51,373 nt of DNA. Source: a bacterium (GTDB lineage Bacteria > Hinthialibacterota > Hinthialibacteria > Hinthialibacterales > Hinthialibacteraceae). The DNA is taken from NCBI GenBank assembly GCA_963663405.2, contig CAXXSM010000125.1, positions 1-51,373 on the forward strand. The letters are read 5' to 3'. The notes under the pieces are model-generated. The model did no database searches. It saw nothing but the letters and a program-made list of their open reading frames with translations, and was not told where the DNA came from. The position numbers and the translations under genes were made by a program. Below, one piece after another: positions 1 through 51,373 of this stretch; positions within the stretch are counted from its first letter, which is position 1; the number at the start of each line of letters is the position of its first letter.

Positions 1-86
1 CTATTATACTCAGTTTTAGAGTATTTGTACAAACATCTGTGGGTACATGGACTTTAAAAAAACTGGATCAGGGAATTTTATCTTAT

Positions 87-351
87 TAACTGATGTTACG
101 CGGATTCGACTAATTATCTATTAATTTACAGAGAAAAAATAGAGAGATTGATCTTTCTTTGTCAGAATCTGGTAAGACCGGGCAGTCACGAGGTCTGCTT
201 TAACATATTTAAAGGATATTCAGGATGTGAATCATCACGAAGGAATTTATCATTGAATTCCAATAAAAAAATCCTGGTCATCCTTTTATCTTGACCATCC
301 TGATTCAGACAAAAAAAATTCTTAACCGGTTAATTTACGTAACATCAGTTA
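87..351. mobile_element. MITE-like non-coding element with 14-bp terminal inverted repeats
   Basis: TAACTGATGTTACG (87-100) is the exact reverse complement of CGTAACATCAGTTA (338-351); no ORF inside; encloses a second inverted-repeat element (159-312). Confidence 0.55.
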
Positions 352-460
352 TTAATCACTGGATGGTTATGGAAATAACCGGTATTTACACTGAAACATT
401 CACTTTTTCTGTCCTGGCATAATTCCAAACAATCTTGAACAATCAACAATCAATCCCCCC

Positions 461-2596
461 TTATTTCCCCTCCTCCACCAACGCGTTGTAATTCCACTTC
501 AACGCCAATAACGATCCGCCGATAAAAGCGAAGATCACGAAAAGATAGAATAGACTATCCCATCCGTACGTAAGCGTCACATAAGCCACCACATAACCCG
601 ATGCCGTTTGCCCGATGGAACCGATCCCGTTGATAAATCCAGCGGCGGTCGCGGCGCCGTGTTTCGAACCGACGTCCTGCGCCGCCGCGCCTGTCATTAA
701 TGTGTCCGGGCCGAACGTCATAAATCCGATGAGTGCGATCCCGATCGCGTTCCCCAAATGGCTCCAGGCCGCTAAATGGGGATGAATAAGAAAGGCGATC
801 GCTAACCCCCAAAGCATCAACGCCCCCACCGGCATCCGGCGCGATTGAAAGAGCTTATCAGAAAAATAACCCGCCGCGACCGCGCCCATAAATCCTACCA
901 GTTCGAATATAGAGGATGTATATCCAGCTTCTTCTCCGCCGTATCCCAGGTGGTCTTTCATATACAACGGCAGCCAGAACAGGAAAGCGTAGCGGGTTAA
1001 TTTCAAAAAGAAATACATAATGGAAATCAACCAGACGGATGGGACGGATATTACCTCAAGAAAGATCTCCATGGAACTTTTCGTTTTCTTTTCGTTGAAT
1101 TCGGATAAATCCGCGCCACTCTTTGGTTCTACGATATCATCTTTGACAATCTCAGGCACTCCAACGTCGGCCGGTTTGTTGCGAGTCAGAATAATAAACG
1201 CGAGCCAGATCACACTCAGCAAAATCGCGGGAAACCAGAATCCCCGCTTCCAACCCAGTTCAGGGAACAAGGGCGCGCGATACACGCAATACGTCGCGAA
1301 ATTGGTCGCGATGAATCCTCCAAGCACGTAGTTCGTTCCCCACCAGGCCATCACAATGCCCCGCTCTTTACGACGGAACCAGAACGCCATGTTCTTTACT
1401 AAACCCGACCATCCCGTCGATTGTCCCGCGCCGTTCAATGGATAGAGAATCATCAAAACGAGAATAAACGGCGCGACCATTGTCGTGATTTGAAGCGTAA
1501 AGAAACTGTCAAACGACAACCGGTTCAACCGGCTCCGCTCCGTTTCTCCTCTCTCTTGCGCATGTGTGAGAGCCTCGTTGAACGTCGCGGTCAAATGGGT
1601 CCGCAAAACTTCCGAAGGAGGAGCCTCGTCGCTTTCGTAATCGGAAAGGGCTTGTACAGCCGCTTCCGGAAGAAGCGTATATAAATAACGCGAGATCGAA
1701 TCGTCCCACGCCTTGACCCGGCTTGCGATCGCCGTCCATTCCTCTTCATCAAATGACACGTTGTTGTGTATCGGCTGATGCAGAATCGTTTGATTCAATC
1801 CTTCGATCAATAATTCCAGAAGTTCGTCTGAAGGGGGATTCGAATCATCGTATGCGTTAATCTGTTGTTGTGTGTCTTCTGGAAGCTGAGCGTATAGCCA
1901 TTGCGCTAAAGGATGGTTGCGCTGTTGGATTTGAACGATCAACGCATCTGGTTTTTTGATATCATCTTCTTCTAGGACCGGGTAATGTTCATTCTTCTCA
2001 TCGATCGAATCCTCTAATACGGTCGCGATAAGATATCGGTTTAACCGCACGGAGATCAGATCGCCATTCTCAAAGAGCCGGTTGATCTCGTTGACAAGAG
2101 ATTCCAGCAGCGAGGCGGATGGAGGAGACGTTGGATCGTAGGCGTCAAGAGATTGACGCGCCGAGTTAGAGAGCCGCTCCTTCAGGTACTGTTCGAAGGG
2201 ATCGTCCGCTGTTTTTAATTCACTGACAAATGCGGTGGGCGCCTTGATTTCCGCCGGCTGCAGCAAAGGAGAACGTGTTTCCACCCCCGTCCCCCAATAG
2301 CCGAATCCCATGATCACATTTGAAAAAATCGAGATAAACAATCCCGCGCCGACAATCAGCCGGGGACCGAACCGGTCAGACAAAACACCATTAACAAACT
2401 GACCAATCGCATAGAGAAGACTATATAAAGCCAGGATCGTGGCAAAATGATACTCCGTAAATCCGAGGATCTTCAATTCGGGCATGATGACACTGAAATT
2501 CTTGCGGCATAAATAGAATCCCGCATATCCCAGCCAGGTGATGACGAATATTCGAATCCGCCATGCGCGTTGTTGTTTGCTCAAATCATCATTCAT
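461..2596 (-). CDS. MFS transporter, OPA (GlpT/UhpT-like) family, with a ~265-aa soluble insertion
   Basis: YAGFYLCRKNFS, GVLSDRFGPR, WFRRKERG and AGYFSDK motifs; likely start MNDD at 2596 behind a GGAG RBS. Confidence 0.85.
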   Translation of the reverse strand: MNDDLSKQQRAWRIRIFVITWLGYAGFYLCRKNFSVIMPELKILGFTEYHFATILALYSLLYAIGQFVNGVLSDRFGPRLIVGAGLFISIFSNVIMGFGYWGTGVETRSPLLQPAEIKAPTAFVSELKTADDPFEQYLKERLSNSARQSLDAYDPTSPPSASLLESLVNEINRLFENGDLISVRLNRYLIATVLEDSIDEKNEHYPVLEEDDIKKPDALIVQIQQRNHPLAQWLYAQLPEDTQQQINAYDDSNPPSDELLELLIEGLNQTILHQPIHNNVSFDEEEWTAIASRVKAWDDSISRYLYTLLPEAAVQALSDYESDEAPPSEVLRTHLTATFNEALTHAQERGETERSRLNRLSFDSFFTLQITTMVAPFILVLMILYPLNGAGQSTGWSGLVKNMAFWFRRKERGIVMAWWGTNYVLGGFIATNFATYCVYRAPLFPELGWKRGFWFPAILLSVIWLAFIILTRNKPADVGVPEIVKDDIVEPKSGADLSEFNEKKTKSSMEIFLEVISVPSVWLISIMYFFLKLTRYAFLFWLPLYMKDHLGYGGEEAGYTSSIFELVGFMGAVAAGYFSDKLFQSRRMPVGALMLWGLAIAFLIHPHLAAWSHLGNAIGIALIGFMTFGPDTLMTGAAAQDVGSKHGAATAAGFINGIGSIGQTASGYVVAYVTLTYGWDSLFYLFVIFAFIGGSLLALKWNYNALVEEGK

Positions 2597-2865
2597 TCCA
2601 ATACTCCAATCCGGTCCAGTAGAACGATACACTATGTAAAATCTACGTTTCAGGAACTTGTAATTACAATATACTAATCTAGCCACTCTATTCACAGCGC
2701 TATCGTACGTCAACCATACTGCGCCTGATTAACGAATATTAAATACTTCCAACGCCCGTCCGTTTCTTTCGTTGACCGCTAGGATAGGGAAGAGTAGTAT
2801 TGTTTTTTAGACTCGGTTCGCTCGTGATTTTTAATCATGAAGTGTTTTGTGAAAAGGAGTATGGA

Positions 2866-4347
2866 ATGAGTGTATCTGTATTGAAAAATTATATGAATGG
2901 ACAGTGGGTGGAAGCCGAGAACGATGGTTTGATCGATGTGGAAAATCCCAGCACGGGTGAGATTCTCGCGAAGAATCCCCTCTCCACAACAGCGGAAACC
3001 AACCGCGCTATCGACGCGGCCCACGCGGCGTTTCAAACCTGGAGCCAAACGCCTGTCTCCCGCCGCGTACAGCCGATGTACAAACTGGTGGAATTGATCC
3101 GCGAAAATGAAGAAAAGATCGCCCGCGTTCTCGTGGCGGAAATGGGAAAATCCGTCATGGACGCCCGCGCGGAAATGAAACGCGTCCTGGAAAACTGCGA
3201 AGTGGCCTGCGGGATGCCCATTCTCCAGCAGGGGGATAAGTTGATCGGCTGTTCGTATGGCATCGACGGCGAAGTCATCCACGTCCCCATCGGCGTTTTC
3301 GCGATGATCGCCCCATTCAATTTCCCCGCGATGGTTCCCTTCTGGTTCGTGCCCTACGCGCTGACGACGGGAAACACCTTTGTTGTGAAGGCCTCCTCCC
3401 AAGTGCCCATGACGATGGGACTCTTGACGGAATACATCAATCAAGCCGGATTCCCCGCGGGAACGTTCAACCTCGTCAACGGCAGCCGCGCCGTCTCAGA
3501 AGCGTTCTTAAGCAATCCCAAAGTGCGCGGCGTATCCCTGGTCGGCTCAACGCCGACGTGTGAGATCATCGCCGAACGCTGCGCGAAAGCGAACAAGCGC
3601 TTCCAAGCGATGGGGGGAGCGAAGAACCACCTCGTCGTCATGCCGGACGCGAAAATCGATGAAGTCGTCCGCAACATGTCCACCTCCTGCTATGGCTGCG
3701 CCGGACAGCGCTGCATGGCCTCCTCGGCCATTATCGCCATTGGAGACGAGGTCTACAAAACCGTCTGCGAAAAATTTATCGAAGATTCCAAACTGGTCAT
3801 CGTAGGCAATCCCCTCGATCCGGACAACATCGATGAGCCGCTCCTGATGGGCCCCGTGATCTCAGCGAAAGCGAAAAAATTCATTGAGGGAATGATCGAG
3901 ACCGGCGTCCAGGAAGGCGCCACACTCGCCCTGGATGGACGCGGCGCCGAAGTGCCCGGCTGCGAAAAAGGCCACTTCATCGGCCCGACAGTCTTCACCG
4001 ATGTCAAACCGGGCATGGAAATCCACAAAACGGAAATCTTCGGCCCCGTCGTAGTCATCCTGAAGGCCGATTCATTGGACGAAGCCATCCAGATCATCAA
4101 CAATCACCAATACGGAAACGGAGCCTCGATCTACACCCAAAACGGCCACTACGCCCGTGAATTCAAACTCAAGGTCGAATGCGGCATGATCGGCGTCAAC
4201 ATCGGCATCCCCGCCCCGGTCGCCTATCTCCCCTTCGGAGGCCAGAAAGCCTCCCAATGGGCCGACATCAAAGCCCAGGGCAAAGCCGTAATCAACTTCT
4301 TCACCGAAGACCGCATCATCACCGAACGCTACTGGCCGGAACCATAA
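2866..4347 (+). CDS. mmsA: CoA-acylating (methyl)malonate-semialdehyde dehydrogenase (MmsA/IolA family)
   Basis: IAPFNFPAM, VGST, MGGAKNH, catalytic AGQRCMA, EIFGPV, YGNGASIYT and GINIGIPAP-like motifs; AAGGAG RBS before ATG 2866. Confidence 0.88.
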   Translation: MSVSVLKNYMNGQWVEAENDGLIDVENPSTGEILAKNPLSTTAETNRAIDAAHAAFQTWSQTPVSRRVQPMYKLVELIRENEEKIARVLVAEMGKSVMDARAEMKRVLENCEVACGMPILQQGDKLIGCSYGIDGEVIHVPIGVFAMIAPFNFPAMVPFWFVPYALTTGNTFVVKASSQVPMTMGLLTEYINQAGFPAGTFNLVNGSRAVSEAFLSNPKVRGVSLVGSTPTCEIIAERCAKANKRFQAMGGAKNHLVVMPDAKIDEVVRNMSTSCYGCAGQRCMASSAIIAIGDEVYKTVCEKFIEDSKLVIVGNPLDPDNIDEPLLMGPVISAKAKKFIEGMIETGVQEGATLALDGRGAEVPGCEKGHFIGPTVFTDVKPGMEIHKTEIFGPVVVILKADSLDEAIQIINNHQYGNGASIYTQNGHYAREFKLKVECGMIGVNIGIPAPVAYLPFGGQKASQWADIKAQGKAVINFFTEDRIITERYWPEP

Positions 4348-4375
4348 GAATTTGCCTGATCCATGAGGTAAGAAT

Positions 4376-4397
4376 GGAACGCGGGCGTCCCCGCCCG
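4376..4397. repeat. REP-like GC-rich palindrome (family A, copy 1)
   Basis: GGAACGCGGGCGTCCCCGCCCG; related inverted copy at 31451-31474. Confidence 0.55.
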
Positions 4398-4411
4398 TGA
4401 TTGATAGCCTT

Positions 4412-4444
4412 GTAGGATGGGCTAAAAGCGAAGCATAGCCCACC
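4412..4444 (+). repeat. GTAG-type REP element (copy 1)
   Basis: GTAG followed by a TGGGCTA...TAGCCCA stem; related element at 15687-15716. Confidence 0.6.
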
Positions 4445-4458
4445 AAAATAACAGCATA

Positions 4459-4545
4459 TTGAATCACGAATTTTACGGATAAAGCACGAAGTCCTCATAT
4501 CATTTTCCGTGCAATCCACCTCCATCCGAGTCATCCGTGATTCAA
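4459..4545. repeat. Short inverted-repeat element (TTGAATCACG...CGTGATTCAA)
   Basis: 12 of 13 terminal bases complementary; intergenic. Confidence 0.5.
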
Positions 4546-4582
4546 ACAAGGAAGGTTCTAACCTCACCTTTTCAATTAAAAT

Positions 4583-4618
4583 AAAATCCGCTCCTGGCCG
4601 CAAAGACCAGGGGCGGTT
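4583..4618 (-). terminator. Rho-independent terminator-like hairpin
   Basis: CCGCTCCTGG/CCAGGGGCGG stem with an A-tract on the left, just after the stop at 4626. Confidence 0.5.
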
Positions 4619-4625
4619 GCATGAA

Positions 4626-4898
4626 TCATTCTTCTGGCTGGAAAAGCGAAGCGCCGGACACTCTGGTGGTTAGATCGCTGATTTTGAAAACTTTTGTCAC
4701 TTCTTCGGTATACAGTATTACGTGTTTACTGTCGGGAGTGAAACGCATAGCGAGATAAGATGGAGTATTGAACATCCAAATTTCCCTGCATATCCCATTA
4801 TCCTCCAATCGTTGCAACCGGATTCCTCGATTTGTCAAAAGAGTCGTAATATAATTGCCATCTGGAGTTATATGGGTACTTGTTGATCTTCCATCCAT
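4626..4898 (-). pseudogene. C-terminal fragment of a WD40/beta-propeller-like protein
   Basis: ITPDGNYI and FTPDSKHV blade-like motifs; no intact upstream portion. Confidence 0.4.
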
Positions 4899-5173
4899 TC
4901 GATTAAACTCTTGGACAACTTCAAGAGTATTGATATCATACGTCCGATACCGCTAACCTACTACTCCCTTACTGGTATCTTCGATTGATACTCTTTCAAT
5001 TAACCATTCTTTAAGATATTATTGAAATCGGCCTTCATGAATTCATGAAGGCCACTATTTTAAATGGCGCCGGTAAATTTCTAAATTGGAAAGGGATCAT
5101 TTTGTATTAACAATAATATTGTCAATTGGTAAGCGGCGACCCGATTCAGCCTGGAAAGTCACACGTGGTCTGA

Positions 5174-6791
5174 TTACTTGTTGATAGGTGCAATTGGGTT
5201 CGGCTCTAGATCCGTCTGTATGATCTCAAAACAGCATACCGATTGTGTAGAAGCGGCTGGGAGAGTGAGAAAGACGAGATTACCGTCCCTTTCGATCGTT
5301 GCTGCATGTCCATTTAGAGAAGCGTTAACCTTGGTTGCGCCAGAGCCGGTAGAAAGCCTAACTCCTAATCGTTGGCTGCCGCCGCAATAAGTTCCTGTAA
5401 TTTGTCCCTGCCGCATCCTGTATTGAAGCCGCCGATCACGCCACACGAGAGTTTGTCCAAAGCCATTCTTCCAGTACTTTTCCGGGACAGTTGGATCAAG
5501 CGTTAGCGTTCCATCCAAACCCATTTCAACTCCAAACAAGAAGTTTTGAACGATTCGGATTAGATTGGCGGGATATTCGCAATATTTTTCCGCGCCGTAA
5601 CCGCCTTTCTCGTTATACCGCTCCTGCCAGTAATAGTCATTTTCCCGCCCGGCTTTACACACCCGTTGAATCGAATCCACAAGGCCTTGACCATCCCCCA
5701 TACGCGCTCGCGCCCAGGCTTCCAGATACCAGACGCGCCCCATAGCCGCTAGATCCATCGTATCGGAGTACGTAGATTCCCAGGGTTTATAGGTCTCCGG
5801 AAATGTGGCGATGCCTGTAGGCATGCCGCCATAATAAAATCGTTTCTCATCCTTCAATCTCGGCCAGAGACAAGCGCGCTGCCCGGCGCTGGCGGCGCCA
5901 GTCGCTATCGCGCACCAGTCCACATCAGTCAAACCATGATTGGAGATGAGTCCACGCTCCGGATGGATGTATTCGGCAAAATGATCCGTAAGCCAAAACC
6001 GGTTTCGGAAGTGAGATTCAATCTGGTCAGCGATATTACGGTATTTTCTGGCGGTCTCGTTGCCGTCAGCGATCTCGTTCAATGCGGCTGCCCGCCGGAA
6101 CGCATCGATCGCATGGCACTGTGATACGCCATCATATTCAATGCGCGTTGGACGTTCAACATAATAACCTGCGCCCTTGATCGCGCCGTCATCGGTCATT
6201 AGCGATGCCAGGAAATCAGCTGCGCGGTTGATGGACGGGAGTTGTTTTAGGAGCCACTCGATGTCCTGTGTAAAGCGGAAGATGGAGTCAGCGTTTTGGA
6301 TGTAAGTTGGGCTGGCCAGCGCCCGCAAAGGATCACCGGGTACCCAGTGGCGATAGAGGCCGCCGTTCGCATCCACTTTCGATTGGTAAGAAGGGGGTCC
6401 AATCCATTGGCCTGCGCTGGCTGGTAGAATCGCCAATGGGAGTTGTCCATTCGATCTTTGAAACTGCGTAACATAATCCCAGTTCGCTTTCACAACATCG
6501 GCCTGGCCCAACCAAAGCAGCGCGCCGGTCATCTGGTGTCCGTCCAGCGAAGGATAGGTATTACCGTATCCGAATCCTTGACCGTCGGCGCAAACCGACC
6601 AGTATCCGGGAAAGACCTTTGGATTTACGGCGGCCAATACATTTTTTTTTCGCCGCATTTTCATAGGCTTCTGCGATTTGAGCGTCGGGAAAATCCAATA
6701 ACGCAATCTCCGCCCCCTGAATTGTACAGACTGCTATGCTCATGGAAATCGCAATGGAGAGATTCGATAGAAACGTTTTCATCATTTTCAA
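5174..6791 (-). CDS. Secreted (alpha/alpha)6-barrel glycoside hydrolase-like protein, frameshifted
   Basis: Signal peptide in ORF 6561-6791 joins ORF 5174-6706 across an A9 run (6642-6650); FQRSNGQLP, WQERY and KYCEYP motifs resemble six-hairpin glycosidases. Confidence 0.6.
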
Positions 6792-6986
6792 CCTATGGAA
6801 TCGCTACGATATTATTATCTAATCTATTATATTTCAAGCCGTTTTTTGGTTGACGAACAGCCGTTGTATTTGTATCTTCGAAACGGCGTCGTTCAATAAA
6901 GTATGAAGAAACCAAAAAATTTTCGTAACAAGTCATATGACAGTGATAAAATTACGATAATCATAATTCATAGCATGATGAGAGCT

Positions 6987-7034
6987 ATTCTCCCCCCAAG
7001 CCTGGGGGGAGTTAGAGGGGGGTTGACGATCGAT
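6987..7034 (+). repeat. CTCCCCCC...GGGGGGAGTTAG palindromic element (copy 1)
   Basis: Same arms as 10816-10884. Confidence 0.65.
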
Positions 7035-7185
7035 AAATCTAATCCTCTTTCCATACGTCGGCTGAATTTATAAATTAAATCAAAAAACCATCCTAAATTA
7101 TTTATTTATCCTCACGCGCGCCTATGACAAGGGCTATGTTGTAATACTATTGATGCTTTGAATCCAATAAGTTTAGGAGGTATTT

Positions 7186-8160
7186 ATGAAGTTCCACCAT
7201 GCCGCGTTAGTAATAATCATACTTATGGGCGCATTCGCCAGCGTTGCGAGTGAACCGGAATCAATAAAAAGACCGAATATCGTAAAACTTGGTACAATTG
7301 ATCTGGATTTGGTCGAGTGCACGCCCATTGTATTCAAAGATCGTCTTTATCGTTTCGAATATGTCCGCGAGCGGTATAAACCCAATACGACAGGGGATTC
7401 CTATTTCCGGTTTATCGATATGGAAACAAACGAGCCAACGAAGGGATTTGCCAAGGGCTATCATTTGGGCAGCGCTTTTGTCGATAGGGACAAGGTTTAT
7501 GTAACTGGTGTCGATATTTGGGGGGGAAGCCGGATCGAACTGTTTGTTTCCTCGGATTTAGAAAATTGGGAGCAGCGAACCGCGCTGAATATTTCGAAAT
7601 ACAAGATCTATAACACATCTCTTTGCAAAGCGGAAAACGGTTATGTGATGATGTTCGAAATCGGCGCCCCACCGGAGGGAAGCGGGCGCGCGGTTTACCG
7701 CCCGTTTCGCTACATCAAACGATCTTCTCACCTGGACCGTTACCCCCCCCGGATTGTGTATATTCAAAGGACCGCTATACGGCGCCGCATTGTCTACGTT
7801 TCCTTGACGGCTTTTTTTACAACTTCTATCTGGAAGCTCATGAAGGGTATGAAATGCGCGTGGTTCGTTCCAAGGATCTCATACACTGGGAACCAAGCCC
7901 GCTCAATCCCGTTTTGCGGCCATTCCCCAGAGGACAAAAAGATCGCCAATCCAAAACTAACAGCCGGCCAGCGAAAAGCGATTGCCGAAGCGAAGAATAT
8001 TAACAATTCTGATATTGACTTCTGTGAATACCAGGGCAGGACAGTGATTCTTTATTCGTGGGGAAATCAGCAGGGTAAGGAATTTCTCGCGGAGGCGGCC
8101 TATGCGGGAACGGAAGCGTCGTTCATACGCGCTTGGTTTAAAGAGGACAACAATCGCTAG
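7186..8160 (+). CDS. Secreted beta-propeller glycosidase-like protein with compensating internal frameshifts
   Basis: GGAGG RBS, signal peptide, repeated SxDLxxW motifs; plausible middle segment (PDCVYSKDRY...RSKDLIHWEPSPLNPVL) lies in another frame (7623-8003). Confidence 0.6.
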   Translation: MKFHHAALVIIILMGAFASVASEPESIKRPNIVKLGTIDLDLVECTPIVFKDRLYRFEYVRERYKPNTTGDSYFRFIDMETNEPTKGFAKGYHLGSAFVDRDKVYVTGVDIWGGSRIELFVSSDLENWEQRTALNISKYKIYNTSLCKAENGYVMMFEIGAPPEGSGRAVYRPFRYIKRSSHLDRYPPRIVYIQRTAIRRRIVYVSLTAFFTTSIWKLMKGMKCAWFVPRISYTGNQARSIPFCGHSPEDKKIANPKLTAGQRKAIAEAKNINNSDIDFCEYQGRTVILYSWGNQQGKEFLAEAAYAGTEASFIRAWFKEDNNR

Positions 8161-8221
8161 TGAATTTCTATGACGCGCGCTGTTCGGGTATTTGGACTCG
8201 ATCGAGATGGATTTTATAGGA

Positions 8222-10031
8222 TTATGGATTGACTCCTCGTGTTAAAAGTTGCTTGAATTCATCAAAGTGATTTGTATATACATCTCGTGGATTGATTGTA
8301 TACTTTTTGCACAAAAAAGCCGCCAAGCCTACTACTTCTCCCATCAAACCACCCGTTCGCATAACGCGGAACGGTTCCCAACGCGTCATGTGTGACGCTG
8401 ATATCGCGGCCTGCCATAAACAGATTTGTTATATTTCTGGAATAAAAAACAGCGATAAGGCACATAGTACGGCTTCTCGTAATCGGTGTAATGCGCCGTG
8501 GCAAGAAACGCGTCTCCCTCAAAACTCTGCTCGTATTGCTTATTCGGTAGATGGAGATCGATTTTCCAGCCTGTGACGACACATCCATCAATAAAGTCTT
8601 TGCCGCTCAGTAGATCTTCTTTTTGACAAGATCACATCCCCTAATAAGCGCCGGGATTCCCGTTTTCCCAGAAATATATGCGCACCAATTCAATTTGTGA
8701 TTCGCGTAGATTTTGTCTATGTTTTTAAGGCAATCCCAAGCGCCATACATCGCCCGAAAATTCCAGTCTCGAATGTACTCTCCTTTTTCGAAAGGATCGT
8801 GATAGAATCCGCTTTCCCAATACCAACCGCCCAATTTAGTGATACCGCCTTCGCCCCCACGTCCAGGAAACGGCTTCGAACTTAAATCAAGAGCCCACGG
8901 ACAGTGGGGAAAGGATACTGGTTTCTCTGTCTCTTTTACGTTCCATAGGTTACAGCGGCCCATATGGCCGTCCAGCGTTAAGTCATAATCAGCCCCGGCA
9001 AGAAAACCAATACAGCCATCTCCCGTGCAATCGGAAAACCATCGTCCTGGGAAACGCAGACGGGCGCCGGTGTTGATATTCTGCGCAATAACCGCCTTGA
9101 TGGCGCCATTTTCCGTTTCCACTTCATTGGCGCGATAGCCAGGGAAAAACGATATGTTCTTTTCCGCTTTTACAAGAGTGATTTTCTTTTCATCTTCATA
9201 TAAATCAGCGGTGTTATCAGGGCCGTAATGGGCTGATTTTTCCTGCTCCAACTCTTGCACAACATCCCCTAGCCGGGGATACTTGACGCCATGAATCTTC
9301 CCCTGAAGCCAGACTCGAATTTCGGAACTGTTGTTTCCTCCGAGTACGGGCCGGTCCTGAATGAAAGCGGTTTTGAGCCCATTTCGCGCTGCGGAGAGGG
9401 CCGCGCAAGTTCCGGCGATACCGCCTCCCACAACAACCATATCGTAGACGCCCGCATCAGGGGGATTCTCTGGATAGCCTAGTAATTTACGGCGAAATCC
9501 ACTCATCTCAGGATCTTGATTCGGTGGAATTCGATCCTTATCTGTTGAAAATAGTATGGCGTCGCAACGGCCTTCAAAACCGGTCAGATCGTGTAAAGCG
9601 ATAGTGATACGCTTCTTATCTATGAAAATAACACCACCATCCTGCCAATTCCAATCAGCGTCTTTGACGCCAAAGATTGGTCTCAATGGGGAATGGTTGA
9701 TGATGATTTGGAACTTTCCTGGAGTTCCTGACGCTTTTTTCGCTGGCGCCGTTGACTCGGTTTTCCACGGTCCAACCCAATCGCGAGTTCTCACCCAAAC
9801 ACGGTACTCGCCTGTTTCGGGAAAATCGATTGTGGTTTCGGCGTCTTCAACAGGAATCCCCAAACCATGCGCGAGTAAGAAGGGGGATCCCATCTCGTCC
9901 ATGAATTGCTGATCCACCACCCATCCACCAAGACGATCGAAGTGTTCTGTTTCAACAAGAACCGTAGAGTCCGCCATATTAACGGTTGCGCGCAATAGTA
10001 GAAATGAAAGCGTCCAGAATTTTATATGCAT
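8222..10031 (-). CDS. FAD-dependent oxidoreductase (FAD_oxidored family), frameshifted C-terminus
   Basis: VVGGGIAG, LGGNNSSE and DCTGDG; C-terminal motifs RESRRLLGD, PYRC/FYSRNITNLFMAGRDIS and RVMRTGG split over frames. Confidence 0.8.
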
Positions 10032-10091
10032 AATTACCTCTCTAAATGAATCCGGTTTAATGATATAGTTTTAAAAAGAGTGATAGATTCC

Positions 10092-10658
10092 CTACGGTCC
10101 AAAGCGATCGATATCACCATCACTGTTTAATCCATTCGTTGTGTCAAAGACGATAATTGTGCCCGAACCGCCCCCTCCGGTATCCGGTTCGTAATCTTGA
10201 TCCGGACCGGCGCCATGCAACACCCAACGGCCAAGCCGGTTCTGCTCTTCGGGTAAATACGTAAAACGATTCCCTGACAGCTTGCCGCTGTCCGCCGTTT
10301 CTGGATCCCAAAATGGATAGGCGCTATCCAATCGATCGTAAACGATTTGTGACCGGAACGGATCGAGTGGAACCGTGCTCATGTATGGGATCGGTGAAGT
10401 CAATTTCGCAAGCCGCGCATATCGCATGTTCGCGGCGGTGTCGGGAGTAGGTGGATAGATGTTATTGTCAAGCCGGTAGGTCTCCAATGCGGTGGCCAAT
10501 GAGCGTTCATCGGCTTCTGTGTTGGCGATTTTGGCTCTTACCTGCGCATTGAGAAAATTCGGTACGGCGATCGCCGCCAGAATACCGATGATGGCGACAA
10601 CGATCAGGAGTTCGATAAGAGTGAACGCGTTATTCATGATGACGTTTTCCTTTCCCAT
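10092..10658 (-). CDS. Prepilin-type N-terminal cleavage/methylation domain protein (GspG/pilin-like)
   Basis: AFTLIELLIVVAIIGILAAIAVPNF; C-terminal GPD...NGLNSDGDI. Confidence 0.85.
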   Translation of the reverse strand: MGKENVIMNNAFTLIELLIVVAIIGILAAIAVPNFLNAQVRAKIANTEADERSLATALETYRLDNNIYPPTPDTAANMRYARLAKLTSPIPYMSTVPLDPFRSQIVYDRLDSAYPFWDPETADSGKLSGNRFTYLPEEQNRLGRWVLHGAGPDQDYEPDTGGGGSGTIIVFDTTNGLNSDGDIDRFGP

Positions 10659-10815
10659 CGCTTAAACAAGAAGATCAAATCAATTCAAATCTGGCGCAAA
10701 TCACGAATCCCCCCTTATAATACAATTGCAGTGGAGATGTTTCAAAGTCTGTAATATGTCAGGCACATGAAGTGATATTGAAACGATAATCAATAGACAA
10801 GGTATCATCGAGCGA

Positions 10816-10884
10816 ATTCTCCCCCCTTAATGCTCCGGCGCGAGCGCCGGTTACTGGGGGGAGTTAGGGGGATTGAGCATCGAT
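10816..10884 (+). repeat. CTCCCCCC...GGGGGGAGTTAG palindromic element (copy 2, enlarged loop)
   Basis: Same arms as 6987-7034; loop contains the hairpin CCGGCGC-GA-GCGCCGG. Confidence 0.65.
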
Positions 10885-11019
10885 GAGACAACCTCCTCCA
10901 TCATTGCTTCGATTATTTCATATCGTAGTGCTCCATTGTTACACTTTCTCGAAACATTCGTTGTATCCAGAACTAGGTTATCCTCTCGCCAGCCGTAGAG
11001 TTTTGTAATCTGCATTGAT

Positions 11020-12180
11020 TCATGTGAGGTCATGGGTAACATCTTTTATTTGCTCTTCGAGAAAATGTTGCATCTCTTCTTTGTTGGGTAGACCAAGCTG
11101 ATATTTGGAGACAAACAGGTTGTTATCTATACCTGCAAGAGCATACTCGACTAAGGCATGGTCTTTCTGGGCGCATAGAAGAATTCAGATAGGTCGGTTA
11201 TCTCCATCGGTCATCTCGTTAGCGCTATACCAGCTGATGTATGTGTTGAGTTGGCCTAAATGCTCGTGACTAAACGATGCGACTTTTAGTTCAACCAGGA
11301 TGTGGCATTTCAATATTCGGTGATAAAACACCAAATCGACAAAACAATGTGTATCACCGATCAATATGCGTTTTTGTCGCGCTTCAAAGCAGAATCCATG
11401 ACCAAGTTCCAACAAGAAATCCTGTAACTTATCGAGTAAAGCGTTTTCAAGTTCTGATTCACCCATAACCTCACGGGAATGAATTCCTAGAAATTCGAAG
11501 ATATACGGATCGCGAATGGCGAGGGAAAGTTCTCCTTTTTCCACTCCTGTTTGAGCCATTCCGATTAGTTTCTTTTTATTCTTTGAAAGACCCGAACGCT
11601 CGTACAGTAAGCTGCCGATCTGGCGTTTGAGTTCTCGAACGGACCAATTACCGCGAATACATTCAATTTCGTAGAATGCCCGTTTATACTCATCGTCGAG
11701 AGATAGTAATTCAGAAAAATGTGAAAAAGATAGGCGATCAAACAATTGTTGGCTTGGAAGAACCAATTCAGACGTTTCAAGTTTTCGAAGGACGGGCATT
11801 CTATTAAAACCAGATTCGGCAGACAGTGATTGCCAAATTGAACCGGCCAATAAATCCGAAGAAGATTTGGCAGACAGCGCCTGCCATATTTGTGGGTAAG
11901 TCAAGTAGAATTGACGATAGAGACGCAATGAACGAGCAGACATCCCCTTTAAGCCTAATTTGCATAGATGACTGGATAGAACTTCTAGTAAAGCCGTTCC
12001 ATATTCGGCACGATCCGAGCCGTTTTGCTCGTATTCACGTATATAGAATCCGATAGTCCAATTTCGTAGTGTTAGGCCGATATTAATCGCTTTACCCACC
12101 TGCGCGGTGAGATAGCCATTAACTTGCTGAATGATGGAAATTAGCGCATCGAAATCTAATGGGATCTGTTTATCTGTCAT
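11020..12180 (-). pseudogene. YhcG/DUF1016 PD-(D/E)XK nuclease-domain protein with an in-frame TGA
   Basis: RNWTIG, LSFSHF, WSVRELKRQI, RDPYIFEFL, LLELGHGF and ELK...GQLNTY; reading continues in frame after TGA 11185-11187 (PI*ILLCAQKD...VEYAL...SKYQL) to a stop at 11020. Confidence 0.85.
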
Positions 12181-12519
12181 AGACTTTTCTTTCCCTGTTC
12201 TTTAATCGTGTTTTTCTCCACTTCATCAAGCGTTAGATTCTCTCCCTGCCGGTCATAGAGTTTTGTTGTCCGCTTTGATTCATGTGCCTCCTAAGATACG
12301 AAATTTCTAATATGTTGATTTCTTTATGCTTATGAATTTTGTGATTTTTCTGTAATTACACTCGGCTTTGCCGGGGGATGGTTGCTGACCTGATACCTGA
12401 TCTCAATTATGATGGTTTATTTGAATTTTTACGTATCTCGAATGGATGGATTGTGGGAATGAATAAGGTGTCGTACTTGTTATTTTCTTCGTTTAATCTT
12501 TCTGAGATTCCTTATAGAA

Positions 12520-13647
12520 TCAGTCAAGAGGGATTAATTTTATGTTCCTGAACATAATGGGGGAGCCTTCGCTTTGGAGGCCGATATGTCCCTTTCGGAC
12601 GCCCACGCCGGTCGCTTTGTTCTGGAATTGTCCGTTTACGGTTAACTCAATGGTATCCCCTTTACAGATGATTTCGTACGTATTCCATCCACCCGGTTCC
12701 ACTTCGCTGGATTCATTCTGACGTGGGCAGTGGCGGAAGAATGAGTCCTCCTTTGCTTGGTTTTCATTAAAATCACAACCCATTCCTACGACGTCACCCG
12801 CGCTTTGATGTTTGAGTTGCGCTTCCATGCAAAGGGGAAAAGTCGTCTCTTCATCTGACATCCGGAGCAAGATTCCGCTATTGGTGGGATTTTCCGGCCA
12901 TCGCCATTCAACGGAGAGTTTGAAATCGCTGTATTCTTCTTTCGTGCGAAGAAAGCCAAGTGGATCTCCTTTACACCAAATAGCCCCATCTTTGACTTTC
13001 CACACTTCCTTTGGATCGACGTCCGCATCCTTTAAAAATATATGCCATCCTTCAAGATTCTCTCCATTAAACAAGGAAATGGGCTCCGCGTCTTTTTTGT
13101 ATTTCCCTTCAATTTGCACTACGCCGAAGGGAAGGCATTTGTCCAGCATAGATTGCAAATTCCATGGAAGGCCGCCTTCTTCCATCAATGTAACTTGTGG
13201 ATTCCCGATCCCAAGCGCTTTCGCGATGTCACTTCCTGCTTCATATCGGGTAAGAAGAGTTTCTCCATAGAAAAACTTATCAACCAAAAGCCGGCCATTC
13301 ATGATCGCGAGCATAGGATTATCGTCATTTTCATTAAGCATGAGAACAATGACAACCTTTCTTGAGAAGAAACCGGGGAGTTCATATTCTTTTTTTTCGC
13401 TGGCAAAGACATGCTTGATTGTAGAAGAGCTGTCATTCTGTTTTGTATAACCTTTTACGTACCCATCTTTATCGATGGATAATTTGATATCAAAATCAAT
13501 CACTTCTGTTCCTTCCTGGCGGATAAACGTAACGGCGCCTTCCCCTTCCCATGTGAAAGGAGGTTCAACGTCTTGGGATAGGCAAGGTATTCCCATCATC
13601 ACGGTCGCGGCAATTGTTAGAACAAATACTTTTATCGAATAGTACAT
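12520..13647 (-). CDS. Secreted DUF1080 (3-keto-disaccharide hydrolase) domain protein with an unknown N-terminal domain
   Basis: SLFNGENLEGW, NSGI, GGWNTYEI and GHIGLQSEG...FRNIK; signal peptide. Confidence 0.85.
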   Translation of the reverse strand: MYYSIKVFVLTIAATVMMGIPCLSQDVEPPFTWEGEGAVTFIRQEGTEVIDFDIKLSIDKDGYVKGYTKQNDSSSTIKHVFASEKKEYELPGFFSRKVVIVLMLNENDDNPMLAIMNGRLLVDKFFYGETLLTRYEAGSDIAKALGIGNPQVTLMEEGGLPWNLQSMLDKCLPFGVVQIEGKYKKDAEPISLFNGENLEGWHIFLKDADVDPKEVWKVKDGAIWCKGDPLGFLRTKEEYSDFKLSVEWRWPENPTNSGILLRMSDEETTFPLCMEAQLKHQSAGDVVGMGCDFNENQAKEDSFFRHCPRQNESSEVEPGGWNTYEIICKGDTIELTVNGQFQNKATGVGVRKGHIGLQSEGSPIMFRNIKLIPLD

Positions 13648-14023
13648 TGTTTGATTTCCTCCAGAATCGATGTTGAATCAGATCTACCCATTAATTTTAG
13701 GGCAATTTCGTTTTGATCACTGATTCCGCGTTATTGTTCATGACTAATCGCATCCTGTCAATTGATAGACAGGGAAAAAACATTGGATTATGATTCTCGG
13801 ATGAATAGTAATCTCTATTATTTTCTGTTAGTGTAATAGTCACGCCATTATTCCAAGACTGTCCATGATCGATCGCTGAGTCGATGATTCTTTGGACTTT
13901 ATTGCTATATGTGGGTATGATAAATAATAAATTGAAAAAGAGTGTAATATTTTCTTAATATTTTTATGCTATAATTAAGGAATGTTTTTTTACAATTCTA
14001 TTCTAATACTGTGGGTGTTGATT

Positions 14024-14170
14024 ATGAGTTCTAAAAACGATACCAATCGTAAAGGGGAGAAAGAAACGGAAGTTCCAGTTGGAAAGTTTCTGCTTGTGTT
14101 AGCTGTTTTTGTAATTCTTGCTGGACTACTTTATTTTGGACGCTTATTGTTCGGACAGTTCATTCGTTGA
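14024..14170 (+). CDS. Small single-pass membrane protein
   Basis: 48-aa ORF with a charged N-terminus and one hydrophobic helix; hairpin downstream. Confidence 0.45.
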   Translation: MSSKNDTNRKGEKETEVPVGKFLLVLAVFVILAGLLYFGRLLFGQFIR

Positions 14171-14209
14171 GATCTTTTTTTAAATCCATGGAAATCAGAA
14201 GTAAATAAT

Positions 14210-14241
14210 AAAAGGTGGATCAAAATCGAGGATCCACCCTT
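14210..14241. terminator. Hairpin terminator between convergent genes
   Basis: GGTGGATC/GATCCACC stem with an A-tract on the left. Confidence 0.6.
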
Positions 14242-14273
14242 CAAAATTCACTCGTTGCGCTGTATGGATTTCG

Positions 14274-14477
14274 TTAAGAAATTGTTCTAACATTCACGGC
14301 TTTTGGACCTTTATCGCCCTGTTCCGTATCAAATTCAACGGATTGATTTTCGTACAAGTTCTTGAATCCTTCACCCGCGATACCGGTGTGGTGGACAAAC
14401 AATTCCCCGCCATTATCCTGCTGAATAAATCCATACCCTTTTTGCTCATTAAACCATTTTACTTTTCCAGTCGCCAT
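14274..14477 (-). CDS. cspA: Cold-shock protein
   Basis: [18 protein letters not shown]...LFVHH...GPKAVNV; GGAGG RBS. Confidence 0.95.
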
Positions 14478-14607
14478 TTTTTGGCCTCCTGCTTCTTGAT
14501 TCTACGTTTTTTCCGAAATTCTGGAGGGTGCCAAAACAACAGTGGAAAGAATCCGGGTTGGTTTTGATTGAACCGATCCTGCGGAAAAATCTGTAGCTAA
14601 GTAAACT

Positions 14608-14616
14608 ATTATAACA
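14608..14616 (-). promoter_or_regulatory. Extended -10 promoter for the cold-shock gene
   Basis: TGTTATAAT on the minus strand about 130 nt upstream of the start. Confidence 0.5.
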
Positions 14617-14653
14617 GGTTTTTTTCTGTTGTAATGGGTAAACTTCATTTTAT

Positions 14654-15562
14654 TTAATTTTTCTTAAAAAGAGGTTTTATTGTCAGCCGTTTTGTTGAGA
14701 TCAGCCAACATGTCACAGGGAAGATGATCGTCATGCCGATTAGTGGAAACAGCCCTTCGTACAAACGATTCCCGCCTAGGTAGAAGGGATCGATCTTGTA
14801 CGTTTCATCCACAAACGCTGTGATGAATGACGCGAACCATACCCAACCGCCATGCAGACCAACAGCGTACCAAAGCGATCCTGTCCTGTAAAACGCATAG
14901 CAGAGAATGAAACCGACAAGAAAGAGTCCAACCGCGTCTGGGAATAAGCGGAATTCAATGGCCATATTAGTGACTAGCTGACTGCAAACCGTAAATCCGG
15001 CAGTCCAAGGATATGGATCGGCGACCTCTTTGATACCTGTTCCTGTTAAAAAATGGAGGGAAGAGAAGATCAAACTCGATAAAAAAGCGGCCCGCAGCCA
15101 TCCCCACCGCCTGCAAAAGGCAAGAAAAATTAATCCCCGGAAAATATATTCTTCCAGCAACGCGACAATCGTCCCTCGTGGAAAGCCTTCCGCGAATCGT
15201 TTTAAGAATTCAGTTAAGGAAAAACCAGGATCAAGTTTCCAACCGCCGATTAGAAGATAAAATCCACTAAGAATCGAGAGAAATCCCCATACGACCGCGA
15301 TCCCAACAAACGTATTCCACCGGCTGGACCACGATTGGTCATAACCTGCCTCGGCTGGCCGCTGGAGACCTATTTTTTTACGCCAAAGAAGCAAACCCAG
15401 CAGAACAGTTATCATCCAGATCCGGCGGTATACCCGGCCTGGTTCATAGTCCATCGAAAAGACTTGATCCACCAATCGCCAAACGAGGGGGAATAGGCAA
15501 CAGGCGAAAAGAGTAGATAGCGCGATTAGAATGAGTATCCGAAACCAGTTCGATCGTAACAT
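14654..15562 (-). CDS. CPBP (Abi/CAAX-type) intramembrane metalloprotease
   Basis: EEYIFRG, FSSLH and GLHGGW motifs; multiple TM helices. Confidence 0.88.
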   Translation of the reverse strand: MLRSNWFRILILIALSTLFACCLFPLVWRLVDQVFSMDYEPGRVYRRIWMITVLLGLLLWRKKIGLQRPAEAGYDQSWSSRWNTFVGIAVVWGFLSILSGFYLLIGGWKLDPGFSLTEFLKRFAEGFPRGTIVALLEEYIFRGLIFLAFCRRWGWLRAAFLSSLIFSSLHFLTGTGIKEVADPYPWTAGFTVCSQLVTNMAIEFRLFPDAVGLFLVGFILCYAFYRTGSLWYAVGLHGGWVWFASFITAFVDETYKIDPFYLGGNRLYEGLFPLIGMTIIFPVTCWLISTKRLTIKPLFKKN

Positions 15563-15686
15563 TATTTTTTGTTATCCCAATTCCCTTGAGTTTATTATTG
15601 TAAGATGAGAACGCCTAAGTTGAAGGAGGATAAGTATTTGGATAGAAATTTTATATGAAAATGAGTTTCGATAGCTTTCAAGCCAT

Positions 15687-15716
15687 GTAGAGTGGGTCGC
15701 GTCTTTATGACCCACC
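15687..15716 (+). repeat. GTAG-type REP element (copy 2)
   Basis: GTAGA-GTGGGTC...GACCCAC stem. Confidence 0.55.
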
Positions 15717-15731
15717 GTATTCTCTATACGA

Positions 15732-15767
15732 TGAAACGCCGCCAGGGGTATGGCTGGCGGCGTTTCA
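15732..15767 (-). terminator. Strong hairpin downstream of the sigma factor gene
   Basis: TGAAACGCCGCCAG/CTGGCGGCGTTTCA 14-bp perfect stem. Confidence 0.65.
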
Positions 15768-15859
15768 ACAGGAGAGAGGCTGGGGGAGATGTATACTTTG
15801 AATTTCTTATCGATACTTTTTTATGGATTCCTTTTAAAAACGATTTTTCAGTGTTTTGA

Positions 15860-16690
15860 TTAATTCGCCAGCAAACCTGCGATTTTATTAAATACTAACG
15901 GACGGCGCAGTTTTCCGATGGCTTGTTCTTCAATTCGGCGAACCCCTTCCGCGCTGAGCCCCATTTTGAGCCCTACTTTTCGAAGACTGAGCCGTTTTCC
16001 GGTTTTATATTTTAAATTGTAACGGTGAAACAAGACTTCTCGTTCACGGTTGTTGAGTACATCCATGGCTGCATTGAGCCGGTGATCCGCTTCCTCACTC
16101 CAGATATCTTCCCGTGGATCGCTGTTTCGTTCATCGACCAATACGCGTTCCATACCGGGATGAGATTCGTCGTAGGTGTGAAGGTTATGGAAACTTGGCG
16201 CGACGTCTTCCAGTTCTTCGATTTTCTTTTTATCGATATTCAGTTCGTCGGCGATTTCATCCGCGAGAGGTTTCCGCCCATGAGATGATTCAAATGATTT
16301 TTCGAAAGCCCGTACTTTGCGGAGAATATCCATTTTGTTGATTGGCAGATTAATCTGCCGGGATTTCTGCTCGAGAGACCGTTGTATATAGAGGCGAATC
16401 CACCAAGATGCGTATGTGATTAACCGGCATTCTTTCGTTTCATCAAATTTATCGAGCGCTTCGATCAATCCGAGAATCCCTTCTTGAATCAGGTCGGCCA
16501 GACTGAGACCTTGATTGCGGAAGTTCATCGCCATTTTAACGACGAAACGCATGTTGGATTCAATTAAGCGATGCCTTGCCTTCGTGTTTCCACTATGGGA
16601 CTTCCGGATTAAATCCAGTTCTTCTTTAGGTGTTAGTGGTTCTGTTTGAACGTCTGTATTTAAGTATCGTGTGATTGAATTGAAATCCAT
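15860..16690 (-). CDS. Alternative RNA polymerase sigma-70 factor (RpoD/RpoS-like, no region 1.1)
   Basis: LIESNMRFVV, DLIQEG and TYASWWIR; region-4 HTH SLRKVG...LSAEGVRRIE. Confidence 0.9.
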   Translation of the reverse strand: MDFNSITRYLNTDVQTEPLTPKEELDLIRKSHSGNTKARHRLIESNMRFVVKMAMNFRNQGLSLADLIQEGILGLIEALDKFDETKECRLITYASWWIRLYIQRSLEQKSRQINLPINKMDILRKVRAFEKSFESSHGRKPLADEIADELNIDKKKIEELEDVAPSFHNLHTYDESHPGMERVLVDERNSDPREDIWSEEADHRLNAAMDVLNNREREVLFHRYNLKYKTGKRLSLRKVGLKMGLSAEGVRRIEEQAIGKLRRPLVFNKIAGLLAN

Positions 16691-16740
16691 TTTTCTAGTC
16701 TCCTTCCTCAGGAGTAGGCCTACGTTTCAGTTTTTTTAAG

Positions 16741-16756
16741 TACAAACTTCGTGCCA
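16741..16756 (-). promoter_or_regulatory. Sigma-54 (-24/-12) promoter
   Basis: TGGCACGAAGTTTGTA versus consensus TGGCACG-N4-TTGCW (one mismatch), 50 nt upstream of the sigma start codon. Confidence 0.65.
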
Positions 16757-16806
16757 AAAGGTGTAAAGTTGAAAAATGGAAGGGGATTTTGGAAGTTTTT
16801 TGTTTG

Positions 16807-16819
16807 TAAGTCATTGAAA
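16807..16819 (-). promoter_or_regulatory. IHF-like binding site
   Basis: TTTCAATGACTTA versus WATCAA-N4-TTR (one mismatch), upstream of the -24 box in AT-rich DNA. Confidence 0.4.
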
Positions 16820-16960
16820 GTTATATATTTAAAATTTATTTTTAAATTGGGTGTATATGAATAAAGATCCTTGAATTGAAGGATAATGATGGAAAAAGGG
16901 TAGGGATGCGCGGGTTCCGTATCAGAAGAATTCTTCACAGGTGTGAAGGATTGTGCGCAC

Positions 16961-18136
16961 TTAGGTGGATTTTTTCTTTCTATTTCTGAGAGCGAATTGA
17001 TACGCGGCTTCGAGGTTATCTGTATGGGATTTCCAATTATAGCGCGTTTCAGCGATTCTCCGTCCCGCCGCGCTCATCGATTTTCTTAGATCTTCATCGT
17101 TCAGGATGGTGATGATCGTATCAGCCATTTCTTGCACCGCGCCGCATGGAACACAGCAACCGGCGTCTCCGATCATTGTATGGGCTTCTCCTACATCAGA
17201 CGCGGCGATTGGCATGCCCATCGCAAGATATTCGGCGATTTTTAGAGGAGATTTAGCTCGGGTGACATCGTTTTGCTCAAATGGCGCCAAGGCGATATCC
17301 GCAAGAGATAAATAACGGGGGATCTCGCTGCCCGGTATATAATCCGTGAAGATTATGTTTTTTTCCAGATTTCGTTCAGCGGCGGTTTGGCGGAGAGACT
17401 GAAGTTTTCTTCCTCCTCCTAGGATTAGAAGTGAGGCGTTTGCAAACACTTTGCGAACATGCGCAAGTACATCGATTGTATATTCCGCGTAGCTGGCGAC
17501 TTCAAGTTGGCCCGCGTAACAAAGGACTGGTTCGCTCAGCGATAACGCATGAAATAATTCCATATCACGCGCTCTTGGTGAAAATGCTTCTACATCGGCC
17601 CCGACAGGCGCGTCCCAAAGACGCTCGGAGGAGATTCCCCATTCTAACGTTTTTAATTTTAGGAAAGAACTGGCTACAGTGATGGAATCGCTGAGGGAGG
17701 GGAGCAGACGATCCCAGCGTCCAGCGATCCAACCCGCCCAGGATGATCCGGTCAACTCCGCGGCGATTCCTTTCTCCCAATCATCCCAATCGTAATGAAG
17801 AGGAATATCCCAGGCTCGCGAAAGAGCGATCGCGAGAAGAGAAGCGTCGGGATAGGCTTTCCAAAGATGGATAATATCCGGTTTGGGTTGGATTTGCAGG
17901 AGCGTGGACTTGTTTTTCCTCCACTGACTTACCCGGCGGTCAAGAGGGACGATCGCTGCGCCTTCTCTATTAATTGTTGTTGCGGTGGCAGGAATCTCTT
18001 TTTGTCTTTCCAAATGGACAAAATCCGTCAAATAGACCTCATGCCCTCTTTTAAGAAGTTCATCCGTTTGGCAGAGAACACGACGGGCGCATGAAACGGA
18101 GGAAAGATCGAAACGTTGAATAATAATTATACGCAT
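16961..18136 (-). CDS. Glycosyltransferase family 4 (GT-B)
   Basis: SPLKIAEYLAMGMPIAASDVG; YDWDD. Confidence 0.9.
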   Translation of the reverse strand: MRIIIIQRFDLSSVSCARRVLCQTDELLKRGHEVYLTDFVHLERQKEIPATATTINREGAAIVPLDRRVSQWRKNKSTLLQIQPKPDIIHLWKAYPDASLLAIALSRAWDIPLHYDWDDWEKGIAAELTGSSWAGWIAGRWDRLLPSLSDSITVASSFLKLKTLEWGISSERLWDAPVGADVEAFSPRARDMELFHALSLSEPVLCYAGQLEVASYAEYTIDVLAHVRKVFANASLLILGGGRKLQSLRQTAAERNLEKNIIFTDYIPGSEIPRYLSLADIALAPFEQNDVTRAKSPLKIAEYLAMGMPIAASDVGEAHTMIGDAGCCVPCGAVQEMADTIITILNDEDLRKSMSAAGRRIAETRYNWKSHTDNLEAAYQFALRNRKKKST

Positions 18137-18483
18137 GGAGATAAAACAGGTCCTCTCAAAAATAATAGATTCTTTCTAGGCCAATCAGCGAATTTATTAT
18201 GGAATAATTGCAGAAAAAGAGTATATGGTAAATGGAGATAACGATTTTTGATAATAGGTTGAGGGAAAAACACGAATCCAAAATATTAATATTCCATCAA
18301 TATTCTATTAAGTGATGAGTTCGCCCTTCGGTTTTTAATCCATTGAAAACATTATTTTTAAAAAAAGGGCTGCGAAAGCTTGAAAATGAGATTGTTTTTT
18401 GATAACCTATGGCAATTGTGTACTTGAGTGGGAATAATCAGGTTCTCCAATCACCGTACACCCCTCAAACAACGGAGGCACCG

Positions 18484-21471
18484 ATGCTGAATTCAATGTC
18501 GAAAAAATTCGCTCTGATCGCTGTTCTGCTCCTGTGTGGGGCGGCTGCAAGTCTAGGCGCTGGAGTTATCTCACTTCAACCTCAATCGATCACGGCCAAT
18601 ATTGGCGATCCCATTATTTATGATGTACTGTTACAAACCGATCTTCCGTTGGGAGCCTATCTCTTACAAGTTGAATTATCATCATTGGATGGCGCCTCGG
18701 CGGTTCTTTCCGATTATGCGGTGACGGAGAATTGGAGCGACAACAGCCCTCTGAATCCTCCCATTACAAATTTCAATCAGGAAGGTAACGTGATTACCCT
18801 CCAATCTTCACTAATCGGCGGTTTCGCTGACTATGTGAATGGATTGAAGATTGGTGAACTCGCCGTCGTTTCTGATACAGTCGGCATATTGGACCTCTCC
18901 ATCACAAATAAAGTGTTTTTCACCGACGGTCTGCAAGCGCCGGAAGGAACCGATCTTGAAATTACCGCCTCCAATCCAGAAAGCGTCAGCATCCAGGCGG
19001 GACCTGGAGTGATTGGTGACGCCAATGACAATGGACGATTGGATATTGGTGACGCGCTGGCGATCTCCCAAGCGCTGGCGGGTTTGATTTCAGTCGTTCC
19101 GAATGAACTCGCCGCCGATTTTAATGGAAACGGCCGCGTAGATATCGGTGACGCGTTGGGGATTTCGCAGGTGTTGGCTGGGTTGATCGAAAATCCAAAT
19201 AATCCCGCCGCGAAAATCGCAAAAATTAACACGAAGGCGGCCAAACGCGTGATTCCTCTTCAAGTGGGAGATTTAGTTCTCGCTCTTGTGATTGAAGATG
19301 GATTGTATGGGGAAGGGGATACCGTAGTAGGGCGCCTGGTGGCAAATGTGGGCGCATCGCCTTTAGGGGCGTATGATTTGACGATTACGTATGACGCGGC
19401 CGCTCTTTCCGTGGTTAGCGTTGAAACTGGTTCCGCGGCCGAATTTACGCGGCCTACCGTAAACACCCAGGCAGCGGGTGTTATCAGTATGAACGAATTT
19501 CAATCCGCGAGTCTCGATTCTCCAACGGGGGAAGTGGAACTCGCGCTTGTGACGTTTCAGGTGCAATCGCCGATCACTCAGCGAAGCACACTGATTGATA
19601 TCGAAATTACAGACATTTTTGATACGAGTTTTGGTGTTATTAATTTGACTCCAGAAACGGCGCAGGTTCAACTGGGAAGCAGTGTCGTTCCGACCGAATC
19701 ACCAACAGAGGCGCCACCAACGGAAGCGCCGACACTGGCTCCAACGGAAACAGCGACGGAAGTTCCAACTTTGGCGCCAACCCTCGCTCCAACAGAAACA
19801 GCGACGGAAGTCCCGACAGTAGTGCCAACGGAAACAGCGACGGAAGTTCCGACAGTAGCGCCAACGGAAACAGCGACGGAAGTTCCAACTGTGCCGCCGA
19901 CATTGGCTCCAACAGAGACCGCGACGGAAGTTCCGACAGTAGCGCCAACGGAAACAGCGACGGAAGTTCCAACTGTGCCGCCGACATTGGCTCCAACAGA
20001 GACCGCGACGGAAGTTCCGACAGTAGCGCCAACGGAAACAGCGACGGAAATTCCGACTGTGCCGCCGACATTGGCTCCAACAGAGACCGCGACGGAAGTC
20101 CCGACAGTAGCGCCAACAGAAACGGCGACTGAAATCCCGACCTTGGTTCCGACGGAAACAGCGACGGAGGTACCGACTGTGCCGCCGACACTGGCGCCAA
20201 CAGAAACAGCGACTGAAATCCCGACCTTGGCTCCAACGGAAACAGCGACAGAGGCGCCGACTGTGGCGCCAACTCTCGCTCCGACAGAGACTGCGACCGA
20301 GGTTCCTACGGAAGCGCCGACAGTAGCTCCAACAGAAACAGCGACGGAGGTACCGACTGTGGCGCCGACTCTGGCTCCAACAGAAACGGCGACGGAAGTC
20401 CCAACCGAGGTACCTACAGAAGCGCCAACTGTGCCGCCGACAGAAACGGCGACGGAAGTCCCAACAGAAGAACCTACAGAAACCCCGACTCCTGAGGTGA
20501 CTGCGACTCCGACGTCAGAAATAACGCCGACACCAACAGTTGAAATAACGCCGACGCCTACAACTGAGCCAACCAGCGGCCCAACGCCGACAGTTACAGC
20601 TACACCGCCGGTTGTCGTTCCAATTGGTCCGGATGAAGGATTAATGGCGCTCTCAAGCGCAGGTTTCTTGATGGCGCGTGGTTCCGAAACCGGCCGGGAA
20701 GTGGAGGCTCCATATCCGGGTGAGTGGGTTGATCTGGAGATGTACTATGGCTTGCCAGTTATTCTGACGACGAATGGTGAGGTATACCCAGAAGACGCGC
20801 GGCGCGATGCGGCTGTCGAAGGAGAAACAATCGTAAGCGCTGTCGATCTTGAGTTTGTGGGCGCGGGAGACGCTTACTTGATTCTTGATCGTTACGGCAA
20901 TATCCATGCGTATGGCACGGCGGAATCGAAGGGATCGATCAGTGATCTGGCGCCGAATCCATTCGAGCAGGAAATCCGGTTCGGCCGTATCGTCGTAACA
21001 GAAATACAGCCGATGGCGATCGATCTGGAAGTTGTGCCCGATCCAAATGTATCCGGCGCAGTGCTTGGTTACTATATCGCTGATATGCAAGGGAATCTGT
21101 ATAACTTCGGTGATGTGCCCGTCGTTGATCCTGTTCCCGATGATTTCGGCGCGGTCGTCGCCGTAGAATTGATCACAGAAAACGGCGCCGTAACCGGCTA
21201 TCACGCCATGAATTATCTCGGTCAGATTATAACATGGACGAGTGGCGTTGGCTTCAATACACCGACAGCGCCTGTTCTCGGACATGAAAAAGATACATAC
21301 GTGGTTGATTTCGTTAAGATTGATGATATCTTCCTGATCTTGGATGAGGCTGGATTCATTTACGGTCTGGACTCTGCGGAGACGTTTGATCCAGCGGCGT
21401 TCGATTACCTGACTGGAGCCCGGTATCAGTACTACGATCCTGAATTGGGAGTCGTCGCGACAGCGCCGTAA
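18484..21471 (+). CDS. Large secreted acidic protein: cohesin-like, dockerin, cohesin-like, Pro/Thr/Glu stalk, C-terminal beta-rich domain
   Basis: GGAGG RBS, signal peptide; duplicated Ca-loop GDANDNGRLDIGDA / DFNGNGRVDIGDA; two LGAY-containing beta-sandwich segments; PTETATE repeats. Confidence 0.75.
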   Translation: MLNSMSKKFALIAVLLLCGAAASLGAGVISLQPQSITANIGDPIIYDVLLQTDLPLGAYLLQVELSSLDGASAVLSDYAVTENWSDNSPLNPPITNFNQEGNVITLQSSLIGGFADYVNGLKIGELAVVSDTVGILDLSITNKVFFTDGLQAPEGTDLEITASNPESVSIQAGPGVIGDANDNGRLDIGDALAISQALAGLISVVPNELAADFNGNGRVDIGDALGISQVLAGLIENPNNPAAKIAKINTKAAKRVIPLQVGDLVLALVIEDGLYGEGDTVVGRLVANVGASPLGAYDLTITYDAAALSVVSVETGSAAEFTRPTVNTQAAGVISMNEFQSASLDSPTGEVELALVTFQVQSPITQRSTLIDIEITDIFDTSFGVINLTPETAQVQLGSSVVPTESPTEAPPTEAPTLAPTETATEVPTLAPTLAPTETATEVPTVVPTETATEVPTVAPTETATEVPTVPPTLAPTETATEVPTVAPTETATEVPTVPPTLAPTETATEVPTVAPTETATEIPTVPPTLAPTETATEVPTVAPTETATEIPTLVPTETATEVPTVPPTLAPTETATEIPTLAPTETATEAPTVAPTLAPTETATEVPTEAPTVAPTETATEVPTVAPTLAPTETATEVPTEVPTEAPTVPPTETATEVPTEEPTETPTPEVTATPTSEITPTPTVEITPTPTTEPTSGPTPTVTATPPVVVPIGPDEGLMALSSAGFLMARGSETGREVEAPYPGEWVDLEMYYGLPVILTTNGEVYPEDARRDAAVEGETIVSAVDLEFVGAGDAYLILDRYGNIHAYGTAESKGSISDLAPNPFEQEIRFGRIVVTEIQPMAIDLEVVPDPNVSGAVLGYYIADMQGNLYNFGDVPVVDPVPDDFGAVVAVELITENGAVTGYHAMNYLGQIITWTSGVGFNTPTAPVLGHEKDTYVVDFVKIDDIFLILDEAGFIYGLDSAETFDPAAFDYLTGARYQYYDPELGVVATAP
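19690..20610 (+). repeat. Coding tandem repeats (PTETATEVPTVA / PTETATEVPTVPPTLA)
   Basis: Many near-identical ccaacggaaacagcgacggaa units; higher-order 84-nt unit repeated about three times at 19860-20110. Confidence 0.95.
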
Positions 21472-21539
21472 ATGAATAAACATTAAAATTAAAATAAAAA
21501 ACCCATGTCTTTTCACCTAAATGACCATTTTGGGGGTTC

Positions 21540-22661
21540 ATGAATATGACTCGATATCGACTAACACTCTTGGCTCTTGGCGTCGCTGCGGTCTCTCTGT
21601 TCGTTCCGCCTATCGCTGATGCCCAGGATGATTATTACGCTTTGTATAATCGATTTCAGTATCACCATGTTGGCCTATCCGCCCGTTCCGCTGGTATGGG
21701 TGGTGTCTACTCCGCGTTGAGTGGAGGAGAGCTCGGATTACTCGGTAACCCGGCGAGCCTTGGCTTCTCGGAATCCCCCTTTCTAATGTTGGAAGGAGAA
21801 TTGGAGGACGTCGCGAGTGATATTTCCGTTGACGCTGGTTTTGGCCCCGTCGCCGAAGAGGCTGATACGGATATTTGGTCTATCGGCGCCGGATTCTCTT
21901 ATCCGTTTGAATGGGGTGGATTGGGTATCCACTACAATCACCGTGAAGACGATCATGACAGTGATGTGTATGATCTAGGTCCATTCGGTGTGAAACGGGG
22001 TGGTGACCTTGAACGAGAATATATTTCTCTCGGAGGCGGCTATCGCGTGAATGAGCAATGGGCGATTGGTTACCGCTACAGTTATATTGATTGGGATCAG
22101 GATATCAAGTGGGATGCGGTTCGCGCGGCGCCTGGGCTCGCTTTCCCTACCGTGAGTGAGGATTTTGAAGGCCATAAAAATCATTTCGGTCTCCAATATC
22201 GCGCCAATGAGATGATTACTCTTGGTCTCGATGGGTATTATGGGATCGGTGATCTGGATTCGAATATCACGACCGGGGATATAGATTCCGATTCGTGGGC
22301 TGTTCGAGGTGGTATCGCATGGGAATTGGAAGAAATTCCCCTGCTTTTGGCGCTGGATTTAAATTTTGAGAATCGTGAATTGGATGGGCGCGGCGCTGAT
22401 ACAGATGAAGATCTGTTTGGCCTCCATCTTGGCGCTGAATATGAAGTCGTTGAAAACCTCTTCCTACGCGCTGGATATCAGTACGAGGATATCGATTTTG
22501 AAGATCGGCCCGCGTTGATCGATGAAAGTCCATCCATTGGAGCGTACACAGCAGGTATCGGCTATGAATACGATCGTTTTACTTTTGATTATGGATTTAT
22601 CTATACCGATACAGGCAGTGGAGATATCACCCATATATTTGGAATCGGGATTCACTTCTAG
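21540..22661 (+). CDS. Outer-membrane beta-barrel, FadL/OmpP1/PorV-like
   Basis: Signal peptide; SARSAGMGG and NPASL N-terminal motifs; GAEY...LRAGY; C-terminal Phe. Confidence 0.78.
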   Translation: MNMTRYRLTLLALGVAAVSLFVPPIADAQDDYYALYNRFQYHHVGLSARSAGMGGVYSALSGGELGLLGNPASLGFSESPFLMLEGELEDVASDISVDAGFGPVAEEADTDIWSIGAGFSYPFEWGGLGIHYNHREDDHDSDVYDLGPFGVKRGGDLEREYISLGGGYRVNEQWAIGYRYSYIDWDQDIKWDAVRAAPGLAFPTVSEDFEGHKNHFGLQYRANEMITLGLDGYYGIGDLDSNITTGDIDSDSWAVRGGIAWELEEIPLLLALDLNFENRELDGRGADTDEDLFGLHLGAEYEVVENLFLRAGYQYEDIDFEDRPALIDESPSIGAYTAGIGYEYDRFTFDYGFIYTDTGSGDITHIFGIGIHF

Positions 22662-22690
22662 TATGTTATAACCGGAAAATTACGATAAGA

Positions 22691-22727
22691 AAAGAAGAGG
22701 GGCGGTCCGATGTGGACCGCCTCTTTT
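22691..22727. terminator. Bidirectional terminator
   Basis: GGCGGTCC/GGACCGCC stem flanked by A and T tracts between convergent genes. Confidence 0.75.
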
Positions 22728-22837
22728 AGTTTAATAAATTGTAGAGCGTTTAAATTGATAGTTTTTGTATAAGCGAGCGCATAGGTCGCTTGTTCTTCGG
22801 GCGTTTTTGGATGATCCGCGAAAGTATAGGTATGATC

Positions 22838-24130
22838 TTACAATTTCCAAGGCGCGCGAGGTTCACGGAAAAGGAGTTTCGCCGCTTCTGGATCGTTGAT
22901 AATCGTTTCTTTCTTCGTATCCCATTCAATGGCTCTTCCTGTCCGGTATGCGATATTCGCCAAATGTCCGGGAATGCTGGAAAGATGCCCGGTTTCAATA
23001 TCTGAATCGGTTCGTTTGCGTGATTTAACACTTTCAAGAAACTTGACTTTGTGTTGTTCTTCCATCCCTTGGGATTGAGTAATGACTGGATTGTTACGAT
23101 CCTTCTCCGGATAAAATTCAGTCACTTTACGATTGATGAAGAGAGTTCCGTCTGTGCCGAAGAAATAAATTCCATGATCCATATCTCCATGGAGAGGAAA
23201 ACCGTTGGCGTGGCGCATGGAATAGGTCATCGTATAGCCAGGGCAGTCGAAAATCGCTTCGGCGGTGTCTGGTGTATCCACATTATGTTTGTAATAGTAC
23301 TGTCCACCCGAAACCGCGACACGGGAGATCTCCGGCCCCATGACCCATTGAACGATATCGAAGAGATGAACCCCCCAAGCGTTCATCATGCCTCCTGAAT
23401 AGTCCCAATTAAAGTAGAAGGTAAAATGATAACGGTTGGGATTGAATGGACGCTTTGGAGCGGGTCCAAGCCACATGTCATAATCGACTTCTTCAGGTGG
23501 ATCGCTGTCCGGTGGATTTCCCAGTCCTTCAGGACCTTTATGTCCCATGCCGGTCATATCCCATTGGTTGAATGTGTGAACTGAGGTGATTTTCCCCAGC
23601 TTACCAGATCTGACAATCTCCGCCGCTTCGATGAAATGAGGGCCGCTTCGCTGTTGTAAGCCAATCTGGACAATACGGTTGTGCTTACGCGCCGCTTGGA
23701 CCGCAATCCGCCCTTCTTTTATATTGTGACCCAGAGGCTTTTCGACATAGACATCTTTTCCGGCTTCGCAAGCTTGGATAGTAGGGATGCAATGCCAATG
23801 ATCCGGTGGGGCGATCACAACAGCGTCAATCTCTTTAATTTCCAGTAAGTTACGAAAATCCTTGATTTTTTTTGCTCCACCCGCTAACTCGGCTCCTCGA
23901 TCAAGATGGTTCCGGTCGACATCGCATACCGCTAGGATATTGACACCGCCAACACTTTGGAAATTGCGGATATGAAAGGTGTTCCTGCCACCAGCTCCAA
24001 TGAATCCTAGATTGACTTTCTCGTTCGTTCCCAGCGCTCCAATAGCAGGAGGGATTTGTGACGCGAGGCAGATACCCAACGATCCACTCGCGCCTTTCAT
24101 GAATGTTCTACGTTCGACTTTGGTTTTCAT
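22838..24130 (-). CDS. Tat-exported Gfo/Idh/MocA oxidoreductase
   Basis: ERRTFMK Tat motif, IGAGGR, PDHWH, YVEKP, WLGPAP and WGVH. Confidence 0.92.
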   Translation of the reverse strand: MKTKVERRTFMKGASGSLGICLASQIPPAIGALGTNEKVNLGFIGAGGRNTFHIRNFQSVGGVNILAVCDVDRNHLDRGAELAGGAKKIKDFRNLLEIKEIDAVVIAPPDHWHCIPTIQACEAGKDVYVEKPLGHNIKEGRIAVQAARKHNRIVQIGLQQRSGPHFIEAAEIVRSGKLGKITSVHTFNQWDMTGMGHKGPEGLGNPPDSDPPEEVDYDMWLGPAPKRPFNPNRYHFTFYFNWDYSGGMMNAWGVHLFDIVQWVMGPEISRVAVSGGQYYYKHNVDTPDTAEAIFDCPGYTMTYSMRHANGFPLHGDMDHGIYFFGTDGTLFINRKVTEFYPEKDRNNPVITQSQGMEEQHKVKFLESVKSRKRTDSDIETGHLSSIPGHLANIAYRTGRAIEWDTKKETIINDPEAAKLLFREPRAPWKL

Positions 24131-24424
24131 GGTTTCGCTCCTTTCATTTTTCGGTGATGATCCCGATAATGATAGTAACTATGTTTTTTAAAGGCGCATT
24201 CATTTAACGATTTTCGAATTACATATCTGTATGATTAGATTTTGTAATAGGTTATGGATATTTTTTACTAAGCTGGAGGAAAAAGAAACGGTGTTTTCAA
24301 GAGAAAACACCGCATATGAGTGTTTTGAGTTTTTCACCGCGGGTGAAGCGCTGAAAAAGTATTCTAACGTTCTCACTCTATCATATCGCTATTGGAAACG
24401 CTTCAATCGGCGTCTTATTCATGG

Positions 24425-24697
24425 TTAATAGATTTCCATGAATATATTATCAATATCCTCTGAATCAAAGTCCGCGCCAGGTTTATGCGACATATTTTCC
24501 ATGATTGTTCGCATTTGTTGTTTTGTTAGCGTCTGATGGGCGGCGTGTACTCGGTCCATCGTGTGGCATTTGGAACATAATTCTTCAAACTGTGGATGAG
24601 CGCCTGTGGCCTCAGGTTTTTTCTCTGTGCTCGCGCATCCCCAGGCAAGAAGGATTCCCACTACTCCAGCGAGTAAAATAATCGATAGTTGTTTCAT
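24425..24697 (-). CDS. Small monoheme cytochrome c lipoprotein
   Basis: Lipobox-like LAWG-C; CSKCH; distal Met candidates; AAGGAG RBS. Confidence 0.7.
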   Translation of the reverse strand: MKQLSIILLAGVVGILLAWGCASTEKKPEATGAHPQFEELCSKCHTMDRVHAAHQTLTKQQMRTIMENMSHKPGADFDSEDIDNIFMEIY

Positions 24698-24859
24698 ACC
24701 ATTCTCCTTTTTGAATAAAAATAAACTCCCCAAACAACATACCGTTTCAAATATACTACAGATAAGGGTGTATATCTAGCCAAGTTTTCGAAATATTTTG
24801 TTTTCCTGGAGTATCTGAAAAATGGCTATTTAATCCATAGATGAAAACTAAAATTTAAC

Positions 24860-24895
24860 TTGAATTTGACCGAGTGTGTGGGTATAGTTTATACT
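24860..24895 (+). promoter_or_regulatory. Sigma-70-type promoter candidate for the peroxidase operon
   Basis: TTGAAT-17-TATAGT and overlapping TTGACC-18-TATACT. Confidence 0.4.
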
Positions 24896-24926
24896 TCAAA
24901 CTATCTAATGGATGAGGTGTTGACGA

Positions 24927-25970
24927 ATGAAAAGGAGATTATTGGTATTATTCGCTTTTTCGGTTGGATTCGTTTATTTGTCGATGAGTCTTTCCACACC
25001 ACCGAGTGGTTTTTCCGCATCGAAGGGAACGCCGTTGGCAGTAGAGCCTCCATTGGGTCTCCCACCCGTTCCCATTCCCGCGGACAATCCTATGACAGTG
25101 GAAAAGGTGGAACTGGGGAAAATGCTCTATTTCGATAAGCGTCTCAGCAAGGATAAAACGATATCCTGCGCTACGTGTCATATGCCGGAAAACGCGTATA
25201 CGGAACCGCGGAACGTCTCTACTGGAATCGATGACCAGAAAGGTGAGATGAACTCTCCCCACGTGATCAATTCCGCATACGCGACTTCCATGTTTTGGGA
25301 TGGGCGCATGAACACGCTGGAAGAGCAAGCGGCGGGGCCTGTCGAAAATCCTATTGAAATGGGACACAAAATCGGCGATGTGGCTGGTGACTTGAACGCG
25401 ATACCTGAATACAAAAAACGTTTCATGGACGTATTTGGAGAACCGGCAAGCAAGGAGACGATCACGAAAGCGATCGCCGCTTTTGAACGGACCTTGCTTT
25501 CCGGAAATTCACCATACGACCGGTATAAAAGTGGCGATAAAAACGCGATGAGCGCTGATGCGATCAAAGGAATGGAATTATTCAATCAGAAACTTTGCGT
25601 GACCTGCCATACACCGCCTCTCTTCTCAAACTGGGGATTTTATAATACGGGTGTCGGCTATGGCAAAGGTGAACCGCCCATAGGTCGAAAAGCTGTCACG
25701 AATTTGGATTCGGATCAAGGCGCCTTTCGCGTATCCAGTTTGCGGAATATTGCCGAGACGGCTCCCTATTTTCATAATGGCGAGGCTAAAACACTGAGAG
25801 AAGCCGTCGCATTTATGGCCAAGGGAGGAAAGCAGAATCCAAATCAGCACGCTCTGTTTCTTGCGTTGAAGGGAATGAAGATCACGGATGATGAGATCGA
25901 CAAAATCACCGCGTTTCTCGAGAGCCTGACCGGTGAATATCCAGTCGTAGAAGAACCCAAACTTCCATAA
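24927..25970 (+). CDS. Di-heme cytochrome c peroxidase (CCP/MauG family)
   Basis: LGKMLYFDKRLS, SCATCH, FWDGR, CVTCH and TAPYFHNG. Confidence 0.92.
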   Translation: MKRRLLVLFAFSVGFVYLSMSLSTPPSGFSASKGTPLAVEPPLGLPPVPIPADNPMTVEKVELGKMLYFDKRLSKDKTISCATCHMPENAYTEPRNVSTGIDDQKGEMNSPHVINSAYATSMFWDGRMNTLEEQAAGPVENPIEMGHKIGDVAGDLNAIPEYKKRFMDVFGEPASKETITKAIAAFERTLLSGNSPYDRYKSGDKNAMSADAIKGMELFNQKLCVTCHTPPLFSNWGFYNTGVGYGKGEPPIGRKAVTNLDSDQGAFRVSSLRNIAETAPYFHNGEAKTLREAVAFMAKGGKQNPNQHALFLALKGMKITDDEIDKITAFLESLTGEYPVVEEPKLP

Positions 25971-26049
25971 TTGATCTCCCTATACTAATTCGTGTATAAC
26001 TTATTTTGATTCACGGAATAAATATTTTCTACTAAGAGGGAGTTCAACC

Positions 26050-27222
26050 ATGAATGTTTCATTTCTTACTCTCGCCCAGCTGGGATCGTTCGTATTCAGT
26101 GTTGCGGCGGTGGTTACTCTTTGGGCTTATTGGACCCAGAAACAAAGTGTTCTGAAGGGATCGTTGCTAACTCTTTCTTTGTTGGGGCCAGTCACATTGT
26201 TGTTTTGCTGGATCGCGCAGGATTCCTTTTTTGATAATGGGCCGGTCCTCTATTGGGCGCGGTTAATGTCGGGCGATGTATCCTCTCTCTGGGGATTGGG
26301 GAGTTTGGGATTGATCGCCGGGAGCGGTTTAGCGTTGGGCGCGCTGTCGCTTCAGGATTGCACTAAAGGACTCTGGGTTGGCGCCGTAGTCTTGGCGTTG
26401 ACGTGGTTCATTCTATTGTTGCATCCCACGCCCCATTATGTCCCGATTCCCGCATGGCTGGATAAACTTGTCTGGCTCGGAGTCCTGGCCGGAGGCGGCG
26501 CAGTCTGCGTGTTTATTCATCTGAAACTGAAGGATTTACTAAAACCGTTTCAGGGACTCGCCACGATCGCGGCAGGGATTGTTCCCCTTTTGGCTCTCTT
26601 GAATATTGCCGCGTATGTCTCTGTCTCATCTCCCTTGGATTTAGCCAGCAAGACGCCTGCAAACCGGATCAAGGCGCCGGGGTGTCTTTCCTGCCACAGC
26701 ATGAACGGGGAAGGCTATCCAGATCCAGGAGGCGGATTGGAATCAGCGGGCGGACGAACCCCCGATACGATTCTCGCGTTTCTGAAGGAGCCTACACCGG
26801 AAAAAGCGATCGAATTGGGCATCCGGCAGAATCCTACCGGAGAAATGGCCAACTTGCAGTTGACTCCCCAGGACGCGGAGTTGATTAAGGATGCGTTAGT
26901 CGAACTCTTCAAGATCGAAGCGCCTTCGAGCCTCGCTGTTGAGTGGGAACAGGTGGAGCCGATCCTGACGGAGAAGACCTGTCTCGCCTGCCACTCACTC
27001 GGTGAAGAAGGAGCGCCCGGTGGCGGTATTGGAGGGCCGTTTAAAAAAGCCAGTGAATTTGAAATGGAAACCTTGATCGCCTGGTTGCAAGAACCTTCTA
27101 TGGATAAGGCGAAGGAATTAGGGATTCGAGAACAACCGATCGGCGCCATGGCGTCGTTCGCTTTGGATGAAGAACGGGCAAAACTGGTCGCCTCTTGGCT
27201 TAAGTCGTTAGGTGGAGAATAA
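26050..27222 (+). CDS. Polytopic membrane protein with two tandem cytochrome c domains
   Basis: About six hydrophobic helices, then CLSCH and CLACH in two mutually similar domains. Confidence 0.75.
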   Translation: MNVSFLTLAQLGSFVFSVAAVVTLWAYWTQKQSVLKGSLLTLSLLGPVTLLFCWIAQDSFFDNGPVLYWARLMSGDVSSLWGLGSLGLIAGSGLALGALSLQDCTKGLWVGAVVLALTWFILLLHPTPHYVPIPAWLDKLVWLGVLAGGGAVCVFIHLKLKDLLKPFQGLATIAAGIVPLLALLNIAAYVSVSSPLDLASKTPANRIKAPGCLSCHSMNGEGYPDPGGGLESAGGRTPDTILAFLKEPTPEKAIELGIRQNPTGEMANLQLTPQDAELIKDALVELFKIEAPSSLAVEWEQVEPILTEKTCLACHSLGEEGAPGGGIGGPFKKASEFEMETLIAWLQEPSMDKAKELGIREQPIGAMASFALDEERAKLVASWLKSLGGE

Positions 27223-27238
27223 AATCAATAGCAAGTAT

Positions 27239-27285
27239 AAAGGCCGAAGGCTTAGGGATATTCCTATAGTCTTCGGCCTTTGTTT
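27239..27285. terminator. Bidirectional terminator
   Basis: AAAGGCCGAAG/CTTCGGCCTTT stem. Confidence 0.7.
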
Positions 27286-27328
27286 TATGCGTTTTACCGT
27301 GTGAAATGAAGCCTTCCTTTAAAATGCA

Positions 27329-27909
27329 CTAGCCCGTTGAAGTTTTCCTAAAACCCAAGCCGGACAATATCGCCGAAGCTGGTCAGTCCGTTTGTCCCAT
27401 CATAAAGGGGGTGACCAAATAAGCCGTTTTGGAAGAGGCTGAAGGCTTGATCCGGCCCGGCGGAAATGATGACGTAGGCTTCTTTGGGATTGTTTGCCAG
27501 CGGTTGTTTCCCAGCCTTCTATGTTTTTAAAATATTGTGTAACGAGATGGGGATGATCACGGACAGGATCCTGGTGAAGTTCACCATGCGCCCATGTTTT
27601 CGTTTGGGCGTCGCCGTATTCAATCTGAAACGGATCTTTCAACGCGCCGGTTGAAGAAATATAGGCGACCGGTGTAGTTAAATATTTATTCTGCCAAGCG
27701 GGATGAGAGCCGAAATGAGGGATAAATTCACCGTGGTCAATGCGGTACATCATTTGCGCGTCGGCGAATGCTTTTTGTCCCGCTTCCGCGTTTGCGATCC
27801 GCGCGCGGATTTGGGCGTTTAGAAAATTTGGAACCGCGATCGCCGCCAGGATTCCAATAATCGCGACGACGATGAGCAGCTCGATTAATGTGAAAGCGCT
27901 TTTTCGCAT
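27329..27909 (-). CDS. Prepilin-type cleavage/methylation domain protein, frameshifted near the C-terminus
   Basis: AFTLIELLIVVAIIGILAAIAVPNF; family C-terminus YDGTNGLTSFGDIVR in another frame ending at TAG 27329. Confidence 0.8.
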
Positions 27910-28051
27910 GGATTGCTTCTCCTCATGTTTATTCATTTTCCAATAAGTGATAATCATCAAAGCGTATACTAATCTGATGGAGAAAGGTCAGAAATGAGTA
28001 TTACCGTTATTTTTCTGTTAAAAGGAAAGATGGAGAATTGATGTTAGTTTA

Positions 28052-28522
28052 TTATTTTTGTTTTGTTAGTTTCCTGGGAAAAGGAAAAAGTTGATTGACC
28101 GACTTACAATACTCCTCGTATTGATCTCCAAAGACAGATTGCAGGAAAATTTCTTCCTTCACGATTAAGATTTTGAATAAAATGTAGGATAGCAGGATCG
28201 AAAACAGTCCATATACATTATTTAAAAAGAGCGCGATGGCGGGAATCAAGAAGAAGATGTGTCCACAATAAAGGGGATTTCGCGTCAGGGAATAGATTCC
28301 ACTTGTGATGAGTGTTCCCGATTGTTTTGCTTTTGTAATGTTATAAGCCCCCAGGACGATAAAAACGATTCCTATAATTCCGATGAAAGAAGAGACGAGA
28401 TAACGTACAATATCGCTATTAAATAGAGGACTGGGATTGGTATAGATGGCGATGAGAGCCAACGTTATATATCCAGGCCCCACAATGATTGGACCCGCGC
28501 CCCAGATGGATTGTTTTTTCAC
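28052..28522 (-). CDS. Isoprenylcysteine carboxyl methyltransferase/PEMT family membrane protein
   Basis: LITSGIYSLTRNPLY; EE...FGDQYEEY. Confidence 0.85.
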   Translation of the reverse strand: MKKQSIWGAGPIIVGPGYITLALIAIYTNPSPLFNSDIVRYLVSSFIGIIGIVFIVLGAYNITKAKQSGTLITSGIYSLTRNPLYCGHIFFLIPAIALFLNNVYGLFSILLSYILFKILIVKEEIFLQSVFGDQYEEYCKSVNQLFPFPRKLTKQK

Positions 28523-28679
28523 TCTTAAGATCCTTTCAGAATAATATAGTTATATGTGTGCCTCATCCTGTTATTATAGAAAGGAGAAAGGAATTCTTCC
28601 AGTAGTGCTTTTCTCGTTATGTGCGTATTGTTGTTTCTCTATGTGAGGAAGGTTTGATTTTTAATTACGAGAATTGGAT

Positions 28680-29330
28680 TTAAAGACCGACCAGTGTATC
28701 ATCGCAGGGATAGGATGACCGGGCGCCGAGGAAAATGATGTCACCGAAACTCTGCAATCCATTGCTTACTTCGTATGTTACCGTGTTTCCCCAGGTGTTG
28801 GTAAAGTCAGGCCCCGCGCTGGTGACTTTATAGTTGGCGCAACGGGCTTGTGGCGGGAGGATCGTTAGACCGCCGAAGACAATCCGGCTACGGGCTTCGG
28901 TGTAGTCGTAGGTTACGTACGCCGCGTCCTGATCTTCATTCATACGCGCCCCCGGTGGTCCGTAGATGAAGGGATCCTGCGGCACCGCGGAGATGTAAGA
29001 GACCGGTGTAGTTAAGGGGATGAGGCGCCGGTTAACGGGATTTTTTTGTACGCCACTCTCATCCAGCCATGGGGGGTACATATTGTTGTCGATGTAGTAG
29101 CTTTCAAGAGCGGTCGTGATGGATTTGAGCTCGGATTCCGCCTTCGCGACTTTGGCGCGGATTTGTGCGTTCAAAAAATTGGGGACGGCGATGGCGGCTA
29201 GAATCCCGATGATGGCGACCACGATGAGTAACTCGATCAGGGTGAAGCCGTTCTTCACGCGCCGGGAAAAAGAATTCTTCAATCCTGATCTCACGCGCTG
29301 TTTGAATTGGAACTTGTGGATACTGTACAC
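28680..29330 (-). CDS. Prepilin-type cleavage/methylation domain protein
   Basis: GFTLIELLIVVAIIGILAAIAVPNF; LTTPVSYI, SAGPD and NGLQSFGDI; start may be later. Confidence 0.85.
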   Translation of the reverse strand: MYSIHKFQFKQRVRSGLKNSFSRRVKNGFTLIELLIVVAIIGILAAIAVPNFLNAQIRAKVAKAESELKSITTALESYYIDNNMYPPWLDESGVQKNPVNRRLIPLTTPVSYISAVPQDPFIYGPPGARMNEDQDAAYVTYDYTEARSRIVFGGLTILPPQARCANYKVTSAGPDFTNTWGNTVTYEVSNGLQSFGDIIFLGARSSYPCDDTLVGL

Positions 29331-29633
29331 TCTCTTAAACCTCCGTATTCCGTATCGGCATTTGCCGTTTTGCCATACTCTCTGACTGTTAAATTCAGGT
29401 TGGCGTTTTTTTAGAATTAATTTGATCTTGCCATTATTGCTTCAACTTGTCAATATACTCATGATAAAATGGGCGTGAAAGAAAAAGAATGGGATTGTTA
29501 GGAAAACAATAGAAATACCTTTTTCTCCGGCCTTTATCGTTTCCCCTAACCCGCATTATAATGTTTTTTTAGTCAAAAAAGAAAAAACAACGATACGGTT
29601 GTTACTACTAAATCCATGTTGGGAGATAGAAGC

Positions 29634-30980
29634 ATGTCCAAAAAAAGTGAAGTGAACCGCAGAGAATTTATCTCTCGTTCGGGGAAAATCGCCGCTGGCC
29701 TTGGTGTGGCCGCCGCCGTGACAGGACCGGCGATTAATGTACTCGGCGCCAATGAGAAAGTGCTTATCGGCTTGATCGGTCCAGGCCGCCGGGGACGCGC
29801 GGTGATGGGATTGTGCCAGCAGATGTCGAAAGAGAGAAACAAACCGCTCGAATTCATCGCGGTGGCGGATATTTTCGAAGGATGGCGGGATCTGGCGGTG
29901 ATGGAAATTGAACGCACGAATGGCAAGTTGGATGTCGAGTACGAACACGATATAGAGACTTATGACAACCACATGAAGTTGTTGGAAAACAAAGACGTTG
30001 ACGCCGTTCTCGTCGCCACACCCGAACACCTTCACGCCCAGCATATGTTGGACGTAATCGCGGCGGGGAAAGATATGTACATCGAAAAGCCGATGGTGCA
30101 CACAATTGAAGAAGGTCTCGCGGTGGTGAAAGCGGCTAAACTGAGTGATTGCGTCATCCAGTGTGGAACCATGCGCCGCAGTGTGCCACTGTACGATATC
30201 GCGTATGAAATGATCAAAAAAGGCGAGATCGGCGAGGTTCATTACACCGAAGGCTGGTGGCACCGGAATTTCAACAAAGGCCAGTCGAACGCGGCGTGGC
30301 GGTATGATATCCCCGAAGACGCCGATGAAGATACGATCAACTGGAAAGAGTTCATCGGCGATACGCCCTACACGCCATTTGACACAGGCCGGTACTTCCA
30401 GTGGCGTTGTTATTGGGAATATTCCAATGGGATCGGCAGTGATCTTATGGTGCACCAGATGGATGTGATCAACAAGGTTATGGGAACCACCATGCCGAAG
30501 AGCGTGGTCTCCTCCGGCGGCGTCTACCGGTGGAAAGATGGGCGCTCCTCCTGCGATACCTGGAGCAGTGTTTTTGAATACGAAGAAGGTTTCCAAGCCA
30601 ACTACCGCAGCCACTTCAACAATAAACAACAGGAATTCGGTATCCGCATTATGGGAACCGATGGAATCATTGAAATTCTGATGTCCGCTGTGTTGAATGT
30701 GATTCCGGAAGAGGGGGATTTATGCAGTAATAAGAATCTGAAAGCGAAGAGTATTTACTACCCAGATGATAATACATCCGCGAACTTTATGACCGCGCAC
30801 TTTGCTTCAGTGAAGGATCACTTGGCGAACTGGATTGACTGCATCCATTCCCGCAAAGCGCCGAATTGCGACGTGCTGACCGGTTTTTATGGATCGGCTC
30901 TATCCTCCATGGCGGTCCAATCCTATCATGAAGGTAAACGGCTTTATTGGGATAAAGAGCGGGAATTAGTCTACAGCTGA
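29634..30980 (+). CDS. Tat-exported Gfo/Idh/MocA oxidoreductase
   Basis: NRREFI Tat motif, IGPGRRG, ATPEHLH, YIEKP and DLMVH. Confidence 0.92.
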   Translation: MSKKSEVNRREFISRSGKIAAGLGVAAAVTGPAINVLGANEKVLIGLIGPGRRGRAVMGLCQQMSKERNKPLEFIAVADIFEGWRDLAVMEIERTNGKLDVEYEHDIETYDNHMKLLENKDVDAVLVATPEHLHAQHMLDVIAAGKDMYIEKPMVHTIEEGLAVVKAAKLSDCVIQCGTMRRSVPLYDIAYEMIKKGEIGEVHYTEGWWHRNFNKGQSNAAWRYDIPEDADEDTINWKEFIGDTPYTPFDTGRYFQWRCYWEYSNGIGSDLMVHQMDVINKVMGTTMPKSVVSSGGVYRWKDGRSSCDTWSSVFEYEEGFQANYRSHFNNKQQEFGIRIMGTDGIIEILMSAVLNVIPEEGDLCSNKNLKAKSIYYPDDNTSANFMTAHFASVKDHLANWIDCIHSRKAPNCDVLTGFYGSALSSMAVQSYHEGKRLYWDKERELVYS

Positions 30981-31007
30981 TCGTTTCGCAATAAATAGTA
31001 AATAGAT

Positions 31008-31037
31008 AGAAGGGGCGCATTTAACCGCGCCCCTTCT
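31008..31037. terminator. Hairpin between convergent genes
   Basis: AGAAGGGGCGC/GCGCCCCTTCT 11-bp stem. Confidence 0.7.
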
Positions 31038-31051
31038 TCATTTATAGAATG

Positions 31052-31411
31052 TTATTCTTCTTTGTCCGGGAAGAAGATATCGTTTTCGTCTATATCGGGG
31101 ACGCCTGCGACGAGGACCAAGTGATCGCCTGTGGAGGAATGGATTGAGTTAGGATCGAGTTTCACCATTGTTCCAGGACCGATGGGGAACGATTCGCCAT
31201 CCACCGTCATCATTCCTGTGCCCTCGAGGACATAATAGAATTCCGTGGCGCGTTTGTGATAGTGCGTTGTTGAATTCTTGATCCGGACGACGTGAAACCA
31301 GGCGGGTGTATCATCTCCTTTGCTGAAGAGGCGCTGGCGATATCCACACGTGCTCTTTTCTTTTTTGATATTTTCCAATCGTTTTATTGTGAAGCGTTTG
31401 TTGTCGGGCAT
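31052..31411 (-). CDS. Cupin domain protein
   Basis: HYHKRATEFYYVLEG...H motif; AGGAG RBS. Confidence 0.88.
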   Translation of the reverse strand: MPDNKRFTIKRLENIKKEKSTCGYRQRLFSKGDDTPAWFHVVRIKNSTTHYHKRATEFYYVLEGTGMMTVDGESFPIGPGTMVKLDPNSIHSSTGDHLVLVAGVPDIDENDIFFPDKEE

Positions 31412-31450
31412 GTGTGTTTCTCCTTGGACGTTTTGATTTAGGATTTTCAT

Positions 31451-31474
31451 GGCGGGCGGGACGCCCGCCCTCCA
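31451..31474. repeat. REP-like GC-rich palindrome (family A, copy 2)
   Basis: GGCGGGCGGGACGCCCGCCCTCCA. Confidence 0.55.
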
Positions 31475-31509
31475 TTAATCACTCGACTTGTAATTTTTCG
31501 TAATATCCG

Positions 31510-32454
31510 TTAGGGATTGTTCCGGATGAACTCGATTTTTTCTTTGTCAAAACCATCCGGTTCGAGATGTGTCGTGACAGTGACCGGCGCGTCGAAGGCT
31601 TTCTGGAGTTCGGTTTCCAAGTGAGACGCTTGATCGTGGGCCTCCTGGAGTGACGCCTCTGATTGGAAGACCAAATGCAGATCGACGAAATGGCGGTTTC
31701 CTTCCGAGCGGTGCCGGAGCGCGTGATACCGCCACCGATGTTCGTTGGACTCGTTCTTTAACACTTCCCGCACAATTCGGTCTACATCCTGGTCGGCTTC
31801 ATCCATCAATCCAGAGAAGGATTGTTGCAAGAGGCGCATCCCAGTCAGAAAGATATAGATTCCTCCCAGCGTTGCGGCGAGAAGGTCGATGATTATTAAA
31901 CCAGTCAGTTTGGCGCCGATCATACCGATTAAGGCCGCGCCTGTCGTGATGACATCAGAAAGGACATGGTATCCGTTGGCTCGGACGATTAACGACTGGT
32001 GTTTGTTCCCGATTGCGATCAAATACCATCCAAGTACCGCATTGATCGCAGCCGCTAAGATAGCGTACGCCGCGCCGCCGAATACATCCATTAATTCATA
32101 GGAAAAAAGGAATCCTTCAATGATCCGCGCGAAGATGAGAATCGCGGACCCACAGACGAATCCTCCTTCCACGGCGGCGGAGAAGAATTGGATTTTTCCA
32201 TGTCCATACAGGTGATTGTCATCGGGGGGATGATAACTGTACCACAAACTGAAAGCGGCAAAGAGAACGGCGAGATTATGGACGAGAGATTCCAACATAT
32301 CCACCATCGCCGACATAGACCCTGACACCCAATACGCCAGGATTTTTATAATAATAATAACTGCCCCTACAGAAATCGAAATCAGGATCGCTTTCCCTTC
32401 GGGCCGGTGAAATAAGGATGTGCTTTGAGTAGGCTTTTTGCTCATGGATATCAC
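31510..32454 (-). CDS. Cation diffusion facilitator (FieF-like) transporter
   Basis: PPDDNHLYGHGK, HVLSD, GLMD, EAHD and HLEP. Confidence 0.92.
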   Translation of the reverse strand: MISMSKKPTQSTSLFHRPEGKAILISISVGAVIIIIKILAYWVSGSMSAMVDMLESLVHNLAVLFAAFSLWYSYHPPDDNHLYGHGKIQFFSAAVEGGFVCGSAILIFARIIEGFLFSYELMDVFGGAAYAILAAAINAVLGWYLIAIGNKHQSLIVRANGYHVLSDVITTGAALIGMIGAKLTGLIIIDLLAATLGGIYIFLTGMRLLQQSFSGLMDEADQDVDRIVREVLKNESNEHRWRYHALRHRSEGNRHFVDLHLVFQSEASLQEAHDQASHLETELQKAFDAPVTVTTHLEPDGFDKEKIEFIRNNP

Positions 32455-32846
32455 CTGAAATTGTAAAAGGTTATGGATAGAGTGTATCAGTGATTTCGTT
32501 CTAGCTACAAGGAGATGCCGAATAAAACTTTCATCCTTGGAAGTTAATGTAGGACCTTTTTGGTAAAATACCTTGACTCAAGACCTTTCAAATTCAAAAG
32601 TTATAGTTGAATATAAAACAATAGACAATTTGTCAATCCAATTTACATATTGCCCAATTAAATCGATTTAATTTAGTGTTTTGATTTTGATTATTACCAA
32701 TAGATTATGAAAAAGTCATTGAATCAAGGGGGATGGTTTGGCTGGATTCCAAGTAAAGTTCTTCTTCATTCATCCTGATAATATTAAAAATAGTGTTATT
32801 ATACGCTTGATTTCGTTTATGCTAGAAGAATTGCCGGAGGCGTGGT

Positions 32847-34022
32847 ATGACCGGTTTTTCATGGAGATGGGCAGAGATCTCTCCATTATTCTTTAGTATT
32901 CTTTTCTTCATTTCAGAGGTCCAAGCAGGCGGGCCTGTGGTGAAAAACGTGCGGGCTTCGCAGAGGGGGGATGAATCCCGGCTGGTGGATATTTATTATG
33001 ACCTTGAAGATTCGGATACGGAGCACGTTCTTGTCACCGTTAAGATTTCCGATAATGGGGGGGCGTCTTATGACTTAATACCGGTTACTCTTCAGGGTGA
33101 TTTTGGCTTGGTTGGGCCCGGTCTGAATCGGCATATTGTATGGGATTCAGGGCGGGATCTTCCGGGTGTATATGGTAAACATTACCGGGCGGCGGTGACG
33201 GCGGAAGACGCGTATACTCCTGAAGATGCACTTGTTACGATTGCGATTCCCGGACTTCCTCCAGGCTCCAAGCCGTTGGAGTTAATAGGTGTGCCTTCGG
33301 GAACTTTTTTGATGGGAAGTTTTCATGCGGATCCAAACCGGCCCGCAAATGAGAAACCTGAACATCACGTGACGATCGCGAAGAGTTTTTTCATGGGGCG
33401 ATGCGAGGTAACAAACGCGCAGTTCCGCGCGTTCCGCTCTCAGCATACCAGCGGAGATTATGAGGGGAATTCTCTCGATGGCGATAACCAGCCTGCGGCG
33501 CTCGTGAGTTGGAGCGAGGCTGCCGCGTTCTGTGATTGGTTGACGGAGGAAACCGGGATGCGGTTCCGTCTTCCGACCGAGGCGGAATGGGAATACGCTT
33601 CACGCGCAGGAACAACGTCGTACCGATTTTGGGAAGAGATGGCACCGGACGCATCGGCTTGTGAGTACGCGAATGTATTGGATTTAACCGCACAGAATGA
33701 TTCCATCACATCCCCATTGATGTTTCCATGTGAAGACGGTTATGTGGTCTCAGCGCCAGTGGGATCGTTTCTCCCCAATGCATTTGGATTGCATGATATG
33801 TTGGGAAACGTGTGGGAATGGTGTTTGGATTGGTACGAAGACTACACGAGCGATTCTCAAATCGATCCAGTAGGTGAGGGTGATCTTCTCTATCATGTGC
33901 GGCGGGGGGGCAGCTGGGCTGATGGTTCCGATTATATCCATACCGCGACACGTATTCCAAGCGCTGTGGGATTTCAACGGTATAACGTTGGTTTCCGGGT
34001 CGTGATGACTCCTCATGAATAG
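32847..34022 (+). CDS. Secreted formylglycine-generating-enzyme-fold (SUMF1) domain protein with an N-terminal beta-sandwich
   Basis: EVTNAQF, RLPTEAEWEYA, PNAFGLHDMLGNVWEW, RGGSW and VGFR. Confidence 0.9.
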   Translation: MTGFSWRWAEISPLFFSILFFISEVQAGGPVVKNVRASQRGDESRLVDIYYDLEDSDTEHVLVTVKISDNGGASYDLIPVTLQGDFGLVGPGLNRHIVWDSGRDLPGVYGKHYRAAVTAEDAYTPEDALVTIAIPGLPPGSKPLELIGVPSGTFLMGSFHADPNRPANEKPEHHVTIAKSFFMGRCEVTNAQFRAFRSQHTSGDYEGNSLDGDNQPAALVSWSEAAAFCDWLTEETGMRFRLPTEAEWEYASRAGTTSYRFWEEMAPDASACEYANVLDLTAQNDSITSPLMFPCEDGYVVSAPVGSFLPNAFGLHDMLGNVWEWCLDWYEDYTSDSQIDPVGEGDLLYHVRRGGSWADGSDYIHTATRIPSAVGFQRYNVGFRVVMTPHE

Positions 34023-34078
34023 AAATGCTTACTAAACGTGAGATGGATTAATATATTCACGATAATGGAATTCTAAGA

Positions 34079-37000
34079 ATGAAACGGGGATCGAAAAGAA
34101 GAGCAGCGATACTTCGCGTTTATGTAATGAGCGCGTTAATTATCTTTATGACATCCTCTAACGCGTATTCCACATCATCCACGGGATACTCGAATGAATT
34201 CATAATCCATAACACAGATCCACTTGAGATCATTACATCCTCACTGATGGATGGATTGATGGGGGGTATATACGAGTTCGCGATTGATATCGCCGATGGC
34301 GCGCCTCCTATCTCCTTTTCTATCGCCAATGGGGAATTGCCGCCTGGAGTGACTTTAAACGCTGATGCAGGAACGTTTTATGGTATTCCAACGCAAGCGG
34401 GTTTGTTTACGTTCTCTGTTGAAGCGGTTGATGATGTGAACGATCGTGTTACACGGGAATATACAATTCTAGTTAAGGCTCCACCGAAGTTCTTGACGAG
34501 TTCGATTCTCCCACGGGGCACATATGGGAAGGATTATTTAGTCTCTTTCGAGGCGGCTGATGGAACGCCGCCATACATTTTTTCTCGAACCGGAGGAACA
34601 TTGGCTCAAGGGCTGAGTTTCAATTCACTAGGATATCTTTTTGGCGCGCCGCTTCAAACGGGAACATTTTCATTCACTGCAAAAGTTCGTGATCAAGATG
34701 GATTTACGGCGGAAAAGGAATTTACATTTTCAATTGTCGATCCGGTCTCAATTTCAACGGAACAATTGGATGATATGGTTTTGGGGCAGGCATATGACGC
34801 TTCTATCACCGCACAGGGAGGATATGGGGAACTGACGTGGGAGGTCTATTCCGGCGTTTTGCCAAATGGGCTGAAATTGAATTCATTGAATGGAACACTT
34901 TCCGGCGCGCCCGATGAAAAAACGATTCGTCCAGTCTCGTTCGCGGTGTACGATGAAGAAGGCCGGATCGCCTTTCAAGATTATACCTTGCGTGTATCCG
35001 ATCCATTGACAATCCAGAGCGCCATTCTTCCAAACGCGATGAAAGGAGAATTCTATTCAGAGCCCGTGCTTGTCATGGGGGGGATCGGCCCTTATACATT
35101 TACCCTGCAAGGAGAATTGCCGGAAGGATTGTTGTTTAATCCATCGAATGGATCCGTGACCGGTATCCCTTTTTATTCTGAATCCAGTGAATTTACCGTG
35201 AAGGTGACGGATAGCCGGTATCCTTTTAAACAATCCGTGTCACGTACCTTTGGTTTGACCGTAATGGATGAATTCACGATTTTGGATGGTTCATTGATCT
35301 CGGAAGGCCGGGAAGGGAAGACCATTGATCCCATTTTGTTAACCGCAAAGGGAGGCGTTTCTCCCTATTACTGGACTGTGCGTAAAGGATTTCTACCGGA
35401 AGGAATCGAATTGAATGATGGGATTTTGACGGGAACCACGCTTTCGCGGGGGGATTATACATTTCACCTCCAAGTGACCGATTCGATGGGAACGTCTGCG
35501 CAAAAACAATTCTTCTGGCGTGTAACCAGTCCTTTGGAGATTCTTACCAACAAAGCTCCCGCTGGGGCGAAAGATGTTCCATATCGTTTGGCGCTGAGCG
35601 CTCGAGGAGGTGTGGCGCCGTATATCTGGCGTTTTAAAAGCGGTGTTATGCCGGAGGGACTTCGGGTGAATGATTATGGAACCATTTCGGGAACACCGAA
35701 ACGCAAACAGACAAGTACTTTTATTCTTGAAGTCAACGACAGCGGCGACAAACAACAGACCGTCGTACAGAAACTAACACTTACCGTGTCGGATTCTCTC
35801 GTGATTACACAGGGAAGCCTTACCAGCGCACGGAAGGATCAAGATTATTCCGCAAGTATTCGCGCCGCGTTGGGGACGTCTCCATATACATGGAAACTTC
35901 TGAGCGGCGTATTGCCTCAAGGACTCCGTTTGGAGCAGACATGGAATCGCGCGTATCTGAAAGGCGCGCCAACGGACACTGGATCCTATTCTTTTACTCT
36001 GCAAGTAAAGGACAGCGGGAAATACGTCCAATCCGCCACCCAAGCGTTTACTATGAATGTCTTTTCCATGGTAAAGATTGAAACGGAATCATTGCTGAAT
36101 GCGATTGCGGGATTTCCCTATTCCGATTCGATTGAGGCGGAAGGCGGTCTTTCCCCTTATTACTGGAAAATCACAAGCGGGGCTTTACCAGATGGATTGC
36201 GGATGGATTATTCTACCGGCGAAATATCAGGGGAAACGACAATGGATATCGGGGAAAGTTCCGATTTCACTGTGCGGGTGACCGATTCAGGCTTTCCCCC
36301 TATTTATGATGAGAAAGAGTATTCTATCTCTATCAATGATGACGTTGAAATTGTGACAAAATCAATGGATAGCGCATATAAAGGCGTTACATATTTTGCT
36401 TGGTTAGAAGGAGTGGGAGGAACCGCCCCCTATACTTGGACAATAGAGTCGGCCGAGGACGCTCCGAACGGTTTATACTTAGATCCATTGACGGGAATCC
36501 TTTCGGGTATCCCAACACAAGTGGGAGAATATAATTTTACGATCCGGATGCGGGATCAATCCGTCCCGCAGAAAACCACAGTCAGGGAATATACGCTTAC
36601 GGTGGAGTATCCCGGTCTCTATGTGGTGGCGTCGTTTTCGGTTGATGGTTTCTCCTATGGGATGCTTCCCAGTGGAGAGACGATTCCTGCGCTCGCAGCG
36701 GGTCAAACGGTGACCGTTTCGATTCGTGTCTACGATCCAGCGGGTGGGAATATTCAGGCGCCACAGATCACTCATTCTGAAATAGGGGATACAGGCTCGT
36801 TTCTCGTGACTGGTTTGAAAACCGGGAGAATCAATGGTTCGTATACCTATACGGTTCCAGAAAAACCATCGTCTCCACTCATCCAAATCTCACTGTTATT
36901 CCAATCACAATATGGGCGGAACTGCGTCTTTACAATGTTCATTGAGACAATCCAGGATGAACCAGAACCCACTCCAACACCGGTTTGGACTGAATCGGTT

Positions 37001-38611
37001 ATTGTCTGTGATGAACCGGGAACCCTGTGCGAAGACTTAACAGGAGAGACGGATTACGATCCCTTGGATTCCAGGAATCTATCCATTTATCGAAATGTAG
37101 AAACGGGAGATGCGAAGGACTGGCATGTGTATGTGCGGCAGGGATTGGGTGGGGCGATGTATTTGGGACGGATGGGTTCCGGCGCGGCTGATGCGCTCCA
37201 TTGGTATCCAGCCGCTCCCCTTCTGGCCGCCGAATTTCGGTCAGGTCCTAACTATAATTCCGTGTATTCGTTTCGGATTATCCGCATCGACGATCAACTT
37301 GATTCTACAGATATCTTCGATCAATCCGGTCCAGTTGGATATAATTTGGAAGGAGGGAATCCCGTTTCGTTGGCCCGTCCCGCCATGCCCAATTTAGAGC
37401 CGGGGCAGGTGAGCGTATACGACGGGCTTCTGGGTGGGCGCGATCTGGCGCCGATGGGGGAGAGTGGGCTTGATTATGATGATTCCAGTGCCCGTGGGAT
37501 TCAAATCGCGTGGAACTTTGGAATCGACTCTTCTACGATTAGCGAATATCACGTCTATGTAAAAGTGAATGATGGAGACTATGAGTTTTTGGGGCAGACG
37601 CTCTCCAGCCAGATCACGTATTTTTTATGGACGCCCAATGGAGAGTTTCGAACAAATGAGAAATTCGCGGAAGGACCGATGGATAGTCATATCTATCAAT
37701 TTCGTATCAATCCACTTGCTTTGAATGGATCATCGGAGGAACTTCACAGTGGTTCGCTGGAGTATCATGTATTGGACAATCCTGACGCTACGCCGGCGCC
37801 GGCGAATGTCGTGATCTATGATGACTCCGTTTCATCTCTTGATCTGACCGGGGGGATGGATTATGACGCGGTGTCTGAGAGGAATCTTACGATCGAATGT
37901 CTCGCGCCGATTCAGAACGCGAAAGACTGGCATGTTTATGTGAGAAAAGGATTGGGAGGAGTCAAGTATTTAGGCCGTACGGCGAGTGGAGAAACGCCAC
38001 GATTGGATTGGAACGCATCCACTTCGTTCTTGAGTTCGGAATTCCGGAAGGGGCCGGATTTCAACTCGGTCTATTCATTCCGTATGATTCGTTTGGATGG
38101 GGATCTTGGACCGGATGATTATTTTACTGTAGCGGGACCTGTAGGTTTTAATCTGGAAGGCGGCGCTCCACTCTCTCTTTTACAACCTGCGCCGCCCGAT
38201 TTGGAAACGGGAGAGATCGTTGTTTATGATGATATTCTCGGCGGGAATGATCTATCGTCTCCAGGAGGAACCGGATTTGACGAGGATCCCTCCAGCTGGC
38301 GGGCCCTTCAAATCGCCTGGAATTTTGGACTGGATTCTTCTCTTGTGAATGAATACCACGTTTATATTAGAGTGGATCAGAAATCCCGATTGGGAATATC
38401 TTGGGCAGACATTGGGATGGCTCAATCTCCTATTTCTGGTGGACCTCCGCAGATCAATTCAAGACAAAGACTGAATTTGCTGATGGCCCTGAACATGGGC
38501 ATACGTATCAATTCCAAACGGCCCTGATTCCCTTTAGCGGCTCTCGAAGGACTGTTAACGAGTGGGTCAATTGAGTATATCGTATCTGATGAGATGGGGA
38601 TGGATGATTGA
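34079..38611 (+). CDS. Large secreted protein with tandem putative Ig (He_PIG-like) repeats and a duplicated C-terminal module; frameshifted tail
   Basis: About nine GGxxPY...GxLPxGL...GxP repeats; two copies of DLTG..D.D...DWHVYVR.GLGG / QIAWNFG...EYHVY; tail continues out of frame to TGA 38609-38611. Confidence 0.8.
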
Positions 38612-38908
38612 AAACATTTGATTTCTAAAATTCGCGTACTTCGTTTTTCTATATTTCTACCCAAAGATTGAAAACTCAAACCTGACCAAGTAATAGATGT
38701 GATTTTTCCTATAAATCATTAAAATATCAAGATTTATTTCTTTTCTTGATAACAGGTTATATAATAAAAGTTTATACTTTTGAAGATTGAGAGACGAGTG
38801 GATTCAAAAGAAAACCTTTTTAAACGCTGTTTTTTTTCTCAATAGTAGGCTGTTTTTTTCGTTATAGAGTGTTGACATGAACGTTTTCTATATAAGCATC
38901 GGAGTAAA

Positions 38909-39520
38909 ATGAAAAGTATTAAAAAAATGTTAAGCCGTATTCGATATGGAAAACCGGTTGTCTTAGTCTCCGGTCTGCCACGGTCGGGCACATCGATGTT
39001 GATGCAAATGCTGGATCGAGGTGGTGTCCCTGTTGTGACAGATACGATTCGTAAAGCGGACGAAGATAATCCGAAGGGGTATTATGAGTTAGAGCAGGTC
39101 AAGGATCTGGATAAAGGTGGCGATAAATCTTGGCTTGAAGCGTACAAAGGACAGGCGGTGAAAATTATCTCGTTTTTACTGCGTGATCTGCCTGCCAATT
39201 TAAACTATAAAGTTCTTTTTATCCTGCGTGATATTGATGAGATTATCGAATCCCAGAAGAAAATGCTCGATCGGCGCGGTGAAGATCCGGATGGAACGAG
39301 TGATGAGAAAATGAAATCGAATTACGAGAATCACTTATGGCGGGTTCGATATCAACTTAATCATTCCTCCAATATGGATGCGCTGTATATTCAACACCGG
39401 GATATTCTCAACCAGCCGGAAATTGAGGCGAAACGGATTCACGCCTTTTTAGGCGATTCTCTTGATATTGAAGCCATGACGAGTGTTGTTGACAAATCAT
39501 TATATAGAAACCGCCGGTAA
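38909..39520 (+). CDS. Sulfotransferase-family protein
   Basis: 5'-PAPS-binding loop SGLPRSGTSMLM; NPKGYYE; ILRDIDEIIES (3'-PB-like R...S). Confidence 0.85.
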   Translation: MKSIKKMLSRIRYGKPVVLVSGLPRSGTSMLMQMLDRGGVPVVTDTIRKADEDNPKGYYELEQVKDLDKGGDKSWLEAYKGQAVKIISFLLRDLPANLNYKVLFILRDIDEIIESQKKMLDRRGEDPDGTSDEKMKSNYENHLWRVRYQLNHSSNMDALYIQHRDILNQPEIEAKRIHAFLGDSLDIEAMTSVVDKSLYRNRR

Positions 39521-39572
39521 TACCTTTGCAGGAACCGTTGAATTTGGATATTAAACACCATTTGAGAACAAT

Positions 39573-41717
39573 ATGAAAACAAATCATTCTTCACGATCGT
39601 TGATGTTTTGGTGTGGGGCGCTGAGTGTTATTTTTTGCGCGGCGCGAGCGGAAGCGTACGTTGGGCCGGGAGCGGGATTCGCCTTTGTTTCTACGTTTTT
39701 TATCTTTTTCATGACGTTCGCCTTGGCTTTCTTGACGATTCTCACGTGGCCGATTAAATGGGTCATCCGCGTCCTCTTTCGCTCGAGGAAATTAAAATCG
39801 AGTAAAGTGAAACGGGTATTGATCGTTGGATTGGATGGACAAGATCCTGAACTCACCGAAGAATTTATGAATCAAGGGCTTCTGCCGAATTTCACCAAGC
39901 TGAAAGAACAAGGCGCGTTCAGCCGTTTAGAGACTACGTTACCGGCCGAATCGCCCGTCGCGTGGTCGACTTTCCAGACGGGATGCAATCCTGGGAAACA
40001 TAGAATTTACGATTTCCTGGTTCCGAATCGCAAGGTGATGGTTCCGGAACTTTCTTCGTCAAGCGTCAGCACGTCGTCCCGGACCTTAAAACTAGGGAAA
40101 TATATCATTCCATTGGGAAAACCGGCGATGACTGTCGGGCGGAAGAGCCAACCGTTTTGGAAGGTATTAGGGGAATATGGCGTAACGAGCACAGTCGTGC
40201 GCGTTCCATTAACTTTTCCGCCGGAGAAGTTCAATGGGATTCTTCTCTCCGCCATGTGCCTGCCCGATTTGAAAGGCAGCCAGGGAACGTTCTTCTATTA
40301 CACAAGCGATCCGGACGAAAAACGGGATTTAACCAGCGGTGAGCAGCTGCCGCTGTCTAGGCAAAATGGAACCGTCAAAGGCGCCATCTCCGGGCCGGAG
40401 AATTCCTTAGTACAAGAGGGCGGGATCTTAGAGGTTCCATTTGAAATCCGTCTGGGCTCAAATGGGAATCATGAATTAATTCTTGATAAAGACCGGTATC
40501 CACTTAAAAAGAAGGAATACACACCTTGGATACAAGTTACATTTAAACCAGGGCTGGGGATGAAAGTCCGGGGCGTGTGCCGGTTTATGCTGTTGGATAC
40601 AGAACCGCACGTCCGGCTCTACATGACCCCCCTGCAGATTGATCCTGAATATCCAGCGCTGCCTATCTCATACCCATACACATATTCCGTCTATTTAGCA
40701 AAATTGCAGGGAACGTTCGCGACGTTAGGCGTGGCGGAGGACACATCCGCGTTGAACGAACGCATCATCGATGAAGAGGCGTTCAAAGAGCAATGTATGA
40801 GCATTCATCAAGAACGTGAAACGATGTTCTTCGACGCGATCGATAAAACGCCGCAAGGCGCTGTCGTTTGTGTGTTTGATATCACAGATCGAATGCAGCA
40901 CATGTTCATGCGTTTTCTGGATGAGGATCATCCAGCGATTGGTGATCTCAACATCGATGAATATCAGGATGAAATTAAAAACCTGTATATTCAGATGGAT
41001 GATTTGGTCGGCCGGGTTATGGACTACATCGATGACGATACGATTTTGATGGTGATGTCGGATCATGGATTTAAGGTTTTCCGGCGGGGATTCAATCTGA
41101 ATACGTGGTTGAAAGACAATGGATTTTTAACCGTGAAAGAAGACGCTTCCGGCGCGGATATGCTGCAGGATGTGGATTGGTCCAAGACAAAAGCCTATGC
41201 GGTGGGTTTTGGAGGGATCTATTTGAATATAGAGGGCAGAGAAGCGAAAGGAATCGTTAAACCTGGGGAAGCGGAAGCCTTGAAAAAAGAAATCGCGGAG
41301 AAACTCCTCGCCTATAAAGATGAAGAAACCGGAGAAACCCCCGTTAAGCAAGTGTATGACCGGAACGAAGCGTACAGCGGCCCTTACGTCCAAGACGCGC
41401 CGGAACTGGTCGCCGGATTTCGTGTAGGATATCGTGTGGCTTGGGAATCCGTGACCGGTGGTGTTGGGGATCGAGTTGTTACGGATAATGCGCGGCCTTG
41501 GGCGGGCGATCATAACATGAATCCGCCGGACGTGCCGGGAATGTTTTTCTGCAACCGGCCGTTCGCCAAAGAAAAACCACGGATTGAAGATATTGGTCCG
41601 ACGACGCTGGATTTATTCGGCGTTCCCATTCCAGCGTATTGTGATGGTGAGTCCATTGCTGTTGATATAAAAACAGAGAAAGAAATATCGGAAGACAGTG
41701 TAGAGGGACGTGAATAG
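39573..41717 (+). CDS. Alkaline-phosphatase-superfamily (NPP/phosphodiesterase-like) protein with a YVGPG membrane anchor
   Basis: GLDG, nucleophile region ESPVAWSTFQTG, DRMQH, SDHGF and GDH; N-terminal signal plus TM helix. Confidence 0.85.
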   Translation: MKTNHSSRSLMFWCGALSVIFCAARAEAYVGPGAGFAFVSTFFIFFMTFALAFLTILTWPIKWVIRVLFRSRKLKSSKVKRVLIVGLDGQDPELTEEFMNQGLLPNFTKLKEQGAFSRLETTLPAESPVAWSTFQTGCNPGKHRIYDFLVPNRKVMVPELSSSSVSTSSRTLKLGKYIIPLGKPAMTVGRKSQPFWKVLGEYGVTSTVVRVPLTFPPEKFNGILLSAMCLPDLKGSQGTFFYYTSDPDEKRDLTSGEQLPLSRQNGTVKGAISGPENSLVQEGGILEVPFEIRLGSNGNHELILDKDRYPLKKKEYTPWIQVTFKPGLGMKVRGVCRFMLLDTEPHVRLYMTPLQIDPEYPALPISYPYTYSVYLAKLQGTFATLGVAEDTSALNERIIDEEAFKEQCMSIHQERETMFFDAIDKTPQGAVVCVFDITDRMQHMFMRFLDEDHPAIGDLNIDEYQDEIKNLYIQMDDLVGRVMDYIDDDTILMVMSDHGFKVFRRGFNLNTWLKDNGFLTVKEDASGADMLQDVDWSKTKAYAVGFGGIYLNIEGREAKGIVKPGEAEALKKEIAEKLLAYKDEETGETPVKQVYDRNEAYSGPYVQDAPELVAGFRVGYRVAWESVTGGVGDRVVTDNARPWAGDHNMNPPDVPGMFFCNRPFAKEKPRIEDIGPTTLDLFGVPIPAYCDGESIAVDIKTEKEISEDSVEGRE

Positions 41718-41759
41718 AACAGTTTTCGTTTCTTCTCGGAAACGTGGAGGATTGGCGTT

Positions 41760-43781
41760 ATGAATACGTTATTGAAAAATCATTTTTGTCGAATGATTTG
41801 TTTATCTATATTAACTATCGCTGTGATGAGCAGCGCAGCGCAGGCGAAGAAAGTGATCGTGCTGGGATTTGACGGCACAGACGCGAATTTGTTGAAACAA
41901 TTTATGGAAGAGGGCGCTCTGCCGAATTTTTCACGATTGGTCTCGTCGGGCGATTTTTCGCCTCTTCGGACATCCGATCCTCCGCAGAGTCCGGTCGCCT
42001 GGTCGACATTCATCACGGGTATGGATCCAGGCGGGCATGGAATCTATGACTTTGTACACCGCGATCCCAAAACATATTTCCCCATAATGTCCATGGCTGA
42101 GGCGGTTCCGAGTGAGCGCACTCTCTCGTTTGGATCGTGGGTGATTCCTTTGACGAGTGGGAAAGTGGAGTCACACCGGCATGGACGGGCGTTTTGGGAA
42201 CTTTTGGGAGAATATGGGATTCCAACGACTGTGTTCCGAATTCCCGTTAATTTTCCACCCACCGAAAACGTGCCGAAGCATAAGTCGTTTTCGGGGATGG
42301 GCACGCCCGATATTACCGGCTCCCCCCGCACTTTCTCCTATTACACAACCAAAATGCCTTCTAACGCGAAGGATTTCAGCGGAGGTAAGGCCTATCAGGT
42401 GCGAGCTGTCGACAATACTGTTGAGGCGAAACTGCATGGCCCTACAAATCCCTTCCGGCGGTTTCCCCAAAAAGACAAACGTTCCACAACCGTCACCTAT
42501 GAAAATCCTGAATGTGAACTTGATTTTCAAGTCTATTTGGATCCGGAAAGAAAAGTGGCTAAGTTTGTTGTCGGCAGTGAAGAATTTATCTTGAAAGAGA
42601 AGGAATGGAGTGATTGGATTCCTGTCACGTTTGAAGGGGTGCCCTATTTCGTTCCCATTCATTCCATTGCGCGCTTTTATTTGAAGGAGATCGCCCCGGA
42701 ATTTAAACTATATGTTTCGCCGCTTCAGATCGATCCTGCCAATCCCGCGATGCCGATCTCGGCTCCGGCTGGTTGGGCCAAAGAACTGTGTGAGAAGAAC
42801 GGCCCTTTCTATACGCAGGGCTTACCCGCGGATACAAACGCGCTCCAATGCGGCGTGTTTGATGGGCCTGAATTTTTAGAAAATCTTCTTTATATATGTG
42901 ATGAAAATTTCAAACTTTTAAAAAATCTTCTCGCCGATTTTCACGAGGGCTTTTTCTTTTATTATTTCAATACTCTCGATCAAGGGTCTCATATGCTTTG
43001 GCGCTATGGGGATAAAGAGCATCCCGGTTTTGTGGATGAAGATTTCATGACCGTTGGAATTAAAGGACTCTACAAAAGAATGGATGAGGAATTGGGATAT
43101 GTGTTGGATCACATCGATAAGGACACGGTTGTGATCGCGATGTCCGATCATGGATTCGCTCCATTTTATTGGGGAATCAATTTAAATACGTGGTTGTATG
43201 ATAAAGGATATATCGCGCGGAATATTACATCTCGCCGGGCGCCAGAAATTTTCCCGTATGTCATTTGGAGAAAGACTAAGGCCTATGCGCTTGGTTTGAA
43301 TGGTGTGTACGTGAATCTGAAAGGGCGGGAGCGGGATGGGATCATATCGCCCGGTAAAGAATACAACGAACTGCTGGATCAATTAAAGGCGGATCTTTTG
43401 GCCATGCGCGATCCGCGCACGGGCAAGAATCCAATCTCAAGAGTTGTTTGTCCCCAAAGAGAGTTCCATGGAGAATACAAAGATGATGGGCCGGATATCA
43501 TTGTAGGGTTCAACCGGGGATACCGGATCTCCTGGGACAGCCCATTGGGGAAATTTCCGAAAGATGAATTTGTGGATAATATCAAAGCCTGGAGCGGCGA
43601 TCACTGCGCTGACAGCCGGGTTGTTCCTGGGATTCTTGTCACCAATCAAAAGATCACATTAGAGAACCCGGCTCTTTACGACGTGACAGTCGCCATCTTG
43701 GACGAGTTCGGTGTCAAACCGCTTCCAGAAATGATCGGGAAAGATTGCTTGGAATCCAAGATTCAAGAATCCGCTTATTGA
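41760..43781 (+). CDS. Alkaline-phosphatase-superfamily (NPP-like) protein, secreted paralog
   Basis: Signal ending AQA; GFDG, QSPVAWSTFITG, DQGSH, SDHGF and GDH. Confidence 0.85.
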   Translation: MNTLLKNHFCRMICLSILTIAVMSSAAQAKKVIVLGFDGTDANLLKQFMEEGALPNFSRLVSSGDFSPLRTSDPPQSPVAWSTFITGMDPGGHGIYDFVHRDPKTYFPIMSMAEAVPSERTLSFGSWVIPLTSGKVESHRHGRAFWELLGEYGIPTTVFRIPVNFPPTENVPKHKSFSGMGTPDITGSPRTFSYYTTKMPSNAKDFSGGKAYQVRAVDNTVEAKLHGPTNPFRRFPQKDKRSTTVTYENPECELDFQVYLDPERKVAKFVVGSEEFILKEKEWSDWIPVTFEGVPYFVPIHSIARFYLKEIAPEFKLYVSPLQIDPANPAMPISAPAGWAKELCEKNGPFYTQGLPADTNALQCGVFDGPEFLENLLYICDENFKLLKNLLADFHEGFFFYYFNTLDQGSHMLWRYGDKEHPGFVDEDFMTVGIKGLYKRMDEELGYVLDHIDKDTVVIAMSDHGFAPFYWGINLNTWLYDKGYIARNITSRRAPEIFPYVIWRKTKAYALGLNGVYVNLKGRERDGIISPGKEYNELLDQLKADLLAMRDPRTGKNPISRVVCPQREFHGEYKDDGPDIIVGFNRGYRISWDSPLGKFPKDEFVDNIKAWSGDHCADSRVVPGILVTNQKITLENPALYDVTVAILDEFGVKPLPEMIGKDCLESKIQESAY

Positions 43782-43821
43782 TTTATTATTGTTGATTTAT
43801 TATTTGTAAAAGGAAAAAAAT

Positions 43822-44013
43822 ATGTTTGGAACGAAAGTTAAACTCGACAAGGAATTGTACCAAAAAGTGAAGATGTACGCGGATTTGGCGGGGTATTCCT
43901 CCGTTGATGAATTTGTTTCGCACGCGCTGGAGAAGGAACTCTCGCAGCTGGATGACACTGAATCGGAAGAAGAGATCAAAAAGCGCTTAAAGGGGTTGGG
44001 GTATATTTCTTAA
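43822..44013 (+). CDS. Small ribbon-helix-helix-like protein with a C-terminal RLxxLGY motif
   Basis: KVKLDKELYQKVK...GYSSVDEFVSHALEKEL; tail EEEIKKRLKGLGYIS; AAGG RBS. Confidence 0.75.
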   Translation: MFGTKVKLDKELYQKVKMYADLAGYSSVDEFVSHALEKELSQLDDTESEEEIKKRLKGLGYIS

Positions 44014-44128
44014 ATCCCGTTTATTTATCATTGAGAGAGGGTGAGCGATGATGCCATCACGCCTGTTTTGTTATGCGGATTCGGTGGATCTCTCGTTTCC
44101 CATACAATTGTGAAGATATGGAAAGGTT

Positions 44129-44959
44129 ATGACACAGCTGGTTCATATACTGAATATCATCTTGGGTTTCGCGGTCGATATCCTCTATCTGCCATTGAGT
44201 GCGCTGGGGCCGTTCTGGTCGCTGACAGTGATTTCTCTTGTTGTCGGAGTCATGATGTTATGGATTTTTGGAAAAGTCTCCGATCAAGATAAGATCAAGC
44301 GCTCCAAGGATATCATTCAGGCGAATTTGATCGCCATTCGTTTGTTTCAGAACGATATGGGTGTGTTTTTCCGGATTTTCGGGCGTGTCTTGCTTGATAC
44401 GCTGATCTATATGAAATACCAGTTGAAGCCAATGCTGGTTATGATTGTTCCCGTAATCCTCATTTTAATCCAGCTCAATTGGCGTTACGGCGCGCGTTCG
44501 TTTGAACCGGGTGAGACACTGCTCGTGAAAGTCAAAGTGACGGACGCGTCAAAACTGAATGATATTTCACTCGAACCTTGCGAAGGTATCGTTGTCGAAA
44601 CCCCCGGTGTCCGCATCGCTCCAGAAAAAGAAATCTCCTGGCGGATCCGGGTTGAGAAGGAAGGCGTTCATACCCTGAAAGTCAAGAATGGCGGCGCGGA
44701 GGTGACGAAAAGACTCATCGCCGGTCCAACGGTTCAAATCCTCTCTCCCCTCCGCACGGGAAAAGGCATGTTGGATCTTCTCCTCTATCCCGGCGAATCC
44801 CCGATTGATACCACAACAGGGATCGAATCCATCGAGACCGATTATCCCTATACAGACGTCCCGATCTGGGGGTGGAAGATCAATTGGTTAATCCAGTTTT
44901 TTGTCCTGTCGATCGCGTTTGGGTATATGTTGAAAGGATTTTTTGGAGTGCATATTTAA
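44129..44959 (+). CDS. DUF106/EMC3/TMCO1-like (Oxa1 superfamily) membrane protein with an Ig-like insertion
   Basis: Amphipathic N-helix, TM1, DQDKIK coiled region, KPMLVMIVP TM2, soluble beta-rich insert, terminal NWLIQFFVLS...KGFFGV TM. Confidence 0.6.
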   Translation: MTQLVHILNIILGFAVDILYLPLSALGPFWSLTVISLVVGVMMLWIFGKVSDQDKIKRSKDIIQANLIAIRLFQNDMGVFFRIFGRVLLDTLIYMKYQLKPMLVMIVPVILILIQLNWRYGARSFEPGETLLVKVKVTDASKLNDISLEPCEGIVVETPGVRIAPEKEISWRIRVEKEGVHTLKVKNGGAEVTKRLIAGPTVQILSPLRTGKGMLDLLLYPGESPIDTTTGIESIETDYPYTDVPIWGWKINWLIQFFVLSIAFGYMLKGFFGVHI

Positions 44960-44977
44960 CGTGGATTGCTAACGATC

Positions 44978-45823
44978 ATGCCGCCGGAAACCTTGTACAA
45001 ATATCGTTGTTGGAGTGAAGAGTGTCATCGTCGATTACTCACAAATAACGAAATTTTCTTCTCTTCCCCTAAACATTTTAATGATCCTTTCGATTCTACT
45101 ATTCCTGTACGATACGATAAACTAACAAAAAACGAATTGCGTGCTGTTATATCGAGATGGTTAATTAGAGAAGAACCTAATCTTAAAAAACATCATAAAA
45201 AATTGGGGAAAAAAATAAATTCAAAAATGAAAGAACTTACTGATCCAAATATATCTTTAGAAAGAATGAGAGAACAGAGAGAATTTTGGAATAAAAAAGT
45301 TGGTATTTTTTCACTTGCAGAATGTAAAGATAATATATTAATGTGGTCTCATTATGCAGATTGTCATAAAGGAGTTTGTGTAGGTTTTGATTATTTGAAG
45401 ATAAAAAAATATATAAAAGATGGTTGTGAAAAGTGGATGCGTTATGAAGCTATAGCATTCCCTAAGCGATGTAATATTGATGTAGTAATCAGTCTGTTTA
45501 AAGTAGAATATCAAAAAGAGTATCCGGTAATCAATCCAGCAGAAATTAGGGATAAAAATAATATTTTTATCCCTATAACTACAAAATCCGACCAATGGGA
45601 ATACGAAAAGGAATATAGGTTGATTTTGGTAGATAGGACAGATTGTATTAAAATTCTTCCAAAGAATACGATCAATGAAGTGATTTTAGGATGTAGGATG
45701 GAATCAAGTCACAGAGATGAAATTAAAAGAGTATTAAAGAAGAAAAATGAGAATATCGAATTATATGAAGCAAAAATGAAAGAAGAAAGTTTTGGGTTGG
45801 ATTTTGAAAGAGTTGATTATTGA
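44978..45823 (+). CDS. DUF2971 domain protein
   Basis: LYKYR, FNDPFD, MWSHYADCHKGVC, KSDQWEYEKEYR and VILG; AT-rich. Confidence 0.85.
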   Translation: MPPETLYKYRCWSEECHRRLLTNNEIFFSSPKHFNDPFDSTIPVRYDKLTKNELRAVISRWLIREEPNLKKHHKKLGKKINSKMKELTDPNISLERMREQREFWNKKVGIFSLAECKDNILMWSHYADCHKGVCVGFDYLKIKKYIKDGCEKWMRYEAIAFPKRCNIDVVISLFKVEYQKEYPVINPAEIRDKNNIFIPITTKSDQWEYEKEYRLILVDRTDCIKILPKNTINEVILGCRMESSHRDEIKRVLKKKNENIELYEAKMKEESFGLDFERVDY

Positions 45824-46019
45824 ATCATATTCCCATCCCTTATTCCATTTAAAAACCAGGATAATCACGTTAAATTAGTTGAAAAAAGTGATGAGCGTAA
45901 TCTATTTATTGTAAAAGGGTGTTTTATGGCTCATCCGATACGTGAGTATGTTTCTCAACAATCCACTCACTTTTTGTGGGAAATTTTGAAGTCCAACGCT
46001 TCTATGCGAGATCCTTATT

Positions 46020-46106
46020 GTCTGAACCTTGATTTACTTGATTCGCTTGATTTTCTTGATTTTTAAATCATGGTAATCCTATAATCATTAGAATCATGGT
46101 TCAGAC
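46020..46106. repeat. GTCTGAA...TTCAGAC inverted-repeat element with internal 9-bp periodicity
   Basis: 14 of 15 terminal bases complementary; CTTGATT four times at 9-nt spacing; related to 159-312. Confidence 0.7.
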
Positions 46107-46314
46107 GATTACGCCATCCTGAACAAAGATCGCAATTCCCCCAAAATTTTTTTTATACTCACTTCCCGGATGAACCTGGAAAAGAATAAAACATTTGGTG
46201 ATCCTTTGCATTGCCTTTGAACATTAAATATGGTAGATTGACCATCGTTTGGCACAAAATACGGCTCGCTTCATACGGGAAGCGGGACAATCAAGAAAGA
46301 AAGGATTACGAGTC

Positions 46315-47004
46315 ATGAAAAACGCCGTTCTTATGATTGCCAGTATCCTCGCCGTTGTATGCCTCGCTGGTCCAGCCCATGCTGGAGATCCGTTCGCTGT
46401 AGGGGAAAAGTGGACGTATAAACACGAAGGCGCCATTCCCATGCGGCCACCTGATACCACAATGTCAGGCGATCGCATCCGTGAAGTCGTTGGTGTAAAG
46501 GGAGAGGGGAAAGAGAAACGATGGTTGATTCTCGAAGCGTGGGGGAATGATGACCAATGGGCCGGAAAACGATACGTCTGCGCCGACCGGATGTACGACC
46601 GGATGGAAGGCGGCGGCGATATGATCATGACCATCAAACCCGCCACCCTTTTTGACGGCTTGAATCTAAAACCTGACGAGGAAAAATCGATTGAATGCAC
46701 GTTCGAGGTTAGCGCGGATATGTCGTTTCCGATCAAATACACGATCAAACGTGTCAAAGACCAAACTGTCAAAGTCCCCGCAGGCGAATTCGAGAATTGC
46801 ATCTGCGTAAAAAGTGAAGAAGCGATCACTTTTTCTCCGCCCAATGGGGGAGATGGAATGACCATCACAACAAAACGCGAACAATGGTATCATCCGAAAG
46901 TCAATGGATTGGTTAAAGAAATCTTTACGATCCTAGGCCCTGGTGGAGAAGATCAAAAAGGAACCAGTGAACTCAAGTCGTATACGAAAGAAAAGAAAGA
47001 ATAA
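46315..47004 (+). CDS. Secreted hypothetical protein (DUF3108-like beta fold)
   Basis: Signal AHA; PFAVGEKWTY, VKVPAGEF and WYHPKVNGLVK. Confidence 0.65.
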   Translation: MKNAVLMIASILAVVCLAGPAHAGDPFAVGEKWTYKHEGAIPMRPPDTTMSGDRIREVVGVKGEGKEKRWLILEAWGNDDQWAGKRYVCADRMYDRMEGGGDMIMTIKPATLFDGLNLKPDEEKSIECTFEVSADMSFPIKYTIKRVKDQTVKVPAGEFENCICVKSEEAITFSPPNGGDGMTITTKREQWYHPKVNGLVKEIFTILGPGGEDQKGTSELKSYTKEKKE

Positions 47005-47028
47005 CCAAACCAGCTTCTTTCACATTTG

Positions 47029-47062
47029 GAAAGGCCGGTTATTCAATAATCGGCCTTTTCTT
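47029..47062 (+). terminator. Rho-independent terminator
   Basis: AAGGCCGGTTAT/ATAATCGGCCTT stem followed by a T tract. Confidence 0.75.
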
Positions 47063-47212
47063 TGATACGTTTAGCGCTGGAATCGTTTTTTGAAAATACT
47101 TTCATATCGATTTTCAACAAGTACTAAATAAATGTAAGGCTGTTTGTAAACTCTAAGATTTAATCAAATACGGCGTTTCTTAATTTCTATTTTTTGATAA
47201 TGGAGGAGGACT

Positions 47213-48794
47213 ATGCGAAGTATATCCATTCCCGTTTATTTCTTGTTTGGTCTTCTCGTGATTTCAATTTCACCATTGATGGCGGAGGATTTATCCGGCT
47301 TGGCGCAAATAAAATCCGGCTGTTCCAAGGCGATTTCATCCGCCCATCCCGATCCAAACAACAACGCGGATCGAATTAAATATATTAAGCCCGGTGAAAC
47401 AAAAGTATTGGCCGATATCACAAGGGCCGGCGGTGATCCGTCATATCTGGCTGACTTTCAACGATGCGCGGCCGAATTGGCTTGAAGCGGGTGGTTCCGC
47501 CCGGCCTGATGAGATTGTTCTGCGTATGTATTGGGATGACAGTGAAAATCCGGCTGTAGAAGCGCCGCTTGGAGACTTTTTCGGCGCAGGATTTGGACTT
47601 CGCCGCGAACTCATTTCCGCGCCGGTCCAAGTGGAAGGCGGCGATGGCTATAACTGCTATTGGCCTATGCCGTTCCATAAACGTGGACTGATCACAGTGA
47701 CCAATGAAGGCGCTAAAAATGTCCGCAGTTTCTACTATCATATCGATTATACCCAAGAGGAAAGCCTCCCAGAAAAAACCGGCTACTTCTGCGCGCAGTA
47801 CAGAAATGAATTCCCGGAAGTGTTAGGAAAGGATTATTTGATTCTTGACGCGGAGGGGGAAGGGCATTATGTCGGTACAGTAATGTCTGTTCGCTCCCGC
47901 AGTCCCTTCTGGTTTGGTGAAGGAGACGCGAAATTTTATGTCGACGGGGATACCAAACCCACTATTCTAGGAACCGGAACGGAAGATTACTTCTTGATGG
48001 CTTGGGGATTGAGCGAACGGTTATTTCCCTATTTCGGCTGCACCTATATAAGCGCTGATTTTGAAGACTTGGGGGTGGAATATTGTCTCTACCGCTGGCA
48101 TATCGCTGATCCTGTGCGTTTTACGAAATCCCTCCGGTTTGAAATCGAACATAAAGGATGGATCACCGCCGACGAAACAGAAAGCGGAGAAATTGAAGGA
48201 CACGTCGAACGGGAAGATGATATGGCGACTGTCGCGTTTTGGTATCAGACCAGCCAACCGAAGCGGTTTACGGAACTTCCCCCACTTGCGGAACGCATGC
48301 TTCCCAACCTTGATATCGTAATTGAAGGAAAAACTATTCTTCCTTCAGCCCAGCATTCCCCCGGCGTTCTCGTTTTGCAGAAAGGATACGACTGGACCGG
48401 TGATGGACAGATTCTCTTCATGCCCGCGAGTGGAGAACCTGTTCTCGAAGTGGAATTCCAGATCGAAAAAGAGGAGTATCGAGGATTACTCCTTCGATGC
48501 GCGTATGCGAACGATTACGGAATCTACCGGATTTTCCTTGACGGGAAAAACATACGCCAACCGGATGATTACATGGCTGGACAGAAATTACACGACTTTG
48601 ATTTTTATTCAAAAGAGATCATAGTAAAGGATATCTATCTCGGCAGTTACACGTTGGCGCCCGGAAAGCATACACTCCGTTTTGAATGTGTAGGGCAAAA
48701 TCCGTTGTCGAGTGGTAACTATTTCGGCCTGGATTCCATCCGGCTCCGTGAACGTTGGCACAAAAAGCGGGAAGCGTTATGGAAAATTAAATAG
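47213..48794 (+). CDS. DUF2961/GH172 glycoside hydrolase family protein, frameshifted near 47420
   Basis: Signal peptide; GPAVIRHIW, LRMYWD, PLGDFF, NCYWPMPF, WFGEGD, GTGTEDYF and YRWHIADP. Confidence 0.85.
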
Positions 48795-49003
48795 AGAAAA
48801 ACAGACTCTTTCGAGTCTCGAAATAAAAGAGATTCATCCGCTAAATGATTACTTATATGTCTCTATCTAGCATTTTACTTGTGTAGCGGGTAGAATATAA
48901 AAGAAAAATGAGACGTTCTTTCTACTATTGGCAGTAGGCAGGGATACCTGTCTCCATATCTGAACAAAACTAAACTCATTTTGGAGAATGTGAAAACCAC
49001 TCG

Positions 49004-50494
49004 ATGTTACCCGCGATTACATTGCGCAATCTACCCCCCCGTGTCAATCTATATCTTCTGCAGGAAATCCTTTCCGCGAATCATGTGCCATGGAAACAAG
49101 TGGCGTTACACGCGGAGCCTAATGATTCTGAATCCACGCTAGAAGCCCATGTTCTCTTAAAAGGACGTGACTCGCTACAATCCGCTCTGCGTACAATGAA
49201 TGGATGTGAAATCGCCGATTGCATTGTAGAAGCGAATGAAGCGGATGAAACAGCTATCACACAGTTCAAAGAAGAGGCAAAAAAACAATTGAGAGAAAAA
49301 GAAACGTGGCCGGATACTTCCTCAGATATAAAGAATTCATCCCGGCTACCGAAAGATAAGACCTCTTCCACTTTACGAATGGAGAATCAAGTGGAACATT
49401 GCGCTCCATTTGATTCGCTGGGGCTCTCACCACCTGTGATGGAAAACTTGAAGCAAATGGGATTCGAAATCACGACCCCGATTCAATCATTGGCGATCCC
49501 TCCGGCGATGGAAGGCTGCGATCTAATCGGCCGGGCGCAGACCGGCACGGGGAAAACCCTCGCTTTCTCAATCCCGATAGTGGAGCGATTACTGCCCAAT
49601 CCGAGCCGCTGTGTCCGCGCGCTGGTTCTGGCGCCCACTCGTGAACTGGCGGTTCAGATTAAAATTGTTGTCGAGGAACTGATCCTCAACACAGGCTTAA
49701 AAACCGTCGTAGTCTATGGAGGAGACAGCATCACCGATCAGATGATGGAACTGCGTGGAGGAGTGGATATACTCATCGCGACACCAGGGCGGCTTCTCGA
49801 TCTGCGGGAGCGAGGGCGGCTGCGATTTGACGCGGCGGAGATAATCGTGCTGGATGAAGCGGACCGGATGATGGACATGGGATTTTTACCGCAAATCAAG
49901 GCCGTCTTTCAATGTTTTCACGCGCATCCGCAAACCATGTTATTCTCCGCTACAATCCCCACCGAATTACGGAGTCTCACAGGAGTCAATCTCAAAAATC
50001 CTGTGTTCGTTGACGTGGGTGATCCGGATCTCTCTCCATTGGACGCTGTAACACAGAAGGTTTACTATGTTTCTCCAGAGGAGAAAGAGAAGCGTCTGCT
50101 CGATCTGCTGGATCACGAGGATGGTCCCATTCTCGTTTTTTTGAAAACGAAACGCGACACGGAGAAACTGGCGTTACGATTGAAGAAACTCGGTTACCAT
50201 GCGACTCGAATTCACGGTGACATTGAACAACGGGATCGGATGAAAGCAGTGGAAGCGTTTCGTACGGGACGATATGATATTCTCGTGGCGACGGATGTCG
50301 CATCGCGCGGATTGCATATCGAGGGTATCGCGCACGTCGTGAATTACGATCTTCCCATGGCTCCTGAAGATCATTTACACCGCATCGGCCGAACCGCTCG
50401 CGCTGGCGCCGCTGGGAAAGCCACGACATTCATCACACACCACGAACGCCGCTCAATCAAACCATTCAAAACAGTGCTGGGACTGGCGCCGTAA
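49004..50494 (+). CDS. DEAD-box RNA helicase with an N-terminal extension
   Basis: Q motif TPIQ, AQTGTGKT, PTRELA, TPGR, DEAD, SAT and HRIGRTAR. Confidence 0.95.
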   Translation: MLPAITLRNLPPRVNLYLLQEILSANHVPWKQVALHAEPNDSESTLEAHVLLKGRDSLQSALRTMNGCEIADCIVEANEADETAITQFKEEAKKQLREKETWPDTSSDIKNSSRLPKDKTSSTLRMENQVEHCAPFDSLGLSPPVMENLKQMGFEITTPIQSLAIPPAMEGCDLIGRAQTGTGKTLAFSIPIVERLLPNPSRCVRALVLAPTRELAVQIKIVVEELILNTGLKTVVVYGGDSITDQMMELRGGVDILIATPGRLLDLRERGRLRFDAAEIIVLDEADRMMDMGFLPQIKAVFQCFHAHPQTMLFSATIPTELRSLTGVNLKNPVFVDVGDPDLSPLDAVTQKVYYVSPEEKEKRLLDLLDHEDGPILVFLKTKRDTEKLALRLKKLGYHATRIHGDIEQRDRMKAVEAFRTGRYDILVATDVASRGLHIEGIAHVVNYDLPMAPEDHLHRIGRTARAGAAGKATTFITHHERRSIKPFKTVLGLAP

Positions 50495-50528
50495 ACCTTC
50501 GATCTCCCTATTCGATGATTCTATCGTT

Positions 50529-51332
50529 CTATCTCCAAGATTGTTTTTGCTTCTGGTTTTTCTTTTTGATGCTGTAAAAACCAGTCGAAGAGAGCCGGAT
50601 CACTATAGGCGCGTTTCCAGGAATTGTGGTGGACGCCGGGATAAATAGTGAACGTTATATCCCCTCCCCATTCTTTGATCGCGTTCACAATCTCGATATC
50701 GCTTTCGATATCAACGGATTCATCTTCATCCCGTGAAACGCCCAGATGGGAATCCCAGCCAGGACTTCTGGATCGGCGGGCACAGTATCTTCCGTGATTC
50801 CTAAAACTTCCCCATACAATCCATACGCGTCTCCTGCTCCCGCAACAGGCGCTATTGCGGTAAAGAGTTCTGGATATTCGGTAGCAAACGAATAGACGCC
50901 GAATCCTCCCATGCTAAATCCCGTTAAATAAATACGCGAATCATCAACCAACAGATAGGAAGACATCACCTCATCGTAAACGTCTTTTAGGAATTGATTA
51001 ATATACCATTCATCTATCGGCACTTGAGGTGAAATAAGAATAAAATTAAATTCCCCCAATAGATGCTCTATTAAAAAAGGATTCGAAATGTACATCGGCA
51101 GTCCATCGGATATCACTTCGTAAGGATCGGTTCCACGGCTTCCTTTGCCATGCAAATACATAAGCAGTGGCCATTTACGGTCGTCTTTACCATATTCATC
51201 TGGTAAATACACCCAATAGTTATAGTGAAGTTCAGTCTCAACATAAGTAAATGTTCCAAATTTATGCGCAGAAACAGGGAGGGAGGAACATACAAATACT
51301 GCGCAAACAGCCATCTTGATGAATCGTTTCAT
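50529..51332 (-). CDS. Secreted alpha/beta hydrolase (esterase/'predicted peptidase'), frameshifted near 50728
   Basis: LHG, GFSMGG and PIWAFHG; continuation DESV...TIYPGVHHNSW...YSDPALFDWFL in another frame to TAG 50529. Confidence 0.82.
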
Positions 51333-51373
51333 GAAAGCCTTTTCTCCAGATGTAGAATAGTTTCGTTCTTAAC

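Follow-up and report, generated by a model that had tools for sequence, protein, structure and literature searches.

A bacterial gene module of alkaline-phosphatase-superfamily paralogues, a tailed small protein and an Oxa1-superfamily membrane protein

Genes of the locus

Five ORFs lie on the + strand between positions 38909 and 44959 of the window (the whole 51,373-nucleotide stretch of DNA that was analysed), with gaps of 52, 42, 40 and 115 nt in order. These coordinates reproduce the co-oriented, closely spaced genes, 40-115 nt apart, of a preliminary description of this DNA. The features are as follows:

AT-rich region 5' of ST, 38680..38908, + strand, read from sequence; presumed promoter site
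ST, 38909..39520, + strand, 203 aa, cytoplasmic PAPS-type sulfotransferase
AP1, 39573..41717, + strand, 714 aa, NPP-type alkaline-phosphatase (AP)-superfamily enzyme
AP2, 41760..43781, + strand, 673 aa, predicted exported paralogue of AP1
RHH-LGY, 43822..44013, + strand, 63 aa, without signal peptide
MEM, 44129..44959, + strand, 276 aa, bacterial Ylp1/DUF106-type Oxa1-superfamily member

A direct repeat, GCTGTTTTTTT, is found upstream of ST, with copies at 38826-38836 and 38849-38859. Placing a promoter within 38680..38908, upstream of ST, is a guess, because promoter and terminator scans gave site counts no higher than those of shuffles. The family labels first given to ST, the AP pair and MEM were each tested and upheld, as set out below.

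ST matches two Pfam families above cut-off, Sulfotransfer_3 (E 8.5e-10, 39.7 bits versus 27) and Sulfotransfer_1 (26.6 bits versus 22), as its sulfotransferase label had it. Among 45 aligned sequences, the P-loop GLPRSG-S as well as R200 and R202 are at least 95% conserved. With both Pfam domains, the PAPS loop and C-terminal arginines, ST resembles PAPS-dependent sulfotransferases, among them those acting on protein tyrosine or polysaccharide. It differs in having just 203 aa, and a PDB sequence search found no significant match to solved sulfotransferases (best E 0.17); the sole, non-significant matches were to protein-tyrosine sulfotransferase 2 (E 0.17-0.22), in the P-loop region.

AP1 and AP2 both match Phosphodiest, PF01663 (E 1.7e-28 and 3.4e-31), and align with each other at 36% identity across 647 columns (E 2e-139); by this similarity they are paralogues, in keeping with their earlier description as twin AP-superfamily enzymes. 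In an NCBIfam scan, AP1 reached the cut-off of no family. Its AlphaFold model (pLDDT 87.3) matches SPAP, Xac NPP, ENPP1, PhnA and PafA in Foldseek (E 1e-11 to 1e-9). Residues D88, D439, H443, D497, H498, D646 and H647 do not vary, and at position 127 Ser stands in 28/33 sequences and Thr in 5/33. The sequences thus strongly indicate that both AP1 and AP2 belong to the NPP-type two-metal enzymes and have an intact Ser/Thr nucleophile site. AP1 shares PF01663, the conserved Asp/His set and Ser/Thr at the nucleophile position with the NPP/PafA/SPAP/PhnA branch. It differs from that branch in its low identity to the solved enzymes (just 10-13%), in its length of ~700 aa, in beta-rich insertions around residues 150-190 and 240-360, and in having a membrane hairpin with a predicted cytoplasmic catalytic domain.

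The preliminary description had modelled the pair on LtaS and EptA. EptA, LtaS, OpgB and BcsG belong to the AP superfamily, use a hydroxyl nucleophile and decorate envelope polymers at the inner membrane; their Sulfatase-family (PF00884) domain faces outward and follows a multi-pass membrane domain. AP1 and AP2 share the superfamily and the hydroxyl nucleophile with them, but both belong to PF01663 and lack the multi-pass domain: AP1 has two helices and a predicted inward-facing domain, and AP2 an export signal only. The pair thus does not have the EptA/LtaS architecture. At 17/80 loci (the collection described below) a different neighbour, a Sulfatase-family protein of 846 aa whose N-terminal region is long, would suit an EptA/LtaS-type model better than AP1 or AP2.

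In a Pfam scan of the window proteins, MEM matched no family, falling below the PF01956 cut-off, and 7/39 members of its family gave weak matches to PF01956. A profile built from the 39 homologues matches PDB 5c8j, 'Protein MJ0480' (E 5.7e-8, query 14-124). The AlphaFold model (pLDDT 90.7) has as its best VIA-align match 7tut_8, from the multipass translocon (Z 11.7, rmsd 3.3, 136 aligned); the second row of matches has Z 8.5, YidC (3wo7_A) Z 8.4 and Get1 coiled-coil fragments Z 7.5. Chain 8 of 7tut is probably TMCO1, judging by its length and by papers naming both. Foldseek matches with the same model were confined to the Ig part. The profile match and the best structural match bear out the Oxa1-like label, and strongly indicate that MEM and archaeal Ylp1/DUF106 are homologues within the Oxa1 superfamily. 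The protein comprises three TM helices, a coiled coil, and an Ig-like beta-sandwich (~residues 125-250) between TM2 and TM3 in which W171, R172 and E223 are invariant; the Ig-like domain is probably periplasmic and the coiled coil cytoplasmic. The family numbers 3143 representative clusters at E <=0.001. MEM thus resembles archaeal Ylp1 (MJ0480, DUF106), by profile-level homology, and the eukaryotic Oxa1-superfamily insertases TMCO1/EMC3/Get1, by its structural matches, and differs from them in the ~125-residue Ig-like domain and, compared with the stand-alone genes, in being encoded in an operon with enzymes. It is also bacterial, whereas DUF106 is described as archaeal and eukaryotic in the part of PMC5868721 drawn on here.

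RHH-LGY consists of a body, an acidic linker and a C-terminal GLGY[IM]x tail. The GLGY is invariant in 49/49 aligned sequences, and the invariant residues include A23, G24, Y25, S26, G58, L59, G60 and Y61. Within the set this gene is conserved best, at 52-79% identity between loci versus 31-50% for MEM. The window protein matched no Pfam family, and its profile gave no match in the PDB. Sub-threshold Pfam RHH_1 matches in 2/6 proteins scanned, source annotations naming homologues CopG/RHH proteins, and a feature search that yields leads only suggest, weakly, that the body may be a ribbon-helix-helix. Of the original label, then, the LGY tail stands firmly and the RHH fold weakly. In its small size, conserved G-x-S turn and a body compatible with beta-alpha-alpha, RHH-LGY resembles RHH antitoxins and repressors of the CopG/Arc/MetJ class, and the flexible linker followed by a putative partner-binding tail recalls RHH repressors controlled by a partner. 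Unlike the usual regulators of this class it is far more conserved over phyla: 1977 candidate homologues were found at E 0.01, of which the best 120 are 70-83% identical.

Recurrence across phyla and links to sulfate activation

The MEM gene is present in 7/41 related genomes, and full-length AP1 orthologues (E <=1e-227) occur in exactly those seven, although the 41 are kin and thus not independent; the order AP1-AP2-RHH-MEM was seen in 6/6 loci fetched. The related records are all metagenome-assembled or single-cell genomes. A wider collection scan found 143 relatives, from which 80 loci were retained. Going by record titles, at least nine phylum-level groups share the core order AP1-(AP2)-RHH-MEM; among the names in the titles are Verrucomicrobiota, Omnitrophota, Sumerlaeota, Acidobacteriota, Aminicenantes, Methylomirabilota, Thermodesulfobacteriota, Calditrichaceae, Gemmatimonadetes and Eisenbacteria. 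A small gene lies <=400 nt upstream of MEM in 74 of the 77 loci with sufficient upstream DNA. Of the 59 loci with >=5 kb upstream, 55 have an AP1/AP2-type gene and 48 have AP2 itself, and some lineages without AP2 still keep AP1, the small gene and MEM. Three loci have no AP gene near MEM and an AP1 orthologue elsewhere in the genome; such an orthologue was found in 5/5 genomes searched, these among them. The module genes travel together over phyla. The variable presence of ST, and promoter- and terminator-like sites at shuffle frequency, would suit chance neighbours or a lineage-specific arrangement without common function. Since the small gene adjoins MEM at 74/77 loci and an AP gene is present at 55/59, across many phyla, and AP1 and MEM coincide in the 41 relatives, that reading is already contradicted and we give it almost no credence.

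The five-gene order proposed for a neighbourhood search across phyla was recovered as regards this core, and not as regards ST, which the preliminary description had counted as a member of the set. ST is found at 35/59 loci, in three positions (upstream and co-oriented at 14 loci, upstream in divergent orientation at 13, downstream at 8), and is absent at 24/59; a search with the window protein found orthologues in 2/7 MEM-positive relatives and none in 5/7. ST often accompanies the module as an accessory outside the core, and sulfation cannot be a universal step.

The sulfate theme of that description holds, and genes for PAPS synthesis recur in the neighbourhood. ATP-sulfurylase/APS-kinase fusions occur at 13/80 loci. 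The cluster of one lineage includes an APS kinase extended by an acidic linker and the same LGY tail as in RHH-LGY; among the genomes listed, LGY-tailed APS kinases occur in 3/4 MEM-positive versus 1/26 MEM-negative ones. The same genome as the window contains a second Phosphodiest-plus-sulfotransferase locus, likewise in line with the sulfate theme. The tail-like end of this genome's own APS kinase is the normal C-terminus of its family. LGY-type tails also end exported sulfatases in MEM-negative genomes and, with the ordinary APS kinase, these indicate that the tail is not module-specific. In loci L015, L028 and L049 a tailed paralogue of the small gene immediately precedes an AP paralogue that lacks a signal.

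NPPs cut nucleotide pyrophosphate and phosphosulfate bonds, which together with the NPP-type fold and metal site of AP1, the links to ST, ATP sulfurylase/APS kinase and tailed APS kinase, and the second Phosphodiest-plus-sulfotransferase locus in the same genome, would fit a role in nucleotide housekeeping. AP1 would then be a membrane-bound phosphodiesterase on PAP, PAPS or APS, for example clearing the inhibitory product that sulfotransferases leave behind, or keeping the PAPS pool in check; AP2 would destroy these nucleotides outside and the small protein report the state of the pool. We consider this improbable: such a task should not need a membrane-anchored enzyme of 700 aa together with its exported twin and a partner of Oxa1 type, and the ST search with the window query came up empty in those 5/7 MEM-positive relatives.

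Alternatively the tail tyrosine could itself be the substrate, sulfated by ST or processed by AP1, with the 63-aa protein as a modified signal or carrier. The invariance of Y61 (49/49), the top rank of the small protein in conservation and the protein-tyrosine sulfotransferase 2 matches of ST point this way; however, those matches are non-significant and cover the PAPS loop only, the neighbours of the tyrosine are G and I/M rather than acidic, and the identical tail ends exported sulfatases and occurs where ST is lacking. Modification of the protein is accordingly very doubtful.

Predicted membrane layout and a candidate envelope pathway

The N-terminus of AP1 has two hydrophobic helices, forming a hairpin, with a K/R cluster after helix 2. 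Between the helices, Y[IVL]GPGAG is present in 57/57 N-complete AP1 orthologues and in 0/55 AP2 orthologues, whose N-termini are instead Sec-type, twin-arginine-like or lipobox; both the motif and the export signals were called with crude regular expressions. These calls, with hydrophobic segments and charge distribution, predict that the hairpin holds the AP1 catalytic domain at the cytoplasmic face, that only the YxGPGAG turn is periplasmic, and that AP2 is probably exported. The two-sided, trans-membrane layout envisaged earlier is therefore likely.

MEM might act in biogenesis alone. It would then serve AP1 as dedicated insertase or holdase for the hairpin, AP1 and AP2 would act independently, hydrolysing phosphodiesters within the cell and outside it for turnover or scavenging, and the ST and PAPS genes would be loose cargo. 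Insertion of small hairpins with short translocated loops is an established activity of Oxa1-family proteins (also stated in PMC5868721), and the 57/57 hairpin, the identical presence patterns of AP1 and MEM in the 41 relatives, the hydrolases among the nearest AP1 folds (SPAP, NPP, PafA, PhnA) and the 24/59 loci lacking ST all agree with this. Bacteria, however, already possess YidC for such substrates, and the conserved, predicted periplasmic Ig-like domain of MEM, in which W171, R172 and E223 are invariant, is given no role. The recurrence of ST beside the module in three arrangements argues for selection rather than drift, and genes for PAPS synthesis turn up repeatedly too, as does a tailed APS kinase. 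We regard a biogenesis pair as rather unlikely.

Two copies of RHH-LGY were co-folded with AP1 80-700 and MEM 26-276. The three runs (ipSAE 0.51, 0.53 and 0.55; 0.53 overall) share at least 81% of contacts with a partner pLDDT of at least 67, and the best of 3 controls, one with AP1 replaced, reached 0.00. The mark used was passed in calibration by 58/80 solved complexes and 2/110 mismatched pairs, but at 0.60 or under by just 7 of the 80 together with both mismatches, and the four chains and custom alignments of this job are unlike the calibration jobs; its output reported no interface. By the calibration of the tool this is weak support for RHH-LGY docking on AP1, in which case its partner, unlike those of CopG/Arc/MetJ-class regulators, would be a membrane-anchored enzyme.

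Our preferred reading, still tentative, is that the membrane-bound module acts at both faces of the membrane to process an anionic envelope precursor, which would often be sulfated. It would be a horizontally spread inner-membrane module with AP1, the 63-aa protein and MEM as its core, AP2 as a usual member, and sulfotransferase or PAPS-synthesis genes frequently attached. At the cytoplasmic face AP1 would make or trim the precursor, lipid-linked or a lipid, by cleaving or transferring a phosphodiester or pyrophosphate group; where ST exists, the precursor would be sulfated with locally made PAPS. MEM would insert and hold the AP1 hairpin, the polar head group perhaps crossing through the hydrophilic groove of MEM, and AP2 would complete processing on the outer side. 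The 63-aa protein may bind the AP1 cytoplasmic domain through its C-terminal tail, and then either tune AP1 or, on release, bind DNA and regulate the operon.

Literature searches found no pathway like this gene set described, as had been surmised. The invariant two-helix hairpin of AP1, the export signals of AP2 and the weak co-fold docking of the small protein are new here. A 55%-identical ST orthologue sits within a Wzx/Wza/Wzc-type polysaccharide cluster of another genome (G021), which lends indirect support to decoration of surface glycans.

Conservation of the gene set across phyla

The five genes are real: all five plus-strand open reading frames that the preliminary description of this DNA had claimed at 38909-44959 are present at exactly those coordinates, with intergenic gaps, computed from the coordinates, of 52, 42, 40 and 115 nt. 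The families guessed for them hold for the sulfotransferase, for the two alkaline-phosphatase-superfamily (AP-superfamily) enzymes and for the membrane protein, the exception being the RHH fold of the small protein, discussed below.

Genes of the set in the window
38909-39520, + strand: ST, sulfotransferase, 203 aa
39573-41717, + strand: AP1, NPP-type AP-superfamily protein, 714 aa
41760-43781, + strand: AP2, NPP-type AP-superfamily paralogue of AP1, 673 aa
43822-44013, + strand: RHH, small protein with GLGY tail, 63 aa
44129-44959, + strand: MEM, Oxa1-like membrane protein, 276 aa

The gene set is conserved across phyla. A collection scan limited to one genome for each species yielded 162 pattern matches, of which 143 were confirmed as relatives, and 80 loci were kept. 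Their titles name Verrucomicrobiota, Omnitrophota, Sumerlaeota, Acidobacteriota (many lineages), Aminicenantes, Methylomirabilota, Thermodesulfobacteriota, Calditrichaceae, Gemmatimonadetes and Eisenbacteria, together with three Eubacteriales and several unclassified bacteria. In 74 of the 77 loci with at least 300 nt of upstream sequence, the small gene precedes MEM at a distance of no more than 400 nt, and an AP1- or AP2-type gene is found in 55 of the 59 with at least 5 kb upstream. The core of the set is the order AP1-AP2-RHH-MEM, which is kept in six of six loci fetched from other genomes. This conservation does not extend fully to ST: among the 59 loci AP2 is found in 48, but ST in only 35, where it is placed upstream on the same strand (14 loci), upstream and divergent (13) or downstream of MEM (8). 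Some lineages have AP1 without AP2. Where MEM has no AP gene in its vicinity (three loci), the genome encodes an AP1 orthologue at another site (50-60% identity), and all five genomes searched have one.

Closer to the source genome, MEM occurs in seven of 41 related genomes, belonging to four of twelve families. The seven with MEM are also exactly those among the 41 relatives that have a full-length AP1 orthologue (E 1e-227 or better); as these genomes are kin, the match does not amount to a statistical test. The patchy presence within one family, together with the wide range of phyla, suggests that the set moves as a unit. That these genes are merely chance neighbours is hardly credible. The preliminary description knew of no pathway with this gene set, and we too found no published description in full-text searches that covered main texts, mostly outside the subscription journals. 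In our view, known families are assembled here into a system of a new kind.

Pfam assigns the small protein and MEM to no family. None of the five proteins reaches the cut-off of an NCBIfam model, and PADLOC gives 0 families for each at E 0.001 or better. Defense and toxin-antitoxin readings were dropped, given this lack of PADLOC matches and a cross-phylum conservation that is too high for them. A DUF2971 gene (44966-45823, + strand, 285 aa) does begin 6 nt past MEM, within the part of the window with the lowest GC (0.388), and its product matches the PADLOC candidate defense model PDC-S31 (E 2.2e-70). It is beside the cluster at none of the 86 related loci examined, and is thus not counted in the set. 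Just upstream, at 32847-38527 (+ strand), the window encodes two further proteins. One, of 391 aa, has an FGE-sulfatase domain and resembles GldK/PvdO in NCBIfam below the cut-offs; the other, of 1482 aa, contains nine He_PIG Ig-like repeats. Neither showed a link to the cluster in other loci.

Enzymes and membrane protein

AP1 and AP2 are paralogues (36% identity over 647 columns) that score 100.7 and 109.6 bits with the Phosphodiest profile (PF01663, cut-off 23). With the AlphaFold model of AP1 (pLDDT 87.3), Foldseek finds 183 matches (E 0.001 or better), foremost among them SPAP, Xanthomonas (Xac) NPP, ENPP1, PhnA (phosphonoacetate hydrolase) and PafA (E 1e-11 to 1e-9) at identities of 10-13%; searched as a single sequence AP1 found no PDB chain, and a profile search found weak ones only. 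Invariant among 33 AP1 orthologues are D88, D439, H443, D497, H498, D646 and H647, while position 127 carries Ser in 28 of them and Thr in the other 5. Going by the usual order of NPP motifs rather than by a superposition, we take the Asp and His positions to be the two-metal ligands and position 127 the nucleophile. AP2 carries the same site motifs, and judged by sequence the sites of both enzymes are intact.

The two enzymes differ at their N-termini. All 57 N-complete AP1 orthologues have a signal-like helix, the motif Y[IVL]GPGAG, a long second hydrophobic helix and a Lys/Arg cluster before the catalytic domain, which suggests a helical hairpin, its outside turn very short, that would leave the catalytic domain in the cytoplasm. 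The motif is in none of 55 AP2 orthologues, whose starts are of Sec type, twin-arginine-like or with a lipobox, as classed by crude regular expressions that left two sequences unclassed. With a hairpin in AP1 and export-type starts in AP2, the paralogues are predicted to lie on opposite faces of the inner membrane, and we infer a two-sided topology. The LtaS/EptA architecture that the preliminary description had brought into play does not apply: enzymes of that type carry their outward-facing Sulfatase-family (PF00884) domain behind a multi-pass membrane domain at the N-terminus, whereas in AP1 and AP2 the PF00884 match is sub-cut-off or absent, and AP1 has two N-terminal helices and AP2 a signal sequence only.

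A third paralogue is encoded elsewhere in the source genome (811 aa, at 6759-9194 of locus L174 on contig C70), with a single N-terminal membrane helix. Its neighbors SIR2, DUF92, PCMT and GT87 give no functional clue. Nearly all relatives in the same family, whether or not these have the module, contain matches to the C-terminal half of AP1, with identities of about 40%.

MEM, a bacterial protein, is related to Ylp1/DUF106 and carries an Ig-like insertion that separates TM2 from TM3. Homologues are numerous: 184, of about 275 aa, in a collection clustered at 90%, and, in a library clustered at 50%, 3143 representative clusters with E no higher than 0.001, for 1157 of which E is no higher than 1e-30; five among the 120 homologues listed bear the JGI name 'DUF106 family'. 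A profile of 39 homologues matches chain 5c8j_I, 'Protein MJ0480', from the solved structure of an archaeal YidC-like protein (E 5.7e-8, 35.7 bits, query 14-124 with chain 11-125). The Pfam family PF01956 (EMC3_TMCO1) does not match the window protein at E 1 or better and matches seven of the 39 family members weakly (best E 4.7e-4), and a genome-wide PF01956 search of the source genome did not return the gene. MEM is therefore a divergent relative and not a member of PF01956.

The AlphaFold model of MEM (pLDDT 90.7, pTM 0.81) has helices at 2-50, 53-72, 77-120 and 253-267, in the order long helix, helical hairpin, second long helix, beta-sandwich (about 125-250) and final helix. Among 48,161 chains its top match by VIA-align is chain 8 of the multipass translocon, 7tut_8 (Z 11.7, rmsd 3.3, 136 aligned, spanning model residues 22-276); the next row has Z 8.5, YidC (3wo7_A) Z 8.4 and Get1 coiled-coil fragments Z 7.5. 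Foldseek gave no PDB match at E 0.001 or better, and its weaker rows that fit well (rmsd 3-5) are Ig-like domains covering the Ig-like insert; the helical core was matched by the wide VIA-align search only, not by Foldseek. The label 'Oxa1-like' first given to this gene was right, by virtue of the MJ0480 profile match and of 7tut_8. By homology, the coiled coil of MEM would be cytoplasmic and the insertion periplasmic. As far as the passages on it in Anghel et al. 2017 (PMC5868721) go, the DUF106 group is archaeal and eukaryotic; Ylp1/DUF106 proteins as described there differ in this from MEM, which is bacterial.

We tentatively favor a module for processing an anionic envelope precursor. The precursor would be processed at the cytoplasmic face by AP1, and by ST where present; MEM would insert or hold the AP1 hairpin, and the head group possibly crosses by way of MEM; AP2 would act outside, and the small protein would link what state AP1 is in with activity or with transcription. 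The main rival, which we consider rather unlikely, grants MEM only the part of a biogenesis factor for AP1, with the enzymes as ordinary hydrolases; it draws on the AP1 hairpin and the joint occurrence of AP1 and MEM. Should the precursor-processing module function in the favored way, many poorly known phyla would have an undescribed route of bacterial envelope modification. The module would also provide the first functional setting for a bacterial Oxa1 protein of the Ylp1/DUF106 type, and a testable case of paralogous enzymes acting on the two sides of a single membrane. With 4-5 genes in about 6 kb, it is compact enough to be transferred to a laboratory host and tested directly.

Probable links to activated sulfate

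ST scores 39.7 bits with Pfam Sulfotransfer_3 (against 27) and 26.6 with Sulfotransfer_1 (against 22). Across 45 sequences, conservation is 95% or higher at G22, L23, P24, R25, S26, G27, S29, R200 and R202; judged by sequence, these residues are candidates for the PAPS motifs (5'-phosphosulfate loop and 3'-phosphate binding). An ST orthologue of 55% identity in a related genome lies within a Wzx/Wza/Wzc-type polysaccharide cluster. With ST of the window as query, orthologues were found in only two of the seven MEM-positive relatives, which counts against a universal sulfation role.

Sulfate-related genes also recur around the module. Clustering of open reading frames from the 80 loci found ATP-sulfurylase/APS-kinase fusions in 13, an 846-aa Sulfatase-family protein with a long N-terminal region in 17 and an EamA-type transporter in 11. 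Three loci of one lineage (L015, L028 and L049) share an extended order: a tailed paralogue of the small protein, a signal-less AP paralogue, an APS kinase, a second signal-less AP paralogue, and then AP1-AP2-RHH-MEM. The APS kinase inside this cluster continues past its normal end with an acidic linker and then a tail resembling the one on the small protein; among the genomes whose kinases were read, such an appended tail is found in three of four that are MEM-positive versus one of 26 that are MEM-negative.

These associations point to a link between the module and PAPS, for which two further readings were weighed. One, nucleotide housekeeping for sulfation, is improbable in our estimate; it has on its side the sulfurylase and kinase genes, and on the other stands that no ST orthologue was found with this query in five of the seven MEM-positive relatives. 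The other, decidedly improbable, is that the AP paralogues, besides ST, use activated sulfate: the APS kinase would dock by its tail on a cytoplasmic AP enzyme and hand over PAPS, with the Ser/Thr of AP1 forming a sulfuryl or 3'-phosphoadenylyl covalent intermediate, and a relay with MEM and AP2 would decorate envelope molecules outside. To our knowledge neither sulfate-relay chemistry by AP paralogues nor a role of the Oxa1 family in it is known in bacteria.

The source genome has a second locus (L107, at 8000-22000 of contig C8) that combines Phosphodiest and sulfotransferase genes. On the minus strand at 1099-8833 of the locus it encodes, in order, a 387-aa Phosphodiest protein, a 531-aa fusion of TPR and sulfotransferase (43% identical to ST of the window), a 389-aa unknown protein, a 304-aa sulfotransferase and a 953-aa DUF4347 protein. 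Adjacent to them is a gene with a TIR domain.

The small protein and the LGY tail

By sequence comparison the small protein is the most conserved of the set, with identities across related loci of 52-79%, compared with 44-62% for AP1 and 31-50% for MEM. It is 70-83% identical to the 120 homologues listed, and all 1977 candidates of similar length pass E 0.01. Invariant features are an A-G-Y-S turn in mid-protein and the terminal G58, L59, G60 and Y61, with exactly two residues after the tyrosine. An RHH fold is likely. The label draws on (i) sub-threshold Pfam scores in two homologues, with RHH_1 at 19.0 and 16.8 bits (cut-off 20.5) in two of six proteins scanned; (ii) names in the source databases; (iii) an Atlas feature search, which serves for leads only and returned a CopG-named cluster (0.96), probably the small protein's own, and an RHH_1-bearing one (0.87); and (iv) the sequence pattern. 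The window protein itself has no Pfam RHH match at E 10 or better, and its family profile found no RHH structure in the PDB.

About 50-80 nt upstream of ST lies a perfect 11-nt direct repeat (38826-38836 and 38849-38859, 23 nt spacing), which could be an operator for the small protein; a promoter and terminator scan found nothing exceeding shuffles. Seventeen longer, fused forms of the small protein were seen, five with PF01663 (P0247, P0249, P0250, P0252 and P0253); each is a single-member cluster, and they may be true fusions or read-through gene calls.

Co-folding gives a lead to AP1 as a possible partner of the small protein. Two copies of the latter were folded with AP1 80-700 and MEM 26-276, using our own alignments, and the outcome was marked 'weak support' (ipSAE 0.53; runs 0.51, 0.53 and 0.55; best of three controls 0.00). 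In calibration 58 of 80 solved complexes and two of 110 mismatched pairs pass this mark, scores of 0.60 or under belonging to seven of the 80 solved complexes and to both passing mismatches, and the present job differs from the calibration set in its four chains and its own alignments. The runs share at least 81% of contacts, with a partner pLDDT of at least 67. Since replacing AP1 alone brings the score to 0.00, the predicted contact is with AP1; the pair of small protein and MEM scores 0.00 in the control that keeps MEM, which by the rule of the tool does not count against binding. The small protein may thus dock on AP1, which fits the paralogous small gene adjoining a cytoplasmic AP paralogue in the extended clusters.

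The tail is not confined to the small protein. In the source genome, 16 of 108,755 frames terminate in LGY[ILMV] followed by no more than two residues. These are the small protein, five Sulfatase-family proteins, two fragments, an APS kinase and seven that look like noise. The Sulfatase-family (PF00884) proteins, at L094, L095, L097, L100 and L101 (two on contig C11 and one each on C80, C130 and C132), are of 695-953 aa and have an acidic stretch before the tail, and the two with clear starts carry a twin-arginine-type export signal and a lipobox. Orthologues of these sulfatases in MEM-negative relatives (L139-L167) share the LGY-type end, and the end of the APS kinase, LGYIEW, is the ordinary C-terminus of its family, common to MEM-negative relatives; together these rule out a module-specific tail. 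The only tails that follow the module are those appended to the in-cluster APS kinases, and the in-module carriers without an AP domain are two, the small protein and the appended APS kinase.

The tail is thus a recurrent C-terminal element of AP-superfamily proteins; we know of no description of such an end on sulfatase-family proteins. Ending many of these, it may be a general, unrecognized docking or assembly signal of alkaline-phosphatase-superfamily enzymes. The invariance of Y61 might suggest that the tail tyrosine is itself the substrate, which is very improbable; the occurrence of such a tail on exported sulfatases counts against it.

The usual C-terminus of APS kinases (K-L-R-E-L-G-Y-I-E-W and variants, L108-L131) resembles the tail of the small protein, and this may be mimicry or coincidence. 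The motif is also found on the periplasmic twin AP2: directly after the lipobox at the N-termini of AP2 from L067, L073 and L083 (two of them titled Eisenbacteria), and as a C-terminal tail on AP2 of L049.
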